Of a stretch of DNA of 41,112 nucleotides, positions 1 through 41,112 are shown in pieces. The notes under the pieces are model-generated. The model was not told the origin of the DNA and made no database searches. It was given only the letters and a program-made list of their open reading frames with translations. The position numbers were made by a program, and so were the translations under genes. How positions within the stretch are numbered: the first letter of the stretch is position 1; every line of letters starts with the position of its first letter. This stretch comes from an uncultured archaeon. GTDB taxonomy: Archaea; Iainarchaeota; Iainarchaeia; Iainarchaeales; JAAZKV01. Where the stretch lies: NCBI GenBank assembly GCA_964402905.1, contig CAYODU010000003.1:1-41112 (forward strand), read 5' to 3'.

Positions 1-2
1 AC

Positions 3-98
3 ATTCTTGGAGAACTTTCTGCGCGTCTTGAAAAAGAAAAATCTTTGAAAAGAAAAGTAATTTTAAAAGATGCAATTAATTTAATTAAAAAACTTTGA
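3..98 (+). CDS. possible 3' end of a CDS that starts upstream of the window (..ILGELSARLEKEKSLKRKVILKDAINLIKKL*)
   Basis: Frame 3 is open from the window edge to TGA at 96-98. No recognisable domain. Confidence 0.2.
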   Translation: MLGELSARLEKEKSLKRKVILKDAINLIKKL

Positions 99-105
99 AT
101 TTTAT

Positions 106-873
106 TTAAACAAAATCATTCTTTTGATATTTTTCTAGTAAGTATCTTGCGGCCTTCATTGTATCGGGTTTTGCGCCTTTAAGAAAAAACTTTTGTTTTT
201 GTGCTATTGCTTCAAGTAATTCTTCTTCATCTTTTTCTTTCCAATCTGCAATTCCCATTCTTTTAGCAATTTTTTCTAAGCCTATTTGGTGTATTACTTT
301 TACTGCAGTGCCTTCAATATCTTTTAACTGATTGGGGTTTTTTGAATTAACTAAAAACAAATCTATTTCAGAAGTTTTTTGTGGGATTATCCCGGGTGAA
401 TCGATTAGATATAATCCGTCACCAATTTTGATTCGCTGTAGTCCGCGCGTTAGCCCAGCTTTTCTTGATGTTGCTGCTCTTCCTTTGCCTTTACCTGCGA
501 GAGCATTTATCAAAGAGCTTTTTCCCGTGTTTGGATAACCAATTATTCCAATAATCAAATCGTTTTTTTTCTTTTTTGCAGCAATACTAATTTCTTTTCT
601 AATTATATTTATTCCATCTTTTTCTAGAGCCGAAATAAAAATTGTTTTGCACTTTGTTTCTCCTTCAATTTCATCTTTTTTATTTTCTGCGTCTTCTTTT
701 GTAATTAAATCAGCTTTGTTTATTACAAATAGTAATTGCTTATTTTTTTCGCGAATATTTTTTTCAAGAAAAAAGTTTCTTGTTTTTTCCGGCCAACGGG
801 CATCAAGTACCTCTATTATGAAATCGCTTTCATTTACTAGGTTATTTATGTGTTTTAAAAATCCTTTTGGCAT
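106..873 (-). CDS. circularly permuted GTPase (YlqF/YawG-like ribosome-biogenesis GTPase)
   Basis: G4 motif NKADL lies before G1 GYPNTGKSSLINAL and G3 DSPG, the permuted order typical of this family. ATG at 871-873. Confidence 0.8.
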   Translation of the reverse strand: MPKGFLKHINNLVNESDFIIEVLDARWPEKTRNFFLEKNIREKNKQLLFVINKADLITKEDAENKKDEIEGETKCKTIFISALEKDGINIIRKEISIAAKKKKNDLIIGIIGYPNTGKSSLINALAGKGKGRAATSRKAGLTRGLQRIKIGDGLYLIDSPGIIPQKTSEIDLFLVNSKNPNQLKDIEGTAVKVIHQIGLEKIAKRMGIADWKEKDEEELLEAIAQKQKFFLKGAKPDTMKAARYLLEKYQKNDFV

Positions 874-877
874 TTTT

Positions 878-1198
878 TCACCTTTTTGCTAAGTATTTCA
901 CATGTCTTACATTTGACATAATTTTTCGAGATTCATCAAAATGAATAATGGATTTGACATGTGCCTCATCCCATTTTTTTGTTCCGGGTGGGTGTCGGTT
1001 CAGTCGCGTTGCCCATCGTTTTCCTTCAATTTCTTCCCCATCGGCCATTGCTTTTCCAAGAGATATCATAGCTTGGTTTACTTGTGTTCTTTTTCCATTA
1101 GCAACTGCTCTTTCTAAATCAGCAATCAATTTTGCTTGCATTGCAAGATTTCTTCTTTTTTCTAATGCAAGTATGCTCAAGGTGCTTGTTCTTCTCAT
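878..1198 (-). CDS. hypothetical protein (106 aa)
   Basis: The track ORF 878..1285 overlaps pth2, so I trimmed it to the internal ATG at 1198 (MRRTSTL...). It is packed tightly between pth2 and the GTPase. No motif recognised. Confidence 0.5.
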   Translation of the reverse strand: MRRTSTLSILALEKRRNLAMQAKLIADLERAVANGKRTQVNQAMISLGKAMADGEEIEGKRWATRLNRHPPGTKKWDEAHVKSIIHFDESRKIMSNVRHVKYLAKR

Positions 1199-1224
1199 AT
1201 AGCTATCACTTGTGTTTCTATTTT

Positions 1225-1566
1225 TTAAAGTAACTTTAATTTTGAAAAATATTTTTTTCCATCTTGTTCTTTTACAGGTCCACATGCGAAAGCTGTTTTG
1301 CTTCCAGCACTTATTTGTGTTTTTCCGGCGTCAGTTATCAGCGCGCAGGGCAACTCTTTTTTTGCTTGCATAAATAAATCTAAAAGCTCTTGATCATCTT
1401 TTACTTTTAAAACTATTTTTTTCATGCCCATTGCTTTCCATTCATCAATAATTTCTTCATCAACTTTTTCAAGTACCGAAACACTTGCGTGGCTTGCTTG
1501 TGCAGCAATTTTTCCTTTTCCCATGCCAAGTGAAGAATTAACTATGATGTATTGTACTAGTTCCAT
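1225..1566 (-). CDS. pth: peptidyl-tRNA hydrolase, archaeal/eukaryotic Pth2 type
   Basis: 113 aa. GMGKGKIAAQASHASV and TDAGKTQI..GS.T resemble the Pth2 family. Confidence 0.85.
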   Translation of the reverse strand: MELVQYIIVNSSLGMGKGKIAAQASHASVSVLEKVDEEIIDEWKAMGMKKIVLKVKDDQELLDLFMQAKKELPCALITDAGKTQISAGSKTAFACGPVKEQDGKKYFSKLKLL

Positions 1567-1624
1567 AACAAAGTATTGGCTTAACTTCTTTTAAAATAAG
1601 TTGTTTTTAGTTTTTCTTGGCACT

Positions 1625-2062
1625 TCATTTAGATTGTTTCTTTTCTTTTTTTATTTTCTTTTTTTCGTAGTCTTTTATTGCTTCACGTAGGGCTTCATCT
1701 CCCAAAACGGAGCAGTGTATTTTTATTGCTGGGAGCCCTCCAAGTCTTTTTGTAATATCTTTACCGTTTATTTTGAGGGCATTTTCTATTTTCATACCGC
1801 CTTTTTCTGTTAACATTACTGAGAGCATGCTTGTGCTTGCGATAGCGCTTGCGCACCCAAATGTTTTCCATTTGCACTCCACAATTTTTTCGTTTTTAAC
1901 TTTTATCCACATCTCCATTATGTCTCCGCATTTCATATTTCCTACTCTTCCGTAACCATCGTATTTCTTTAATTTTTTTTCATCTGTTACAATATTTTTT
2001 GGATTGATAAAGTGTTCTTTGACTTTATCAGTATAAAACCAATCTTGCCCCTTAATTTTCAT
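1625..2062 (-). CDS. iscU: Fe-S cluster scaffold protein IscU/NifU-like
   Basis: The three scaffold Cys contexts are present (GNMKCGD, FGCASAIAS, IHCSVLG). It sits directly downstream of the cysteine desulfurase gene. Confidence 0.9.
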   Translation of the reverse strand: MKIKGQDWFYTDKVKEHFINPKNIVTDEKKLKKYDGYGRVGNMKCGDIMEMWIKVKNEKIVECKWKTFGCASAIASTSMLSVMLTEKGGMKIENALKINGKDITKRLGGLPAIKIHCSVLGDEALREAIKDYEKKKIKKEKKQSK

Positions 2063-2064
2063 CT

Positions 2065-3288
2065 TTATTCACTCCCCACAATTTCTTTTTTAAGATTATT
2101 TTTTTTCTGATCCCAAACGGGGCTTATTCTTCTTAAGTGCTTAACTATTTTTTTTAGTTCGTGCACAGTATAATCAACATCTTTTTTTGTAGTTGTCTTT
2201 CCCATGGAAAATCTTATACTCCCGTGTGCTATCTCGTGGGGTATTCCCATTGCGATTAGCACGTGGCTTGGCTCAAGTGATTGTGATGAACATGCTGAGC
2301 CAGTACTTGCCCTAATTCCTTTTTCATTTAGTAAAAGCAAAATTGATTCGCCTTCTATTCCAAAATAAGAAAAGTTTACATTATTTGGCAATCTTTCTTT
2401 TCTGGGTCCATTTAATTTTACTTTAACTATTTCTTTTTCTATTTTTGCAATAAAATAGTCTCTTAGTTTTGTTAGCCGCTCGCTTTCTTTTTTCTTTTCT
2501 TTTTCTGCAATTGTAATAGCTTTTGCTAGGGCAACTATTCCCGCAACATTTTCTGTGCCTGCTCTAAGGTGGCTTTCGTGTCCGCCGCCGTGAATGAGTG
2601 GCTCAATTTCAATATTTTTATTTTTGTATAGTGCTCCAGTTCCTTTGAAAGCATAAACTTTGCTTCCGTTTATTGTCATCAAGTCAACACCTAATTCCTT
2701 TACGTTCAAAGGCAGGTATTCTGTCCCTTGGCAGGCATCGGTGTGTAGTGGCACAGAATATTTTTTGCATATTTGAGATATTTTTTTTATGGGTTGTATT
2801 GCTCCGGTTTCATTATTGGCATACATTATTGTTACTAGCAAAGTATCTTTGTTTTCTTTTATTGATTTTTCAATTTCTTCGAGTTTAACAATTCCTTGAG
2901 AATCTACATCAATGTAACTCACAGTAAAACCAATTTTTTCCAACCAGTTCATTGAATGTAATACCGCGTCGTGCTCTGTTTTTTGTGTTATAAAGTGCCC
3001 GCGTTTTCCTTTAAGTATTTCGTGGAAAGCTATTCCTTTTATTGCAAGGTTAATGCTTTCTGTTCCGGAACCAGTAAAAATTATTTCTTCTTTTTCACAA
3101 CCAATTATTTTAGCAATTTTTTTTCTTGCAGTATTCATTGCATTTTTTGATTCTAGCCCTGTTGAATGGAAACTGCTTGGATTGCCATATTTTTTTGAGA
3201 AAAAAGGCATTGCTTCAAGTAAAACTTCTTTTCTTACGGGAGTAGTTGCACTGTTATCAAAATAAATAATTCTTTTTTTCTTTTGCAT
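2065..3288 (-). CDS. iscS: cysteine desulfurase (NifS/IscS class V aminotransferase)
   Basis: YFDNSATTP N-terminus, PLP-region SGTESIN..HTDA, and C-terminal active-site loop STGSACSS. I chose the start at ATG 3288 (MQKKKR), which follows a G-rich SD-like run; the track start 3303 is TTG. Confidence 0.9.
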   Translation of the reverse strand: MQKKKRIIYFDNSATTPVRKEVLLEAMPFFSKKYGNPSSFHSTGLESKNAMNTARKKIAKIIGCEKEEIIFTGSGTESINLAIKGIAFHEILKGKRGHFITQKTEHDAVLHSMNWLEKIGFTVSYIDVDSQGIVKLEEIEKSIKENKDTLLVTIMYANNETGAIQPIKKISQICKKYSVPLHTDACQGTEYLPLNVKELGVDLMTINGSKVYAFKGTGALYKNKNIEIEPLIHGGGHESHLRAGTENVAGIVALAKAITIAEKEKKKESERLTKLRDYFIAKIEKEIVKVKLNGPRKERLPNNVNFSYFGIEGESILLLLNEKGIRASTGSACSSQSLEPSHVLIAMGIPHEIAHGSIRFSMGKTTTKKDVDYTVHELKKIVKHLRRISPVWDQKKNNLKKEIVGSE

Positions 3289-3320
3289 TTGCTTTCCCCC
3301 CAATATTCATTATAGCTATT

Positions 3321-3641
3321 CTAACAGATTTTGTCTCTTAAACAATTTTTTCTCACATGTTCTTCAATTAGTTCAAAAATTGGTTTATCTCCTTTTTTGA
3401 ATATATTGCTTTGGAGATAGTACTCTCTTTCTTTTCCTTTTTTTCTGTAATCTACAAAACGGCATTTTCTTAGTTGTTGGAGTGAGTGGCTTACTGCGCT
3501 TTGTTCTCTGTTTAGCTTTTCACATATCTCTTGTACTGTAAGGGGTTTTTGTTTTAGCAATTCAATTATTTTTACTCTTAGTTCGTTGCCCAGAACATTT
3601 AGGCATTTGTATGGCGATTCAAGTCCGATAGTAGTTTTCAT
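3321..3641 (-). CDS. ArsR/SmtB-family winged-HTH transcriptional regulator
   Basis: 106 aa. The stretch LGNELRVKIIELLKQKPLTVQEICEKLNREQSAVSHSLQQLRK is typical of an ArsR HTH. First gene of the nifS-iscU string. Confidence 0.75.
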   Translation of the reverse strand: MKTTIGLESPYKCLNVLGNELRVKIIELLKQKPLTVQEICEKLNREQSAVSHSLQQLRKCRFVDYRKKGKEREYYLQSNIFKKGDKPIFELIEEHVRKNCLRDKIC

Positions 3642-3726
3642 ATGAATATTACTTCATATAAGCTTTTTAATGCTTTCTAATACAAAAATACGTGTTAATT
3701 TTATTGTGCGAAATAGTTCTATTTTT

Positions 3727-4191
3727 TTAAAGAGTTTCTGAACTAGTTTTATTTTCTTCATTGTTTTCAGAAAGAGAGTTTTCTTCAGCAGCAATAACTA
3801 ATGAATCAGCTTCTTCGTTTAATTGTTCTTCAGCTTCGTTATTTTCCTCAGCCTTAGCGATTTCTTTTCCACCATTACCTTTGAATGTAATGGTTTTTGT
3901 TATCCCGTCTTCTCCCCAAAGATATGTCATTGAAACAGGTGTGTCTTTAATCAAAGTAATTTTGTAGTTTCCAGGGTTTCCAGTTTTCAGCGTAAACAAC
4001 TTTGAGTAGGTAATGGTTGCGCTACCATTGCCCAGTTTAACTAGTTGATAAATGTTTGAATCATTCCCATTTCCAATTATTCTATCAAAGCCCTCTCCTT
4101 CTTCCACTTCAAAAACATCATCAGTAATGTCCTTAGTAAAAGGAGGCTTCCATTTAGACTTAATACTTCTAACTTCAAAAACTGCTTTCAT
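3727..4191 (-). CDS. hypothetical protein with acidic Glu/Asn-rich C-terminal tail
   Basis: Long ORF divergent from nurA, with ATG at 4191 (GTG at 4200 is an alternative). No domain recognised. Confidence 0.5.
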   Translation of the reverse strand: MKAVFEVRSIKSKWKPPFTKDITDDVFEVEEGEGFDRIIGNGNDSNIYQLVKLGNGSATITYSKLFTLKTGNPGNYKITLIKDTPVSMTYLWGEDGITKTITFKGNGGKEIAKAEENNEAEEQLNEEADSLVIAAEENSLSENNEENKTSSETL

Positions 4192-4276
4192 TTGGCTCAC
4201 TTTCCACTAGATAGAATGGATGTTTTCTTTAAAAATGTTTCTTGTTTTTGCTTTTTTTGAATCTAAAAGATTGTTT

Positions 4277-4294
4277 GTTCGGCACAGGACCAAG
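4277..4294 (+). promoter_or_regulatory. GTTCGGCAC box (GTTCGGCACAGGACCAAG) upstream of nurA
   Basis: A G+C-rich 9-mer in AT-rich spacer, shared with the herA and rad50 upstream regions. A TATA-like TTTTATAT lies about 15 nt downstream (4302-4309). Confidence 0.55.
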
Positions 4295-4331
4295 AATATT
4301 CTTTTATATGCAACTAAACTCACCTTATTTC

Positions 4332-5408
4332 ATGTATTTTGACAACTTTCTTGATAGTGTTTTTGCCACAGTTTCACAAAAACACTCTTTTCATGAAAGT
4401 ATTACAAAAGAGCTTCTTCCAATAAAATCAGTTTTGTCCCAAAATGGCACTGAAAAAATAGTCGTTTCAGTAAATAAAAGAGTTTTTTCTGGAATAATTG
4501 CCGGCGTTGATTCGGGTTTTGTTTCAAAGAGACTTTCATTTATTGATATTGTATTAATTCGTGTTGCCGGAGCGATTTTTAATTATGAAAATAATATTCT
4601 TGGAAAAGCAGAGTACTATCCAAATGCTTTTTCTTTGCCCGAACCGATTCTACTAAAAGCCGCTCTGGAAAAAGATGAGGAACAGCAAAGTGTTTCTCTT
4701 GAACGCTTGAAAAAAGAAGTGTGTAATTCAATTGAAATAATAGAAAAATTTAAACCCAAATATCTTTTTATTGATGGTTCAATTGTTCCCCAGTACCAGG
4801 ACAAACCTCGTTCTGATTCAGTAATAAATAATGATTATAATTCAGTAGTTGTTTTATTTCAAAAGATGTATTCTCTTGCAGAAAAAAATTCTTGTACTCT
4901 AATTTCTTGTGTCGAAGATTCAAGAGGGACCCGTTTTATTCAATTATTAAGAGAAAAAATTCTTTCTAAAGGGGAAAATCAAAAATCAGAAAAGTTAAAG
5001 GGTTCAATTGATGCGGCTTTCCTTGATTATTTTTTACTTCCAAAAGAAAGAACTTTTTGTTTTCCATATACTTCAAGCACAATAACGCACCCAATTTTGA
5101 AAGATTATGAAAAAAGGTGGGCTGAAAACATTTTTGTTTTTTATTTAAAAGTTTCAGAATTTGATAAGCCCCTAAGAGTAGAATTTATTTCTGGTGCGGG
5201 TAATTTACATGAAAAAGCTGATGAGATAGCTTCAATTGTTTTTTCTCTCTCTTCTTTACACAAAGAATATTCTTATCCAAGTGTTTTGATTGAAGCGGAT
5301 TTGCGTGCTCGCTTAAATGAAGATGATATAAGTATTGTTTATGATAAACTCATTGACAAGCTTGGGCCAAAAATGAGATTGCGAAGAAACTCTCGTCCCT
5401 TTAAATAG
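4332..5408 (+). CDS. nurA: NurA-like 5'-3' nuclease (HerA partner)
   Basis: Contains GVDSGF and FIDGSIVPQ, resembling the NurA acidic catalytic motifs, and herA lies nearby. Start is uncertain: ATG 4332 sits about 25 nt after the TATA-like element, while ATG 4308 and TTG 4242 are also in frame. Confidence 0.6.
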   Translation: MYFDNFLDSVFATVSQKHSFHESITKELLPIKSVLSQNGTEKIVVSVNKRVFSGIIAGVDSGFVSKRLSFIDIVLIRVAGAIFNYENNILGKAEYYPNAFSLPEPILLKAALEKDEEQQSVSLERLKKEVCNSIEIIEKFKPKYLFIDGSIVPQYQDKPRSDSVINNDYNSVVVLFQKMYSLAEKNSCTLISCVEDSRGTRFIQLLREKILSKGENQKSEKLKGSIDAAFLDYFLLPKERTFCFPYTSSTITHPILKDYEKRWAENIFVFYLKVSEFDKPLRVEFISGAGNLHEKADEIASIVFSLSSLHKEYSYPSVLIEADLRARLNEDDISIVYDKLIDKLGPKMRLRRNSRPFK

Positions 5409-5466
5409 CTCTATTAAATTCAAATTCATGCGAAGGTTTAAGTTTAATTAATGCGCATATTTTTCT

Positions 5467-6138
5467 ATGATTAAAGTAATTGTTTTTGATTTGTGGAGAA
5501 CACTTATCCCAGCGACCATAGATTTTGTGCACCTTATTTCTTTATTAAAAAAAGAGGGTATTGAAAAAGAAGATTTTATCGAACGCTATGAAAAAGCAAC
5601 TCAACTAAAAAAATATAAAAATTTTGAGGAACTTAGAAAAGATTTTTTTAGTGCTTTCAAAGAAGAATCAAATAGTGATTTGGAACAAGAGCTGTACGAA
5701 ATCTACTCAAACCGCTTTGATAAGATACACTTTTTTTCTGATGTAATTTCTGTTCTGGAAAAATTAAAAAAACAAAAGTACAAAATTGCATTGCTTTCAA
5801 ACACAGAAAGCCTTATGGCAAAAGAAATAGAAAAAAAGCTTAAATTCAAAAATTATTTTGACTATTTAGCATATAGTTTTGAAATAGGTTTTATTAAACC
5901 CGATAAAAGAGCGTTTTCTGTTATTGTAAAAAAATTCAAAGTAAAACCAAAAGAAGTTTTAATGGTTGGGGATTCTCTAAGGTGTGATGTTGCTGGGGCA
6001 ATAACTGTTGGGTTTAATAGTTGTCTAATCAATCGCACGGGCACTGTACTTGATTATGCTGATGTTAAACCAGATTTTGAAATTAAATCCTTAAAAGAAA
6101 TCTTTGAAATTTTGGGTGTGTTAAATGCAAAATCCTAA
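5467..6138 (+). CDS. HAD-superfamily hydrolase
   Basis: Motif I VIVFDLWRTL (DxWxT variant lacking the second Asp), motif II LLSNT, motif III/IV K...VGDSLRCD. Confidence 0.7.
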   Translation: MIKVIVFDLWRTLIPATIDFVHLISLLKKEGIEKEDFIERYEKATQLKKYKNFEELRKDFFSAFKEESNSDLEQELYEIYSNRFDKIHFFSDVISVLEKLKKQKYKIALLSNTESLMAKEIEKKLKFKNYFDYLAYSFEIGFIKPDKRAFSVIVKKFKVKPKEVLMVGDSLRCDVAGAITVGFNSCLINRTGTVLDYADVKPDFEIKSLKEIFEILGVLNAKS

Positions 6139-6298
6139 AGAAGAAATGATTGATGTCAGAAAAAGTAGCGAGGCACTTTTGGCTAAGTCAAAACAAGCTT
6201 TGTTTAATGGCATTACTTTGAAAAGAGCTCTTGACAGAATTTTGTGTAGAAAACAAAGAGAAGCCCGTCTTAAAAGAATTCCTTTTCCCAAGAAGTAA
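6125..6298 (+). CDS. small basic hypothetical protein (57 aa), not in the ORF track
   Basis: My translation is MQNPKEEMIDVRKSSEALLAKSKQALFNGITLKRALDRILCRKQREARLKRIPFPKK*. Its ATG overlaps the last 14 nt of the HAD gene, and it fills an otherwise empty 165-nt gap. Confidence 0.3.
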   Translation: MQNPKEEMIDVRKSSEALLAKSKQALFNGITLKRALDRILCRKQREARLKRIPFPKK

Positions 6299-6303
6299 TT
6301 TTT

Positions 6304-7035
6304 ATGGATTTTAAAAATATTTCTAGTAAAAATAAATTTTTGCGCATTCAGTTAATTGATTTTTTTCGCGGTTTAGCTCTTTGTGCAATGTTTATTTTCC
6401 ACTTTTTTTGGAACTTGAATTATTTTGGAATAATTTCTGTGAGTTTGTATTCCGGCTTTTTCGGTTTGTTTCAAAAATCAATTCTTTTTTCTTTCATCTT
6501 TATTTCAGGAATATCTTTTTTTCTTTTCATTCAAAAAAATGGTTTTTCAAAAAAACTTTTAAATCACTTAACTATGTTGTTTGTAGCTTCTCTTGGAATA
6601 ACTATTTTTACTTTTTTGTTATTCCCGAGCCGATTCATTTATTTTGGTGTTATCCACCTGATTATTTTTTCTTGGATTGCCGGAATTGTTTTTGTTAGGT
6701 TCCCTAAAATATCTTTGTGCTCGGGCGTATTTGTTATCTTTGTATCTTTGTTTTTTAACTTACCAAGAATTAGCGCAGGCATATTTTTCTGGCTTGGTTT
6801 TGGTTCTCCTTTACCAGCCCTTGATTTTGTTCCTGTTATTCCCTGGTTTGGTGTTTTTTTAATTGGATTATTTTTTGGAAAATTAGTAATGAAAAATAAA
6901 GCCTTTTTGTCAAAAGTAGTTCTTCCAAAAAAGCTTTCTTTTATTTCAAGTATTGGAAAAAAATCCCTGTTTTTTTATTTGGGCCACCAATTTGTTCTTT
7001 TTCCTTTAGCTTTCTTAATTTATTTCTTTTTTTAG
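6304..7035 (+). CDS. polytopic membrane protein, DUF1624 / heparan-glucosaminide N-acetyltransferase-like
   Basis: N-terminal IQLIDFFRGLALCAMFIFHF resembles the DUF1624 signature. Several hydrophobic helices follow. Confidence 0.55.
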   Translation: MDFKNISSKNKFLRIQLIDFFRGLALCAMFIFHFFWNLNYFGIISVSLYSGFFGLFQKSILFSFIFISGISFFLFIQKNGFSKKLLNHLTMLFVASLGITIFTFLLFPSRFIYFGVIHLIIFSWIAGIVFVRFPKISLCSGVFVIFVSLFFNLPRISAGIFFWLGFGSPLPALDFVPVIPWFGVFLIGLFFGKLVMKNKAFLSKVVLPKKLSFISSIGKKSLFFYLGHQFVLFPLAFLIYFFF

Positions 7036-7052
7036 TTCGGCACGGTACTAAG
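7035..7052 (+). promoter_or_regulatory. GTTCGGCAC box (GTTCGGCACGGTACTAAG) upstream of herA
   Basis: Same 9-mer as at nurA and rad50. A TATA-like TTATTTAAAA (7057-7066) follows, and the herA ATG is at 7097. Confidence 0.55.
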
Positions 7053-7096
7053 TAATTATTTAAAAGCAACTTAACACTTTTTTGTTATTGATATTT

Positions 7097-8617
7097 ATGC
7101 CTGAATTAAATGAGCAGTTAGGAACAGTTGTTTCTACTATGGAAGGGCCTTCTCCAAGTAGAGTAGATTTTGTTGTTAATAATGGAAAAGCTCACAAAGG
7201 AATGTTTGTCGAATTAGAGTATAGCGAAGGCACCATGATTTGCATGGTGGAAGAACTGGTTAAAACAAATCGTTATTTTGAGAGGCCTGATTCAGTAAAA
7301 GCGATTGGCCCAGAGCTTGAAAAAAATTTTCCAATTGCAGATTGGGAATTCCTTTTGGGAAAAGCAAAACCCCTTGGGGTATTTCAAAACAATCGGGTTC
7401 TTCGTTCAACTTTTCCTCCTTCTCCGGGAACAAAAGTTTTTATTGCAAAAAAAGAGCATATAAAAAAGTTTTTGGGTTTAGAAGAAAAGGGACTTGATAT
7501 TGGTGAAATACAATTCCATGAAATTCCACTTAAGTTAAATCTTTCAAAACTATTACAAAAGCACTTGGCAGTTCTTGCAATGAGCGGAGCCGGGAAATCA
7601 TATTTTATTAGTGTTCTAATAGAAGAAATTCTTTCGCGCACAAAAGAACAAGGACAAATAGCTTTAGTTGTTTTTGATACTCACGGGGAGTACACTTGTT
7701 TTGGCGAATCAGCAAAAGAAGGTTTTATGGATTTTTCTTCTAAAACAAGAATAGTTGATGCTAACAAAATAAAAATTGCTTTATCAAATGTTTCTCCAAC
7801 ACTAATTTTTTCTTTGGCTTCTTCTCTAACCCCGGTGCAAAAAAGAGAGTTTGTTAAAATCATTTCAAAATTAAAATCCGAAATGAAATCTGGTGTTGGT
7901 CCATTTGATCTTAACTCTGTGAGAGCAGAAGCGGCTGAGCTCGAACCAAAAACAAGTGCTTCAATAATAAGTGCGGTTGATGAATTAGAACAATTGAATT
8001 TGTTTTCAAAAGTTGATTCGCCAAGTATTTTTGATTTAGTTGTACCTGGGCATTTAGTTGCAATAGATTTGAATGGAATTATTTCAGATAAAAAAAAGCA
8101 GTTAATAGTAGCTTATTTTTCAAATAAATTATTTAATGCGCGTCGCCAGAAAAAAATTGCCCCATTTGCATTGCTTTTAGAAGAAGCCCACAATTTTATT
8201 CCCGAATCAACTGCTGCAGACCATGCTTTAGCCAGAAGTACTTTGCGGACAATTGCAAGAGAGGGAAGAAAATTTGGTTCTGCTTTAATAGTTGTTTCTC
8301 AGCGCCCAAAGCGCCTTGACACTACAACCCTTGCTAATTGCAACACAAACATTATTTTGCGTATAACCAATCCATATGATTTGGATCACATAAAACAGAG
8401 TAGTGAGGGGCTTGATGCGGGAAGTATTAATATGATTTCTTCGCTAAGAGTTGGAGAAGCCCTTGTTGTGGGAGAAGCTGTTAGTGCCCCAACTTTTTTC
8501 AAAGTGCGTTTACGTAAATCCCAGCCAAGTAGACACGAAACAACTCTTGAAGAATCTGCAAAAAGGTTCCAATTAGATGTCATAAAAAAAGATGAAGAAA
8601 CAAATGCTTTTTTATAA
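7097..8617 (+). CDS. herA: HerA-type hexameric DNA helicase/translocase (FtsK-HerA superfamily)
   Basis: Walker A LAMSGAGKSY, Walker B LLLEEAHNFIP, and VSQRPKRLD..ILRITNPYD. The N-terminal beta-barrel-like region starts MPELNEQLGTVV. Confidence 0.85.
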   Translation: MPELNEQLGTVVSTMEGPSPSRVDFVVNNGKAHKGMFVELEYSEGTMICMVEELVKTNRYFERPDSVKAIGPELEKNFPIADWEFLLGKAKPLGVFQNNRVLRSTFPPSPGTKVFIAKKEHIKKFLGLEEKGLDIGEIQFHEIPLKLNLSKLLQKHLAVLAMSGAGKSYFISVLIEEILSRTKEQGQIALVVFDTHGEYTCFGESAKEGFMDFSSKTRIVDANKIKIALSNVSPTLIFSLASSLTPVQKREFVKIISKLKSEMKSGVGPFDLNSVRAEAAELEPKTSASIISAVDELEQLNLFSKVDSPSIFDLVVPGHLVAIDLNGIISDKKKQLIVAYFSNKLFNARRQKKIAPFALLLEEAHNFIPESTAADHALARSTLRTIAREGRKFGSALIVVSQRPKRLDTTTLANCNTNIILRITNPYDLDHIKQSSEGLDAGSINMISSLRVGEALVVGEAVSAPTFFKVRLRKSQPSRHETTLEESAKRFQLDVIKKDEETNAFL

Positions 8618-8630
8618 AATTTATTTCACC

Positions 8631-8649
8631 ACCGGCACGGTAGTCTAAG
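8631..8649 (+). promoter_or_regulatory. variant box (ACCGGCACGGTAGTCTAAG) upstream of the polB-like gene
   Basis: Shares CGGCACGGTA..CTAAG with the herA box. TATA-like TTTATAAA lies at 8655-8662 and the ATG at 8685. Confidence 0.5.
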
Positions 8650-8684
8650 TTTGTTTATAAATTACCAAAACTTCAATTTAGTTC

Positions 8685-10166
8685 ATGCTCCAACACGCAT
8701 ATCTCACAAAGGTTAGTTTCAACCCAGATAAAAAAGAGATTTTGGTGGAGTTTAGTAATAAAGAAACACGGATAGTAAAGCGCTATCCCTTTTTTCCTTT
8801 TTTTGTCCTTCCAAAAGAAATGGGAAAAGAAAAAATAACTGAGTTGTTGCTCGGTTTGGGTTTCAAAAAATTCAGTGTTACTGAGGATGAGAATCTTCAT
8901 ATCTCTGCAGCACACTTTTTTGAATTAAAACAAATGGCTTTTGCTATTGCAAAAGCAACAGATAAAATGCCAGTTGTTGTTGAACCCGAACGTGCATTTT
9001 TAATACAACAAAAATGGACTTATTTTGATTCTTTTTCTTTCGAAAATAATGTTCTAGAAAAAATTTCATCTGAAAAAGAGATTGGTTTTTTCATCACCCC
9101 TGAAATACCATTCAATGAGGCCCTGAGTTTAAATGAAGAAGAAACATTGTTTCTTGTAAAGCAAAGCGCTTTTTCTTCCTTGCTTTTGCTTCCACTAAAC
9201 AAAGTTCCTTCTTCTCCTCAGGAAAAAACAGAAGTTTTTCTTGAAAACATTTTTTTCAAAAAGGGTTTTACTGTTTCTTGGAAAAAAAGTGATTCTCTTT
9301 TTAATCCAAAGCAGTTTGCGCCCACTTGTTCTTTTGATTCTTTTTCAACAATAGATTTTTCTCTTGTGTGGGTACAATTACTTTCAAAAAACTTTTTTAA
9401 TATTGGGCACGATACTCTTAATTGTGATTGTTGTAAACCAATAAAGTTAAATGATAAAAATGTATTGCCTTCTTCACGGATAGAAATTGTTTTTAATGAA
9501 GATTATTTTTTTTATGAATCCTCTTCAGATGCTTTTGCACTTAATTTTCATAAAGAAAATGATTTGAAGGAAAAACGTCTTGAAAAAAAGAAAGAGTTTT
9601 TCATGAAGATGTATCCAGTTGGGCCTTTTTTTAGTGGTCAAAAAGAAAAAGTTCCCCTAAGTGATGCAAAAATGCTTTTGGATACTGGGAAGGTTTCACT
9701 TGAAAAAAATCATTTGTTACAATGGTTTTGTACAAAAAAAGAAAGTTTTCTCTCTGAGGAAATAAGGCAAATAAATACAATGCTTTTTAATTCAAAACAA
9801 ATTATTGAATCTGTTCCAGAGCTTTTTTTATCCACAAAAAAGGTTGGTGCCTATTATACTTTTTTCTTTTCAACAGCCCTGAGTGAAATTGCTTCAGAAA
9901 TACCTTTTCAGTTAACAAATAACTTTTCTCGTTTTTCTTCTTATGGAATCGCTAAAGCGATTTTGTCTATACAAGAAGAAACGCTTTTTCAGTTCAAGAA
10001 GTTTTCTGAGAAAAAAGGTTATAGAATATTGTTCTCTGATAGAAAAAATGTTTTTGTTAAAGGCTTTTCTTCGCTTGCTTTGGCCAAGGGTTTTTCAAAA
10101 GAGCTTTCTCTCCCACAACCAATAATAAAGGGATTTGCAAAGAAAACAAGGGTTCTTGTACAATAA
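8685..10166 (+). CDS. truncated, probably catalytically inactive family-B DNA polymerase homologue
   Basis: 493 aa. The N-terminus (YLTKVSFNPDKKEILVEF..RYPFFPFFVL) resembles the PolB N-terminal domain. FSTIDFSLVWVQLLSKNFFNIGHDTLNCDCCK resembles the motif A region (DFxSLYPSII..HNxSPDTLN..C). RQINTMLFNSKQ resembles a degenerate motif B (KxxxNSxYG). KGYRILFSDRKNVFVKG aligns with motif C, with DTD replaced by SDRKN. I saw no Exo I-III motifs and no thumb-length C-terminus. Confidence 0.6.
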   Translation: MLQHAYLTKVSFNPDKKEILVEFSNKETRIVKRYPFFPFFVLPKEMGKEKITELLLGLGFKKFSVTEDENLHISAAHFFELKQMAFAIAKATDKMPVVVEPERAFLIQQKWTYFDSFSFENNVLEKISSEKEIGFFITPEIPFNEALSLNEEETLFLVKQSAFSSLLLLPLNKVPSSPQEKTEVFLENIFFKKGFTVSWKKSDSLFNPKQFAPTCSFDSFSTIDFSLVWVQLLSKNFFNIGHDTLNCDCCKPIKLNDKNVLPSSRIEIVFNEDYFFYESSSDAFALNFHKENDLKEKRLEKKKEFFMKMYPVGPFFSGQKEKVPLSDAKMLLDTGKVSLEKNHLLQWFCTKKESFLSEEIRQINTMLFNSKQIIESVPELFLSTKKVGAYYTFFFSTALSEIASEIPFQLTNNFSRFSSYGIAKAILSIQEETLFQFKKFSEKKGYRILFSDRKNVFVKGFSSLALAKGFSKELSLPQPIIKGFAKKTRVLVQ

Positions 10167-10276
10167 TATAAACAAAAAATATGACAAACAATTATGTATA
10201 AGACATTCTTTGTTTTTGTTGCGTTAAGGCTACTTTTTTAAAGCTTCTTATTGAATTATTTCTTATTGGTGAGCAA

Positions 10277-10483
10277 ATGTCAAAACTAACTAGATTTGAA
10301 TTAACTCGTGTTTTAAGTGCAAGGGCACTGCAGTTGTCTCTTGGGGCACCGCCACTAGTAAAAGGCACTAAGGATCTTTCAATGCTTGGGGCTGCAGAAA
10401 AAGAGTACTTGGGAAAAGTTTTGCCTATGAGTGTTCTTAGAAAATATCCAAATGGAAAATTAGTGAGAGTAGAATTAGCTTAG
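10277..10483 (+). CDS. rpoK: DNA-directed RNA polymerase subunit K (Rpo6/omega-like)
   Basis: LTRFELTRVLSARALQLSLGAPPLV is the conserved RpoK/Rpb6 core. A GGTGAG SD-like element precedes the ATG. Confidence 0.9.
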   Translation: MSKLTRFELTRVLSARALQLSLGAPPLVKGTKDLSMLGAAEKEYLGKVLPMSVLRKYPNGKLVRVELA

Positions 10484-10491
10484 GTGTATTA

Positions 10492-10695
10492 ATGGGTAAA
10501 TCAGTTTCTAAGGGATTAAAATACAGGGCAGAAGTTATGTTGCGAGAGTTCCCTGAAAAATTTGGAAAAGATTTTGAAAAAAATAAGTTAGCACTAAATA
10601 CTTTTGAATTAGGTTTATCAAAAACAAATAGAAATGTTGTTGCTGGATTTATAATTCGTCTTGCAAAAAGAAAAGACAAAGAAGCTACTAAGTAA
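10492..10695 (+). CDS. rps17e: 30S ribosomal protein S17e
   Basis: MGK..K..A..ML.EFPEKFGKDFEKNK...SK..RN.VAGFI..L matches the pattern I recall for archaeal S17e. Confidence 0.8.
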   Translation: MGKSVSKGLKYRAEVMLREFPEKFGKDFEKNKLALNTFELGLSKTNRNVVAGFIIRLAKRKDKEATK

Positions 10696-10721
10696 ATTCT
10701 TTTTTTAATCCTATAACTATT

Positions 10722-12770
10722 TTAATAATTACTTATCTGTTCGCTTTTTGTTGCTTCATCTAAATCCTTGTTTCTTTGTAGTAAATAAAGATTGCTTGTT
10801 GCTGCGCTTTCAAGTTCTTTTTCGTGTGTAATAACAAATATTTGTGTTACTAGTTTTGGTAAATCATCTCGTAACATAGAACTTAATCTTTGGATTGCAT
10901 TAGAATCAAGATTGTGTGTTGGCTCATCCAGTATAAGCATTGATAGTTGTTTTGTGAGCACAAGAGAAAAAGCAATTCTTATACATAGTGCAGCGGCACT
11001 TCTTTCTCCACCAGAAAGAATTCCTTCTACCCTAATCCAAGAATTATTTCTTGTTAGTACTTGTAAATCATAACCGTTTTCCACAACGCACAATCTGGCG
11101 TCTACAAAATCTTTGTATGGATAAATATTGTTCCAGATATTTGACATTGCTTCATTAATTGTTTCAAGGAGTGCTTGTCTTAGTTCTACTTGTGTAGCCA
11201 TTAGGCAATTTCCAAATACTCCAAGTTTCTTTGCAGCCAGATCAGTTCGCTTTATTTCCTCTTCCATTTCAGTAATGCTCTTTTTTATTAAACATATTTT
11301 TTCAAGTGTTTGACGATGGCTTTCTATTAGTTCCTTTGAAGATTTGGTTTTTGCCAGAGCTAATTCTTTTTTTGTTTTTAATTCAAAAAAATCTTTTCGT
11401 GCTTTGCTAAGTTTCTCAGAATCAAAACCAACTTCTTTTATTTCTTTTTCAATAATGGGTAATTGTTTTTGTATTTCTAAAAGTTGTTTTTTCTTCGCAT
11501 CTATACTCTTAGCTTGTTTTTCATCGGCTTGTAGTGAGAAAAGTTCTCTTTTTTTCTCATCAACAATTTTTCTTATTTCCTCAGTTTCTTTTTCTAATAA
11601 AGTAATTTGTTTTTTTAAGTCGTTTATTTTTTTATCAGTTTCTTTTTCTTCTTCAGTAATTTGCTTTATTTCTTTTTGAGCTTTTTCAATATAATCTTTT
11701 TTGTGTTCCTCAGTAAGCTTTTGTTTGCATTTGGGGCAATTTCCATGAAGAAAAGAAATTTCTTTTATTTCTTTTTCCAAGCTACTTTTTCTATAACTAA
11801 TTACTTTCCCTTCTTCAGAAATTACTTTGAGATTTGACTCAATTTTTTCGCACTCTTTTTCTTTTCTGTTTTGTTCTTCAACAGCCAGGGTAGTTTCTTT
11901 TTTTATTTTATCAATTTCTTTTATTATTTCTTCTAGATTAATTTTTTGATTTTCTTTAACATCTTTTTCAATATTTTCTAAAAGAGCTTTATTTGAAATA
12001 ATTTCTTCTTTTAATTTTAAATGCTTTTTTTCTTTTTGTTCAAAAAGAAGATATTCTTTTTCTTTTTCTATAATTTCTTTTCCAATGCCCAAACTTATTT
12101 CTTCTAATTCTTTGAGCATTTGTTCTTCTTCTTTTATCTTTGCAACTATTTTTTCTTCTTCGTGCGACTTAATATTTTCCTTTTGTCTTAATACACTCTC
12201 ATTTTTATCTTTGTTTTCCTTGTTGAACTGATTTTGTAGTGTCAAAGCGTTTTTTCTCGCATTCTCATATTTTTCAAGTTCAAGTAATTCATCAAACTTT
12301 TTTTTTCTTTCACCAGGGCTTAATTTGAGAAAAAAATCTATTTCATTTTGTTCTGCATAAACAGCTCGACTAAATAATTCGTAACTTAACCCAAGTATCA
12401 ATTCAATTTTTTCGTTAACATCTTTTTGTTTTGGCCCCGCTATTAATCTGTTTTCTTTGTAGAGTTTTGCTTCGTTTGTTGAATCAGCATTTATTATTCT
12501 TTCTACGCGATACTTGTCTTCTCCGTGACTAAAAAAAAGTGTTGTCTCTGCTTTTGAACAAGGATTAGGTTTATTCATTATTATTTCGTTTAAAGTAACT
12601 TGCTTACTTTTTAATTGGGGGAAAGTGCCAAATAAGGAGTAGCTAATTGCATTAACTATGGAGCTTTTTCCAGAACCCATTACTCCAACAATAACATTAG
12701 TTCCTTTACCAAAAGTAAAAGTGCTTTCGTGGTGTGTCCGCCAGTTTTTGATTTCCAGTGACTCAATCAT
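10722..12770 (-). CDS. rad50: Rad50 DSB-repair ATPase (SMC-like, with zinc hook)
   Basis: N-terminus MIESLEIKNWRTH, Walker A GVMGSGKSS, long Glu/Lys coiled coils, central CPKC zinc hook, signature LSGGERSAAAL and Walker B MLILDEPTHNLD. The start is set at ATG 12770 rather than the track start 12794. Confidence 0.9.
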   Translation of the reverse strand: MIESLEIKNWRTHHESTFTFGKGTNVIVGVMGSGKSSIVNAISYSLFGTFPQLKSKQVTLNEIIMNKPNPCSKAETTLFFSHGEDKYRVERIINADSTNEAKLYKENRLIAGPKQKDVNEKIELILGLSYELFSRAVYAEQNEIDFFLKLSPGERKKKFDELLELEKYENARKNALTLQNQFNKENKDKNESVLRQKENIKSHEEEKIVAKIKEEEQMLKELEEISLGIGKEIIEKEKEYLLFEQKEKKHLKLKEEIISNKALLENIEKDVKENQKINLEEIIKEIDKIKKETTLAVEEQNRKEKECEKIESNLKVISEEGKVISYRKSSLEKEIKEISFLHGNCPKCKQKLTEEHKKDYIEKAQKEIKQITEEEKETDKKINDLKKQITLLEKETEEIRKIVDEKKRELFSLQADEKQAKSIDAKKKQLLEIQKQLPIIEKEIKEVGFDSEKLSKARKDFFELKTKKELALAKTKSSKELIESHRQTLEKICLIKKSITEMEEEIKRTDLAAKKLGVFGNCLMATQVELRQALLETINEAMSNIWNNIYPYKDFVDARLCVVENGYDLQVLTRNNSWIRVEGILSGGERSAAALCIRIAFSLVLTKQLSMLILDEPTHNLDSNAIQRLSSMLRDDLPKLVTQIFVITHEKELESAATSNLYLLQRNKDLDEATKSEQISNY

Positions 12771-12814
12771 TAATATGCCTTGATTGAAAAACAATAAAAA
12801 GAGTGTGAGGGGGG

Positions 12815-12824
12815 CGTGCCGAAC
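12815..12824 (-). promoter_or_regulatory. GTTCGGCACG box upstream of rad50
   Basis: The minus strand reads GTTCGGCACGCCCCCCTCACACTCTTTTTATTG....ATG. The box is followed after 14 nt by a TATA-like TTTTTATTG about 25-30 nt before the rad50 ATG. Confidence 0.55.
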
Positions 12825-12861
12825 AAAAAATAAGGTTGATTTTGTTTTTTATTAAAAGAAT

Positions 12862-13128
12862 TTATGAAATAAGTGTAACGCCGTCTAGTTCAACTTGATT
12901 TATTCCATCTATTTTTGAGACAGCTTCTTCTAATCTAGGCATTACTCCATCAGTTTTATCCGGTACAATATAACCTACTCTTATTACTTCTATACCAAAG
13001 CCAATAGGTTCTCTTTTTAGGTCTTGAAATTTAGTATCTGCTAAATCTAGTTCTCTCAAAGACTTTTCTACTTTGTCTAGATTCTCAGGATCAGAAAATA
13101 CTTTGAATATAACCATAGCTTTTCCCAT
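12862..13128 (-). CDS. ef1b: translation elongation factor aEF-1 beta
   Basis: 88 aa. KVFSDPENLDKVEKSL..EPIGFGIEVI..D..G....LEEAVSKIDGINQVE fits archaeal EF-1beta. Confidence 0.85.
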   Translation of the reverse strand: MGKAMVIFKVFSDPENLDKVEKSLRELDLADTKFQDLKREPIGFGIEVIRVGYIVPDKTDGVMPRLEEAVSKIDGINQVELDGVTLIS

Positions 13129-13138
13129 TTCTAATCAC

Positions 13139-13294
13139 TTAAGGGCCTTCAAAACCGCATTCTGGGCAAATATATGGTTTTGCTGCTTCTCTGCAGTTCT
13201 GGCATCGAATTATTTCAGATTTTCCACAAGAGGGACATTTGAATTCGGTTTTTTGATTTGTAACGATCTTATTACAAGTAGTACATATCTTCAT
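13139..13294 (-). CDS. small Zn-ribbon protein (COG2888-like, usually next to aEF-1beta); not in the ORF track
   Basis: My translation is MKICTTCNKIVTNQKTEFKCPSCGKSEIIRCQNCREAAKPYICPECGFEGP*, with four CxxC pairs. It lies directly upstream of ef1b on the same strand. Confidence 0.75.
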   Translation of the reverse strand: MKICTTCNKIVTNQKTEFKCPSCGKSEIIRCQNCREAAKPYICPECGFEGP

Positions 13295-13470
13295 TTTCTC
13301 ACCAATAATCTTTCAATAAAAGCTTGTCTAAAAAGGTTTTTTGCTTTTCTCACCAATGCTTTTAATATCTATTATCTAACAATTTTCTAAGAAGTAAGCT
13401 TTATAAAAGAAAGCTTTAAGCCCGAAAAAAAGTGTTTTTCTAAAGAATAAGCTTTTGTTTCGGATTATTT

Positions 13471-13542
13471 GGGCCCGTGTGGCAATGGATAACCGGCGAG
13501 ACTTCGGATCTCGAGATGAGGGTTCGATTCCCTCCGGGCCCG
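13471..13542 (+). tRNA. tRNA-Arg (anticodon TCG)
   Basis: Acceptor stem GGGCCCG/CGGGCCC, anticodon arm CGAGA-CTTCGGA-TCTCG, T arm GAGGG-TTCGATT-CCCTC. No CCA is encoded, and a T-run follows. Confidence 0.85.
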
Positions 13543-13552
13543 CTTTTTTAAT

Positions 13553-13864
13553 TCACTTTTTTTTAGGTTTTCCCCTAGAACTTTTTCTCGCAAAGGTTCC
13601 GTGTTTTGGATCCCATCTTTTCATTGCAGTTAAAGCTTTATCCACGCTTTGGTATCTTTTTGTTCTAGGTTCTCCAGTGCCATAACCACCATCAGCACTA
13701 ATTAGTCGTGCTTTAAAACCGGGTTTTTCTCTGCCCTTTCGAATTTTTATTCCTCTTCTTGTAACAGCCATTTCCCTTGTTTTATTTACTGGAACGCCTC
13801 TTGCGCGCGCAATTTTTTTTTGTAATCTTTTTATTCCGCCTGTTCTTCCACCGTATCTTGGCAT
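13553..13864 (-). CDS. highly basic hypothetical protein (103 aa, Arg/Lys/Gly-rich)
   Basis: ORF MPRYGGRTGGIKRLQKKIARARG...KSSRGKPKKK. The composition suggests nucleic-acid binding. I matched it to no known ribosomal protein. Confidence 0.5.
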   Translation of the reverse strand: MPRYGGRTGGIKRLQKKIARARGVPVNKTREMAVTRRGIKIRKGREKPGFKARLISADGGYGTGEPRTKRYQSVDKALTAMKRWDPKHGTFARKSSRGKPKKK

Positions 13865-13937
13865 TTAATCACCTTCAAATTATATGTTTTCTATATTTAT
13901 TAATCTTTTTACAAAAGACTCACAAATTCTTTATGTT

Positions 13938-15329
13938 TCATTCAAACACTTCTTTTCCTTCTAGGTAACTTGTGAACCATTTAGCGAATTCTCCGCGGTA
14001 ATTCCATAAAAGTCTTTTTTCTCCAAGAACAACTCCTTCAAGTAAACTTGTTTTGAGGGGTTGTTTTTCTTCTATTCCTTTTTCTTTTATAAAATCATGG
14101 AGAACTTGGCTTGCGCTTGTTTTTTGTCTCTCAATTTCGATTACAATTCTGTTTCCTTCTATTCTTGGTCCGCTGATAACTATTCTTTTTTTATTCAAAA
14201 ACTTTTTTGTATTTTCTGTATCCTCAGCTTTTGGTCCAATAATTTTCTTTGATTTTTGTAGTGAAAGTGATTCTAGTTCAAAAATAAAGTAAACATCTTT
14301 TTCGTTGCTCCAAAGAGTTTCGCGTAACACAACAAAATCATTTTCTTTTAGATTTACAGAAATCTGTTTTAGTATTCGTCTTAGTTGTCCCCAAACAAGG
14401 TCGGATAGAATTTCTTTTGGAAAATTCATTTTGAATGCAATCAATTCTTTTTTTGAAAGCATTTCTTCAATCAGTTTTTTTGGCCAAGCATTTTTTTTCT
14501 CTTGGAAAAAGAATCTTTCGCTTGGCTTTTCTAAAAATAATTTGCTTGCGAAAACCATTCTCTCAAATTGTTCTCTTGATAATGCTGATGCGACATTTCT
14601 GTTTGGGTCTACGGGGTCAATTATTGTTAGTGGTGAATCAAATGCTGTGCTTTTTTTATTGCTAATTTTTATTTTTGTTTTATATTTCCATTTCGAAATT
14701 GCTTTTAGTGCTCCCTCAATATTTTTGTAGTGAACTATCAGTAATTCTACTCCGTATCCCGGAAGAGCACAATTTTTCAAATCTGCACCATATGCATTTA
14801 TTCCTTTCAAAAATTGTTTTAGTAATCTTGCATCTCCTCTTTGTTTTTTACTCATTTTTTTTAAAAGAAATCTGTTGTGAAAAGGTGTTCTGTCCACAGC
14901 ACTCTTTTTTTCAGAGCCATTTTTTACAATGTAACCTGGAACTATTTCAACATCGAATCCCTTAATATTCCCGCGGAGGTAGGGGTGTTGTGAATAAGCT
15001 TTTTCCCATTCGTGTCCCTTGAATATAATTTCTCCGATTCTTAGTCCTTCAAATTCAAGTTCTTTTTCGCTTAGTTCTTTGTCAAACATCAAAAACAAGT
15101 CAAGGTCTCTATCACCCCGAAGATGTGTTCCTCTTGCACTGCTCCCACACCATTCTAAATGCGAGTGTTTTCCTTCTGTTGCTAAAACCTTTTTTTGTAT
15201 TTCTAAAACAATTTTTTTTTCTTCTTCAATTTCGTTTTGTGTTGGGGTTATGCGTGCAAGAACATTTTTATAAATCTCTTTTCTTTTATTTGCAATATTA
15301 TTTTTTGGCTTTCTTTTTCTTTTATGCAT
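13938..15329 (-). CDS. cca: CCA-adding enzyme (archaeal class I tRNA nucleotidyltransferase)
   Basis: GSSARGTHLRGDRDLDLFLMF is the class I nucleotidyltransferase signature. The size is about 460 aa. Confidence 0.85.
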   Translation of the reverse strand: MHKRKRKPKNNIANKRKEIYKNVLARITPTQNEIEEEKKIVLEIQKKVLATEGKHSHLEWCGSSARGTHLRGDRDLDLFLMFDKELSEKELEFEGLRIGEIIFKGHEWEKAYSQHPYLRGNIKGFDVEIVPGYIVKNGSEKKSAVDRTPFHNRFLLKKMSKKQRGDARLLKQFLKGINAYGADLKNCALPGYGVELLIVHYKNIEGALKAISKWKYKTKIKISNKKSTAFDSPLTIIDPVDPNRNVASALSREQFERMVFASKLFLEKPSERFFFQEKKNAWPKKLIEEMLSKKELIAFKMNFPKEILSDLVWGQLRRILKQISVNLKENDFVVLRETLWSNEKDVYFIFELESLSLQKSKKIIGPKAEDTENTKKFLNKKRIVISGPRIEGNRIVIEIERQKTSASQVLHDFIKEKGIEEKQPLKTSLLEGVVLGEKRLLWNYRGEFAKWFTSYLEGKEVFE

Positions 15330-15369
15330 AATAAGCTTATTATACTACTTTTTATATAAATGATGTTGT

Positions 15370-16905
15370 ATGGATTTTACCGAGCTTCGTTTAAAGAAAA
15401 TCAGCGAGAGTTCTGTGGGAACGGTTTATGCTGGCTTGGCTTATAATTTTTATGAAGTAAAGCAAAATCCTCTTTCAAAAGATGAGGGACGCTTTGCAAT
15501 TTTTTTGGAGCGTTTAATACAACGAAAAGCCCCTTTTTCAGATTTAAAATCATTTAAAGAAATTCCTTCTTCTTTCGCTGATGATTTTAGAGAAGAAGTT
15601 GTTTCTATTGTGGAAATAAATGGCTTGCTTGAAAGAATTCCTCCAAAAAAAGTTTTTGTTGATTTAATAGAAGCAATGATTCGAATTATTTCAAAAATTT
15701 CTTTTATATCTGATAAATCCCTTTTTGCTGAAACAGTTCTCCATAATTCAGTGGGTCTAAAACAATTGTCTTTTTTTTCTCTTGATGATTCACTAGAAGA
15801 ACTCATGATTAATGCGCTTGATGATGTTTTTGTTTTTCACAGGGAACTGGGGGTATGTAAAACAGATTTGGTTTTGGATGAGAAAATTTTTGAAAACATT
15901 ATTCAAAGAGTTGCTTTTAGTGTGGGAAAAAAATTTAATGCAAATGAGCCTTTGCTTGATGCACGGCTTCCCGATGGGAGTAGAGTAAATGCAACTTTTA
16001 GTGAGGTTTCTCCAAAAGGGAGTTCTCTTACAATACGAAAATTCTCGCCAATTCCTCTAACGGTACTTGATTTGATTGAAAATAATACGATTTCAAGTGA
16101 AGCTGCAGCTTTTTTATGGGTGATGGTTGAGGGCTTTGGTTTGAATCCAAAAAATGTTCTTATTGTTGGGGGAACAGCTTCCGGAAAAACAACTTTTCTA
16201 AATATTTTATCAAATTTTATTCGTTTTAATGAAAGAATAATAACTATTGAGGATACTCTTGAAGTTTCTTTGCTTGATAGAAAGAATTGGGTTGCACTTG
16301 AAGCAAAGCATTCTATTGAAAATGAAGTTACAATGGATTCTTTGTTAAAAAATTCTTTGAGAATGCGTCCTGATAGAATAGTTGTTGGAGAAGTCAGGGG
16401 CAGTGAGGCTCTTACTCTCTTTACGGCTATGGATAACGGGCATTCAGGTTGTCTTGGAACAATCCATGCTAACAATGCAAGGGAAACAATCATAAAACTA
16501 CAGGAAAAACCTTTTTCTGTCCCAGAATCAATGCTCCCATTGGTTGATTTGATCGTTGTGATGCAGAGGATTTATTCAAAAGAAAATGGAATGCAGAGAA
16601 GAGTTGTTGAAATAACAGAGCTTTCAAGAATGGACAAAAAAGTTTTGCTTGCAAATGTTTTTGATTTTGATGAATCCAGCGGTGCTCTTAAGCGAACAGA
16701 TTTGCCAAGTCATGTAATTGAGGAGTTTGCTCAACAAAATTCTCTTTCAAAGAATGAAGTAAAAAAAGAAATTGAAACACGGCGACTTATACTTAAATGG
16801 CTAATTGAAAAGAATGTTAGAAAGCCCCTTGAAGTACTAGAATTTTTGCAGAGCTATTATTATGATCCCAAAAAAGTGTTGTCAATGATTTATGGTTCAG
16901 AGTGA
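15370..16905 (+). CDS. type IV filament / secretion ATPase (ArlI/FlaI-VirB11-GspE family), orphan paralogue
   Basis: Walker A GGTASGKTTFLN, ITIEDTLE, RMRPDRIVVGEVRGSEA, GHSGCLGTIHAN. It is a clear paralogue of the 32857..34527 product. Confidence 0.85.
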   Translation: MDFTELRLKKISESSVGTVYAGLAYNFYEVKQNPLSKDEGRFAIFLERLIQRKAPFSDLKSFKEIPSSFADDFREEVVSIVEINGLLERIPPKKVFVDLIEAMIRIISKISFISDKSLFAETVLHNSVGLKQLSFFSLDDSLEELMINALDDVFVFHRELGVCKTDLVLDEKIFENIIQRVAFSVGKKFNANEPLLDARLPDGSRVNATFSEVSPKGSSLTIRKFSPIPLTVLDLIENNTISSEAAAFLWVMVEGFGLNPKNVLIVGGTASGKTTFLNILSNFIRFNERIITIEDTLEVSLLDRKNWVALEAKHSIENEVTMDSLLKNSLRMRPDRIVVGEVRGSEALTLFTAMDNGHSGCLGTIHANNARETIIKLQEKPFSVPESMLPLVDLIVVMQRIYSKENGMQRRVVEITELSRMDKKVLLANVFDFDESSGALKRTDLPSHVIEEFAQQNSLSKNEVKKEIETRRLILKWLIEKNVRKPLEVLEFLQSYYYDPKKVLSMIYGSE

Positions 16906-16927
16906 AGTGCTGTAAATTAAAATTTTT

Positions 16928-17521
16928 TCATTTGAGATTTTTTTTAATTTCTTTTTCTAGATTTTTCAGCATCAATTGATTTTTCACAAACTTTTCGTTT
17001 GCTTTTTTTACAATGTATAATAAAAATTCATCGCTGATAATGGTTTTTTGTTTTTCTCTTATTGGAACATTAATGTTGTGGGTTCCAACCATCTCAATAA
17101 TAAATTTTCCTTCTTTTGCAGCCTTTATTCCAGCTCTTTTCATTCCTGCTTTTTCGCATACCACAAGTATTTTTTTTGCATTTAACAAATTATTTGTTCC
17201 TAAATGAAAAATAAGTGGTTCTTGTTTAAACCAAAGGGTATCTCCATTATACGATTCTATTCCTTCCTTTATTTCTGTAAAACTGACTTTTCTGTGCCAT
17301 TTCCTGTGAAAAGCACTTTCTTTTTTTGACTCGTTTTTGTCAAGCCCTACTAGTGTGATTCTCCCAGCACAACAACTACTTGTAAAATAGTCCTCTGTTT
17401 TGGCAATATAATCGCATATTGGAATAAATTCTTTATCCATTTTTCCTTCTTTTTTGGCTTTTTTATAGGTTTCAGTGTGATGCCTTTTTGTCATTGTGTA
17501 CCTGGATTCCTGTGCTTTCAT
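16928..17521 (-). CDS. TYW3/Taw3-like tRNA wyosine-derivative methyltransferase (tentative)
   Basis: YFTSSCCAGRITL resembles the TYW3 SSCSGRI motif, and the size of about 190 aa fits. Start is uncertain (17521 or 17494). Confidence 0.5.
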   Translation of the reverse strand: MKAQESRYTMTKRHHTETYKKAKKEGKMDKEFIPICDYIAKTEDYFTSSCCAGRITLVGLDKNESKKESAFHRKWHRKVSFTEIKEGIESYNGDTLWFKQEPLIFHLGTNNLLNAKKILVVCEKAGMKRAGIKAAKEGKFIIEMVGTHNINVPIREKQKTIISDEFLLYIVKKANEKFVKNQLMLKNLEKEIKKNLK

Positions 17522-17572
17522 AAAAAAACAACCTTTTTATTCTATTCTCAACTTAAATTAATTTGATTTGAT

Positions 17573-18370
17573 ATGTTTAAAAAAGTGCTCACGGTTTGCA
17601 TTGTTTTATTACTGGCTTTTACAGTAAGCGGGGCACGCCTAGTTGATCCGATTTCAAAGGATGTTTCAAGTAATGATTTTGTCGGGGCAATTGTTCCCGG
17701 AAGTACACTTGAACTAATTTTTTCAAAGGAACTGGGAAAGTATGATTCTTTAGAAGTACTAAATTCTCTTCCAAGCGGTTTTGAAATAAAAGTATCTGAT
17801 TATTTAGAAGCAATAAAAGTTTATGTGATTTCACAACCCAATGTAGCAACCGGTTCTTATTCACTTGACATAAAGCTTTTGGGAGAAAATAAAGATGAGA
17901 ATGTAGATGTTTATTTTAATGTGGAAAAAGATTTGTTGGATGTTTCTCTAAATAATTATTCCTCAGAAACAACAGTTAATGATAAAGCTGTTTACGAATT
18001 TTATCTTATAAATAATTCTGATGCTGATGTTGTTTTTACAATTCAACCACTTATCCCAAAATATTGGCTTGCAAAAAATGAATCGCCTTGTGAAGATTGT
18101 GTTTCGACAAAAACAAATATTATTGCGACAAAACAAAAAGTGACAAAATTTGTTCTTGAAGTATATCCAAAAATATCTGGAGAAAGAACATTTGATACAA
18201 TGATTTTCCTAGGAAATAATGATTCTAAAAAACAATTCACTTTGAATATCAAAACAAACCCTACATTTGGGGGTAAACTAAAATCAGTTTTTTATGGAGT
18301 TCCTTTTTATTCAATATCAATGCTTCCGAGTTATTATTTAACTGGTTTCTTTGGATTACTTTTTAATTAA
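17573..18370 (+). CDS. secreted / cell-surface protein with N-terminal signal peptide and C-terminal membrane anchor
   Basis: N-terminus MFKKVLTVCIVLLLAFTVSGA, a beta-rich middle region and a hydrophobic C-terminus (LPSYYLTGFFGLLF). Confidence 0.5.
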   Translation: MFKKVLTVCIVLLLAFTVSGARLVDPISKDVSSNDFVGAIVPGSTLELIFSKELGKYDSLEVLNSLPSGFEIKVSDYLEAIKVYVISQPNVATGSYSLDIKLLGENKDENVDVYFNVEKDLLDVSLNNYSSETTVNDKAVYEFYLINNSDADVVFTIQPLIPKYWLAKNESPCEDCVSTKTNIIATKQKVTKFVLEVYPKISGERTFDTMIFLGNNDSKKQFTLNIKTNPTFGGKLKSVFYGVPFYSISMLPSYYLTGFFGLLFN

Positions 18371-18389
18371 TTATTAACAGCTTTTTTTT

Positions 18390-19991
18390 ATGCCAAGAAA
18401 AGATTTTGTAGCCGATAAAAAGGATTTTGCTTATGCTAAAGCAATTTTATCTGAGATAAGAAACAAAACTATTTCTACTCCAAAGGAACTTGAATTAAAA
18501 AGATTTTACTGGTGCAAAAAATTCAAAATGAAAAAAATGCCCACGCACCCGTTTATTCTTGCTCAAGCAAAAAAGCCGTCAAAGAAAATGTTTGAATTAC
18601 TTTCAATAAAACCCACAAGAAGTATTTCTGGAGTGCAAGTAATTGCTGTTATGATGCCGCCTTTTCCATGCCCTGGAGAATGTACTTATTGTCCATCTTC
18701 TTTTGAGGGCAAAAGAGCTCCAAAATCATATACTGGTTTTGAACCAAGTACCCTAAGAGCACAGCGTCTTAATTATGAAGCAAAAAGAATTGTAGAAAAC
18801 AGAATAAATCAATTGGATTTAACCGGAAACAATGCAGAAAAGATAGAACTTATTTTTCAAGGAAGTTCTTTTACTGCGTTGAAAAAAAATTTACAGGAAA
18901 AAATTGTCAAAGATAGTATTGATGCAATAACACAAAAAGATTCTTCTTCTTTTATTGAATCAAAAAAGAATGCTGAGACTTCTGTGCGGAGAATAGTTGG
19001 AATAACTTTTGAGACGAGACCAGATTATTGTTCTAAAAGCGATGTAAAACAAATGCTTTTCTTAGGGGGAACAAGAGTAGAGCTAGGAGTTCAAAATCCA
19101 GATAATAAGATTTATTCTAAAATAAAGCGTGGGCACTTGGTGAGTGATGTCATTGATTCAACACAGTTGTTAAAGGACTCGGCCTTTAAAGTGCTTTATC
19201 ATTTAATGCCGGGGCTACCTTTTAGTAATTATAAAAAAGATTTGAAGAATTTCAAAAAAGTTTTTTCTGATTCGGATTTTAAACCAGATATGGTAAAATT
19301 TTATCCTTGTCTTGTGATAAAGGGTTCAGAACTTTATAACGATTGGGCTAGTGGAAATTTTGAACCCATGGAAGAAGAAAAAGCCGTTAAATTACTTGCT
19401 AATATAAAATCAGATTTGCCAAAGTGGGTTAGAGTGATGCGTGTGAACAGAGATATCCCAAGCAACATTATTTCTGCTGGGGTAAAAAAAACTAATTTGA
19501 GGCAATTAGTTACTAAAGAACTTGAGTTGCATGGGAAAAAATGTAATTGTATTCGCTGTAGGGAAATTGGTGTCAGCAGAATAAGGGATGGGAAAAATTT
19601 TAGTGAATCACAAACAAAACTCTTAACTGAATATTATAACGCAAGCGGTGGAGAAGAAGCATTTATTTCAGTTGAATCAAAAAAACATTTATATGGTTTT
19701 TTAAGATTAAGAAAACCGGCAAAACCTTTTATGAAACAGATTAATTCGCGCACAGCTCTTGTAAGAGAGCTTCATGTGTATGGGAAAGCACTTTCCCTTG
19801 GAAAAAAAGATGTAAGTGCCCCACAGCACACGGGTATGGGCAAAGAACTGATGCTTGAAGCAGAGCGCATAGCAAAGCAAAAGTTTGATGCAAATAAACT
19901 AGTTGTTATTTCTGGAATCGGGGTAAGAGAATATTACAGAAAAAATTTTGGTTTTGAAAATGATGGACCCTACGTATCAAAGCAAATCTAA
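18390..19991 (+). CDS. elp3: Elp3-type radical SAM / GNAT tRNA U34 modification enzyme
   Basis: Radical SAM cluster CPGECTYCP, a long Elp3-like core and a C-terminal acetyltransferase-like QHTGMGKELM. Confidence 0.85.
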   Translation: MPRKDFVADKKDFAYAKAILSEIRNKTISTPKELELKRFYWCKKFKMKKMPTHPFILAQAKKPSKKMFELLSIKPTRSISGVQVIAVMMPPFPCPGECTYCPSSFEGKRAPKSYTGFEPSTLRAQRLNYEAKRIVENRINQLDLTGNNAEKIELIFQGSSFTALKKNLQEKIVKDSIDAITQKDSSSFIESKKNAETSVRRIVGITFETRPDYCSKSDVKQMLFLGGTRVELGVQNPDNKIYSKIKRGHLVSDVIDSTQLLKDSAFKVLYHLMPGLPFSNYKKDLKNFKKVFSDSDFKPDMVKFYPCLVIKGSELYNDWASGNFEPMEEEKAVKLLANIKSDLPKWVRVMRVNRDIPSNIISAGVKKTNLRQLVTKELELHGKKCNCIRCREIGVSRIRDGKNFSESQTKLLTEYYNASGGEEAFISVESKKHLYGFLRLRKPAKPFMKQINSRTALVRELHVYGKALSLGKKDVSAPQHTGMGKELMLEAERIAKQKFDANKLVVISGIGVREYYRKNFGFENDGPYVSKQI

Positions 19992-20085
19992 CAAATAGTG
20001 TGCCTGCCAGCGTTTCCAAAAAGTTAAACATTAAGTTAGCGTATTATTAATTTATTTGTTTTTCATTTTAGTAATAGGTGTTTTG

Positions 20086-20445
20086 ATGTTTGAATTAATT
20101 TTGCTTGCAATAATAATTATTCTTGTAATTATCTTATTCATTGTTATTGCAAGGCTTTTTTCTCAGAGAGATGAACTGGCTTCTTTGCATTACTCAAAGC
20201 GTTCCCAGAGTGTTAAATATGGTCAGCTCACAGAACAATGGATTCCTTTTTCAGAGCAGTTCCCATATAACTCACAAAACTTTAGATTTATAGGAAAACC
20301 AATTGATGGCATTTCTTTTGAAGATGATAAAATTGTTTTTATTGAGTTTAAAACAAATACAAGTTCTTTAAGCGAGATTCAGAAAAAGATAAAACAACTT
20401 GTCGAAGAAAAGAAAGTAGAGTGGTTTGAGTTAAAAATTAAATAA
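20086..20445 (+). CDS. membrane-anchored endonuclease related to archaeal Holliday junction resolvase (COG4741-like)
   Basis: N-terminal TM helix, then GQLTEQWIPF..FPYN..NFRFIGKPIDGISFEDDKIVFIEFKT. The ATG at 20086 is preceded by AGGTG. Confidence 0.55.
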   Translation: MFELILLAIIIILVIILFIVIARLFSQRDELASLHYSKRSQSVKYGQLTEQWIPFSEQFPYNSQNFRFIGKPIDGISFEDDKIVFIEFKTNTSSLSEIQKKIKQLVEEKKVEWFELKIK

Positions 20446-20492
20446 ATTTAATTTTTTTTATTTCTTTGATTGTGCAGTTTAATCTTTTAGCA

Positions 20493-21524
20493 TCACTTTT
20501 TGTATCTTAGTATTGCGACTACCCCGCCCATATTGAAAATAGTTTTTTCTTGGGGGTTCTTTGATGAAATAATATTTACTTCACACCCAATTTTTTCAGA
20601 CAAAGACATGATCTCTTCGGTTTTATCTCTGTTTTGTAATAAAAAAGTCTCTGAAACAATTATTTTTTCGGCGTTTCCATTTGAAATACATTCTTTTACT
20701 TGTTCTAAACCATATTCGCCTTTTTCTTTTGCAAGTGCCATTAAGAATTCCTCTATTATATTAGACTCTTTTGATAGCTGAAGCTCTTTTTCAATGCTTT
20801 CAAGCTTTCCTTGAGAAATTATTTCTCTGAAACCGGTTTCTCCAATGGAGTTAGTACTTTCCAAAAATATCTTCGGGAATTTTGCAATTCTTTTTTCTTC
20901 AATAAACTTTTTGAAGTTTTCTTTTGTAAAACCTGGGCCAGCAACAATAATTTTATTTGGTTTAAGCAATATAATTTTTTTTAAAACATCATCAAAGTAA
21001 TTACTTTTTTCTTCTTCGTATCGTTTTCCTCTTTTTTTTGCATTGATTATTGCTTTTTTGTTTATTGAAAACTGTGTTACAAATGCGAGCTCTGCTTCTT
21101 CATCGTCCATAAGCACAACAAGAAGCTGTGATGTTGCGCTTTCTTTCTCTGCTTTTTTTAATCGTTCTATTTGCCATTTTTTTATTTGTTTTTTTGTTAT
21201 TTTTGCTTTTTGATTTATCTTAATGTCAATGCTCTGGTGACTCTTTAAATCTATTAACTCGGCAGGTTTCCCAGCTACAATTATTCCACTCACTTTAATG
21301 TTTTCACTGAATTCTTGAAAATGAACGCTTTCAACAGATATATCAACAAAAATTGTTTGTCGAATTGTTTTTTCTCCTTCTTTGCTCGGTTTGATTTTTC
21401 TGTCTGTACTCCCAGAAACAATATCGCCTTTTTCAATTATTTTTTCAAGGTGCCACAGATCTTCCGCAGTCTCTGCCAAAACGATAATGGAATTCATTTT
21501 ATAGTCAATTTTCACTATTTTCAT
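20493..21524 (-). CDS. pelA: Pelota (Dom34) ribosome-rescue factor
   Basis: 343 aa with an overall Pelota-like layout: MKIVK....I.L..E..EDLWHL N-terminus and a central/eRF1-like C-terminal region. Confidence 0.75.
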   Translation of the reverse strand: MKIVKIDYKMNSIIVLAETAEDLWHLEKIIEKGDIVSGSTDRKIKPSKEGEKTIRQTIFVDISVESVHFQEFSENIKVSGIIVAGKPAELIDLKSHQSIDIKINQKAKITKKQIKKWQIERLKKAEKESATSQLLVVLMDDEEAELAFVTQFSINKKAIINAKKRGKRYEEEKSNYFDDVLKKIILLKPNKIIVAGPGFTKENFKKFIEEKRIAKFPKIFLESTNSIGETGFREIISQGKLESIEKELQLSKESNIIEEFLMALAKEKGEYGLEQVKECISNGNAEKIIVSETFLLQNRDKTEEIMSLSEKIGCEVNIISSKNPQEKTIFNMGGVVAILRYKK

Positions 21525-21576
21525 GAAAAAATAGTTTTTGGAAATAGTTTTAAACTAATTTAACTTCAGTTATTTA

Positions 21577-22032
21577 ATGCAAAAGCGAAAAAATGGTAAG
21601 GGTTGTCATTTAATTAATGAAAAAGCATCTCCTACAAGTGCGGTTGCTTCTGTTGTTGAAGCAATTATTAAAGATAAAAATGGGAGAATACTTCTATTGA
21701 AGAGAAGCAAAGAAAACACCTTTTTTGTGGGAAAATGGCAGTTGCCGGGTGGAAAAGTTGATTTTGGAGAAAATGTTCAGCATGCAATAAAAAGAGAGAT
21801 TTTTGAGGAAACTGGGTGCATATGCTCAAATGCGCGTCTCAAAAAAGTTTATTCTTTTAGTGAAGAATTTAATGGTTTTTCCGGAACACTTTTTTTAATG
21901 GTTTTCAAAGCAGAGATTTCAGGAAAATTGTGTTTAAGCAAAGACCACATAGATTATAAATTTTTTAAAATTCAAGAAATAAAAAAATCAACTCTTACTC
22001 CTGTATCAAAAAAAGCTATTTTTGGAAAATAA
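21577..22032 (+). CDS. NUDIX hydrolase
   Basis: Nudix box GGKVDFGENVQHAIKREIFEETG. Confidence 0.85.
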   Translation: MQKRKNGKGCHLINEKASPTSAVASVVEAIIKDKNGRILLLKRSKENTFFVGKWQLPGGKVDFGENVQHAIKREIFEETGCICSNARLKKVYSFSEEFNGFSGTLFLMVFKAEISGKLCLSKDHIDYKFFKIQEIKKSTLTPVSKKAIFGK

Positions 22033-22115
22033 TTTATTCTCTAATTTTTTTATGTACAATTATTTTTTGTGTTTGTTTTTTTTGTTATTTTTGGATTATG
22101 GTATAGTTAATTTTT

Positions 22116-23864
22116 TTACTTATAATAATTTCCAGACTTTTTTTGTTCTCTGTCAAGAACAGAATTATATTTGTTTATCCTTGGACGCTTTGTATCTTTG
22201 TCTCTTCTCACCGTAATGTCAAGTTCTTTTAATAGTCTATTCATTCCTTCTTCAACACTAAACGGCCCCCTTGCTTCTCCTTTAACCGCGCTTTCTCCAC
22301 TAAAAACAGTTATTTTGTCGCTCACATAGTCAATGAAAGTCAAGTCGTGGTCAATTATTATTGCGGAACAATCTTTTACAGAAATGTGATTTCTTATTGT
22401 TTTTGCAACTGCGAGTCTTTGTTCTACATCAAGATATGCTGATGGTTCGTCAAGCAAATATAGATCCGCTTTTTTACTTAGACAGAGTGCGATTGATACT
22501 CTTTGTAATTCTCCTCCGGAAAGAGTCTTAGCTTTTTTTTCTAATAGGTTTTCGAGTTCAAGTGGTTTTATAACTGTGTTTTGTATTTCTTTAATTCCTG
22601 TTTCTTCGAAAAGTTCAATTACTTTTTTGTTTCCTGTGTAAGAAATATATTGGGGCTTATAAGAAATTTTTGCTCTTTGTGATAAAGTTGTGTTATCTGG
22701 TTTTATTTCTCCAGCAAGTATTTTCATAAAAGTGGTTTTTCCTATTCCGTTGGGGCCAACTATGCCTACAACATCATGTTTTGAAATTGATTTGCCTTCG
22801 ACTTCCAAGCTAAAAGAATCAAGTGCTTTCTCTATTTTTGGCCATTCGATTATTTTTTCTCTTTTTCCTTTTGAATCAATTCGCATGCTTGAAAAAAAAT
22901 CAATTTTGTATTCTCTGAATCTATAATTTTCTTCTTTTGAATAACCTTCAAGATAATCATTTATTCCTTCACGGGTTGTTTTTAACTGTGATACAAAACC
23001 AAATACCCTTGGTTTTCCATACATCAAGTTAACATAATCACTTAAGTAATCAAGAAGTATTAAGTCGTGTTCTACAACAATAACTTCTGCTTTCTCCGCT
23101 AGTTCTCTTATGAACTTGGCACACCTAAGTCTTTCTTTTATATCTAGAAAAGAAGTTGGTTCATCAAAAAAATAAAGGTCTGCTTTTTTTAATCCGGTTG
23201 CAGCGATTGCAACTTTTTGAAATTCTCCACCCGATAATTTATCTGCGTCTCTATCAATTATTTTTTCAATTCCAAGTTTTTTCACTATTTCATCAAGCCT
23301 ATTTCCAGAATCGATTTTTTCAAGTAATTCTCTTACAGTTCCTTTTGGTTTTATCGATTCGATGTTTTGTGGTTTAACTGCAATTTGTTTTTTTGAAGAG
23401 TAAAGTTCTTTAAAAAATTCTTGTGCTTCTTTTCCTTTATAATAATTAATAACTTTTTCTTTTTCTCCTTTTTTTTCACCAAAATTTGGAATTATTTCTC
23501 CCGAGAGAATTTTTAGTATTGTTGTTTTTCCTATTCCGTTTCTTCCAACAAGCCCAATAACACTTTTTTCTTTTGGTATAGCTAACCCGTGGAGACGAAA
23601 AGCATTTTGTCCAAAAGAATGTATTGGTTCGTCTAAATTAAAAGAAATATTAACTATGCTTATTGCGTTGAAAGGGCATCTATTTTGGCATATTTCGCAA
23701 CCAATGCACAATTCTTCAGAAATAATGGGTTTTTGTCCTTTTTCATTACTTATGCATTCCTTGCCGTTTCTGTTAACTGGACAGAGCTTTTTGCATAGGT
23801 AGCCCCCGCACTTCTCGAAATTACAGTTATTGTATTCTATTGTCGCAATCCTTTTTTTATTCAT
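22116..23864 (-). CDS. abce1: ABCE1 / RNase L inhibitor ribosome-recycling ATPase
   Basis: N-terminal Fe-S domain (C..KLCPVN.., CIGCEICQNRCPFNAI), followed by two ABC cassettes (GRNGIGKTT / LSGGEFQ; GPNGIGKTT / LSGGELQ). Confidence 0.9.
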   Translation of the reverse strand: MNKKRIATIEYNNCNFEKCGGYLCKKLCPVNRNGKECISNEKGQKPIISEELCIGCEICQNRCPFNAISIVNISFNLDEPIHSFGQNAFRLHGLAIPKEKSVIGLVGRNGIGKTTILKILSGEIIPNFGEKKGEKEKVINYYKGKEAQEFFKELYSSKKQIAVKPQNIESIKPKGTVRELLEKIDSGNRLDEIVKKLGIEKIIDRDADKLSGGEFQKVAIAATGLKKADLYFFDEPTSFLDIKERLRCAKFIRELAEKAEVIVVEHDLILLDYLSDYVNLMYGKPRVFGFVSQLKTTREGINDYLEGYSKEENYRFREYKIDFFSSMRIDSKGKREKIIEWPKIEKALDSFSLEVEGKSISKHDVVGIVGPNGIGKTTFMKILAGEIKPDNTTLSQRAKISYKPQYISYTGNKKVIELFEETGIKEIQNTVIKPLELENLLEKKAKTLSGGELQRVSIALCLSKKADLYLLDEPSAYLDVEQRLAVAKTIRNHISVKDCSAIIIDHDLTFIDYVSDKITVFSGESAVKGEARGPFSVEEGMNRLLKELDITVRRDKDTKRPRINKYNSVLDREQKKSGNYYK

Positions 23865-23912
23865 AAAACAAATGTTTTTGGAAAAGTATAAATAACCGCT
23901 TTATTGTCTCTT

Positions 23913-24329
23913 TTACGGATTTTCGATGTTTTTTCGCAGAGTTATTGTTTTACTGAAATCATTTTTGAAAACTATTTCGCCTTCATTCAAAATTATTGTT
24001 TTACAACTTATTTGGGCAAAAGCACTTTGATCCATAATTGATACTGTATAACTATTGGCGATGCAGTTTGTCTGTTCTGAGTTCATGTTTAATAGTATTT
24101 CATCAGAACTTTCATTAAGACATAATTGTATCTCTGTTTCTGTTGCACTCCAATCACAATTTTGTGTTATTTCTTCCATTAAAACAAAATAATTACTCAA
24201 AAATACTTTTGCTTCAGAGAATTGTTCTTTGTACGAAACATCTTGGCTTTGTTGATAAACGGATGCCATTAATACAATTACAACTACAAAAATACTTGCG
24301 GTTGCAAGCACGCTGATAAATCCTTTCAC
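23913..24329 (-). CDS. pilin-like protein (N-terminal hydrophobic helix), last gene of the minor-pilin string
   Basis: N-terminus MKGFISVLATASIFVVVIVLMAS. Its start overlaps the upstream stop by 4 nt. Confidence 0.5.
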   Translation of the reverse strand: MKGFISVLATASIFVVVIVLMASVYQQSQDVSYKEQFSEAKVFLSNYFVLMEEITQNCDWSATETEIQLCLNESSDEILLNMNSEQTNCIANSYTVSIMDQSAFAQISCKTIILNEGEIVFKNDFSKTITLRKNIENP

Positions 24330-24598
24330 TCAAATCCCTCGCATATATTTTCGTTTTCAAAAGTTCCATTTGTTGTAGAATATTTTGTTATTTCTTTGCA
24401 GAATTGGTTTGTAGAATTATTTGTTTGTATTGTTTCGCCAAAGTAAAGTGAGTTCATTCTATGTGCTTGATTTTCTATTAAAGGAATTTCATTGGATGAT
24501 TCTTGGTAACTACTAGTTGTAATTATTGCGAGGCTTGAAATTAAAATTGCTGTTACAAGTATTGCTTCTATTGAAAACATCATTCCTTTTTCTTTCAT
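24326..24598 (-). CDS. class III signal peptide (type IV pilin-like) protein
   Basis: MKEKG/MMFSIEAILVTAILI, a KG cleavage-type motif followed by a hydrophobic helix. It overlaps both neighbours. Confidence 0.6.
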   Translation of the reverse strand: MKEKGMMFSIEAILVTAILISSLAIITTSSYQESSNEIPLIENQAHRMNSLYFGETIQTNNSTNQFCKEITKYSTTNGTFENENICEGFE

Positions 24599-25077
24599 TT
24601 ACTCACCGCCAAAGAAACAGTTTCTTTTTGTATTCCGCATGGACCGTTCATGCACTCTTCAAGATTACTGAATGCAATGTCTGTATTACAAACCATCAAA
24701 TCAATTTCAACTGAGTAGGTATTTGTTCCGTTCAATTCATCATCAAGAACAAAAATATTTCCATTAATTTTTAGCTGTGCATTAATACCTTCTAGCCCAA
24801 GAAATTCTTTTAATTTTTCTTTTTCAACACCACTTATTTTTGTTTTGTCTATCGAATAAGCCAGATTGAAATCATTGTTAACCGAACAAGAGTACTGACT
24901 GTTTGTAAGTGCTATTGAACCGGCTTCGGCTTTTTCCATTAAACTTTCTTGTCCAAAAAAAGCATTGTTCTCATATGTTTTCATTTCGCTCATGCTAAGA
25001 ATTATTCCGAAAAAAATTATTACAATGGACATCGCAATAATAAAATCAATTGAAAATATTTGTCCTTTTCTATTCAT
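24595..25077 (-). CDS. class III signal peptide (type IV pilin-like) protein
   Basis: MNRKG/QIFSIDFIIAMSIVIIFF. Confidence 0.65.
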   Translation of the reverse strand: MNRKGQIFSIDFIIAMSIVIIFFGIILSMSEMKTYENNAFFGQESLMEKAEAGSIALTNSQYSCSVNNDFNLAYSIDKTKISGVEKEKLKEFLGLEGINAQLKINGNIFVLDDELNGTNTYSVEIDLMVCNTDIAFSNLEECMNGPCGIQKETVSLAVSK

Positions 25078-25468
25078 TTGTTACCACCAAATAATTATTT
25101 TTTATGCTTATTTTTTGTCCAATTGGTATTGATTCGACAAATTCTTTTTCTATTCCATTAGATTTGGCGCCAAAGATAATTTCTTTTTCATTAATTGTTA
25201 TTTCTGGAAAAAATGATTGTGAATTATAGTTTATTTGTTGTATTGGAATGGTTGCATTGTATTGTGTATCCATCATTGCTTGTGCTGCAACAATAAAAGC
25301 AGCTGTTTTCGCAGTGTTATTTTTTAATTGATTTTCAGCAAAAGCAATTTCCTGATTTGTATGCATGTTTAATGCCACTGCCCCAAAACTGCTAATTATG
25401 ATTATTACAATTATAAGAGTTATAAGCAAATCAATGCTTATTTGCCCGCATGAAAGTTTTGTTTTCAT
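25070..25468 (-). CDS. class III signal peptide (type IV pilin-like) protein
   Basis: Trimmed to ATG 25468: MKTKLSCG/QISIDLLITLIIVIIII. The longer track ORF would overlap the JAMM gene. Confidence 0.6.
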   Translation of the reverse strand: MKTKLSCGQISIDLLITLIIVIIIISSFGAVALNMHTNQEIAFAENQLKNNTAKTAAFIVAAQAMMDTQYNATIPIQQINYNSQSFFPEITINEKEIIFGAKSNGIEKEFVESIPIGQKISIKNNYLVVTNE

Positions 25469-25508
25469 TAAAGAGTTATGTTTCAGGGGCTTTTTAATTT
25501 TGCGTTCA

Positions 25509-25880
25509 TTAAAGTAATTCAATAGTTGTTTTGTTTCCTTTATTGTCATAAAAAGAAAAGTTGGCATTAAAATCATCTTTTTTTGTTAAACCAATTATTA
25601 TATTCAATTCATAGTTCTCAAAAAACTTTTTATCGGCAGTGCTTGAATTCGAATACCCATTTGGATGAGAGTGCAGTGTTCCAACAATGGTGTCATCAAT
25701 TGGGGCATTCATTAAATTTACGCTTGCAGAATTCTTTGAATTATAAGTGGGTAGCAAAACAATCTCGGTTATCTCTTGCTTTTTTTTGTCTCCGCCAAGA
25801 AAACACATGAATTCATCCGGCAAATAATTTTCTGATGCTTGGAGTGCATCTTCAAGAAGACTTTTTTTTACTTTCCACAT
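25509..25880 (-). CDS. minimal JAMM/MPN+ metalloprotease domain protein (123 aa)
   Basis: Complete JAMM motif HSHPNGYSNSSTAD (HxHx7Sx2D), with an upstream Glu in LPDEFMCFLGG. Start is at ATG 25880. Confidence 0.8.
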   Translation of the reverse strand: MWKVKKSLLEDALQASENYLPDEFMCFLGGDKKKQEITEIVLLPTYNSKNSASVNLMNAPIDDTIVGTLHSHPNGYSNSSTADKKFFENYELNIIIGLTKKDDFNANFSFYDNKGNKTTIELL

Positions 25881-25882
25881 GA

Positions 25883-27055
25883 CTAAATGAGTGTGAAAAG
25901 ATAGAAAAAGAGTACTGGCACAATTAGTGCGGACATACAGCAACTTCTCTTTACCTTTTTTAATACAACAAGCATTCCCAGTGCTCCTGCGAAAAATAAT
26001 GCAATAATTCCTTCAAATCCGTTGAATAAAAAAACAATTGTTATCATTGCAATTATACTTGCAAATGAAAACAAGGTTGTTTTGTTTTCTGTAAAAAAAG
26101 AAATAGCTTTTTTTGATAGAAGAATTGTTATTATGGCTCCTAGCGCACCAGCAATAACCATTGTTTCTAATCCTACAAAAAGTGTTTGTTCTGTTAGGAA
26201 AGCTCTTTCTTTTAAAAAAATCATTGAACCATTCCTTGTTTTTGATAAAAAGTAGAGCATTGGAAATGAAAAGAAAAAATTTGCTGAGTTAATACTTCCA
26301 AGCAAAACAAGATAGTTTTTTGAAGCGATTTTTTGCCTGAAAGTTTTTATTATCCCTGCAGCAACATTGCTGCCTATTCCAGGCATTATTGAAACAATAG
26401 CTCCACCGAGAACCCCGATTATTCCTTCTACAAAAAGACTCTTATTTATCTCTAAATGAGTTTCTTGTTCAATTGTAGTAACTTTTGTTTTTTTATGTTT
26501 TAAAGAATATATTATTGTGGGCAAACCAAAGTAACCCGTAATTAATGGAAAGATTTGTTCTTTGAAAAGAAATCCTTGTGTTGTTGCAGCAAGTATTACA
26601 AATAAAGCTATTATTTTTTTGTTTTTACTTTGCTCGCTTAAAATAAGTATCATTAACGTGAATGTAAGAATTATTGGGGTGACATAAATTATTTGTGAAG
26701 TATTATTTTGTATAAACAAAATAAAAATTGGCATTAATAAAGTGCAAGAAATAAGTGCAACAATTCCACCAAAAACGGTTAGACAAACAGCTTCAAACCC
26801 CTTTCCCTGTAAGAGCATCTTATGCCCCGGAAGAACCCCTTCAAAGGTTTCTGTGCTTGGTGCTCCAAGAAAAACTGATGGGATGAAATCAACAAAGGTC
26901 TGTACTATTGACATGCTTAAAACAAAAATTGTTATTTCGGTTCCAAAGAAAGGGCTCAGAAGTAAAAGTACTGTTATATTATTTGAGTGTATCCCAGGAA
27001 TCAATCCTGTTATTGTTCCCGCAATTACTCCCAGAAAACAATAAAGAATAATCAT
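25883..27055 (-). CDS. polytopic membrane protein, TctA/DUF112-like
   Basis: About 10 hydrophobic helices. The repeated G.IPGI..N motif (GLIPGIHSNN, MPGIGSNVAA) resembles the DUF112 family. Confidence 0.5.
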   Translation of the reverse strand: MIILYCFLGVIAGTITGLIPGIHSNNITVLLLLSPFFGTEITIFVLSMSIVQTFVDFIPSVFLGAPSTETFEGVLPGHKMLLQGKGFEAVCLTVFGGIVALISCTLLMPIFILFIQNNTSQIIYVTPIILTFTLMILILSEQSKNKKIIALFVILAATTQGFLFKEQIFPLITGYFGLPTIIYSLKHKKTKVTTIEQETHLEINKSLFVEGIIGVLGGAIVSIMPGIGSNVAAGIIKTFRQKIASKNYLVLLGSINSANFFFSFPMLYFLSKTRNGSMIFLKERAFLTEQTLFVGLETMVIAGALGAIITILLSKKAISFFTENKTTLFSFASIIAMITIVFLFNGFEGIIALFFAGALGMLVVLKKVKRSCCMSALIVPVLFFYLFTLI

Positions 27056-27384
27056 TTTTCTTTCACAACCTTGTGTGCGAACAGTTCTTTCTCTGTATTA
27101 TATTCACTTGCTTCTGCGTAAACAAAAACAAAATCATTTTTTTGCAGAGTAGTCTCTTTTGGATAAAAAACAAGTATTGTGTTTCCATCATTTAGAATAA
27201 ATTGAGTTGTTGGAGAATTTTTTATTACATAATCTATCCTTCCGAAAACAAGCCCGGTTGAATTTTCGCTTATTACTTTATCGATACTTTTTTCTTCAAA
27301 ATCGTTTTTGTATGTAGTAACAAACAAAAGTATTCCGATTACTATTATTATAATACATATTTGTGAGATTTTCTTGTCATTCAT
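27052..27384 (-). CDS. membrane-anchored protein with possible OB-fold-like beta domain
   Basis: N-terminal TM (ICIIIIVIGILLFV), then a beta-rich region (GLVFGRIDYVIKNSPTTQFILNDGNTILVFY...VFVYAEASEY). It overlaps the next gene by 4 nt. Confidence 0.35.
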   Translation of the reverse strand: MNDKKISQICIIIIVIGILLFVTTYKNDFEEKSIDKVISENSTGLVFGRIDYVIKNSPTTQFILNDGNTILVFYPKETTLQKNDFVFVYAEASEYNTEKELFAHKVVKEK

Positions 27385-27492
27385 GCAAAAAAAGTTTTTG
27401 CCTTCATTAAAAAAAGCTTTTTTGTTTTTCGTTTTGCGTCGAAAGGAAATCTTCTGTTTTTCTTAAAAATAGGGTTTTCTTTACTTTTTTAC

Positions 27493-27825
27493 CTAATTTA
27501 TCTGTATTGTTGGATTTAGAAAAGATGTTGCGCGGTTAATTTTTTCTTCTATTGGTTCTAGAGTAAAATCAGTGTTTGTTAGTGTGTTTGGTTCTGTTTG
27601 TACTTTTATTATTGTTGCTGAAGAGTTTTTTGCCAGAGAAATATTTTTTATTAAAACATTGTCCATTGTATTTGTTTGGTAAACAAGATCTTCTCTGACT
27701 ATTGTGTATGCAATCGTTGCTTCGTGTGTTTGTAGATATAAATTTGTAATATATATTCCGGAAGTTATTATTATTATAAACAAAAAAAGGCTTTCAAAAG
27801 CTACTTGTCCCCTCAAATAAAACAC
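27493..27825 (-). CDS. class III signal peptide (type IV pilin-like) protein
   Basis: MFYLRG/QVAFESLFLFIIIITSG, with Gln at +1 and Glu at +5. Confidence 0.65.
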   Translation of the reverse strand: MFYLRGQVAFESLFLFIIIITSGIYITNLYLQTHEATIAYTIVREDLVYQTNTMDNVLIKNISLAKNSSATIIKVQTEPNTLTNTDFTLEPIEEKINRATSFLNPTIQIN

Positions 27826-27835
27826 CTTCTAATAT

Positions 27836-28294
27836 CTAACTTTTTTCACTAATATTTATTTCATCAGATTGTTTTTCAACAATAACTGTTCTTTGTCCGC
27901 TTACAAGTGGAAAATTACAGTTTACTATGATTCCATCATTAATTGAGATGTTTTTGTCACAAGAATTATTTTTACATAAATTCATTTCAGGGTTTTTAGT
28001 TAAAACATTTATTTTTGTTATAAAACCTATTGTGCCGTCATTGTAGCAACCAACAAATGAATTTTCAGGTATAAATAATTGCAGAGTTTCTTTTGAACTA
28101 TTTCCAAGAAGTGATATTTTGTTAACAGAATTAACTATTTTCTGTGTTTCATTATTTGCAAGAGTAATGTTTTGTATGTCCGTTATAGTGCTTTGTGTGC
28201 TTTCAATAAGGGGTTTTGTTACAGAAAAAAGATATACTACTACAATGAGAATTATGAAAATAAATTCTATTGCTGCCTGTCCGCGATTATTCAT
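27836..28294 (-). CDS. class III signal peptide (type IV pilin-like) protein
   Basis: Trimmed to ATG 28294: MNNRG/QAAIEFIFIILIVVVYLF, with Gln at +1 and Glu at +5. Confidence 0.7.
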   Translation of the reverse strand: MNNRGQAAIEFIFIILIVVVYLFSVTKPLIESTQSTITDIQNITLANNETQKIVNSVNKISLLGNSSKETLQLFIPENSFVGCYNDGTIGFITKINVLTKNPEMNLCKNNSCDKNISINDGIIVNCNFPLVSGQRTVIVEKQSDEINISEKS

Positions 28295-28296
28295 TT

Positions 28297-29406
28297 TTAC
28301 AGTCCCAGAATAAACCATACTGCATCCCCCAATATAATACATAGCAAATATCCTATAAGCATTGTTGGAACAAAGGGCATTGATTCTTTTATCATTATCG
28401 TTTTGGGTATAATCCCTTTTTTTGCTAGTAGTTTAATTTCTTTTATTTCTTCTTTTATCAGTCCGCGCGCTTTATTTGCAGAAACAATCTCTTTTTCTCT
28501 GCTAAAAAGCTCTTTTATCTTTCCTTTTTTTGCAAGTGAAATTATTTTTTGTATCGAAAAATCTTTTTCAATAATTTTTTTTCCTTTCCAAACAAGTGTC
28601 TTTGAAGGAATCATTCCTTCTTCGAGTTTACTTAAGCTTATTTTTGTTGATAGGAGCGGTCTTAGAGAAAATAATAATTTAATTACTCCATAAACCACCA
28701 CAAGCATTATTGCTGAGCCAACAAAGCTTTGCAATGCAATTGAATAATTCAGTATAAGTGCAACTACAAAAACTGCAATTGTAAAAAACTTTTTTGTATT
28801 TTTTGTGAAGCCCCATGCAAAAAGTAAGGGTATTGTAATAAGGCTTGTTACATTAAAGTAATTTAGTATTGTGTAACAGCTTGAAGCAAACAAAGCTACG
28901 TGTGTAGCTTGGACACTCCTTTTCTTTAAATCTGCCGTAACTTGTTTCCTAAATTCAGGATTTTTTTTGAGTTTGTATAGAACCATTATCAGTCCATATG
29001 GAAAAAAAGCAAATAACGAGTAAATGAAAAGAGTTAGTGGAAAAATTGGTATGTTAATTGAAGAAAAAATTCCTATATTTAATAGTGCTGGAGTAAATGG
29101 GTTTAGTGCTCCAAGCCCCATAAATAATTTTACATCTCCACCTGCAAAGACACCAGCTTTCCACATTATCCAACCAAAGAAAAAACCTGTGCATAAACCA
29201 AAGAAAGAGAACATTATTGGATAGAATGCTTGGGCTGATAAACCCTCAGTTAATATTATGTAAACTGTTTGCGCACCGAATATTAATAACCCAGCTATTG
29301 CTAAGCCAAAGTTAAGTTTGTTTGGAACAATTCTTTCTTTTAGATCAGTATATGTTGCACCAATCAATCCGGCAATTGAAAATAGTATTGCAATGTAAAA
29401 AAACAT
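28297..29406 (-). CDS. archaeal prepilin/preflagellin peptidase (A24 family, PibD/FlaK/EppA-like)
   Basis: First catalytic Asp context GATYTDLKERIVPN and second FAGGDVKLFMGLGA. Polytopic, with a Lys-rich soluble insert and a final TM at the C-terminus. Confidence 0.8.
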   Translation of the reverse strand: MFFYIAILFSIAGLIGATYTDLKERIVPNKLNFGLAIAGLLIFGAQTVYIILTEGLSAQAFYPIMFSFFGLCTGFFFGWIMWKAGVFAGGDVKLFMGLGALNPFTPALLNIGIFSSINIPIFPLTLFIYSLFAFFPYGLIMVLYKLKKNPEFRKQVTADLKKRSVQATHVALFASSCYTILNYFNVTSLITIPLLFAWGFTKNTKKFFTIAVFVVALILNYSIALQSFVGSAIMLVVVYGVIKLLFSLRPLLSTKISLSKLEEGMIPSKTLVWKGKKIIEKDFSIQKIISLAKKGKIKELFSREKEIVSANKARGLIKEEIKEIKLLAKKGIIPKTIMIKESMPFVPTMLIGYLLCIILGDAVWFILGL

Positions 29407-29475
29407 GTTATTAGAATAAGGTTTTTGTGTTTAAAAAATAATCTGTGAAAGGATTTTTTATATTTTTGTCTGTTC

Positions 29476-29661
29476 TTATTGCAAAATGTTTTCTATTACC
29501 CTTGCGCGCTGTGTAAGGATATCGGCTTGTGCTTCTAGTGCTAATTGTCTTAGTGTTTCAATTACTGTTGCTGCCCCAATTGCGAGCATTATTGCAAACA
29601 CGGCTGTTAACAAGTACTCAAAGGATACTTGGGCCTTTTCCTCTGAAAATATTTTTTCCAT
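29476..29661 (-). CDS. short Flp-like type IV pilin (61 aa)
   Basis: MEKIFSEEKA/QVSFEYLLTAVFAIMLAIGAA. Confidence 0.7.
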   Translation of the reverse strand: MEKIFSEEKAQVSFEYLLTAVFAIMLAIGAATVIETLRQLALEAQADILTQRARVIENILQ

Positions 29662-29683
29662 TCAATCACTTTTCTCTAATTAA

Positions 29684-30007
29684 TTAAGAGCAACCCCATT
29701 TCTCTTTTAGAAAATTATTTGTGTTAGTGGTGCAACAATAAGTGTCTCCATCACCATTTTCACCTGAACCTGTTGCAAAATAATCATTTAAATTTTGATT
29801 ATAGCAAGCACAATCTTTAGTATTAGAATCTAGTAAATCACATATGTATTCAAAGGTTCCAGTATTTCCTGTGTCTTGTGCGGGTCCTGCTGCCGAAGTT
29901 AAAAAATTCATCACTATTAGAACAACTACAACAGCTGCCACAAGCAAAAGCAAGTATTCTATTGCTCCTTGCCCTCTAATTGATTTATTCATTTTCTTCT
30001 TTTTCAT
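29684..30007 (-). CDS. type IV pilin with Cys-rich C-terminal domain
   Basis: ..NKSIRG/QGAIEYLLLLVAAVVVVLIV, with six Cys in the C-terminal 60 aa. Confidence 0.7.
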   Translation of the reverse strand: MKKKKMNKSIRGQGAIEYLLLLVAAVVVVLIVMNFLTSAAGPAQDTGNTGTFEYICDLLDSNTKDCACYNQNLNDYFATGSGENGDGDTYCCTTNTNNFLKEKWGCS

Positions 30008-30031
30008 CTTATTCTCACTACTATTATTCCT

Positions 30032-30056
30032 TAGCAGTATTTAAAACTTGTTTTTT
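30032..30056 (-). promoter_or_regulatory. duplicated pilin promoter element, copy A
   Basis: The plus strand reads TAGCAGTATTTAAAACTTGTTTTTT; the minus strand contains TATA-like TTTTAAATA about 35 nt upstream of ATG 30007. It differs from copy B at 1 of 25 positions. Confidence 0.5.
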
Positions 30057-30107
30057 CTTTAGTGCACAAAAATAGTTTTAGAATAGATTTATTTTCTTTA
30101 AATGAAA

Positions 30108-30299
30108 TTAAGGTGTTGTTTTTTGTCCAGTGTATACACTCCAAAGATTTTGCCAAGCATCAGTAACATTGTCTTGAACTTTATCAGTATTTGCGGTGTT
30201 TAGTAGTCCTGTCATGGCGATGATTACGATTACTACTACTAGTATTGCTGCGCCTATGATTAGTAGGTATTCTATTGCTCCTTGTGCTTTTTCTTCCAT
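30108..30299 (-). CDS. short Flp-like type IV pilin, paralogue 2 (63 aa from MEEKAQ)
   Basis: MEEKA/QGAIEYLLIIGAAILVVVIVIIAMTGLLNTA. Its N-terminal 36 codons are nucleotide-identical to those of the 30444..30629 gene. Confidence 0.8.
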   Translation of the reverse strand: MEEKAQGAIEYLLIIGAAILVVVIVIIAMTGLLNTANTDKVQDNVTDAWQNLWSVYTGQKTTP

Positions 30300-30300
30300 T
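30192..30300. repeat. 109-nt perfect direct repeat, copy 1 (5' part of pilin gene)
   Basis: By eye, this stretch is identical to 30522..30630. Confidence 0.85.
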
Positions 30301-30370
30301 GATATCACTCAATTTTTCTAAAAATGTTTTCTTACTTTCTTTTTGTCTTGTTTTTAATATTACTATGTTC

Positions 30371-30395
30371 TAGCAGTATTTAAAACCTGTTTTTT
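30371..30395 (-). promoter_or_regulatory. duplicated pilin promoter element, copy B
   Basis: The plus strand reads TAGCAGTATTTAAAACCTGTTTTTT, upstream of the 30108..30299 pilin gene. Confidence 0.45.
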
Positions 30396-30414
30396 TGTTA
30401 GTAAAAAATAGTTT

Positions 30415-30436
30415 GAAAAGGCATTTCTGCCTTTTC
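30415..30436 (-). terminator. hairpin plus T-tract downstream of pilin gene 30444..30629
   Basis: Perfect 9-bp stem GAAAAGGCA/TGCCTTTTC with a 4-nt loop, starting 8 nt after the stop codon. On the minus strand it is followed by AAACTATTTTTT. Confidence 0.55.
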
Positions 30437-30443
30437 AATAAAA

Positions 30444-30629
30444 TTAAGCTGTTTGTTGCTCGTAAACATCATTAAGTCCAGTTTGTGCATCAGTTACATC
30501 AGTTGTTGCTTGTGTAGTGTCTGCGGTGTTTAGTAGTCCTGTCATGGCGATGATTACGATTACTACTACTAGTATTGCTGCGCCTATGATTAGTAGGTAT
30601 TCTATTGCTCCTTGTGCTTTTTCTTCCAT
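30444..30629 (-). CDS. short Flp-like type IV pilin, paralogue 1 (61 aa), candidate major pilin
   Basis: MEEKA/QGAIEYLLIIGAAILVVVIVIIAMTGLLNTA. A GGAGGG SD lies 6 nt upstream and a terminator hairpin lies downstream. Confidence 0.8.
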   Translation of the reverse strand: MEEKAQGAIEYLLIIGAAILVVVIVIIAMTGLLNTADTTQATTDVTDAQTGLNDVYEQQTA

Positions 30630-30630
30630 T
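30522..30630. repeat. 109-nt perfect direct repeat, copy 2
   Basis: Identical to 30192..30300, offset by 330 nt. Confidence 0.85.
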
Positions 30631-30683
30631 AATATCCCTCCATTTAATTGAGTTATCGTATTTGTATTACTCTCTTTTTATTT

Positions 30684-30836
30684 TTAATTGTTTGCATTTA
30701 CTCCGGCTTTTTCTTCTATTGCTTGGTTTACTGAGTTTGCTGCATTTTTAATTAGTATTGAAGCAACTGTAACTATTACAATTCCTCCAACAACTATAAG
30801 CAAGTACTCTAAATTTACTTGTGCTTTTTCTTCCAT
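30684..30836 (-). CDS. short Flp-like type IV pilin (50 aa), not in the ORF track
   Basis: My translation is MEEKA/QVNLEYLLIVVGGIVIVTVASILIKNAANSVNQAIEEKAGVNANN*. Its ATG shares one base with the TGA of the upstream platform gene (TGATG). Confidence 0.7.
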   Translation of the reverse strand: MEEKAQVNLEYLLIVVGGIVIVTVASILIKNAANSVNQAIEEKAGVNANN

Positions 30837-31750
30837 CAAAAACCGCCTGCCAATATTAACTTTATTACAATTGTTGAAGTGTAATACGCCACAAATGCAA
30901 TCAAAATTAGTGTTGGGACATATATAATGCTTTTGTTTATTCTTCCTTCTCTTATAATAGCCATCATAATGCCTGTGGCAGTAACTTCAACAAGAATGTA
31001 TGTTTGTATTAATATGAATACAAAACTGCTTGTTTGATTAGCTATGTTAACTTCGGCCTGGCTTATCGCATTAAGAGTTATTCTTGAAAATACAGTCATT
31101 ACTGCATTAACTTCTCCAAAAATCATTGGGGCAATTACTCCGCCTGCCGCAATCATAAAAATGAATTGCATTGTAGTATTTGATTTTCTTTCCTCGTTTA
31201 TTTTGTGTATTTCTCTTACATCATCAGCAATATCATCAAGCAGATCTGATAAGCTTGCACCGGTTCGTATAGAATCAAGTATTATTACCATTGTTCTTTT
31301 AACTAGTCTTGAATCAATTCTGTCTGAAAAGTTTTTGAGTGTGCTTTCAAGATTCTCTCCTTCTTCAAGCCTTCTTAGTGCAAAATTCATTTCCTCTGAT
31401 AATCTACCATAATCCGAATTAGCTACTTCTCTTAAAGCGCTTTCGTAAGTGTCACCAGCTTTTAGTGTATCAGCCATTTGTTTTAGTGCATCACTAAAAT
31501 TTGATTCGATTGAAGAAATAATTGCTTGTTTTTTTAAGTAGGGATAACCTATCATCAAAATAATAACTGCAAAGCCAAATGCATATGGAATAATTGTCGC
31601 TTCCGTAATGAAAAGAGTGCTTATAACAAAACTCGCAAAAGCAATTCCTGCAGAAACAATTGCTGACAAAATTATCCAAAGTGCCGCGGGATATTTTATT
31701 TTTGCAAACTCTAAAGTTTCAGAGTACTTATCCATTTTTTTTTCTTTCAT
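30836..31750 (-). CDS. type IV pilus platform protein, TadB/TadC (T2SSF/GspF, FlaJ-like) family
   Basis: T2SSF-like cytoplasmic domain (ALREVANSDYGRLSEEMNFALRRLEEGENLESTL...RTGASLSDLLDDIADDV) flanked by TM helices. Confidence 0.75.
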   Translation of the reverse strand: MKEKKMDKYSETLEFAKIKYPAALWIILSAIVSAGIAFASFVISTLFITEATIIPYAFGFAVIILMIGYPYLKKQAIISSIESNFSDALKQMADTLKAGDTYESALREVANSDYGRLSEEMNFALRRLEEGENLESTLKNFSDRIDSRLVKRTMVIILDSIRTGASLSDLLDDIADDVREIHKINEERKSNTTMQFIFMIAAGGVIAPMIFGEVNAVMTVFSRITLNAISQAEVNIANQTSSFVFILIQTYILVEVTATGIMMAIIREGRINKSIIYVPTLILIAFVAYYTSTIVIKLILAGGF

Positions 31751-31753
31751 TCA

Positions 31754-32854
31754 TCACACCTTTGGTTGCATTATATAAATCATCATTATTAACATTACAA
31801 ATACGACTGGCATTCCTACGGCAAAAAATATTGTCATTATCTCTGGAGTTAGTGGAATGTTTCTGAATAAGTTTTGTCCGGTTGCTGCTAGCGGAGAATT
31901 TCTTATTGCCCCAAGAATCATTATTGCAACAGGCAAAACTATTCCTAGGAAAATAAATATTACTGCAAAAAAATTCATGCTCTGTGAAAAAGTATTTATC
32001 TTATTTTTCATATCTTCTGAAACATCATTTGCAATATCATTCATTACTCCTGAAAGATTTCCGCCGATTCTCATTGCTCTTAAAATGTGGTTGATGGTTG
32101 TTTTTAGTGCTCTGCTTTGTGTTCTAAGTGCTGTGTGCTTTAGTGCAATTGCTGTGTCGGAGCCCTCTTCAATTTCATTTATTGTTCTTGCAAATTCTTC
32201 GCTTAGTGTTCCATAATCATTTGATGCAACTGCTTGAATTGTTTTGTATAAACCAATTCCTGCTTTTAACTCAGTAGCCATGTGTCTTAGAGCAAACGGA
32301 AGTTCTCTTGAACAAGCATTTCCACGTGAAATTGCTTTTTGTTTTGGAATTATTAAAACGATTAGTGTTGATATTATCCATCCAACAAATGCAAAGACAA
32401 ATGGCATTATTGTGTAAAACCAAATATTTGCAGTAAATAATCCAAACAAAAAAGATACTATTAGTATTACTAGTGCAACAATAAATCCACCTGCACTTGC
32501 AAGGGCGAGATACTGATTTGCAGAGTACTTCATGTTTGCTGAGTACAGATAATAACCTATTTCTTCGCTTAGCGGGAAATTTTTGAGCATTTTTTGAATG
32601 GGTTTTAGTATTCCCTTTAATTTTAAATAAACTGTTCCAAGTTTTTTATTTAGATCAGAACCAAATGATTCCAAATCATCTTCGTTTTCAATATCTATTT
32701 TAGAGTAACTATCCTCAGAAATTATTCCTCTTAATTCTTTGAGACTTGTGTTTACTTCATCAAAAACAAGTCCTTCTTCTCTGTACTTTCGTTTCATTGT
32801 CTCTACGATTTTGTTTACTTCGTCTTCATCAATAGAAAGATTATTGCTACTCAT
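31754..32854 (-). CDS. type IV pilus platform protein, TadB/TadC (T2SSF/GspF, FlaJ-like) family
   Basis: IQAVASNDYGTLSEEFARTINEIEEGSDTAIAL...IGGNLSGVMNDIANDV plus TM helices. A paralogue of the downstream gene. Confidence 0.75.
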   Translation of the reverse strand: MSSNNLSIDEDEVNKIVETMKRKYREEGLVFDEVNTSLKELRGIISEDSYSKIDIENEDDLESFGSDLNKKLGTVYLKLKGILKPIQKMLKNFPLSEEIGYYLYSANMKYSANQYLALASAGGFIVALVILIVSFLFGLFTANIWFYTIMPFVFAFVGWIISTLIVLIIPKQKAISRGNACSRELPFALRHMATELKAGIGLYKTIQAVASNDYGTLSEEFARTINEIEEGSDTAIALKHTALRTQSRALKTTINHILRAMRIGGNLSGVMNDIANDVSEDMKNKINTFSQSMNFFAVIFIFLGIVLPVAIMILGAIRNSPLAATGQNLFRNIPLTPEIMTIFFAVGMPVVFVMLIMMIYIMQPKV

Positions 32855-32856
32855 TT

Positions 32857-34527
32857 TTATTCACCAAAATTTGTTCTTTGTGCTAAAAAATCTTTTGCTT
32901 TATCACTCACAACACTCAGTTCTCTTATGTTTGATTCAACTAATTGTTCAAGGAATTTTTTTCGTATTTCTAGTTCTGCACTAATTTTTTCTTTTGAAAG
33001 TCCGCTAAAGTCTTGGAGCATTTTAATGTACTCGCTTTGCATTAATGTTTGTTCAATAACATCTCTTACGGGATCTCTTTGGAAAAGAGTTTGTGTTTTT
33101 GGTTTTCCGTCAAGTGCGCCATATACTTCTGCTATTTCGCTTATTCTTCTGATAGTTCCTTTTTTTCTATCATGGTATCGGTGTTCTACAATAATGAAAT
33201 CCAATCCTGCAAGCATTATTTTTGGAACATTCATTGGGGGATTGGTCACACGAATAATTGTTTCTTCTGGAGAATTTGCGTGGACAGTTCCAAGGCAACC
33301 ATCGTGTCCAGTGTTAATTGCGGTGAAAAGTGTAAATGCTTCTTCGTGTCTTATTTCTCCAACTATTATTCTATCGGGACGCATTCTTAAAGAATTTTTT
33401 GTAAGTATATCCATCTTTAGTTCGCCTGTTCCTTCTATTCCTGGCGGTCTTGCTTCCATCCTAATCCAGTGTTTTAATGGAAGATTTAGTTCTGCTGTAT
33501 CTTCAATAGTAATTATTCTTTCTCTGTCCGGAATAAAAGCAGCTAGAACATTTAACAGAGTTGTTTTTCCTGAACCTGTTCCTCCAGAGATAAGCATGTT
33601 AGCAGGTTTTGTTCCCAAGCCATCAATGCACACCCAAAGAAATGCCGCAGCTTCGCTTGACAAAGTGTTCATTCTTATCAAGTCAATTATCGAGTAAGGA
33701 TCTTTTCGGAATTTTCTTATTGTTAGTGTTCCGCCGGAAATTGATGCTGGAGGAATAGTTGCATTTACCCTGCTTCCATCTATAAGTCTTGCATCTAATA
33801 GAGGGGAAGAAACATCTACTCTTCTGCCCACATCTCTTGCAATTTTATTTATCAGGTCTTCTATTTCTTGTTCAGAAAAAAATTCTATATTTGTAGTTAG
33901 CATTTCGTATTCTCTGTGAAAAACATACACTGGTTTTTTCGGGCCAACAATCATTATTTCTTCAAGTAAATCATCTTTTATCAAATCATCAATTAATCCA
34001 TATCCAACCATTTCTCTTACAACGGCATCTGCATAAAAGTTTGTTCTTGATGAAGGAACTTTTAAAGTTGGATTATTTTTTATTATCTCAATTACTTTTT
34101 GTTTGTAAACAATTCTTTTTTCTTCAGCGTTCCTTATTTTGTATGGAACAATGCTGATTAGTCTTGTGGTCGCTTCTTTTAAAGTATTAATAACTTTTCT
34201 TTCGGCGGAGGTTGGGCGTGTTGCTGGAACAAAATAAATTTTCAGCGGATTTCCAGGAATTTCATAAATAGTTGTTTTACCATATGCGGCAACTTCAACT
34301 TTCTTTTTTTCTTCAAACTCTTTTTCAATTTCTGTTTTTTCCTGAGAAGGTTCTATCTCAAGATCCTCTTTTTGTGGGGTAAATGCTTTGTCAAATTCTT
34401 TCATATCTTCTTTTTTAATTGTTTTAGCAATTTCTTCTTCTTTTTGCTCTGGTGCTTTTTCCTCGCCTTTTGAGCCCTCTTTTTCTTTTGCTTCCTTGAG
34501 CAAGTCCCCAAGATAATCAGTTGCCAT
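32857..34527 (-). CDS. type IV pilus assembly ATPase (ArlI/FlaI-TadA-VirB11 family) with Glu/Lys-rich N-terminal extension
   Basis: Walker A SGGTGSGKTTLLN, ITIEDTAEL, RMRPDRIIVGEIRHEEA, GHDGCLGTVHAN. First gene of the pilus cluster. Confidence 0.9.
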   Translation of the reverse strand: MATDYLGDLLKEAKEKEGSKGEEKAPEQKEEEIAKTIKKEDMKEFDKAFTPQKEDLEIEPSQEKTEIEKEFEEKKKVEVAAYGKTTIYEIPGNPLKIYFVPATRPTSAERKVINTLKEATTRLISIVPYKIRNAEEKRIVYKQKVIEIIKNNPTLKVPSSRTNFYADAVVREMVGYGLIDDLIKDDLLEEIMIVGPKKPVYVFHREYEMLTTNIEFFSEQEIEDLINKIARDVGRRVDVSSPLLDARLIDGSRVNATIPPASISGGTLTIRKFRKDPYSIIDLIRMNTLSSEAAAFLWVCIDGLGTKPANMLISGGTGSGKTTLLNVLAAFIPDRERIITIEDTAELNLPLKHWIRMEARPPGIEGTGELKMDILTKNSLRMRPDRIIVGEIRHEEAFTLFTAINTGHDGCLGTVHANSPEETIIRVTNPPMNVPKIMLAGLDFIIVEHRYHDRKKGTIRRISEIAEVYGALDGKPKTQTLFQRDPVRDVIEQTLMQSEYIKMLQDFSGLSKEKISAELEIRKKFLEQLVESNIRELSVVSDKAKDFLAQRTNFGE

Positions 34528-34617
34528 GCTAGAAATAGGTTCTTTGATTATTTTAAGCTTTTGTTGGACAAAAAAAGAATATATTTTGAGCTGGTTTTAA
34601 TACTTTTTTGTTTTACT

Positions 34618-36366
34618 TTATTTTTTTTCCTCTACTTCTTTATTTATCTTTACAATAAAATCCTCAACTTTCATTACTGTTTGTTTTCCTTCTCTATCTC
34701 TTACTGCAATATTTTTGTCTTCTTCTTCTTTTGCCCCCACAACAATGACATAAGGGACTTTCATTTTCTGCGCTTCTCTTATTCTGTATCCTAAAGTTTC
34801 GTTTCTTTCATCAAGTTGTGCTCTTACTCCGGCACTAATTAATTCTGCATTTATTTTTTTTCCATATTCAATAAATTTTTCTGAAATTGGAATTGTTATT
34901 GCTTGTTCTGGCGAAAGCCAAACAGGGAATGCTCCACCATACTTTTCAATTAGCATTGCAATTGTTCTTTCGTAACATCCAATAGAACTTCTGTGAATTA
35001 TATATGGTCTTTTCTTTTGTCCGTCTTTATCAGTGTAAGTCATATCAAATCTTTCTGGCAAAGCAAAGTCAATTTGAACAGTAATTATTGTATCTTCTTT
35101 TCCATAAACATTTTTTGCTTGAAGATCAAGTTTTGGTCCGTAAAAAGCGGCTTCGCCTTCTGCTTCTTCATATTTTAATCCAAGATGATCAAGAATTTTT
35201 TTCATTTCTTTTTCAGAGTGCTCCCATGCTTTTGGATTATCAATGTACTTTCCTTTTTTGTTTTCCGGATCCCACTTTGAGAATCTGTAAGTTATTTCAT
35301 CTTTTATTCCCAATGAATTCATTACATAGTCTATCAAACCAATAACATCCTTGAATTCTTTTTCCAATTGTTCTGGAGTAACAATAATGTGTCCTTCAGA
35401 TAAAGTAAATTGTCTTACTCTTGTGAGCCCATGCATTTCTCCTGATGTTTCGTTTCTGAAAAGAACTGATGTTTCTCCAAAGCGTATTGGTAAGTCTTTG
35501 TAAGATTTACCTTCATTTTTGTATATCAAAAATTGGTATGGACATGTCATTGGACGTAGTGCTAAAACTTCTTCATCTTTTTTCTCGTCACCCAGAATAA
35601 ACATTCCTTCTTTGTAGTGTTCCCAATGCCCAGAAATTTTGTACAAATCAGATTTCGCCATGTAAGGAGTTCTAGTATAAATGTAACCTCTTTTTTCTTC
35701 TTCGTCTTCAATAAACCTTGTTAGTATTTGGAATAGTTTTGCTCCTCTTGGCATTAACAAAGGTAATCCCTGGCCAACAAGTTCGTGTGTCATGAATAAT
35801 TTTAGTTCTCTACCGATTTTGTTGTGATCATTTGCCTCTGCTTTTTCTTTTGCAGCTAAAAAATCATCAAGTTCTTTTTGTGTTTTAAAAGAAATTCCAT
35901 AAACTCTTTGTAGTTGCTTATTTTTTTCGTTTCCTTTCCAGTAAGCTGCGCTGATTTTTAATAGTTTAATTGCTTTGATTGGTTCAGTTGATTCTAGGTG
36001 TGGGCCTTTGCACATGTCAGTAAAGGAACCGCTTTTGTAAACACTTATTTTCTTTTCGCCTTCTTTCTCCAAATCTTTTATCATTTCGATTTTGTATAGA
36101 TTATCTTTGAACAATTCGAGTGCTTCTTTTACACTCACTTCACTTTTAACAAGTTTTTCTTTTTTACTTATTATTTTTCTCATTTCAGCTTCAATTTTTT
36201 TTAAATCATTTTCGTTAATATTATTTTTAATTTCAAAATCATAGTGGAAACCCATTTCTATTGGGGGACCTATGGCAATCTTTGCTTTTGGATAAAGTTT
36301 TAGTAGTGCCTCAGCAAAAACATGGGCTGTAGTGTGCCAAAACTTCTCCATTTCTTTTTTATCCAT
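34618..36366 (-). CDS. thrS: threonyl-tRNA synthetase, bacterial-like architecture without the N-terminal TGS domain
   Basis: It starts at the second additional (editing) domain (FWHTTAHVFAEALLKLYP, MCKGPHL). The class II core has RPMTCPYQ, FRNE.SG..HGLTRVRQFT and GGAFP, followed by an anticodon-binding C-terminus. GGTGAT lies 6 nt before the ATG. Confidence 0.9.
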   Translation of the reverse strand: MDKKEMEKFWHTTAHVFAEALLKLYPKAKIAIGPPIEMGFHYDFEIKNNINENDLKKIEAEMRKIISKKEKLVKSEVSVKEALELFKDNLYKIEMIKDLEKEGEKKISVYKSGSFTDMCKGPHLESTEPIKAIKLLKISAAYWKGNEKNKQLQRVYGISFKTQKELDDFLAAKEKAEANDHNKIGRELKLFMTHELVGQGLPLLMPRGAKLFQILTRFIEDEEEKRGYIYTRTPYMAKSDLYKISGHWEHYKEGMFILGDEKKDEEVLALRPMTCPYQFLIYKNEGKSYKDLPIRFGETSVLFRNETSGEMHGLTRVRQFTLSEGHIIVTPEQLEKEFKDVIGLIDYVMNSLGIKDEITYRFSKWDPENKKGKYIDNPKAWEHSEKEMKKILDHLGLKYEEAEGEAAFYGPKLDLQAKNVYGKEDTIITVQIDFALPERFDMTYTDKDGQKKRPYIIHRSSIGCYERTIAMLIEKYGGAFPVWLSPEQAITIPISEKFIEYGKKINAELISAGVRAQLDERNETLGYRIREAQKMKVPYVIVVGAKEEEDKNIAVRDREGKQTVMKVEDFIVKINKEVEEKK

Positions 36367-36427
36367 ACCTTAATCACCAAACATAACAAATTTCTGCTCA
36401 AAAACCTTTTAAAATAAGTCTTGAGCC

Positions 36428-36487
36428 TTAAGCCGTGGTTGTAGTAGTTGTTTCTGAAACAGTTTGAGTCAATTCTACTACTTCCAT
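36428..36487 (-). CDS. candidate Thr-rich leader peptide (uORF) of thrS: MEVVELTQTVSETTTTTTA
   Basis: 19 codons translated by hand, including six consecutive Thr codons (ACA ACT ACT ACA ACC ACG). The stop lies 61 nt upstream of the thrS ATG on the same strand, and a TATA-like box lies about 25 nt upstream of its ATG. Confidence 0.45.
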   Translation of the reverse strand: MEVVELTQTVSETTTTTTA

Positions 36488-36510
36488 AACAATTATTTAT
36501 CTAAATAGTT

Positions 36511-36520
36511 ATTTATAAAC
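36511..36520 (-). promoter_or_regulatory. TATA-like element (minus strand GTTTATAAAT) for the uORF-thrS transcript
   Basis: It is centred about 26-29 nt upstream of the uORF ATG (36487). This spacing fits a leaderless archaeal transcript starting at or near that ATG. Confidence 0.45.
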
Positions 36521-36551
36521 TAGTTAATTTTTGATGTAACAAATTGTATAT

Positions 36552-36992
36552 TTACTTAGTCGCTCGTTTACACTTGTCTTTTCCGCATAAAGAATGGAAC
36601 TCTCTGCAGTAGGTATTGCACCCGTCTTCTTTCATGTACTTACATTCTTTCCATGTGACATTTCCAGAAAAGTTACTTCCGCTTTCGCGAATAACATTTG
36701 CTATTATGTTTCCGTGGCGCGGATCAATTTTTTGTGCGTGGTTAAAATTAGCTCTTCTTGGGCGTTCTTCAATTACTTCGTCAAAACCAATTCTTTCTCC
36801 CCTAATTGGGGTGTTCAAAGAACTTTTTGCAATAGAATTAAGCTCTTCTTTCATCTGACTTATTTGTTCTCGTGGAATTTGTCCGCTACTAGCATCAATA
36901 ATTTTTTCAGGAGAAGCTCTCTGATAAACTGTTTTTTGTTGCATTAATGCATTTGTTTTTTTTGCATCTTCAACAAAACTTTTGAAGGCCAT
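36552..36992 (-). CDS. hypothetical protein with Cys-rich C-terminus (146 aa)
   Basis: Trimmed to ATG 36992 (MAFKSFVEDAKK...). The C-terminus reads WKECKYMKEDGCNTYCREFHSLCGKDKC. The gene is divergent from nreA. Confidence 0.5.
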   Translation of the reverse strand: MAFKSFVEDAKKTNALMQQKTVYQRASPEKIIDASSGQIPREQISQMKEELNSIAKSSLNTPIRGERIGFDEVIEERPRRANFNHAQKIDPRHGNIIANVIRESGSNFSGNVTWKECKYMKEDGCNTYCREFHSLCGKDKCKRATK

Positions 36993-37053
36993 AGCAAGAG
37001 TATTTTTATATCTAAATAAAAAGTTATTGTAAAAAAGCGAAAAAAACGCTTGT

Positions 37054-38343
37054 TTGGATTGCTTTTTGTTCTTTTTGGGACTAATTATTTGCATTGTTTT
37101 TGGTGTTGATTTGATTTCTCCTGAATTATGTATTAAGTGCAAGGGAAAATTGCTTTGCGGTTTAACTAAGTGCCCTATACTTGAAAAGAATTTTTCTCAG
37201 ACAAAAATAGTTTCTTCTATTAAAGACAATAATTTTTTCGGAGCTACTCCGCCAGGTTTTTTTGTTTCTTGGCAAAATTATCCAAAAGTTGCGGTAGCGC
37301 CTCTATCTGCTTTGCCTAATGAAGTATCTGAAATGAGTGATTTGCCTGAAAAGTGGTATGGTTTGCCACAGGAAAAAATAATTTCTTTTAGAGAGTCTTT
37401 GTTGCGTTCATACAAAACAATGCCTGTTTCTCTTGCTTCAAATCCAAATTATGAATTACTTGATTTTCAGGAAATTGCAATGGCATCTTCTTTATTGGAA
37501 GTTGAAGTGAATCTGAAAAAAACTCCTTCAAAGGAAACTACTTTTGATTCTTTTTCTGCACCAATGGGTCCGAGTGCCGAACTCTCAAAAATAAGTTTGA
37601 TTGAGAATCCGAAAATTCCAAAAAAAATTGATTATTATTCTAGCGATATTGATGTTAAATCAAATACTGCTTTGATTGAATTGTTTAAAGATGGTTTTCC
37701 TGTTTCGGTTCTTGCAAAAGTTCTTTCAAGTGGTGCTCTTGGAGTTAAAAAAGATAGAAAAATTGTTCCTACTCGCTGGAGCATTACTGCGGTTGATTCT
37801 AATTTATCAAAGCATTTTATTCAAGAAAGTTTGTCGCAAAACAAATTAATTGATTGTTACAAATTATTCCATTCAAAATATTTGGATAATGATTTTTGGG
37901 TTTTGCTAATGCCTTTTCCATGGAGTTTTGAACAAATAGAAGTTTGGTTACCTGGTGGGATATGGACGGTGGGGGCTACAAGTTACCAGGTTTTATCAGA
38001 CCATGAATTTAATTCCGGTTTAAAGGGTTACCCAAAAGAAACTGAGGGGGCTTATTTTGCTTCTCGCCTTGCAATAACGGAGTATCTAAATGAAAAGAAA
38101 ATTAATGCTGCAGCAATTGTTTTCAGAGAAATCGGACAAGATTATGCAGTGCCTCTCGGAGTGTGGCAGATAAGAGAAAATGTTCGTGCGGCGCTAAAAC
38201 AAGAACCGCTTGATTTTTCTGGTATTGATATTGTTCTTGATTTTTTATCAAAGAAACTTGTTGTGCCAATAGAACAATACAAAAAAAAATCTGAATTAAT
38301 AAAATTCTTCAAAACGCAAACAAGAATAAGTCAGTGGTTCTAA
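37054..38343 (+). CDS. nreA: NreA-like DNA repair protein (archaeal Nre family, DUF650/DUF651)
   Basis: The N-terminal LCIKCKGKLLCGLTKCPIL matches the Nre Cys motif as I recall it, and the size of about 410-430 aa fits. Start is uncertain (TTG 37054 or TTG 37111). Confidence 0.6.
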   Translation: MDCFLFFLGLIICIVFGVDLISPELCIKCKGKLLCGLTKCPILEKNFSQTKIVSSIKDNNFFGATPPGFFVSWQNYPKVAVAPLSALPNEVSEMSDLPEKWYGLPQEKIISFRESLLRSYKTMPVSLASNPNYELLDFQEIAMASSLLEVEVNLKKTPSKETTFDSFSAPMGPSAELSKISLIENPKIPKKIDYYSSDIDVKSNTALIELFKDGFPVSVLAKVLSSGALGVKKDRKIVPTRWSITAVDSNLSKHFIQESLSQNKLIDCYKLFHSKYLDNDFWVLLMPFPWSFEQIEVWLPGGIWTVGATSYQVLSDHEFNSGLKGYPKETEGAYFASRLAITEYLNEKKINAAAIVFREIGQDYAVPLGVWQIRENVRAALKQEPLDFSGIDIVLDFLSKKLVVPIEQYKKKSELIKFFKTQTRISQWF

Positions 38344-38786
38344 GCGCCCCAATCTTCCAGGAGTAGTTTTGCTCTTGTTTTTCGAGGTTGTTTCATTAGT
38401 TTGTCGAATTTTTTTATAAGTTCTGCTTGTTCTTTTCTTCCAAGTATTTCTTCCAGAGCCCTCATAAAATCAATATCTGCGTTTGGTCTTTTTCTTTTTC
38501 TCACAAATATTCTTTGTGCGTCCCATACACGGTGTCTTTGTTCTCGTGTAAGATTCATTTCGCCCATTGCTTGAGTTAAACCAAGTTTTGTTATTTGCGC
38601 TAGTGTTCTCCTGTCAAGAATATCAAATTGTCTATGTTCATTTGGAATGGGTCGTCCTATTTTGCCGTCCGGCCTCTTTCGAACCTTTAGCATATCCCAC
38701 GCAGTACGTCTTTTGGCTTCATCAACTATTTTTTCTACGGTGTAGTCTGTAATGGGGGTTGCTTTTCTTGTTCTGCGCCTTTCCAT
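38340..38786 (-). CDS. hypothetical basic protein (148 aa) immediately downstream of rfcS
   Basis: ORF MERRRTRKATPITDY...; the gap to the rfcS stop is 4 nt. No motif recognised. Confidence 0.5.
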   Translation of the reverse strand: MERRRTRKATPITDYTVEKIVDEAKRRTAWDMLKVRKRPDGKIGRPIPNEHRQFDILDRRTLAQITKLGLTQAMGEMNLTREQRHRVWDAQRIFVRKRKRPNADIDFMRALEEILGRKEQAELIKKFDKLMKQPRKTRAKLLLEDWGA

Positions 38787-38790
38787 ATTC

Positions 38791-39756
38791 TCACTTTTTG
38801 AATTTCATGAATTGTGCAAGTAGAGCTTCAAGTTGTATTCTTTCGTTTGCGCCTTCAACTATTCTAAAATCATATTCTCCAATAATATCAACTAGTTCTA
38901 TCTTACTTTTTTGTGCTAACTTTTCTTCATCCAAACCCATTGTTTCTCTGTATAATTGTTTTAGAATATCTTCTCCGCTCATTCCGTGTTCGTACATTAG
39001 TTCATCGAGTTTTTTTCTTGCATCCATAAAGTTTCCATTTAGTGCAAATAAAATCATTTCTTGTACTTGTTCTGGTTTTGCTTTGCTTGAAACACTATAA
39101 ATTATTTCTTCATCAATTTTTTTGTTTATAGTAGATGCAGCTTGTAGTACATTAATTGCTTTTCGTAAATCGCCTTGGCAAACATAAAAAACAGCTTTCT
39201 TTGCTTTATCATCAATTTCAAGTTTTTCTTTGTGGGCTACTTGTTTTATTTGTTCTTCAATATCTTTTGTGTTCAGTGGTGTGAATCTATAAATAACGCA
39301 TCTTGATTGTAGTGGCTCTATTATTTTTGAAGAGTAATTGCAAGATAAAACAAATCTACATGTTTTGGTGTATTTCTCCATTGTTCTTCTTAGTGCCTGC
39401 TGTGCATCGTTTGTCAGGGCATCGCACTCATCTAAAAAAATTATTTTAAAATTAGAATCAAATGCAAGAGTTCTTGCAAAATCTTTTATGGTGTTTCTTA
39501 CAACATCTATTCCTCTGTCATCGGATGCATTTAGTTCTAAGAAATTTTGTCCAAAATTTTCTTTGAAAATTTCTTTTGCCAGTGCAATGCTAGAAGAAGT
39601 TTTTCCTGTCCCCGCAGGGCCAGAAAACATAAGGTTTGGCATATTTCTTTGTTTAACATAGCTTTTCAGTCTATCAGTAATGTTTTCGTGTCCAACAACC
39701 TCTGAAAGATTTTTTGGGCGGTACTTTTCTACCCAGGGTAATTCCATTTCATCCAT
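38791..39756 (-). CDS. rfcS: replication factor C small subunit
   Basis: PWVEKYRPKNLSEVVGHENI, Walker A SGPAGTGKTS, DECD, SRC motif (QSRCVIYRF). Confidence 0.92.
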   Translation of the reverse strand: MDEMELPWVEKYRPKNLSEVVGHENITDRLKSYVKQRNMPNLMFSGPAGTGKTSSSIALAKEIFKENFGQNFLELNASDDRGIDVVRNTIKDFARTLAFDSNFKIIFLDECDALTNDAQQALRRTMEKYTKTCRFVLSCNYSSKIIEPLQSRCVIYRFTPLNTKDIEEQIKQVAHKEKLEIDDKAKKAVFYVCQGDLRKAINVLQAASTINKKIDEEIIYSVSSKAKPEQVQEMILFALNGNFMDARKKLDELMYEHGMSGEDILKQLYRETMGLDEEKLAQKSKIELVDIIGEYDFRIVEGANERIQLEALLAQFMKFKK

Positions 39757-39832
39757 CGAAAATATTGATTTAGGTAGTTATTAAAAGCTTATTATTACTT
39801 ATTTCATTAATACAATTATTAGCGGTGTTTTA

Positions 39833-40513
39833 ATGGTATTAAACAAAAAACAGTTTTTGATTTTGATTGTTTTGTGGTTTCTTTTTTCTTTTCTGATAAT
39901 GTGGTTTTTTGGTGGAGCCTGCACATCCCCTTTTGTTGAACCAAGTAAAGTAAGTTCTGTTTGTCTTTCGAGCAATTCTCTAAATTTTTTTGCGAATATT
40001 CCAATACTGGGTTTGTTCTTGCCTTATTACACTTGGGTTTCTTTTATGTACTGGTTTGCCCCCATCGCAGGTTTTATTTTTGCTTTTATTGTAATAAGAT
40101 GGTATAACAATCATTTTGATACTGAAGAGGCTTCAGGAATATGGTTTTTACCTTTGATAATTATTTTTCTTTTACTTGGATTTTTTATTAATTTGGGTTG
40201 GTATTACGGTGAAACAGCTGCATCTGCTACTCGACAAAATAGCGGTTTGAATGCACAAGTATACTTTTGTTTTGAAAGTGATGCAACCGCTTGCAATAAT
40301 ACTGTATCAAAATTAAATAATGAATATATTTCTCAAGCTAAAAATAGTGGGGCCACAACTGTGACCCAACTTCTTAATGTGAATTATTGGAGTGAACTAA
40401 GACAAAGCATTTTCTTGACATTTGTTATTGGGGCAATAGCTGCTTGGTTGCCATTATTTGTACTTAATACCATTGATATTAGAAAAAAGAAGAAAGATAA
40501 AAAAGTAGATTAG
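39833..40513 (+). CDS. hypothetical polytopic membrane protein
   Basis: Several hydrophobic helices and a Lys-rich C-terminus. No motif recognised. Confidence 0.5.
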   Translation: MVLNKKQFLILIVLWFLFSFLIMWFFGGACTSPFVEPSKVSSVCLSSNSLNFFANIPILGLFLPYYTWVSFMYWFAPIAGFIFAFIVIRWYNNHFDTEEASGIWFLPLIIIFLLLGFFINLGWYYGETAASATRQNSGLNAQVYFCFESDATACNNTVSKLNNEYISQAKNSGATTVTQLLNVNYWSELRQSIFLTFVIGAIAAWLPLFVLNTIDIRKKKKDKKVD

Positions 40514-40607
40514 AAATTAGATTAGAAAGAAAATTAGTTAATTTGTATTTTTCGTTTTTTTTGTTCTTTCAGTTCAATTATTATTTCTTTGTTGTAAAGA
40601 GTTTTTT

Positions 40608-41112
40608 ATGAAAAAATTCTTTTTAGAGGGATATGGCTGTTCGCTAAATATGGGCGAAACTGAGCAAATTGCTGGTTTTTTAAAAAAAAATAAATTTGAG
40701 AAAACCGTTTTGGTAAAAAAAGCTGATTTCATTATTATTAATACTTGTTCTGTAAAAATGGTTACTGAACAAAGAATGCTTTCAAGAATAAATTTTCTTC
40801 TCAAATCCAAAAAAGAAAGCGCAAAATTAATTGTCGTGGGTTGTTTTGCAAAAACAAATGCAAAAACAATTCAAAATATTTCAAAGGAAATAATTGTTCT
40901 TGATACAAAGCTCTCTTCTCTGTGTGAAGTGTTGCAAATTAAAAAGCAAGACTTTTCTCCAGAAATACTAGAAGAAAAATCCCATGAAAAGATATCAATT
41001 ATCCCGATTTCAATCGGGTGTTTAGGGAATTGTTCTTATTGTGCTACACGCCTTGCCCGCGGGGAGCTTTCTTCATATTCTTTGACACAGATAAATCTTT
41101 CTTTTAAGAGGG
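40608..41112 (+). CDS. MiaB-like radical SAM tRNA methylthiotransferase (e-MtaB/CDKAL1-like), 5' partial, runs off the window
   Basis: My translation is MKKFFLEGYGCSLNMGETEQIAGFL...INTCSVK...IGCLGNCSYCATRLARG, giving a UPF0004 N-domain Cys pattern and a CxxxCxxC radical SAM cluster. There is no stop before the window end, so it is absent from the ORF track. Confidence 0.8.
   Translation, partial: MKKFFLEGYGCSLNMGETEQIAGFLKKNKFEKTVLVKKADFIIINTCSVKMVTEQRMLSRINFLLKSKKESAKLIVVGCFAKTNAKTIQNISKEIIVLDTKLSSLCEVLQIKKQDFSPEILEEKSHEKISIIPISIGCLGNCSYCATRLARGELSSYSLTQINLSFKR

Follow-up and report, generated by a model that had tools for sequence, protein, structure and literature searches.

A conserved box upstream of the core promoters of nurA, herA, rad50 and a PolB-like gene as a candidate regulatory element in Iainarchaeota

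In archaea, activators typically bind just upstream of the BRE, as do Ptr2 of Methanocaldococcus jannaschii, EarA at the Methanococcus fla promoter, the factor of the Sulfolobus ara-box and TFB-RF1 of Pyrococcus, and repressors mostly overlap either the BRE/TATA or the start of transcription (PMC5512572). In the Sulfolobales, the damage element 5'-ANTTTC-3' is bound by Orc1-2 at approximately -23 to -55 from the ATG; nurA, rad50, mre11 and herA are upregulated after damage, and, among the promoters with this motif, those of ups, ced and tfb3 were tested (PMC6061795). Thermophilic archaea have a herA-mre11-rad50-nurA cluster (Constantinesco et al. 2004, as cited in PMC6061795). In bacteria, the SOS box, a palindrome that overlaps the promoter, is bound by a repressor. 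To our knowledge, no regulator at all has been characterised in DPANN.

In this study, we analysed a box that recurs in a whole 41-kb contig (41,112 nucleotides, hereafter the window) of a tiny uncultured DPANN archaeon. Like the archaeal activator sites, it is a short sense element that is located just upstream of the BRE/TATA at a fixed distance, in promoters with a sub-optimal-looking BRE (PMC5512572), but its sequence is different and it is common to five functionally linked genes and not to a single operon. With the Sulfolobales element it shares being an archaeal promoter motif, and nurA, rad50 and herA are among the damage-induced genes of that system (PMC6061795); however, that hexamer is A/T-rich, the box is G+C-rich (CCGGCA-N4-ACT), and the motifs are unrelated. 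As with the SOS box and LexA, one short element precedes separately transcribed repair genes, as for a coordinated response, although the present box has no symmetry beyond, at best, a tandem repeat, and the core promoter that follows it belongs to an archaeal, eukaryote-like transcription system. The features concerned, with the scores from a position weight matrix (PWM), are the following:

4279..4292, plus strand, nurA box TCGGCACAGGACCA, 13.1 bits, with the 9-mer starting at 4277
4302..4310, plus strand, nurA TATA element TTTTATATG, 9-10 nt past the box and about 29 nt 5' of the ATG at 4332
4332..5408, plus strand, nurA coding sequence (Pfam NurA, E 1.2e-11)
5467..6138, plus strand, HAD-family hydrolase gene (Pfam HAD), without a box of its own
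7037..7050, plus strand, herA box TCGGCACGGTACTA, 18.5 bits, with orthologous boxes in relatives
7059..7066, plus strand, herA TATA element TTTAAAAG, 8 nt past the box; ATG at 7097
7097..8617, plus strand, herA coding sequence (Pfam DUF87/HerA central domain, E 1.8e-28)
8632..8645, plus strand, box of the PolB-like gene CCGGCACGGTAGTC, 19.4 bits, the window maximum
8654..8661, plus strand, TATA element of the PolB-like gene TTTATAAA, 8 nt past the box and 31 nt 5' of the ATG at 8685
8685..10166, plus strand, PolB-like gene, 493 aa (AlphaFold and Foldseek)
10722..12770, minus strand, rad50 coding sequence (Pfam AAA_23, SMC_N, Rad50_zn_hook, SbcC Walker B)
12793..12800, minus strand, rad50 TATA element TTTTTATT, 8 nt past the box and 30 nt 5' of the ATG at 12770
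12809..12822, minus strand, rad50 box TCGGCACGCCCCCC (minus-strand reading), 15.5 bits
37054-38343, nreA-like coding sequence (NCBIfam NreA model, E 1.5e-80, 271 bits)

The first-pass annotation had described the 9-mer GTTCGGCAC before nurA, herA and rad50 and a variant before the PolB-like gene, and all of these sites were confirmed. Exact matches are located at 4277-4285 (+), 7035-7043 (+), 12816-12824 (-) and 37574-37582 (-), that is, four copies compared to 0.05 expected, and at least four were obtained in 0 of 100 shuffles; allowing one mismatch added just one unrelated site in the window. The first three copies and the variant CCGGCACGGTAGTC, which precedes the 493-aa gene at 8632-8645, lie 8-10 nt 5' of a TATA element. 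Even though the 9-mer occurs as reported, it is not the conserved unit, which had to be revised to the 14-mer YCGGCA-N4-ACTY; its best form, CCGGCATGGCACTT, can be read as the tandem pentamers CGGCA-YGGCA, and the leading GTT is peculiar to this genome. The 9-mer before herA, which starts at 7035, overlaps the stop codon of the preceding gene. When the whole window was scanned with the PWM, the herA, PolB-like and rad50 sites were ranked 1-3 (15.5-19.4 bits) and the nurA site ranked sixth (13.1 bits), below two intragenic matches with 14.3 and 13.3 bits. Besides the four promoter sites, no PWM match in the window was followed by a TATA element and then a gene start. The copy inside nreA, which had also been reported to lack a TATA element, does exist, but it does not belong to the set, as it scores poorly (5.0 bits) and lies antisense within the coding sequence, and it is probably a chance match. 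Because 271 bits is far under the 700-bit cut-off of the NreA model, the gene is an NreA-like relative and not a confirmed equivalent.

The relatives were sampled as herA-centred and LAGLIDADG-centred neighbourhoods. Conservation before orthologous herA, nurA and rad50 could be verified: in 33 related loci, the box stands at the matching TATA distance before these genes and before the PolB-like gene. In 39 AT-rich relatives from the Iainarchaeota/Diapherotrites (655 kb), there were 67 box and TATA sites, nearly all of which precede nurA, herA, rad50 or PolB-like orthologues, compared to 1.0 expected (Markov simulations of 655 kb: mean 1.0, maximum 3). The box is therefore not a common or dispersed sequence, and no repeat that extends beyond it was found to be common to the promoters. 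A wider set, the window and loci L001-L066 (1.05 Mb), contained 71 sites with a box, a TATA element and an ORF; 62 precede orthologues of the set (PolB-like 29, nurA 17, herA 12, rad50 4) and five more precede LAGLIDADG genes. Orthologous promoters were scored at cut-offs of 11.5 and 9 bits. The box was best conserved before the PolB-like gene (29 of 44 promoters). It was present in 15/33 nurA promoters at 11.5 bits or more and in 21/33 at 9 bits or more; the rad50 boxes are weaker (10/37 at 9 bits or more). Among approximately 230 control promoters, which belong to housekeeping genes of the neighbourhood (ArsR, CCA enzyme, EF1-beta, GTPase, HAD, NifS/U, PTH2 and the 157-aa gene), one reached 11.5 bits and three reached 9 bits.

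Further analysis showed that CCGGCA was the top enriched 6-mer (33/189 target and 15/701 control promoters, p = 3e-13). In a non-circular test, a matrix that had been trained solely on PolB-like promoters outside the window recovered 15 of 46 nurA and 11 of 62 herA promoters at 10 bits or more, compared to 9 of 696 controls. The gap from the box end to the TATA element was 8 nt in 43 of the 83 cases, 9 nt in 18 and 10 nt in nine, while a TATA element at a box-matching distance is found at 2% of random positions. In the main clade, YGGCA occurred at the fixed TATA distance in 60/111 target and 4/385 control promoters. In a sister clade, the same position was taken by YGGCG (24/49 targets, 3/134 controls), with YGGCA at just 1/49 targets, and this swap affects all four promoters. 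Such concerted evolution points to one common trans-acting factor.

The cluster nurA-HAD-herA-polB-like/rad50 is conserved in the relatives. The view that the four genes are not in one operon holds as far as their individual promoters are concerned; however, since they form a single conserved cluster, they are less scattered than had been implied. As in the thermophile cluster, the genes for HerA, NurA and Rad50 are adjacent in a conserved neighbourhood, but the PolB-like and HAD genes are the fixed members here, and the genes have individual promoters with a common box instead of an operon. Mre11, which had been considered as a possible further gene with the box, was absent from every cluster in the loci examined. 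In almost every relative, the HAD gene separates nurA from herA; it may be co-transcribed with nurA, and 0 of 24 HAD promoters reached 9 bits. Many herA genes of the relatives have no box of their own and are presumably read through from nurA-HAD. In the window, the TTG at 7082 is too near the TATA element, which makes the ATG at 7097 the likely herA start. No regulator candidate was found near the locus: no DNA-binding domain could be recognised in the product of the divergent 157-aa gene, and the nearby ArsR-family gene adjoins nifS/nifU, which could be its targets instead.

Direct sequence searches of Pfam, NCBIfam and the PDB with the 493-aa protein gave no match, and a profile search of the PDB gave weak PolB matches. 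Its AlphaFold model (pLDDT 90.5) was matched by Foldseek to Pol II and Pyrococcus PolB in the PDB (E 6e-10). Four Cys are invariant, the motif A Asp is mostly kept and the motif C DTD is lost; in the model, the 493-aa protein has the fold of a family-B DNA polymerase in reduced form. Inactivated PolB groups include archaeal PolB2 and the C-terminal module of eukaryotic Pol epsilon (PMC7544198). The 493-aa protein shares with these the PolB fold and the missing motif C aspartates, but it is shorter (~490-550 aa compared to ~750-800 aa), has a Cys4 cluster, is missed by Pfam/NCBIfam and is linked to herA, nurA and rad50; HerA has 0 occurrences in that survey (PMC7544198). Among the matches listed, it was found only in Diapherotrites/Iainarchaeota, and the 75 homologues listed are all unnamed or 'hypothetical', with Diapherotrites/Iainarchaeum as the existing taxon labels. 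The proposed tie between this gene and HerA/NurA/Rad50 was supported by the 29 boxes, the conserved cluster and the family-B fold.

Sequence comparison supports the initial interpretation of the box as a transcription-factor site. Since the same genes carry it in dozens of relatives, the box is most likely bound by a single regulator that switches them jointly, and on balance we favour a conserved cis-regulatory element that is the predicted site of one sequence-specific factor, probably an activator. Assuming the usual archaeal TATA position, the box would span about -54 to -41 relative to the start of transcription and adjoin the BRE on its upstream side. In the control promoters of the relatives, the TATA element lies 28-31 nt before the ATG, and the 10 nt 5' of it are approximately 50% A; in the box promoters this stretch is less A-rich. 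An activator was preferred over a repressor because of the position and this modest BRE difference alone.

A repressor operator that follows the LexA/SOS-box logic, in which a factor at -54 to -41 hinders the loading of TFB/TBP or bends the DNA, seems unlikely, and so does its release after DNA damage with derepression of the regulon. Conservation, specificity and spacing fit it equally well, bacterial damage regulons follow such logic, and, with just 8-10 nt between the box end and the TATA element, a bound repressor could reach the BRE. However, the box lacks palindromic symmetry, the BRE of its promoters looks weaker than in the controls, which fits a dependence on an activator, and repressors of archaea are usually found on the BRE/TATA or the start rather than upstream of the BRE (PMC5512572).

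We consider it rather improbable that the box is an extended core-promoter element for a specialised general factor (a TFB/TBP paralogue), whose promoter selectivity would define the set. The rigid TATA spacing of 8-10 nt would be expected from direct contact with the pre-initiation complex, and regulation that is directed by general transcription factors has a precedent in haloarchaea (PMC2396416). The BRE, though, abuts the TATA element over 6-7 bp and the box is 8-10 bp away, past the usual TFB footprint. Moreover, reduced DPANN genomes rarely carry several TFBs, and neither the window nor the loci examined were found to encode a paralogue of TFB or TBP.

In genomes that encode one, a free-standing double-LAGLIDADG endonuclease-like protein appeared to be a fifth regulon member. 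As independent data, metagenome contigs (137 kb) were found via this protein, which had played no part in matrix training; of their 18 box and TATA sites, 16 precede the LAGLIDADG gene and one rad50. The box is more consistent here than at any other member, being present in about 20 of 21 close homologues. The model (pLDDT 93) has a monomeric I-DmoI/I-Tsp061I-like fold (Foldseek E 7e-11 to 6e-8). Enzymes of this fold recognise long asymmetric sites of ~20 bp, and WhiA is a LAGLIDADG-derived DNA-binding factor. The non-palindromic box with its ~22-bp spacer could thus be the recognition site of the protein itself, as a WhiA-like autoregulating factor or a promoter-nicking nuclease, and the L025 relative has an extra N-terminal HTH with weak WhiA-type Pfam matches; we give this reading little credence. 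The catalytic Asp motifs GDG and TDG are both at least 90% conserved in 115 members, which suggests a working nuclease and not a protein that does no more than bind; the family also has members in Nanoarchaeia and Aenigmarchaeota, and these are not preceded by the box; and the window carries the box but no LAGLIDADG gene in its 41 kb.

Chance, low complexity, a duplicated-promoter remnant, a dispersed repeat or a 3'-end RNA signal of the preceding gene is highly improbable and was refuted at the level of sequence analysis by the counts, the conservation in orthologous promoters despite a HerA identity of only 63-73% between the genomes, and an orientation and distance locked to the TATA element 3' of the box, with no shared repeat and no Rfam family match at the box sites, even though the nreA copy is probably such a chance match and three of the four boxes follow a same-strand gene and might in theory be part of a 3' UTR, which the nurA box, in a divergent intergenic region, cannot be.

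With an activator site as the preferred reading, the predicted transcription factor would bind the box directly upstream of the BRE and would most likely help TFB/TBP to load on promoters with a less A-rich BRE, in response to DNA damage or a replication/cell-cycle cue. The putative small regulon, in one clade of Iainarchaeota (Diapherotrites, DPANN), would comprise nurA (possibly nurA-HAD-herA), herA, the degenerate PolB-like gene, rad50 and, where encoded, the LAGLIDADG gene, and the end-resection machinery would thereby be turned on jointly. The box would represent a new regulon motif, which marks DNA-end-processing genes.

Based on the comparison of the window with related loci, the G+C-rich 14-mer YCGGCA-N4-ACTY that precedes the TATA elements of nurA, herA, the gene of a 493-aa PolB-like protein and rad50 is a lineage-specific, conserved and precisely placed promoter element, which marks a small group of genes for DNA-end processing, the PolB-like gene among them. 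The first-pass annotation had described a 9-mer, GTTCGGCAC, or a close variant of it, at a fixed distance from the TATA and ATG of these genes, and this layout was confirmed by a direct reading of the four promoter regions:

nurA promoter (+): 14-mer core 4279-4292, gap of 9-10 nt, TATA 4302-4310, ATG 4332
herA promoter (+): 14-mer core 7037-7050, gap of 8 nt, TATA 7059-7066, ATG 7097
493-aa gene promoter (+): 14-mer core 8632-8645, gap of 8 nt, TATA 8654-8661, ATG 8685
rad50 promoter (-): 14-mer core 12822-12809, gap of 8 nt, TATA 12800-12793, ATG 12770

In the 41,112-base window, the G+C content of which is about 32%, GTTCGGCAC occurs four times, at 4277 (+), 7035 (+), 12816 (-) and 37574 (-), while dinucleotide-preserving shuffles of the window contained 0.05 copies on average and never four; allowing one mismatch added just one site, which was unrelated. 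A 14-column position weight matrix (PWM) was built from the CCGGCA-N4-ACT sites of aligned herA-flanking regions, and in the window it ranked three of the four promoter sites first to third (15.5-19.4 bits). The nurA site came sixth with 13.1 bits, below two intragenic matches, and, apart from the four promoter sites, none of the matches in the window had a TATA and then the start of a gene downstream. The 9-mer copy at 37574-37582 (minus strand) lies antisense within the codons for P-S-A-E-L of nreA, scores 5.0 bits on the box matrix, has an N5 instead of an N4 spacer and has no TATA after it; it was therefore rejected as a member of the set. This copy is probably due to chance and, with a 5% chance expectation for one further copy, is best treated as a coincidence. 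No box was found in the window promoters of nreA, the Hjc-related gene (20056-20445) or the RFC small subunit gene (38791-39756).

A search for HerA relatives (contigs, one genome per species) returned 80 loci, each of which comprised the matched gene and up to 10 kb on either side. The closest relatives were metagenome-assembled genomes labelled Candidatus Iainarchaeum, Diapherotrites or 'archaeon', with a HerA identity of at most 73%, which assigns the window, itself a whole contig, to a DPANN archaeon of the Iainarchaeota. The exact 9-mer and TCGGCAC were almost absent from the relatives, and hence the conserved unit is the relaxed 14-mer and not GTTCGGCAC; an alignment of the regions upstream and downstream of herA placed CCGGCA-N4-ACT right before the TATA in most of them. 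The proposed motif proved to be a real, promoter-placed box, the boundaries of which had to be redrawn. Across the window and 66 loci (1.05 Mb), 71 PWM matches were followed by a TATA and an ORF, which was an orthologue of the 493-aa gene in 29 cases, nurA in 17, herA in 12, rad50 in 4 and another gene in 9, five of which were a double-LAGLIDADG gene. In about 230 control promoters from nine neighbouring gene families, only one match of at least 11.5 bits and three of at least 9 bits were found. A non-circular matrix, trained solely on the 493-aa gene promoters outside the window (consensus CCGGCATGGCACTT), matched 15/46 nurA and 11/62 herA promoters with at least 10 bits compared to 9/696 controls, and most of these nine belonged to G+C-rich distant loci and had no TATA. 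In an unsupervised k-mer test the most enriched hexamer was CCGGCA (p = 3e-13). Conservation at orthologous promoters, which had been left to be checked, was found in 33 related loci (one genome per species), and the HerA proteins of the main clade were 63-73% identical. The box is neither a common sequence nor a dispersed repeat or the remnant of a mobile element: 67 box+TATA sites were counted in 39 AT-rich loci (655 kb) against a mean of 1.0 and a maximum of 3 under a first-order Markov model, the flanks were unrelated, and no repeat family covered the boxes or repeat longer than the box linked the promoters, the similarity between copies stopping at the short core. An RNA-level explanation was likewise rejected, as the sole match of the Rfam and tRNA scans of the window was one tRNA-Arg. 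A scan of viral contigs with a pattern for the box returned 108 stretches, all of which were chance matches within unrelated DNA.

The box was always in the sense orientation across the window and the loci, and its distance to the TATA was narrowly constrained: among the 83 PWM matches with a TATA-like element within 45 nt, the gap was 8, 9 or 10 nt in 43, 18 and 9 cases, respectively (70/83). The TATA lay 28-31 nt ahead of the ATG in control promoters just as in box promoters, which indicates that the TATA assignments are sound and that most mRNAs in these genomes are apparently leaderless. If the TATA lies where it usually does in archaea, the box would span about -54 to -41 and border the BRE on its upstream side. 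The BRE, the TFB recognition element, is 6-7 bp long and directly abuts the TATA; the box, with 8-10 bp between it and the TATA, is therefore not a BRE. The best-scoring boxes can be read as two tandem pentamers, CGGCA-YGGCA, with no dyad symmetry and are not palindromic. In 106 control promoters A made up about 50% of the 10 nt before the TATA, and its share was lower in 79 target promoters, which is no more than suggestive of a weak BRE or TATA that would need help in recruiting TFB/TBP. Based on this difference and on the position upstream of the BRE, a positively acting factor is favoured. The box could nevertheless be read by a repressor, although archaeal repressors for the most part bind over the core promoter or start site, and positions just upstream of the BRE are typical of activators (PMC5512572). 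We infer that a factor would bind the box, and the sign of its regulation, its inducing signal and the genome-wide membership of the set belong to the same inference.

A single factor is indirectly suggested by a sister clade (HerA 52-55% identical, G+C 44-51%), in which YGGCG replaces YGGCA in front of the same four genes at an equal distance from the TATA. The main-clade counts amount to a regulon-type enrichment (p = 3e-41):

main clade, core YGGCA: targets 60/111, controls 4/385
sister clade, core YGGCG: targets 24/49, controls 3/134
sister clade, core YGGCA: targets 1/49, controls 0/134

Such a concerted one-base switch in all members of the set would be expected if a single trans-acting factor whose specificity had shifted read all of them, and would be hard to explain by independent drift. 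The first-pass proposal of a shared transcription-factor site that defines a double-strand break repair regulon is supported as far as the comparison of sequences reaches. In the sister clade (related loci L028-L041, L052, L059 and L065), the PolB-like promoters share a longer block, CGGAACC(A/T)ACGGCGGTTTAC, ahead of the TATA; this block is a form of the box peculiar to the lineage, in which core position 6 is G rather than A. In two of these loci, L032 and L039, herA and the PolB-like gene are separated by the gene of an approximately 320-aa protein, the C-terminus of which resembles sigma-70 region 4 or a LuxR-type helix-turn-helix; it is possibly a local regulator in that clade.

Known systems resemble the box in concept or position and differ from it in sequence. 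The bacterial SOS box, or LexA operator, is palindromic and overlaps the core promoter, whereas the box lacks dyad symmetry, is situated before the TATA and has a different sequence, so that the likeness is conceptual. The archaeal activator sites of the Ptr2, EarA, ara-box and TFB-RF1 systems share its position next to the BRE, its fixed distance and its orientation, but not its sequence. The DNA-damage-response element of Orc1-2 in Sulfolobales carries 5'-ANTTTC-3' as part of a roughly 20-bp consensus (PMC6061795), and while a damage regulon is a conceptual likeness, CCGGCA-N4-ACTY differs from ANTTTC. A full-text literature search retrieved no promoter motif in Iainarchaeota and no motif shared by herA and nurA. 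To our knowledge, Iainarchaeota, which are known from metagenomes only, have no described transcription regulator, regulon or promoter element.

The gene names proposed earlier largely hold: NurA, HerA (DUF87) and Rad50 (zinc hook) were identified by Pfam, while nreA is better termed NreA-like, since its NCBIfam match has an E of 1.5e-80 yet reaches 271 bits against the model's cut-off of 700 bits. It was also correct that the four genes do not form one operon; yet the order that is conserved in relatives, GTPase< PTH2< NifU< NifS< ArsR< 157aa< nurA> HAD> herA> 493aa> rad50< ... CCA<, reveals one conserved neighbourhood. Besides nurA, herA and rad50, the following genes of the window are of interest here:

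3321-3641: ArsR-type HTH gene, linked to nifS/nifU
3727-4200 (-): 157-aa protein, divergent from nurA, position retained in about 28 loci
5467-6138 (+): HAD-family hydrolase
8685-10166 (+): 493-aa PolB-like protein (AlphaFold model and Foldseek)
10277-10483 and 10492-10695 (+): RNA polymerase subunit Rpo6/RpoK and ribosomal protein S17e, by weak Pfam matches to the equivalents in the related locus L217

In the canonical herA-mre11-rad50-nurA cluster, mre11 stands beside rad50 or herA; in contrast, no Mre11-like gene was found next to rad50, herA or nurA in the Iainarchaeota cluster of the window (4200-13200) and of about 45 loci (L001-L045). The ORFs that some loci have between herA and the PolB-like gene were considered as Mre11 and rejected, since they encode unrelated proteins with no phosphoesterase motifs on inspection. 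Nearly all relatives (most of L001-L038) keep the HAD gene in its place between nurA and herA, and a HAD phosphatase in an end-resection cluster could hint at nucleotide chemistry, DNA-end chemistry or DNA salvage. The 157-aa protein has no Pfam or NCBIfam match, an acidic low-complexity C-terminal tail and no box at its promoter. Both this protein and the ArsR-type HTH protein were considered as regulators of the box, and neither could be connected to it. The Rpo6/RpoK and S17e genes lie between the PolB-like gene and rad50 in the window. Elsewhere in the window, a type IV pilus-like or archaellum-like cluster (27400-34600, minus strand, and 15370-16905, plus strand) encodes two T2SSE ATPases, two T2SSF membrane proteins, an A24 prepilin peptidase and several small class III signal-peptide proteins.

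The 493-aa protein had no Pfam, NCBIfam or direct PDB sequence match, and all 75 of its listed homologues (E up to 1e-5) were unnamed or 'hypothetical', with existing taxon labels confined to Diapherotrites or Iainarchaeum (Iainarchaeota). Its family profile matched PolB palm regions weakly. The AlphaFold model (pLDDT 90.5) retrieved family-B DNA polymerases in Foldseek, namely E. coli Pol II and Pyrococcus abyssi PolB (E 6e-10, about 10% identity, TM-score of about 0.5 normalised on the query), and judging by this model the protein has a strongly reduced PolB fold. The motif A aspartate is retained in 87% of the family members, and four cysteines are invariant (C247, C249, C250 and C349). Motif C (DTD) of family-B DNA polymerases is required for polymerase activity; at its position the family has no conserved acidic pair (consensus GYRVL......AFVKG), and the protein is probably polymerase-dead. 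The earlier description as a degenerate PolB homologue was thus apt. The gene adjoins herA in most of about 45 loci. A survey of PolB proteins never mentions HerA, and hence no PolB-HerA link is described there (PMC7544198).

A fifth member of the set is the double-LAGLIDADG gene, which encodes a free-standing protein that has two LAGLIDADG motifs and is about 280 aa long (354 aa in one locus). The gene is absent from the window, and in those Iainarchaeota genomes in which the box precedes it, it is found close to rad50, with the CCA-enzyme gene on its other side. The proteins of the family are about 250-310 aa long, and the gene occurs in the following related loci:

L007: 18400-19251
L022: 14687-15433
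L037: 17061-17819
L063: 8830-9627
L189-L212: further loci with the gene

When the protein was used as a query on independent metagenome contigs, 28 loci were obtained, and the box stood at the usual TATA distance before about 20 of the 21 closest homologues. Eighteen box+TATA sites were present in 137 kb of these contigs, 16 of which precede the LAGLIDADG gene and one rad50. Members of the family are found widely in DPANN (357 proteins with E below 1e-5), and there was no convincing box at its promoters in Nanoarchaeia, Aenigmarchaeota and one Diapherotrites genome with 58% G+C. Both catalytic-type motifs, CGIHAGDGY and RGxFDTDG, are retained in at least 90% of 115 members, and the model (pLDDT 93) has a fold like that of I-DmoI, I-Tsp061I and intein endonucleases; the protein looks like a domesticated homing endonuclease. 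It is unlikely that this putatively co-regulated protein itself reads the box. The fuller version, in which the box would be the recognition site of the domesticated protein, which, like bacterial WhiA, would regulate itself and control an Mre11-less end-processing module with the catalytically dead PolB-like protein as a fixed partner of HerA, NurA and Rad50, is in our estimation very improbable.

Small regulons defined by a common upstream site are a well-known concept, and unless the trans-acting factor proves unusual, this advance is therefore an incremental one. The box offers a concrete handle, as a bait of about 14-22 bp could be used to pull down the predicted factor. The findings also raise the question of what replaces Mre11, or where mre11 lies, in these reduced genomes. 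Moreover, they provide a functional prediction for two uncharacterised families: through guilt by association, based on the shared regulatory site and conserved synteny, the PolB-like and the LAGLIDADG proteins would be placed in DNA-end processing.

Follow-up and report, generated by a model that had tools for sequence, protein, structure and literature searches.

The stretch of DNA analysed here, below called the window, comprises 41,112 nt of contig CAYODU010000003.1 from an uncultured archaeon of the class Iainarchaeia and carries genes for three proteins of DNA end resection, nurA, herA and rad50 (Table 1). Directly behind herA, 67 nt beyond its stop codon, lies an ORF of 493 aa which a sequence-only reading of this DNA had described as a miniaturised, apparently dead homologue of family-B DNA polymerases (PolBs). 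The ORF is found exactly where that reading had placed it, and the peptides it had quoted can be located in the translation, namely YPFFPFFVL (residues 34-42), VVVEPERAFLIQQKW (97-111), GFFITPE (134-140) and FSDRKN (450-455).

Table 1. Genes, promoter elements and protein segments at the locus; positions count from the first letter of the window, res denotes residues of the 493-aa protein, and segment assignments to PolB are predicted.
Feature	Positions	Strand	Basis or remark
TCGGCAC box of nurA	4279..4285	+	53 nt 5' of probable ATG 4332
nurA	4332-5408	+	NurA Pfam match from probable ATG 4332
HAD hydrolase gene	5467-6138	+	Pfam
HGSNAT-like membrane protein gene	6304-7035	+	Pfam
TCGGCAC box of herA	7037..7043	+	60 nt 5' of probable ATG 7097
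herA (PF01935 DUF87 + HAS-barrel)	7097-8617	+	Pfam; probable ATG 7097
CCGGCAC box of the 493-aa ORF	8632..8638	+	53 nt 5' of its ATG
TATA-like element TTTATAAA of the 493-aa ORF	8654..8661	+	~27 nt 5' of ATG; sequence read
493-aa ORF, predicted PolB-fold pseudo-polymerase	8685..10166	+	ATG start
PolB N-terminal domain counterpart, FFPF and PERxFLIxKxW motifs (res 1-110)	8685..9014	+	hhalign pairs with KOD 3-127
Exonuclease remnant (res 111-155)	9015..9149	+	flanks align to KOD ~127 and ~325
Motif A region FSTID224FSLVW...NIGHDTLNC247DC249C250K (res 220-251)	9342..9437	+	HMMER and hhalign to PolB (L)DFRSLYPS
Family-specific insertion at palm/fingers boundary (res 251-346)	9435..9722	+	R298, PxGP 311-314 and D327 conserved
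W347-F-C349, fourth invariant Cys, ends insertion before first finger helix	9723..9731	+	aligns with KOD RFC442KDFPGFIPS
Two finger-equivalent long helices (res 355-411)	9747..9917	+	AF2 helices 355-376 and 387-411; HMMER to 5mdn and Pol II
Motif C equivalent F450-S-D-R-K-N455, replacing Y-x-D-T-D	10032..10049	+	aligned to YGDTDS, YSDTDG
rpoK, between the 493-aa ORF and rad50	10277-10483		Pfam
S17e gene, between the 493-aa ORF and rad50	10492-10695		Pfam
rad50, 682 aa, Zn hook, convergent with the 493-aa ORF	10722..12770	-	SMC_N profile from residue 1 of probable ATG 12770
TCGGCAC box of rad50	12816..12822	-	52 nt 5' of probable ATG 12770

The protein belongs to a sizeable family. A sequence search retrieved 75 homologues at 27-54% identity, and an exhaustive profile search (E<=1e-3) extended these to at least 251 representative proteins or clusters, 138 of which score E<=1e-30. 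Members occur only in Iainarchaeia/Diapherotrites MAGs (DPANN archaea), every one of them is labelled 'hypothetical', and their lengths range from 460 to 546 aa; among the best 150 of the 251 there is neither a member longer than 546 aa nor a full-length PolB that would link the family to active enzymes. The window protein matches no Pfam family at E<=0.1, has no NCBIfam match and finds nothing in the PDB by phmmer (E<=10). Direct Pfam searches likewise gave no backing to the PolB assignment, DNA_pol_B (PF00136) and DNA_pol_B_exo1 (PF03104) being absent among 47 family members at E<=1. An alignment of 47 sequences contains 16 invariant columns; residue counts given below refer to 152 full-length members. 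Family conservation and the confidence of the AF2 model led us to reject a pseudogene or chance ORF, and a viral or mobile origin was rejected given that there are no relatives in IMG/VR and that the window holds housekeeping genes. Literature searches found the family nowhere described, and the parts of a 2020 survey of PolB diversity covered by text searches do not mention it.

Structure prediction recovers the relationship that direct Pfam searches miss. The AF2 model of the protein (pLDDT 90.4, pTM 0.89) retrieves PolBs as all of its top 50 Foldseek matches in the PDB (E 4.7e-10 to 1.3e-08, probability 1.00), and the only named matches in its top 50 from BFVD are DNA polymerases. Compared with PDB sequences, the family profile also scores best with a PolB (5mdn, E 0.015), followed by E. 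coli Pol II (E 0.058). Alignments by hhalign to Thermococcales PolBs, run with KOD alone and with 22 sequences, are weak (E 0.0045 and 0.028, probability <8%) and serve as a guide, not proof, yet they pair FFPF with FEPY and GYRILFSDRKN with GFKVIYSDTDG colinearly, along with the PERxFLI motif. A search for KOD homologues yielded only Thermococcales at >=74% identity and hence no diverse PolB profile, and the residue-level mapping used throughout consists of low-probability sequence alignments. Within these bounds, the PolB homology claimed by the sequence-only reading is borne out by the fold, and its placements of the N-terminal domain, motif A (FSTIDFSLVW...NCDCCK) and motif C are reproduced. 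The N-terminal domain is well conserved in the family (P38 in 150/152, F105 and L106 in 151/152, R103 in 145/152). Judged by its predicted structure, the protein is a pseudo-polymerase that descends from a family-B DNA polymerase and keeps the N-terminal domain, palm sheet and two finger helices. It has this N-terminal, palm and fingers fold in common with the active PolBs of Thermococcus (KOD), Pyrococcus (Pfu/Pab) and Pyrobaculum (5mdn) and with E. coli Pol II, and remnants of FEPY and other PolB segments, including ..GC, can be recognised in it, although identity to these enzymes is only ~10%.

Active PolBs possess an exonuclease domain, a thumb and intact motifs B and C, whereas the window protein appears to have been stripped of each. 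Where KOD Pol has a 3'-5' exonuclease domain of ~195 aa, about 45 aa remain, modelled by AF2 as just a beta hairpin and short helices, and neither hhalign nor the model reveals motifs Exo I-III in residues 111-155. The exonuclease domain is thus mostly missing, as had been claimed; the proposed identity of GFFITPE with Exo I could not be reproduced, because this peptide aligns weakly to the strand that follows Exo I, with the motif itself lying in a gap. Motif A remains recognisable in the family as (I/L)DFSxVW with the SLYPS part lost, and its D224 position holds Asp in 123 members (81%), Asn in 19, Ser in 3 and Glu in 2 of 152. By HMMER, the KxxxNSxYG helix of motif B aligns to residues ~395-412 (STALSEIASEIPFQLTN), where none of K, N, Y and G is conserved across the 152 members. 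The Lys and Tyr-Gly are therefore lost as the sequence-only reading had it, only not at the place it had chosen, RQINTMLFNSKQ (361-372), which lies in the first finger helix. At motif C no acidic residue is conserved across the same 152 members; position 452 is Asn in 45, Asp in 21, Ser in 19 and Gly in 16, and the family consensus reads H/Y-S/A-N-K-K-K. The chain ends 38 aa past FSDRKN, and not ~25 aa as first estimated, at the point where the KOD thumb begins; the thumb is absent, as had been noted. The C-terminus might suggest a PIP box (QPxIxxF), an idea given up because Q478 and F484 are found in just 48/152 and 60/152 members and the segment is predicted to be a palm strand.

On the model and the alignments, then, the protein has lost the 3'-5' exonuclease domain, the entire thumb and its metal- and dNTP-binding residues, and DNA synthesis or degradation is accordingly not to be expected of it. 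With no conserved acid in motif C, no motif B Lys or Tyr-Gly and a motif A Asp in about four fifths of the members, the description as a miniaturised and apparently dead PolB homologue is supported by these predictions.

The best-conserved segment of the family is an insertion of ~100 residues between palm and fingers that the active PolBs compared above do not have. It is bracketed by four cysteines, C247, C249 and C250 on one side and C349 on the other, all present in 152/152 members, with W347 in 150/152. The sequence-only reading had overlooked this feature. KOD has a cysteine pair at equivalent positions (Cys428-Cys442), which is reportedly joined by a disulphide in the KOD structure; 13 residues lie between the two cysteines in KOD and 98 in the window protein. 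We suggest that the four cysteines may bind Zn or an Fe-S cluster, or else make up a clamp of disulphides, and that a partner protein probably docks on the insertion. Modelled on its own, the insertion folds with a pLDDT of 94. Its best Foldseek match is the C-domain of Gins51 (5ghr_B, E 0.052, probability 1.0, TMt 0.70, rmsd 2.7), and GINS subunits make up ~30 of its top 50 matches, all of them weak (E >= 0.05), with nothing at E<=1e-3. The Pfam family Gins51_C matches just 2-3 family members at E 0.03-0.08, and homology to a GINS B-domain found no confirmation in sequence searches.

A similar arrangement is known from eukaryotes: in human Pol epsilon, the CysX residues C651, C654, C663 and C747 lie at the base of a palm-fingers insertion (PMC11638069). 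Both proteins have three cysteines shortly after motif A, then an insertion, then a fourth cysteine. The spacing is nonetheless different, Cx2Cx8C holding a [4Fe-4S] cluster in Pol epsilon against CxCC in the window protein, which moreover is predicted to be inactive, and identity of the insertion with the P domain of Pol epsilon was rejected at the fold level, no Pol epsilon appearing in the Foldseek top 50.

An important question is how firmly the gene is tied to its neighbours. The order nurA-(HAD)-herA followed by the pseudo-polymerase gene, with a convergent rad50 downstream, is conserved in relatives. At least one of nurA, herA and rad50 lies near the gene in 38/43 non-redundant loci, down to 28% identity, and in 34/47 loci herA immediately precedes it in the same orientation, so that the linkage to herA proposed from this one locus holds in related genomes. 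Unrelated genes sometimes sit between herA and the pseudo-polymerase gene in relatives. The gene keeps its slot between herA and rad50 in most Iainarchaeia. The conserved block also holds housekeeping genes, namely rpoK, S17e and those for EF-1beta, the CCA enzyme and a T2SSE ATPase, which means that synteny alone could be historical. Furthermore, in a Forterrea-like clade (L003, L004, L039, L044, L047) the gene lies away from nurA, herA and rad50 and has no promoter box of the kind described below, while all invariant residues of the protein are kept, a pattern suggesting that these neighbours may not be strictly required for its function.

The classical archaeal end-resection operon is herA-mre11-rad50-nurA, in which mre11 usually follows herA. 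In the Iainarchaeia locus, too, nurA, herA and rad50 lie close together and seem to share their regulation, and the pseudo-polymerase gene occupies the slot after herA where mre11 usually sits. It differs in gene order and orientation and in having the HAD hydrolase and the pseudo-polymerase as extra conserved members, and no Mre11-like phosphoesterase (GNH[DE] signature) was found in the window or in the 47 related loci (736 kb).

The sequence-only reading had noticed the same upstream box at nurA, herA, rad50 and the 493-aa ORF, and this can be made precise: the window contains six copies of YCGGCAC where 1.31 would be expected, and four of the six lie 52-60 nt 5' of the ATGs of these four genes. 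The pattern extends to relatives. When a box followed by an in-frame ATG at 45-66 nt is scored across loci, it precedes the pseudo-polymerase gene in 29/40 loci at a spacing of 51-56 nt, NurA in 11/24, HerA in 6/30 and Rad50 in 4/31, herA and rad50 thus carrying it in a minority of relatives only. The neighbours for the HAD hydrolase (0/21), the CCA enzyme (0/24) and the T2SSE ATPase (0/23) lack it, and the background rate is 1.4% per scored interval. Under a strict box-TATA-ATG rule, 50 of the 59 sites in ~777 kb precede nurA, herA, the pseudo-polymerase gene or rad50. In divergent genomes, the boxes of the nurA and pseudo-polymerase promoters have changed together, to AGGGGAA in two loci (L005, L043) and to CCGGAAATCCACTCT in two others (L036, L037). 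Apart from the pseudo-polymerase gene, the box is almost confined to the promoters of nurA(-HAD-herA) and rad50. The TATA-like element keeps its position relative to the box in relatives, which suggests that the pseudo-polymerase gene has a promoter of its own and a leaderless or short-leader mRNA. In three loci the box is also present at a gene for a LAGLIDADG-like protein of ~284 aa.

On balance, we lean towards the view that the protein is a PolB-derived, co-regulated and non-catalytic factor of end resection by HerA-NurA and Rad50. Of its conceivable roles, one in end resection would be the most likely, as it is supported by both synteny and shared regulation. The protein would be expressed along with HerA-NurA and Rad50, and it could then act in either of two ways: its leftover PolB cleft may recognise a DNA end or a single-strand/double-strand junction, or it may serve as an adaptor whose Cys4 insertion contacts HerA-NurA or Rad50. 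Under both options it would load or regulate end resection. A bolder version would see in it a core subunit, not recognised so far, of a machine that resects breaks in Iainarchaeia without Mre11. It would then be a PolB-derived end or junction module which links HerA-NurA to Rad50 by way of its Cys4 insertion, the latter sensing redox state or metal and possibly carrying Fe-S; we offer this as a speculation with a rather small chance of being right.

Inactive PolB modules are already known in other roles, and two cases bear comparison. Like the present family, PolB2 (the B2 group) is a PolB paralogue conserved in archaea; its YGDTD is disrupted, Exo I cannot be made out clearly, and a non-catalytic structural role has been proposed for it (Rogozin et al. 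2008, PMC2527604). B2 proteins, however, retain high similarity to active PolBs, the full domain architecture and the distal Asp of motif C (PMC2527604), none of which the window protein has, and its family, known from Iainarchaeia alone, has nurA, herA and rad50 as linked genes instead of replication genes. The second case is the C-terminal PolB module of Pol epsilon, described as a catalytically dead scaffold contacting the hexameric helicase complex (PMC7544198). By analogy, the adjacency of the present gene to that of hexameric HerA could be seen in the same light. This eukaryotic module is nonetheless fused to an active PolB and keeps an inactive exonuclease domain, and Foldseek showed no specific affinity of the window protein to it.

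These precedents (PMC2527604; PMC7544198) lend some weight to the strongest rival of a resection factor, namely that the protein is a replisome scaffold binding the helicase, GINS, GAN or PolD, with its place beside herA an inherited gene order of no functional meaning. The many housekeeping genes in the syntenic block, the separation from herA in the Forterrea-like clade and the GINS B-domains as best structural matches of the insertion (5ghr_B, E 0.052) would all fit such a scaffold. That similarity to GINS is not significant, though, and the box speaks against the scaffold, being specific to the pseudo-polymerase gene, nurA, herA and rad50, missing from housekeeping neighbours and co-varying between the nurA and pseudo-polymerase promoters. 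We give the scaffold a modest chance.

The box itself could be turned into an argument for another role, in which the protein senses damaged DNA or binds the box, controls nurA-herA and rad50 and regulates its own gene. The pseudo-polymerase promoter does have the most consistent box at a fixed distance (29/40 loci, against 11/24 for nurA), as would be typical of autoregulated regulators, and a regulatory role had been allowed for in the sequence-only reading too. We consider this distinctly improbable, since the protein revealed neither a helix-turn-helix nor any other domain for sequence-specific DNA binding, Foldseek shows PolB only, and the LAGLIDADG-like protein is an alternative candidate for the regulator. 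To our knowledge, there is also no precedent for a transcription factor built on a PolB fold, which counts further against it.

Least probable is a cryptic minimal polymerase or nucleotidyltransferase, active in translesion synthesis or gap filling with relocated catalytic residues as in PolB2/Dpo2: B2-group PolBs predicted to be dead were later reported in error-prone synthesis (PMC7544198, citing Feng 2020), the motif A Asp persists in most members and acidic residues are conserved at D327 (150/152) and at E304 and E353 (about 85%), but neither palm motif has an invariant carboxylate, motif C offers N, K or S instead, motif B has neither the Lys nor the Tyr-Gly that bind dNTP, there is no thumb that could hold the duplex, and D327 is located in the insertion, outside the palm sheet.

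Inactivated polymerases as structural parts have been recognised before, in the C-terminal module of Pol epsilon and in the original view of PolB2. The family described here goes much further in its reduction, with exonuclease domain and thumb both lost, and is missed by sequence profiles; some 250 clusters of 'hypothetical protein' thereby gain an evidence-based annotation. It also provides a second case of a cysteine-clamped palm-fingers insertion after Pol epsilon and, if the reading as a core subunit were true, the equivalent in archaea of an arrangement, CysX with P domain, that has been regarded as unique to eukaryotic Pol epsilon. YCGGCAC, in turn, becomes a candidate DNA-damage regulon box of an uncultivated DPANN class. 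Should the link to resection be real, the pseudo-polymerase would represent an unexpected non-catalytic component of archaeal end resection, in a lineage without mre11 beside rad50.

The 493-residue PolB-like protein is real as proposed: every peptide quoted in the sequence-only reading occurs in the translation of its ORF, which begins 67 nt downstream of herA (see the table). The window has a GC content of 32%, and because its remaining genes are housekeeping ones (CCA-adding enzyme, ThrRS, eRF1-like protein, ABCE1, type IV pilus/T2SS genes and Nre, a PCNA-associated DNA-repair factor), we regard it as a chromosomal segment. The protein had no match in Pfam, NCBIfam or, by phmmer, among PDB sequences. 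A word-indexed search returned 75 full-length homologues (27-54% identity), all 'hypothetical', their named sources being Diapherotrites, Iainarchaeum or 'ainarchaeum' MAGs, and an exhaustive profile search of 1.84 billion representatives gave 251 clusters at E<=1e-3 (138 at E<=1e-30). None of the best 150 of these 251 clusters exceeds 546 aa, which sets the family apart as a distinct set of consistently short proteins. Scanning one genome per GTDB species yielded 42 loci, all from Iainarchaeia-type MAGs, among them the complete genome of Forterrea multitransposorum; two of the MAGs carry the label Micrarchaeota. IMG/VR contained zero relatives. In the NCBI taxonomy, Ca. Iainarchaeum belongs to Ca. 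Iainarchaeota, kingdom Nanobdellati (DPANN).

Genes of the window and segments of the PolB-like protein (residue mapping inferred from weak alignments and the model's secondary structure)
Feature	Position	Evidence or remark
NurA	ORF 4242-5408; probable ATG 4332	Pfam
HAD hydrolase	5467-6138 (+)	Pfam
HGSNAT-like membrane protein	6304-7035 (+)	HGSNAT_cat-type acyltransferase, E 8.7e-53
HerA	upstream of the PolB-like gene	PF01935 DUF87 + HAS-barrel (Pfam)
PolB-like protein	8685..10166 (+)	ATG start, 493 aa (ORF listing)
rpoK	10277-10483	Pfam
Ribosomal protein S17e	10492-10695	Pfam
Rad50 with zinc hook	10722-12770 (-)	convergent with the PolB-like gene; Pfam
Short divergent promoter region	15329-15370	between CCA-adding enzyme (-) and T2SSE ATPase (+) genes; palindrome ATAATAAGCTTATTAT
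Nre	37054-38343 (+)	Nre_N E 5.5e-86, Nre_C E 2.6e-32
PolB N-terminal domain	res 1-110	
Stand-in for ~195-residue exonuclease domain	res 111-155	
Helices returning to N-terminal domain	res 156-195	FLENIFF vs VEWFLL
First palm segment	res 196-250	motif A (ID224FSLVW) + NIGHDTLNC247DC249C250
Insertion	res 251-346	
W-F-C349	res 347-349	aligns with RFC442 of KOD
Two finger helices	res 355-411	
Second palm segment	res 420-489	motif C hairpin (F450SDRKN)

The proposed descent from family-B polymerases was upheld by structure prediction. An AlphaFold2 model built on a 47-sequence family alignment (pLDDT 90.4, pTM 0.89) gave 228 Foldseek matches in the PDB at E<=1e-3, the top 50 being family-B polymerases throughout (Pyrococcus abyssi, KOD, 9°N, Tgo, Pfu, Pyrobaculum 5mdn, E. 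coli Pol II; E 4.7e-10 to 1.3e-08, probability 1.00, TM ~0.5 on the query, ~10% identity); against BFVD, the named matches in the top 50 were DNA polymerases without exception. The sequence evidence is weak, yet points in the same direction: among PDB sequences the family HMM scored best with PolB 5mdn (E 0.015), followed by Pol II (E 0.058), in weak alignments that cover the finger helix and the surroundings of motif C, a further weak segment falling on motif A, and hhalign gave weak but colinear pairings with KOD (verified as identical to 1wns) and with 22 Thermococcales PolBs (E 0.011-0.0045).

The most conserved part of the protein is not a catalytic motif. Among 152 full-length members, C247, C249, C250, C349 and G313 are invariant and R298, D327, W347 and P38 are kept in 150; most of these residues sit within the insertion or at its edges, a pattern that points to strong purifying selection centred there. 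By alignment, the 13 residues between Cys428 and Cys442 of KOD correspond to 98 in the PolB-like protein. Human Pol epsilon similarly carries three cysteines, then an insertion, then one cysteine (CysX; 651, 654, 663, 747; PMC11638069), but the insertion folds are not shared. Modelled alone (pLDDT 94.1), the insertion had zero Foldseek matches in the PDB at E<=1e-3, and Pol epsilon was not among the top 50. Its best, non-significant matches were GINS B-domains (Gins51 C-domain 5ghr_B, E 0.052, TMt 0.70, rmsd 2.7), GINS subunits making up ~30 of the top 50; with sequence support at noise level, we treat this predicted resemblance as a lead only.

We surveyed gene order in 47 related loci, using called genes and tblastn with the proteins of the window as queries. 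The arrangement nurA-(HAD)-herA-PolB-like gene with convergent rad50 occurs in 40/47 loci (38/43 non-redundant), at identities of the PolB-like protein down to 28%, and the linkage to herA first noticed in the window is conserved, herA lying immediately upstream on the same strand in 34/47. Unrelated genes sometimes intervene (e.g., an asparaginase gene on the opposite strand in L001, or 2.5-2.9 kb in L017 and L023), so the two are not obligatorily co-transcribed. As a wider block (rpoK, S17e, EF-1beta, CCA enzyme, T2SSE ATPase) is likewise syntenic, synteny alone is no proof of function. A replisome scaffold that merely inherited its place by herA would accommodate both this block and the GINS lead; we consider it unlikely, given promoter evidence that is independent of gene order.

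Several features of these loci deserve mention. In a Forterrea-like clade (L003, L004, L039, L044, L047) the gene lies elsewhere, beside glycosyltransferases and Alba and away from nurA, herA and rad50; there every invariant residue is retained and the CCGGCA box is replaced by another conserved upstream element (TTGTGAAA ... ATAGATTATG). The HAD gene persists between nurA and herA in most relatives (e.g., L001 6236-6913, L002 7431-8102), and its weak PNK3P-like (polynucleotide 3'-phosphatase) Pfam match (E 0.02) suggests that it could encode an end-cleaning phosphatase. In the window an HGSNAT_cat-type gene separates HAD from herA, which has its own box copy; no such gene was called at this position in L001, L002 or L005. 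The window's Rad50 has 682 aa (zinc hook at residues 331-374) against ~880 aa in typical archaeal Rad50, which implies that the coiled coil flanking the hook is far shorter. Neither the window nor the 736 kb from related loci contained an Mre11-like phosphoesterase ORF (GNH[DE] with upstream DxH and GD), a notable absence at the scale of these loci; rad50 is unaccompanied there, in convergent orientation to the PolB-like gene. The palindrome ATAATAAGCTTATTAT of the short divergent promoter region is almost unchanged in most related loci.

The shared upstream box of the sequence-only reading was recovered. In the window CGGCACG occurs 3 times (0.30 expected) and YCGGCAC 6 times (1.31 expected; no shuffle gave six), and in four of these six cases the motif stands 52-60 nt ahead of a start codon (the ATG of nurA, herA, the PolB-like gene or rad50), with a TATA-like element following each after ~20 nt. 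Another match, antisense inside the Nre gene (37574-37580, -), is probably chance. The mechanical TTG starts of nurA, herA and rad50 (4242, 7082, 12794) are probably over-extended; ATG 4332, 7097 and 12770 are preferred because box-to-ATG spacing and Pfam N-termini fit better. Among relatives, CCGG[CA]A or TCGGCA with an in-frame ATG 45-66 nt downstream (background expectation 1.4% per search interval) precedes the PolB-like gene in 29/40 loci (spacing 51-56 nt), nurA in 11/24, herA in 6/30 and rad50 in 4/31, and the CCA enzyme (0/24) and T2SSE ATPase (0/23) genes in none. The HAD gene likewise has no box of its own (0/21), so nurA-HAD-herA probably form one transcript. Under a strict rule (box, AT-rich tract, ATG), ~777 kb contained 59 sites, and 50 of these stand in front of nurA, herA, rad50 or the PolB-like gene. 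Diverged boxes have changed together in the nurA and PolB-like promoters within single genomes (AGGGGAA in L005 and L043; CCGGAAATCCACTCT in L036 and L037). This co-variation, which does not depend on gene order, is the strongest sign that the PolB-like gene, with its own predicted promoter and its kept place between herA and rad50, is part of a nurA-herA(-rad50) regulon. The same box also lies 51 nt ahead of the ATG of a protein of ~280-284 aa that weakly matches LAGLIDADG_3 (E 5.8e-4); this protein, encoded in three loci (L002 16744-17595, +; L017 17375; L019 14680), may likewise belong to the regulon or may be the box-binding factor. A role of the PolB-like protein itself as regulator or sensor of the box regulon would suit the frequent box of its own gene, but seems improbable.

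The verdict 'dead' proved justified. In the 152 members motif C shows no conserved acidic residue (position 452: N 45, D 21, S 19, G 16), the motif B equivalent lacks Lys, Asn and Tyr-Gly, and the motif A Asp varies (D 123, N 19, S 3, E 2); with catalytic residues thus not conserved, neither polymerase nor exonuclease chemistry is under selection. Details needed correction: motif B had been assigned to the preceding helix, the proposed Exo I could not be reproduced, and the protein ends 38, not ~25, residues past motif C; by our mapping its last residue, 493, coincides with the beginning of the KOD thumb. Since the PolB fold was recovered while a Pfam match, motifs B and C, an exonuclease domain and a thumb were not, the protein is a PolB homologue and not an enzyme of the PolB family. 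We hold it to be very probably PolB-derived and catalytically inactive; a cryptic active enzyme, despite the motif A Asp kept in most members, is highly improbable.

The nearest parallel is the inactivated PolB2 group, whose members still closely resemble active PolBs, have the complete domain architecture and keep the distal Asp of motif C (PMC2527604); some appear active, and the Pol epsilon C-terminal module offers another precedent, a dead PolB scaffold (PMC7544198 for both). Term searches of that 2020 PolB survey found no mention of anything like this family, nor did our searches of later literature find a description. On balance we lean towards a repair-accessory role, in which the protein would be a non-catalytic component produced together with the resection machinery. 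Its residual N-terminal/palm/fingers cleft would serve to recognise DNA ends or ss/ds junctions, or the cysteine-clamped insertion would dock on HerA-NurA or Rad50, or both.

Follow-up and report, generated by a model that had tools for sequence, protein, structure and literature searches.

A leader ORF with a run of threonine codons and two covarying hairpins upstream of an archaeal thrS gene: a candidate ribosome-mediated sensor of threonyl-tRNA supply

In an uncultured archaeon of the Iainarchaeota, the threonyl-tRNA synthetase gene (thrS) is preceded by a short leader ORF with six consecutive Thr codons, which recurs in related lineages and is accompanied by two covarying hairpins, one within the ORF and one just behind its stop codon. 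We regard this region as probably a ribosome-mediated sensor of threonyl-tRNA supply acting on thrS. It lies in a stretch of 41,112 nucleotides (contig CAYODU010000003.1), analysed at its full length and hereafter called the window.

The thrS gene (34618–36366, minus strand) encodes a bacterial-type threonyl-tRNA synthetase (ThrRS) of 582 residues without a TGS domain, recognised by the Pfam domains tRNA_SAD, tRNA-synt_2b (class II core) and HGTP_anticodon. The protein shares 70% to 78% identity with ThrRS of Iainarchaeota/Diapherotrites and about 60% with that of Clostridium, Firmicutes being the lineage closest to this horizontally related enzyme. The gene opens with an ATG at 36366, preceded at 6 nt by the Shine–Dalgarno (SD) sequence GGTGAT (36373–36378, minus strand), and a spacer of 61 nt separates it from the stop codon of the leader ORF. 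The gene order Nre/Cys-rich gene/thrS/T2SSE is kept throughout the related loci, and no other synthetase gene is present in the window. A whole-protein ThrRS tree proved misleading for placing the leaders, the gene being a mosaic. Descent of the leader from the missing TGS domain, or from a T-box leader of bacteria, was also considered and was rejected, since no similarity was found and the region carries archaeal promoter features instead.

The leader ORF, or mini-ORF, consists of 19 codons and a stop (36428–36487, minus strand; ATG at 36487, stop at 36430–36428) and has the translation MEVVELTQTVSETTTTTTA, with homologous ORFs in relatives. Eight of its 19 codons specify Thr, six of them in the uninterrupted run ACA ACT ACT ACA ACC ACG (36434–36451, minus strand), which uses all four Thr codons, including ACC and ACG, which account for only 11% and 4%, respectively, of the Thr codons in the window's genes. 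Six successive ACN triplets are found once in the window, both strands considered, and in 0 of 100 dinucleotide-preserving shuffles, while runs of at least four Thr are absent both from the ORFs of annotated size (12,335 codons, 5.0% Thr) and from the other 325 small ORFs (8–40 residues). A first-pass annotation of the window had already pointed to this Thr-rich ORF, its run and stop, the 61-nt spacer, the GGTGAT and a TATA-like GTTTATAAAT, and all of its coordinates were confirmed.

With regard to transcription, the TATA box TTTATAAA of a putative promoter P1 (36512–36519, minus strand), which lies inside GTTTATAAAT (36511–36520) and is assigned from its spacing to the mini-ORF, ends 24 nt 5' of the mini-ORF ATG, and no SD is present there. 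In the SD-less first genes of the window, the TATA box ends 21–23 nt before the ATG, and an identical GTTTATAAAT precedes the gene at 8685–10166; GGTGA-type SDs precede the internal cistrons, and the first cistrons have none. The mini-ORF fits the first-cistron pattern and thrS the internal-cistron pattern of the window's genes, so that the initial reading of a leaderless first cistron followed by an SD-led internal thrS agrees with the way in which the other genes are built. From its position, the leader ORF is probably translated from a leaderless mRNA. Across lineages, 20–28 nt separate the end of a TATA-like 8-mer from the mini-ORF ATG in 15 of 16 loci, and about 32 nt in the remaining locus, L005. 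Further upstream lies an imperfect palindrome, TATACAATTTGTTACAT (36534–36550, minus strand; consensus T(A/G)TACA-N4-5-(G/A)TTACA(T/C)), 2 nt past the stop codon of the upstream Cys-rich gene and about 10–15 nt 5' of the P1 TATA box. This palindrome, a candidate transcription-factor site, has no second copy in the window, and its distance to the mini-ORF ATG is constant within 1–2 nt in 15 of the 16 mini-ORF loci, L005 having it about 9 nt further away.

The comparative set comprised about 21 related Iainarchaeota thrS loci, whose phylogenetic relatedness means that counts overstate independence. An ORF of 17–23 codons ending in a Thr run occupies the same position before thrS in 10 of these approximately 21 loci, with runs varying from three to eight Thr. 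Thr accounts for 65 of 193 codons (34%) in these ten leaders vs 4.9% in thrS, and the codons ACG and ACC make up 43% of the Thr codons in the leaders vs 8% in their thrS genes, a five-fold bias (Fisher p = 5e-11, uncorrected for relatedness). The runs differ in length by whole codons only and third positions are variable, while the peptide outside the run drifts to the point that the N-terminal parts are unrelated. In nine of the ten loci, the last Thr is followed by exactly one sense codon before the stop. The remaining 11 lineages have no Thr run: six retain P1 together with a short ORF whose only Thr stands near the C-terminus, which brings the homologous mini-ORFs to 16 lineages, and in five the ORF is missing. 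The lineages without a run include some that are close by ThrRS identity (L161, 75%; L162, 77%). The expectation that a Thr-rich upstream ORF would be conserved in relatives while its other codons drift is thus borne out by ten lineages, at the same place, but not by the roughly one half that lack the run. L005 is a weak case, with its ORF off the leaderless position, no hairpin A and a hairpin B outside the minimum-energy fold. A 14-mer scan of viral contigs for further loci returned unspecific matches only, and no Pro-run ORF was found before the ProRS gene of L162, which is itself leaderless.

The hairpin behind the stop codon, hairpin B (36396–36426, minus strand), has 11 bp, with GCUCAAGACUU as 5' arm and AGG-U-UUUUGAGC as 3' arm. 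It begins 1 nt past the mini-ORF stop and includes a U5 tract (36400–36404) within its 3' arm. The complementarity of GCTCAAGA (36426–36419) and TTTTGAGC (36403–36396), proposed earlier as a possible stem, exists, and the hairpin is conserved through compensatory changes. MAFFT combined with RNAalifold gave no consensus structure for the region, the arms being misaligned, and arm-swap tests and a covariance-model alignment were used instead. Starting from the copy in the window, a covariance model recovered the orthologous hairpin in eight other lineages; in the resulting alignment, 85% of cells are paired and 6 of the 11 pairs change on both sides. The covariation score amounts to 0.376 compared with 0.177 in shuffles (0/500), and to at most 0.10 when the pairing is slid, while in the arm-swap test 0 of 50,000 permutations were as good. 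The energy of arm pairing lies between about −7 and −14 kcal/mol in all ten Thr-run loci, and is −6.3 kcal/mol or weaker in ten run-less loci. In all, hairpin B is present in eleven lineages, namely the ten with a Thr run and L081. The distance from stop to stem is 0–2 nt in eight of the nine loci whose minimum-energy fold contains the enclosing hairpin. A U4–6 tract is held in the 3' arm across lineages, and in 6 of the 11 B-bearing lineages, (A)AGGA and then a second tract of U5–U8 follow, 4–5 nt past the stem; at this place, L004, L134, L164 and the window itself show only a weak U-run. The lineage of L002, L081 and L163 has kept hairpin B, with compensatory changes, despite the loss of the ORF and P1, which implies that some function of B is independent of the ORF. 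Terminator-like hairpins as a class are not enriched in the window over shuffled sequence.

Hairpin A joins the 5' part of the ORF to the Thr run (36436–36486, minus strand), pairing 36484–36486 and 36475–36481 (UGG..GUAGUAG) with 36441–36447 and 36436–36438 (CUACUAC..CCA), and it appears in both the minimum-energy and the centroid fold. Its core is the pairing of GTAGTAG (36481–36475) with CTACTAC (36447–36441), which the first-pass annotation had remarked upon and which is kept by compensatory changes. An equivalent is predicted in nine of the ten Thr-run loci from different sequences, and the arm-swap test gave a mean of −9.3 kcal/mol for cognate vs −6.6 kcal/mol for non-cognate arms (0 of 5000 permutations as good). 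The whole leader folds with −21.2 kcal/mol, which is about the energy of shuffled sequence (z = 0.05), so that the evidence for structure is covariation and not stability. Since both hairpins covary, an RNA reaching from the start codon through the 3' arm of B is under selection.

Numbering the arms of the two hairpins as segments 1 to 4, all pairings among these segments, the SD region and the 5' end of thrS were tested, and a cognate advantage is confined to 1:2 and 3:4. No antiterminator emerged: neither the pairings 2:3, 2:4, 1:3 and 1:4 nor any pairing with the SD region shows such an advantage. For 2:3, the cognate mean is −3.6 vs −3.4 kcal/mol for non-cognate combinations, with 1897 of 5000 permutations as good, and the 2:4 pairing, although of moderate energy in several loci, has neither covariation nor a sensible role. 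The mutually exclusive structures that the first-pass annotation had suggested looking for did not appear in these pairing and folding tests. Nor was sequestration of the SD apparent, the unpaired probability of the SD-to-AUG region ranging from 0.33 to 0.79 without consistent shift among folds with a ribosome mask on the first Thr, on the last Thr or on the stop codon, and no leader segment was found to covary with the SD region. Two further mechanisms were considered and rejected, namely hungry-codon frameshifting beyond the stop, the +1 and −1 frames ending at inconsistent places, and mimicry of a tRNA anticodon in the loop of B, where the GGU of the window is not conserved, L003 and L081 having GGC. 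Rfam searches detected no T-box at the gathering threshold in the window, at E ≤ 1 in eight related loci, or at E ≤ 10 in 36300–36620, and their sole match, up to E 10, was a chance-level carA. Bacterial relatives from the same search set (L102, L118 and L152) do carry the T-box motif GGTGGAACCGCG.

The loop of hairpin B holds a TATA-like TTTTAAAA (36407–36414, minus strand), 40 nt upstream of the thrS ATG. This box is part of TTTAAAAGG(T/C)TTTT, the most conserved intergenic stretch, and the motif is retained in lineages without hairpin or mini-ORF, where it stands 27–30 nt from an SD-less thrS ATG (L037, L127). On the strength of this conservation, TTTTAAAA is probably the core promoter of thrS itself (P2). 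With such a box in the hairpin loop, most transcription of thrS may start at P2, beyond the reach of the leader.

We propose that the sensor would work as follows. P1, with its TATA box and the palindrome upstream, would initiate a leaderless transcript at the ATG (36487) or immediately beside it. A ribosome would load on the 5' AUG during RNA synthesis, and hairpin A would close over the start region after the Thr run has been transcribed; transcription–translation coupling exists in archaea, as stated in PMC7858274 with reference to French et al. 2007. The loaded ribosome would have to read a Thr run rich in the rare codons ACG and ACC. If it were held within the run, hairpin B would be free to form; if it had passed the run, the 5' arm of B would be melted, the stop codon being followed, 0–2 nt on, by the GC-rich base of B. 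Hairpin B would set the share of P1 transcripts that continue into the SD-led thrS cistron, its 3' arm being a U-tract, usually with a second U-tract behind it. In archaea, termination relies on the recognition of U-tracts by aCPSF1, generally with no need of a hairpin (PMC8716108). With regard to the sign of the effect, our committed guess is the homeostatic one, in which stalling would lead to more thrS, as the first-pass annotation had also supposed. A possible route is that B hides the U-tract from the archaeal termination machinery (aCPSF1/FttA), while a basal supply of thrS would probably come independently from P2. The full proposal, which is tentative and somewhat doubtful as a whole, is that of the first amino-acid-sensing leader peptide in Archaea, working by an archaeal route in place of the three-hairpin switch of bacteria, in which a single hairpin, flush with the stop codon and placed around the thrS TATA box, would be toggled by a leaderless pioneer ribosome and would gate the exposure of the U-tract to aCPSF1/FttA, and hence the P1 transcription added to thrS.

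The simplest steric reading of the geometry predicts the opposite sign, with stalling leading to less thrS. In such a pyrBI-like version of the sensor, B and its U-tract would constitute a bacterial-style terminator, blocked only when a ribosome has come through the Thr run and occupies the stop codon, so that efficient decoding of Thr would let P1 transcription enter thrS, and stalling or a lack of translation would end it. It is the sole mechanism for which the observed features suffice: the 5' arm of B adjoins the stop codon, (A)AGGA and U5–U8 follow B in 6 of the 11 lineages bearing it, no antiterminator was found, and hairpin A could limit translation to one co-transcriptional ribosome. 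The feedback would be positive, with less charged tRNA-Thr giving less ThrRS, and to our knowledge every known synthetase control, from T-box elements and pheST attenuation to GCN4/ATF4, acts in the opposite direction. Moreover, the U-run behind the hairpin is weak in the window and in L004, L134 and L164, and archaeal termination generally makes no use of hairpins (PMC8716108). Taken together, we consider this version unlikely.

The retention of the TTTAAAAGG motif where mini-ORF and hairpin are missing, there at a leaderless distance from thrS, also suits an explanation with no regulatory link at all. P1, the mini-ORF and B would then be a separate tiny unit for a micro-protein or small RNA, insulated by B and its U-tract, and thrS would be expressed from P2, adjacency being due to the gene order that is conserved throughout. 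The survival of hairpin B after loss of the ORF in L081, and the presence of P1 with a short ORF devoid of a Thr run in six lineages, are in line with it. It leaves unexplained, however, why the one homopolymeric codon run should match the amino acid of the neighbouring synthetase and be made of rare codons, why this run alone is conserved in the peptide and co-occurs with hairpin B, why the spacing of last Thr, stop and stem is fixed, and why thrS has an SD of the internal-cistron type although first cistrons in this genome are leaderless. We hold this explanation to be rather unlikely.

A sensor of the same kind might also act after transcription, either by a stalled ribosome that shields the P1–thrS mRNA from 5'-to-3' decay, as in the ermC type, or by modulation of thrS translation through B or the terminating ribosome, in a manner resembling the mycobacterial Cys sORFs. 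The putative leaderless sORF architecture is that of the mycobacterial poly-Cys attenuators (10.1101/834739), no antiterminator would be necessary, and weak pairing between U-run and SD is predicted in several loci. Predicted SD accessibility nevertheless stays at 0.4–0.7 in all ribosome states with no consistent shift, no leader segment covaries with the SD region, and mRNA stabilisation would leave hairpin B and its spacing unexplained, which makes a post-transcriptional effector quite improbable. Finally, a non-coding two-hairpin RNA, with the open frame and the 'Thr codons' as by-products of stem sequence, would account for the two covarying hairpins that form most of the element and for the part of the Thr run that is one strand of hairpin A, but it is very improbable in view of a frame that, in 15 of 16 loci, starts with an ATG at the leaderless distance and stays open (L005 being offset), of run indels in whole codons with variation on third positions, of runs of seven to eight Thr codons lying largely outside the paired segment in L083 and L134, of a stop position fixed relative to hairpin B, and of the lack of an Rfam match.

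If the ribosome-mediated sensor proposed here is true, attenuation would not be a bacterial speciality; it could be built on a leaderless mRNA, and could work with a polymerase that terminates by U-tracts and aCPSF1/FttA and not by hairpins. A limited literature search returned no regulatory device that uses archaeal coupling to sense an amino acid, and Ribo-seq studies of Haloferax and Methanosarcina go no further than calling some 5' sORFs 'reminiscent' of leader peptides in bacteria (PMC10117724, PMC11456600). The novelty claimed in the first-pass annotation holds to the extent that this search, which is not proof, yielded no archaeal precedent, but leader peptides of synthetase genes are already known in bacteria (PMC1262725). 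The element of about 125 nt is concrete and comes with natural variants, having runs of three to eight Thr, no run or no ORF. It would also give one of the few views of how genes are regulated in DPANN archaea, whose amino acids have to come from others. The source organism is known from metagenomes only.

In bacteria, leader ORFs control synthetase genes in the cases of pheST and of Streptomyces leuS and trpS2 (PMC1262725), and with these the archaeal region has an aminoacyl-tRNA synthetase as target in common. As in bacterial attenuators at large (E. coli thrL, trpL, hisL and leuL; pheM; Streptomyces leuS and trpS2), a short ORF on the same strand stands just upstream of the gene, a run of cognate codons with rare ones included is the only conserved part of the peptide, and two successive hairpins (1:2 and 3:4) are present, the second being U-rich and adjoining the regulated gene. 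The leu leader of bacteria likewise includes rare codons in its cognate run. Unlike in these systems, the host here is an archaeon, the ORF is probably leaderless, the putative regulatory codons belong to segment 2 and not to segment 1, there is no 2:3 antiterminator, the stop abuts the second hairpin, the loop holds a promoter-like TATA box, and the RNA polymerase is of the archaeal type, which terminates without needing hairpins (PMC8716108).

A steric logic without antiterminator, in which read-through hinges on where the leading ribosome stands with respect to a terminator hairpin that it can mask, would be shared with pyrBI/pyrE attenuation. The enterobacterial pyrBI and pyrE leaders sense UTP by way of polymerase pausing and have an ORF that extends across the terminator; in the archaeal leader, the speed of the ribosome on Thr codons would be what varies, and the ORF ends just before the hairpin. 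Firmicutes thrS T-box leaders have the same regulated gene and the same signal, the charging of tRNA-Thr, but the archaeal leader has no T-box sequence or structure, and sensing would be by the ribosome and not by direct tRNA binding. The E. coli thrS translational operator also places a hairpin just 5' of the thrS ribosome-binding site. That operator is a mimic of the tRNA-Thr anticodon arm bound by ThrRS, whereas the loop motif TTTAAAAGG(T/C) contains no conserved Thr anticodon and is kept in hairpin-less lineages.

In mycobacteria, attenuation is exerted by leaderless poly-Cys sORFs (Canestrari et al., 10.1101/834739), where a stalled ribosome blocks a duplex that sequesters the downstream ribosome-binding site; in the archaeal leader, no such duplex is predicted or covaries. 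The two differ in the amino acid, in the class of target, which here is a synthetase, and in the domain of life. Common to both are a short ORF with a homopolymeric run near its end, an SD-led downstream cistron and stalling as the proposed signal (10.1101/834739); the sORF is a leaderless first cistron in mycobacteria and, from its promoter geometry, probably also in the archaeon, where a second promoter-like box lies between the two ORFs.

On the minus strand of the window, the gene downstream of the leader (thrS, 34618-36366) codes for a threonyl-tRNA synthetase (ThrRS) with tRNA_SAD, class II core and anticodon-binding domains. The leader itself contains a mini-ORF of 19 codons, which runs from an ATG at 36487 to a TAA at 36430-36428, encodes MEVVELTQTVSETTTTTTA, and harbours six consecutive Thr codons (ACA ACT ACT ACA ACC ACG) at 36451-36434. 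The mini-ORF features, reported in the first-pass annotation, were all recovered, together with the 61-nt spacer between the mini-ORF stop and the thrS ATG (36366), the Shine-Dalgarno (SD) GGTGAT 6 nt ahead of this ATG, the TATA-like GTTTATAAAT (36520-36511) and the inverted repeat GCTCAAGA/TTTTGAGC (36426-36396). The Thr run is not a compositional accident, since six successive ACN codons occur once in the 41 kb, both strands included, and in none of 100 dinucleotide-preserving shuffles. Thr represents 5.0% of the 12,335 gene codons of the window, and no run of at least four Thr was found in its genes or in its other small ORFs (326 small ORFs examined). The homopolymer runs present are of K, L, I, F and V, with S and R additionally in small ORFs.

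The window, with a GC content of 32%, is archaeal, encoding Nre, the RFC small subunit, ABCE1, an eRF1-family protein, the CCA-adding enzyme and HerA/NurA/Rad50, and the nearest ThrRS genes belong to MAGs labelled Candidatus Iainarchaeum or Diapherotrites (DPANN archaea). Genes that come first in their transcription unit are devoid of SD and preceded by a TTTAWA-type TATA box ending 21-23 nt ahead of the ATG, which argues for leaderless mRNAs, and intra-operon genes carry GGTGA ahead of their start. As had been proposed, the mini-ORF fits the leaderless first-gene class (TATA end 24 nt from the ATG), and thrS that of the SD-led internal cistrons. An identical GTTTATAAAT is located 23 nt ahead of the gene at 8685-10166.

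With regard to relatives, the upstream DNA of about 21 distinct archaeal lineages carrying a TGS-less thrS was compared, the gene context being nearly always Nre, a small Cys-rich gene, thrS and a T2SSE ATPase. Conservation of a Thr-rich ORF held only in part: the run is present in 10 of these lineages and absent from 11, six of which have an ORF with one Thr and five no ORF, and since the lineages are related, such counts and the p-values overstate independence. The Thr run is thus frequent, but not universal, and is missing even from some close relatives (L161, L162). The expected drift of the other codons was observed, the non-Thr residues being unconserved across the ten Thr-run leaders. 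These ORFs of 17-23 codons occupy a homologous place, with the run at their end, and encode, besides the window peptide, MDVVTSSQTVSVTTTTTA (L126), MDVVKSLTNSNLTTTTA (L006), MEIVIEFMPITSTSTTTTQ (L003), MEKASNNLILLKMTTLATTTL (L004), MQKANKFITTTTTTTLTA (L083), MQKAVKFTTTTTTTTVTA (L134), MVEEITQNTYSITETTTTR (L164), MSKIVTSQESTSESLTSTTTA (L170) and, as a weak case, MKINKLIKNNFKITTPISTQTQQ (L005). Thr accounts for 65 of their 193 codons (34%) versus 4.9% in the adjacent thrS genes, and the rare ACG and ACC for 43% of the leader Thr codons versus 8% in thrS. The run changes in length by whole codons and its third positions vary, which, with the unconserved other residues, forms a signature typical of leader peptides and not of functional micro-proteins. 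The six run-less lineages have kept the promoter and a short ORF with one Thr 1-2 codons ahead of the stop (MDFVTIL, MDFVTSL, MKVFVTSQ, ...RRDLATIL, ...SDLATK), which may act as a minimal sensor, encode an arrest peptide or represent an RNA motif. At these loci (L028, L095, L129, L140, L161 and L162), P1, the mini-ORF promoter, is retained, and the conserved Thr codon is embedded, close to the stop, in a G(T/C)CACTA string that is itself conserved. The ProRS of L162 has no comparable leader.

The window ThrRS is of the bacterial type (tRNA_SAD editing domain), shares about 60% identity with Clostridium ThrRS and lacks the N-terminal TGS domain, features suggestive of an ancient transfer between Firmicutes and Iainarchaeota. 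In the public annotation, the gene begins 5 codons further downstream (577 aa); SD spacing favours ATG 36366 as the start. ThrRS sequences are mosaic, as the pairs L083/L134, L161/L140 and window/L126 are 85-98% identical over residues 1-180 but only 33-48% across the catalytic core, despite near-identical leaders. These identities disagree, as do trees built from the N-terminal part and trees built from the core, so that recombination among these archaea appears to have swapped two deeply divergent types of core. Upstream of the leader, and constantly between Nre and the leader, an ORF (36552-37142, minus strand) has a conserved Cys-rich C-terminus (..W.EC.Y.K..G...C.E.H.LCGK.KC.RA..) and no Pfam match. 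Downstream of thrS, the T2SSE-family ATPase of L162 (L162:3375-4746; 995 aa) contains an intein with a LAGLIDADG endonuclease domain, which is absent from the window homologue (32857-34527). The strongest terminator-like site of the window, a perfect hairpin of 11 bp, TTGAAAAGGCAGAAATGCCTTTTCAA, with a T-run behind it (30413-30438, minus strand), is found within the long intergenic region 30008-30835.

In several relatives, a structured insert of about 65-110 nt, composed of a hairpin, (A/T)TGA(G/A)TCAATCG and a second hairpin ending CGAAAC..GG(G/A)CC, occupies the 3' end of the Cys-rich gene and is bordered by direct repeats of 25-38 nt that duplicate the end of this gene (L081:1150-1300, the same in L002 and L163; L003:~2700-2800; L126:~560-680 and 2579-2640; L127:1250-1350; L170:1180-1320). 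L126 has another copy after the thrS stop, and beyond this copy the C-terminal coding end of thrS is repeated in diverged form. Rfam gave no hit for the insert (E up to 1), which does not occur in the window; it resembles a small mobile element, or else a recombination junction, that carries or duplicates gene 3' ends.

At 15 of 16 mini-ORF loci, the spacing of the ATG to both the P1 TATA box and a palindrome is fixed within 1-2 nt, the TATA box ending 20-28 nt upstream of the ATG, as a leaderless start would demand. The imperfect palindrome, T(A/G)TACA-N4-5-(G/A)TTACA(T/C), is conserved in all 16, directly 3' of the upstream gene's stop, and is likely a transcription-factor site for P1; in the window, TATACAATTTGTTACAT (36534-36550, minus strand) is unique and begins 2 nt past this stop. 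L005 departs from this, with the palindrome displaced upstream by about 9 nt and the TATA box about 32 nt away from the ATG. After the mini-ORF stop, hairpin B (36396-36426) encloses the motif TTTAAAAGG(T/C)TTTT, the best conserved stretch of the intergenic region. Because this loop motif resembles the TATA boxes of the lineage, is kept in loci without the hairpin and without the mini-ORF, and lies in L037 and L127 27-30 nt ahead of an SD-less thrS ATG, the position of a leaderless promoter, it is probably the ancestral core promoter of thrS (P2), and the arms of the hairpin would have evolved around it. In the window, P2 would generate a 5' UTR of about 16 nt bearing the SD. Thus, thrS may possess a basal promoter beyond the leader's reach, the leader controlling the P1 share only.

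In hairpin A, one arm comes from the 5' portion of the ORF and takes in some of the start codon, and the other is the Thr run or its interruption. The previously noticed GTAGTAG/CTACTAC complementarity holds and is found in the predicted fold (GUAGUAG/CUACUAC); the arms are GGAUGUAGUAA/UUACUACGACC in L006, UGGUGG/CCACCA in L164, GCGGUU/GACCGU in L134 and AGCAAG/CUUGCU in L004, where Leu-Ala codons interrupting the run are used. The outer stem of hairpin B is variable among lineages with complementarity kept (GCUC/GAGC; CUCCUC/GAGGAG; CCUG/CAGG; ACAC/GUGU; GCU.GGA/UCC.AGC). When own arms were compared with arms from other loci (5,000-50,000 permutations), mean pairing was -9.3 versus -6.6 kcal/mol for hairpin A and -10.8 versus -7.3 kcal/mol for hairpin B, no permutation equalling own-arm pairing. 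A covariance model from the window hairpin B alone found the orthologous site in eight other lineages. In the alignment of hairpin B, which is structure-fitted, 85% of cells pair, 6 of 11 pairs have both positions changed, and covariation scores 0.376 versus 0.177 for shuffled alignments (0/500) and at most 0.10 with partners slid. As both hairpins covary, the RNA from at least the ATG through the 3' arm of hairpin B is under selection. The leader has no Rfam match, and shuffled versions of it have the same predicted overall folding energy (z = 0.05).

Stable forms of hairpin B go together with the Thr run, arm pairing being about -7 to -14 kcal/mol in ten run-bearing loci versus about -1 to -6 kcal/mol in ten run-less loci. 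The exception is the L002/L081/L163 lineage, in which A-rich sequence has taken the place of the P1-ORF region, but hairpin B is retained, with compensatory substitutions. The last Thr codon is followed by exactly one further sense codon before the stop at 9 of 10 Thr-run loci, and at 8 of the 9 loci whose minimum-energy fold includes hairpin B, the stem begins 0-2 nt past the stop (6 nt in L164). Ribosomes protect about 12 nt past the first base of the A-site codon. Given this footprint and spacing, a ribosome awaiting Thr-tRNA inside the run is predicted to leave hairpin B intact, at the last Thr codon to contact only the GC clamp at its base, and 1-2 codons beyond to cover its 5' arm.

The sensor half of the mechanism, namely, a conserved Thr run rich in rare codons, in a leaderless ORF that adjoins the cognate synthetase gene, is well supported by sequence comparison; the effector half is not well supported. 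Hairpin B is the obvious effector candidate, since it accompanies the run and its distance from the stop is set to the nucleotide. It could hide the U-tract of its 3' arm from the archaeal termination machinery, or else favour read-through or stability, and stalling would in either case lead to more thrS, in a homeostatic manner. Hairpin A may restrict each transcript to one co-transcriptional ribosome, whose progress would be the signal. Alternatively, hairpin B could possibly act as a bacterial-type terminator, with only a ribosome past the run preventing termination, as in pyrBI, but thrS would then fall under Thr shortage, an odd physiological response. The window shows no enrichment of hairpin-type terminators, in agreement with archaeal termination by U-tracts and aCPSF1/FttA rather than hairpins (PMC8716108). 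We retain, with modest confidence, stalling that raises thrS via hairpin B over the terminator sign. To our knowledge, homeostatic logic is common to all synthetase controls. The mutually exclusive structure sought was not found, as the 2:3, 2:4, 1:3, 1:4, SD-region and thrS 5'-end pairings of leader segments had no cognate advantage, which leaves no classical antiterminator. Masking of the thrS SD was not predicted either, the SD being about half accessible at every ribosome position. Frameshift extension of the mini-ORF was rejected, such extensions being unconserved.

A limited full-text literature search found no archaeal case, in line with the first-pass annotation, and archaeal Ribo-seq papers only call some 5' sORFs 'reminiscent' of leader peptides (PMC10117724, PMC11456600). 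The thrS leader is functionally similar to bacterial leader-peptide attenuators, including those of pheST and Streptomyces leuS and trpS2 (PMC1262725), and to the mycobacterial leaderless poly-Cys sORFs (10.1101/834739). However, since neither the antiterminator characteristic of the leader-peptide attenuators nor the duplex by which the poly-Cys sORFs sequester the RBS was found, it is not counted here as a member of either group.
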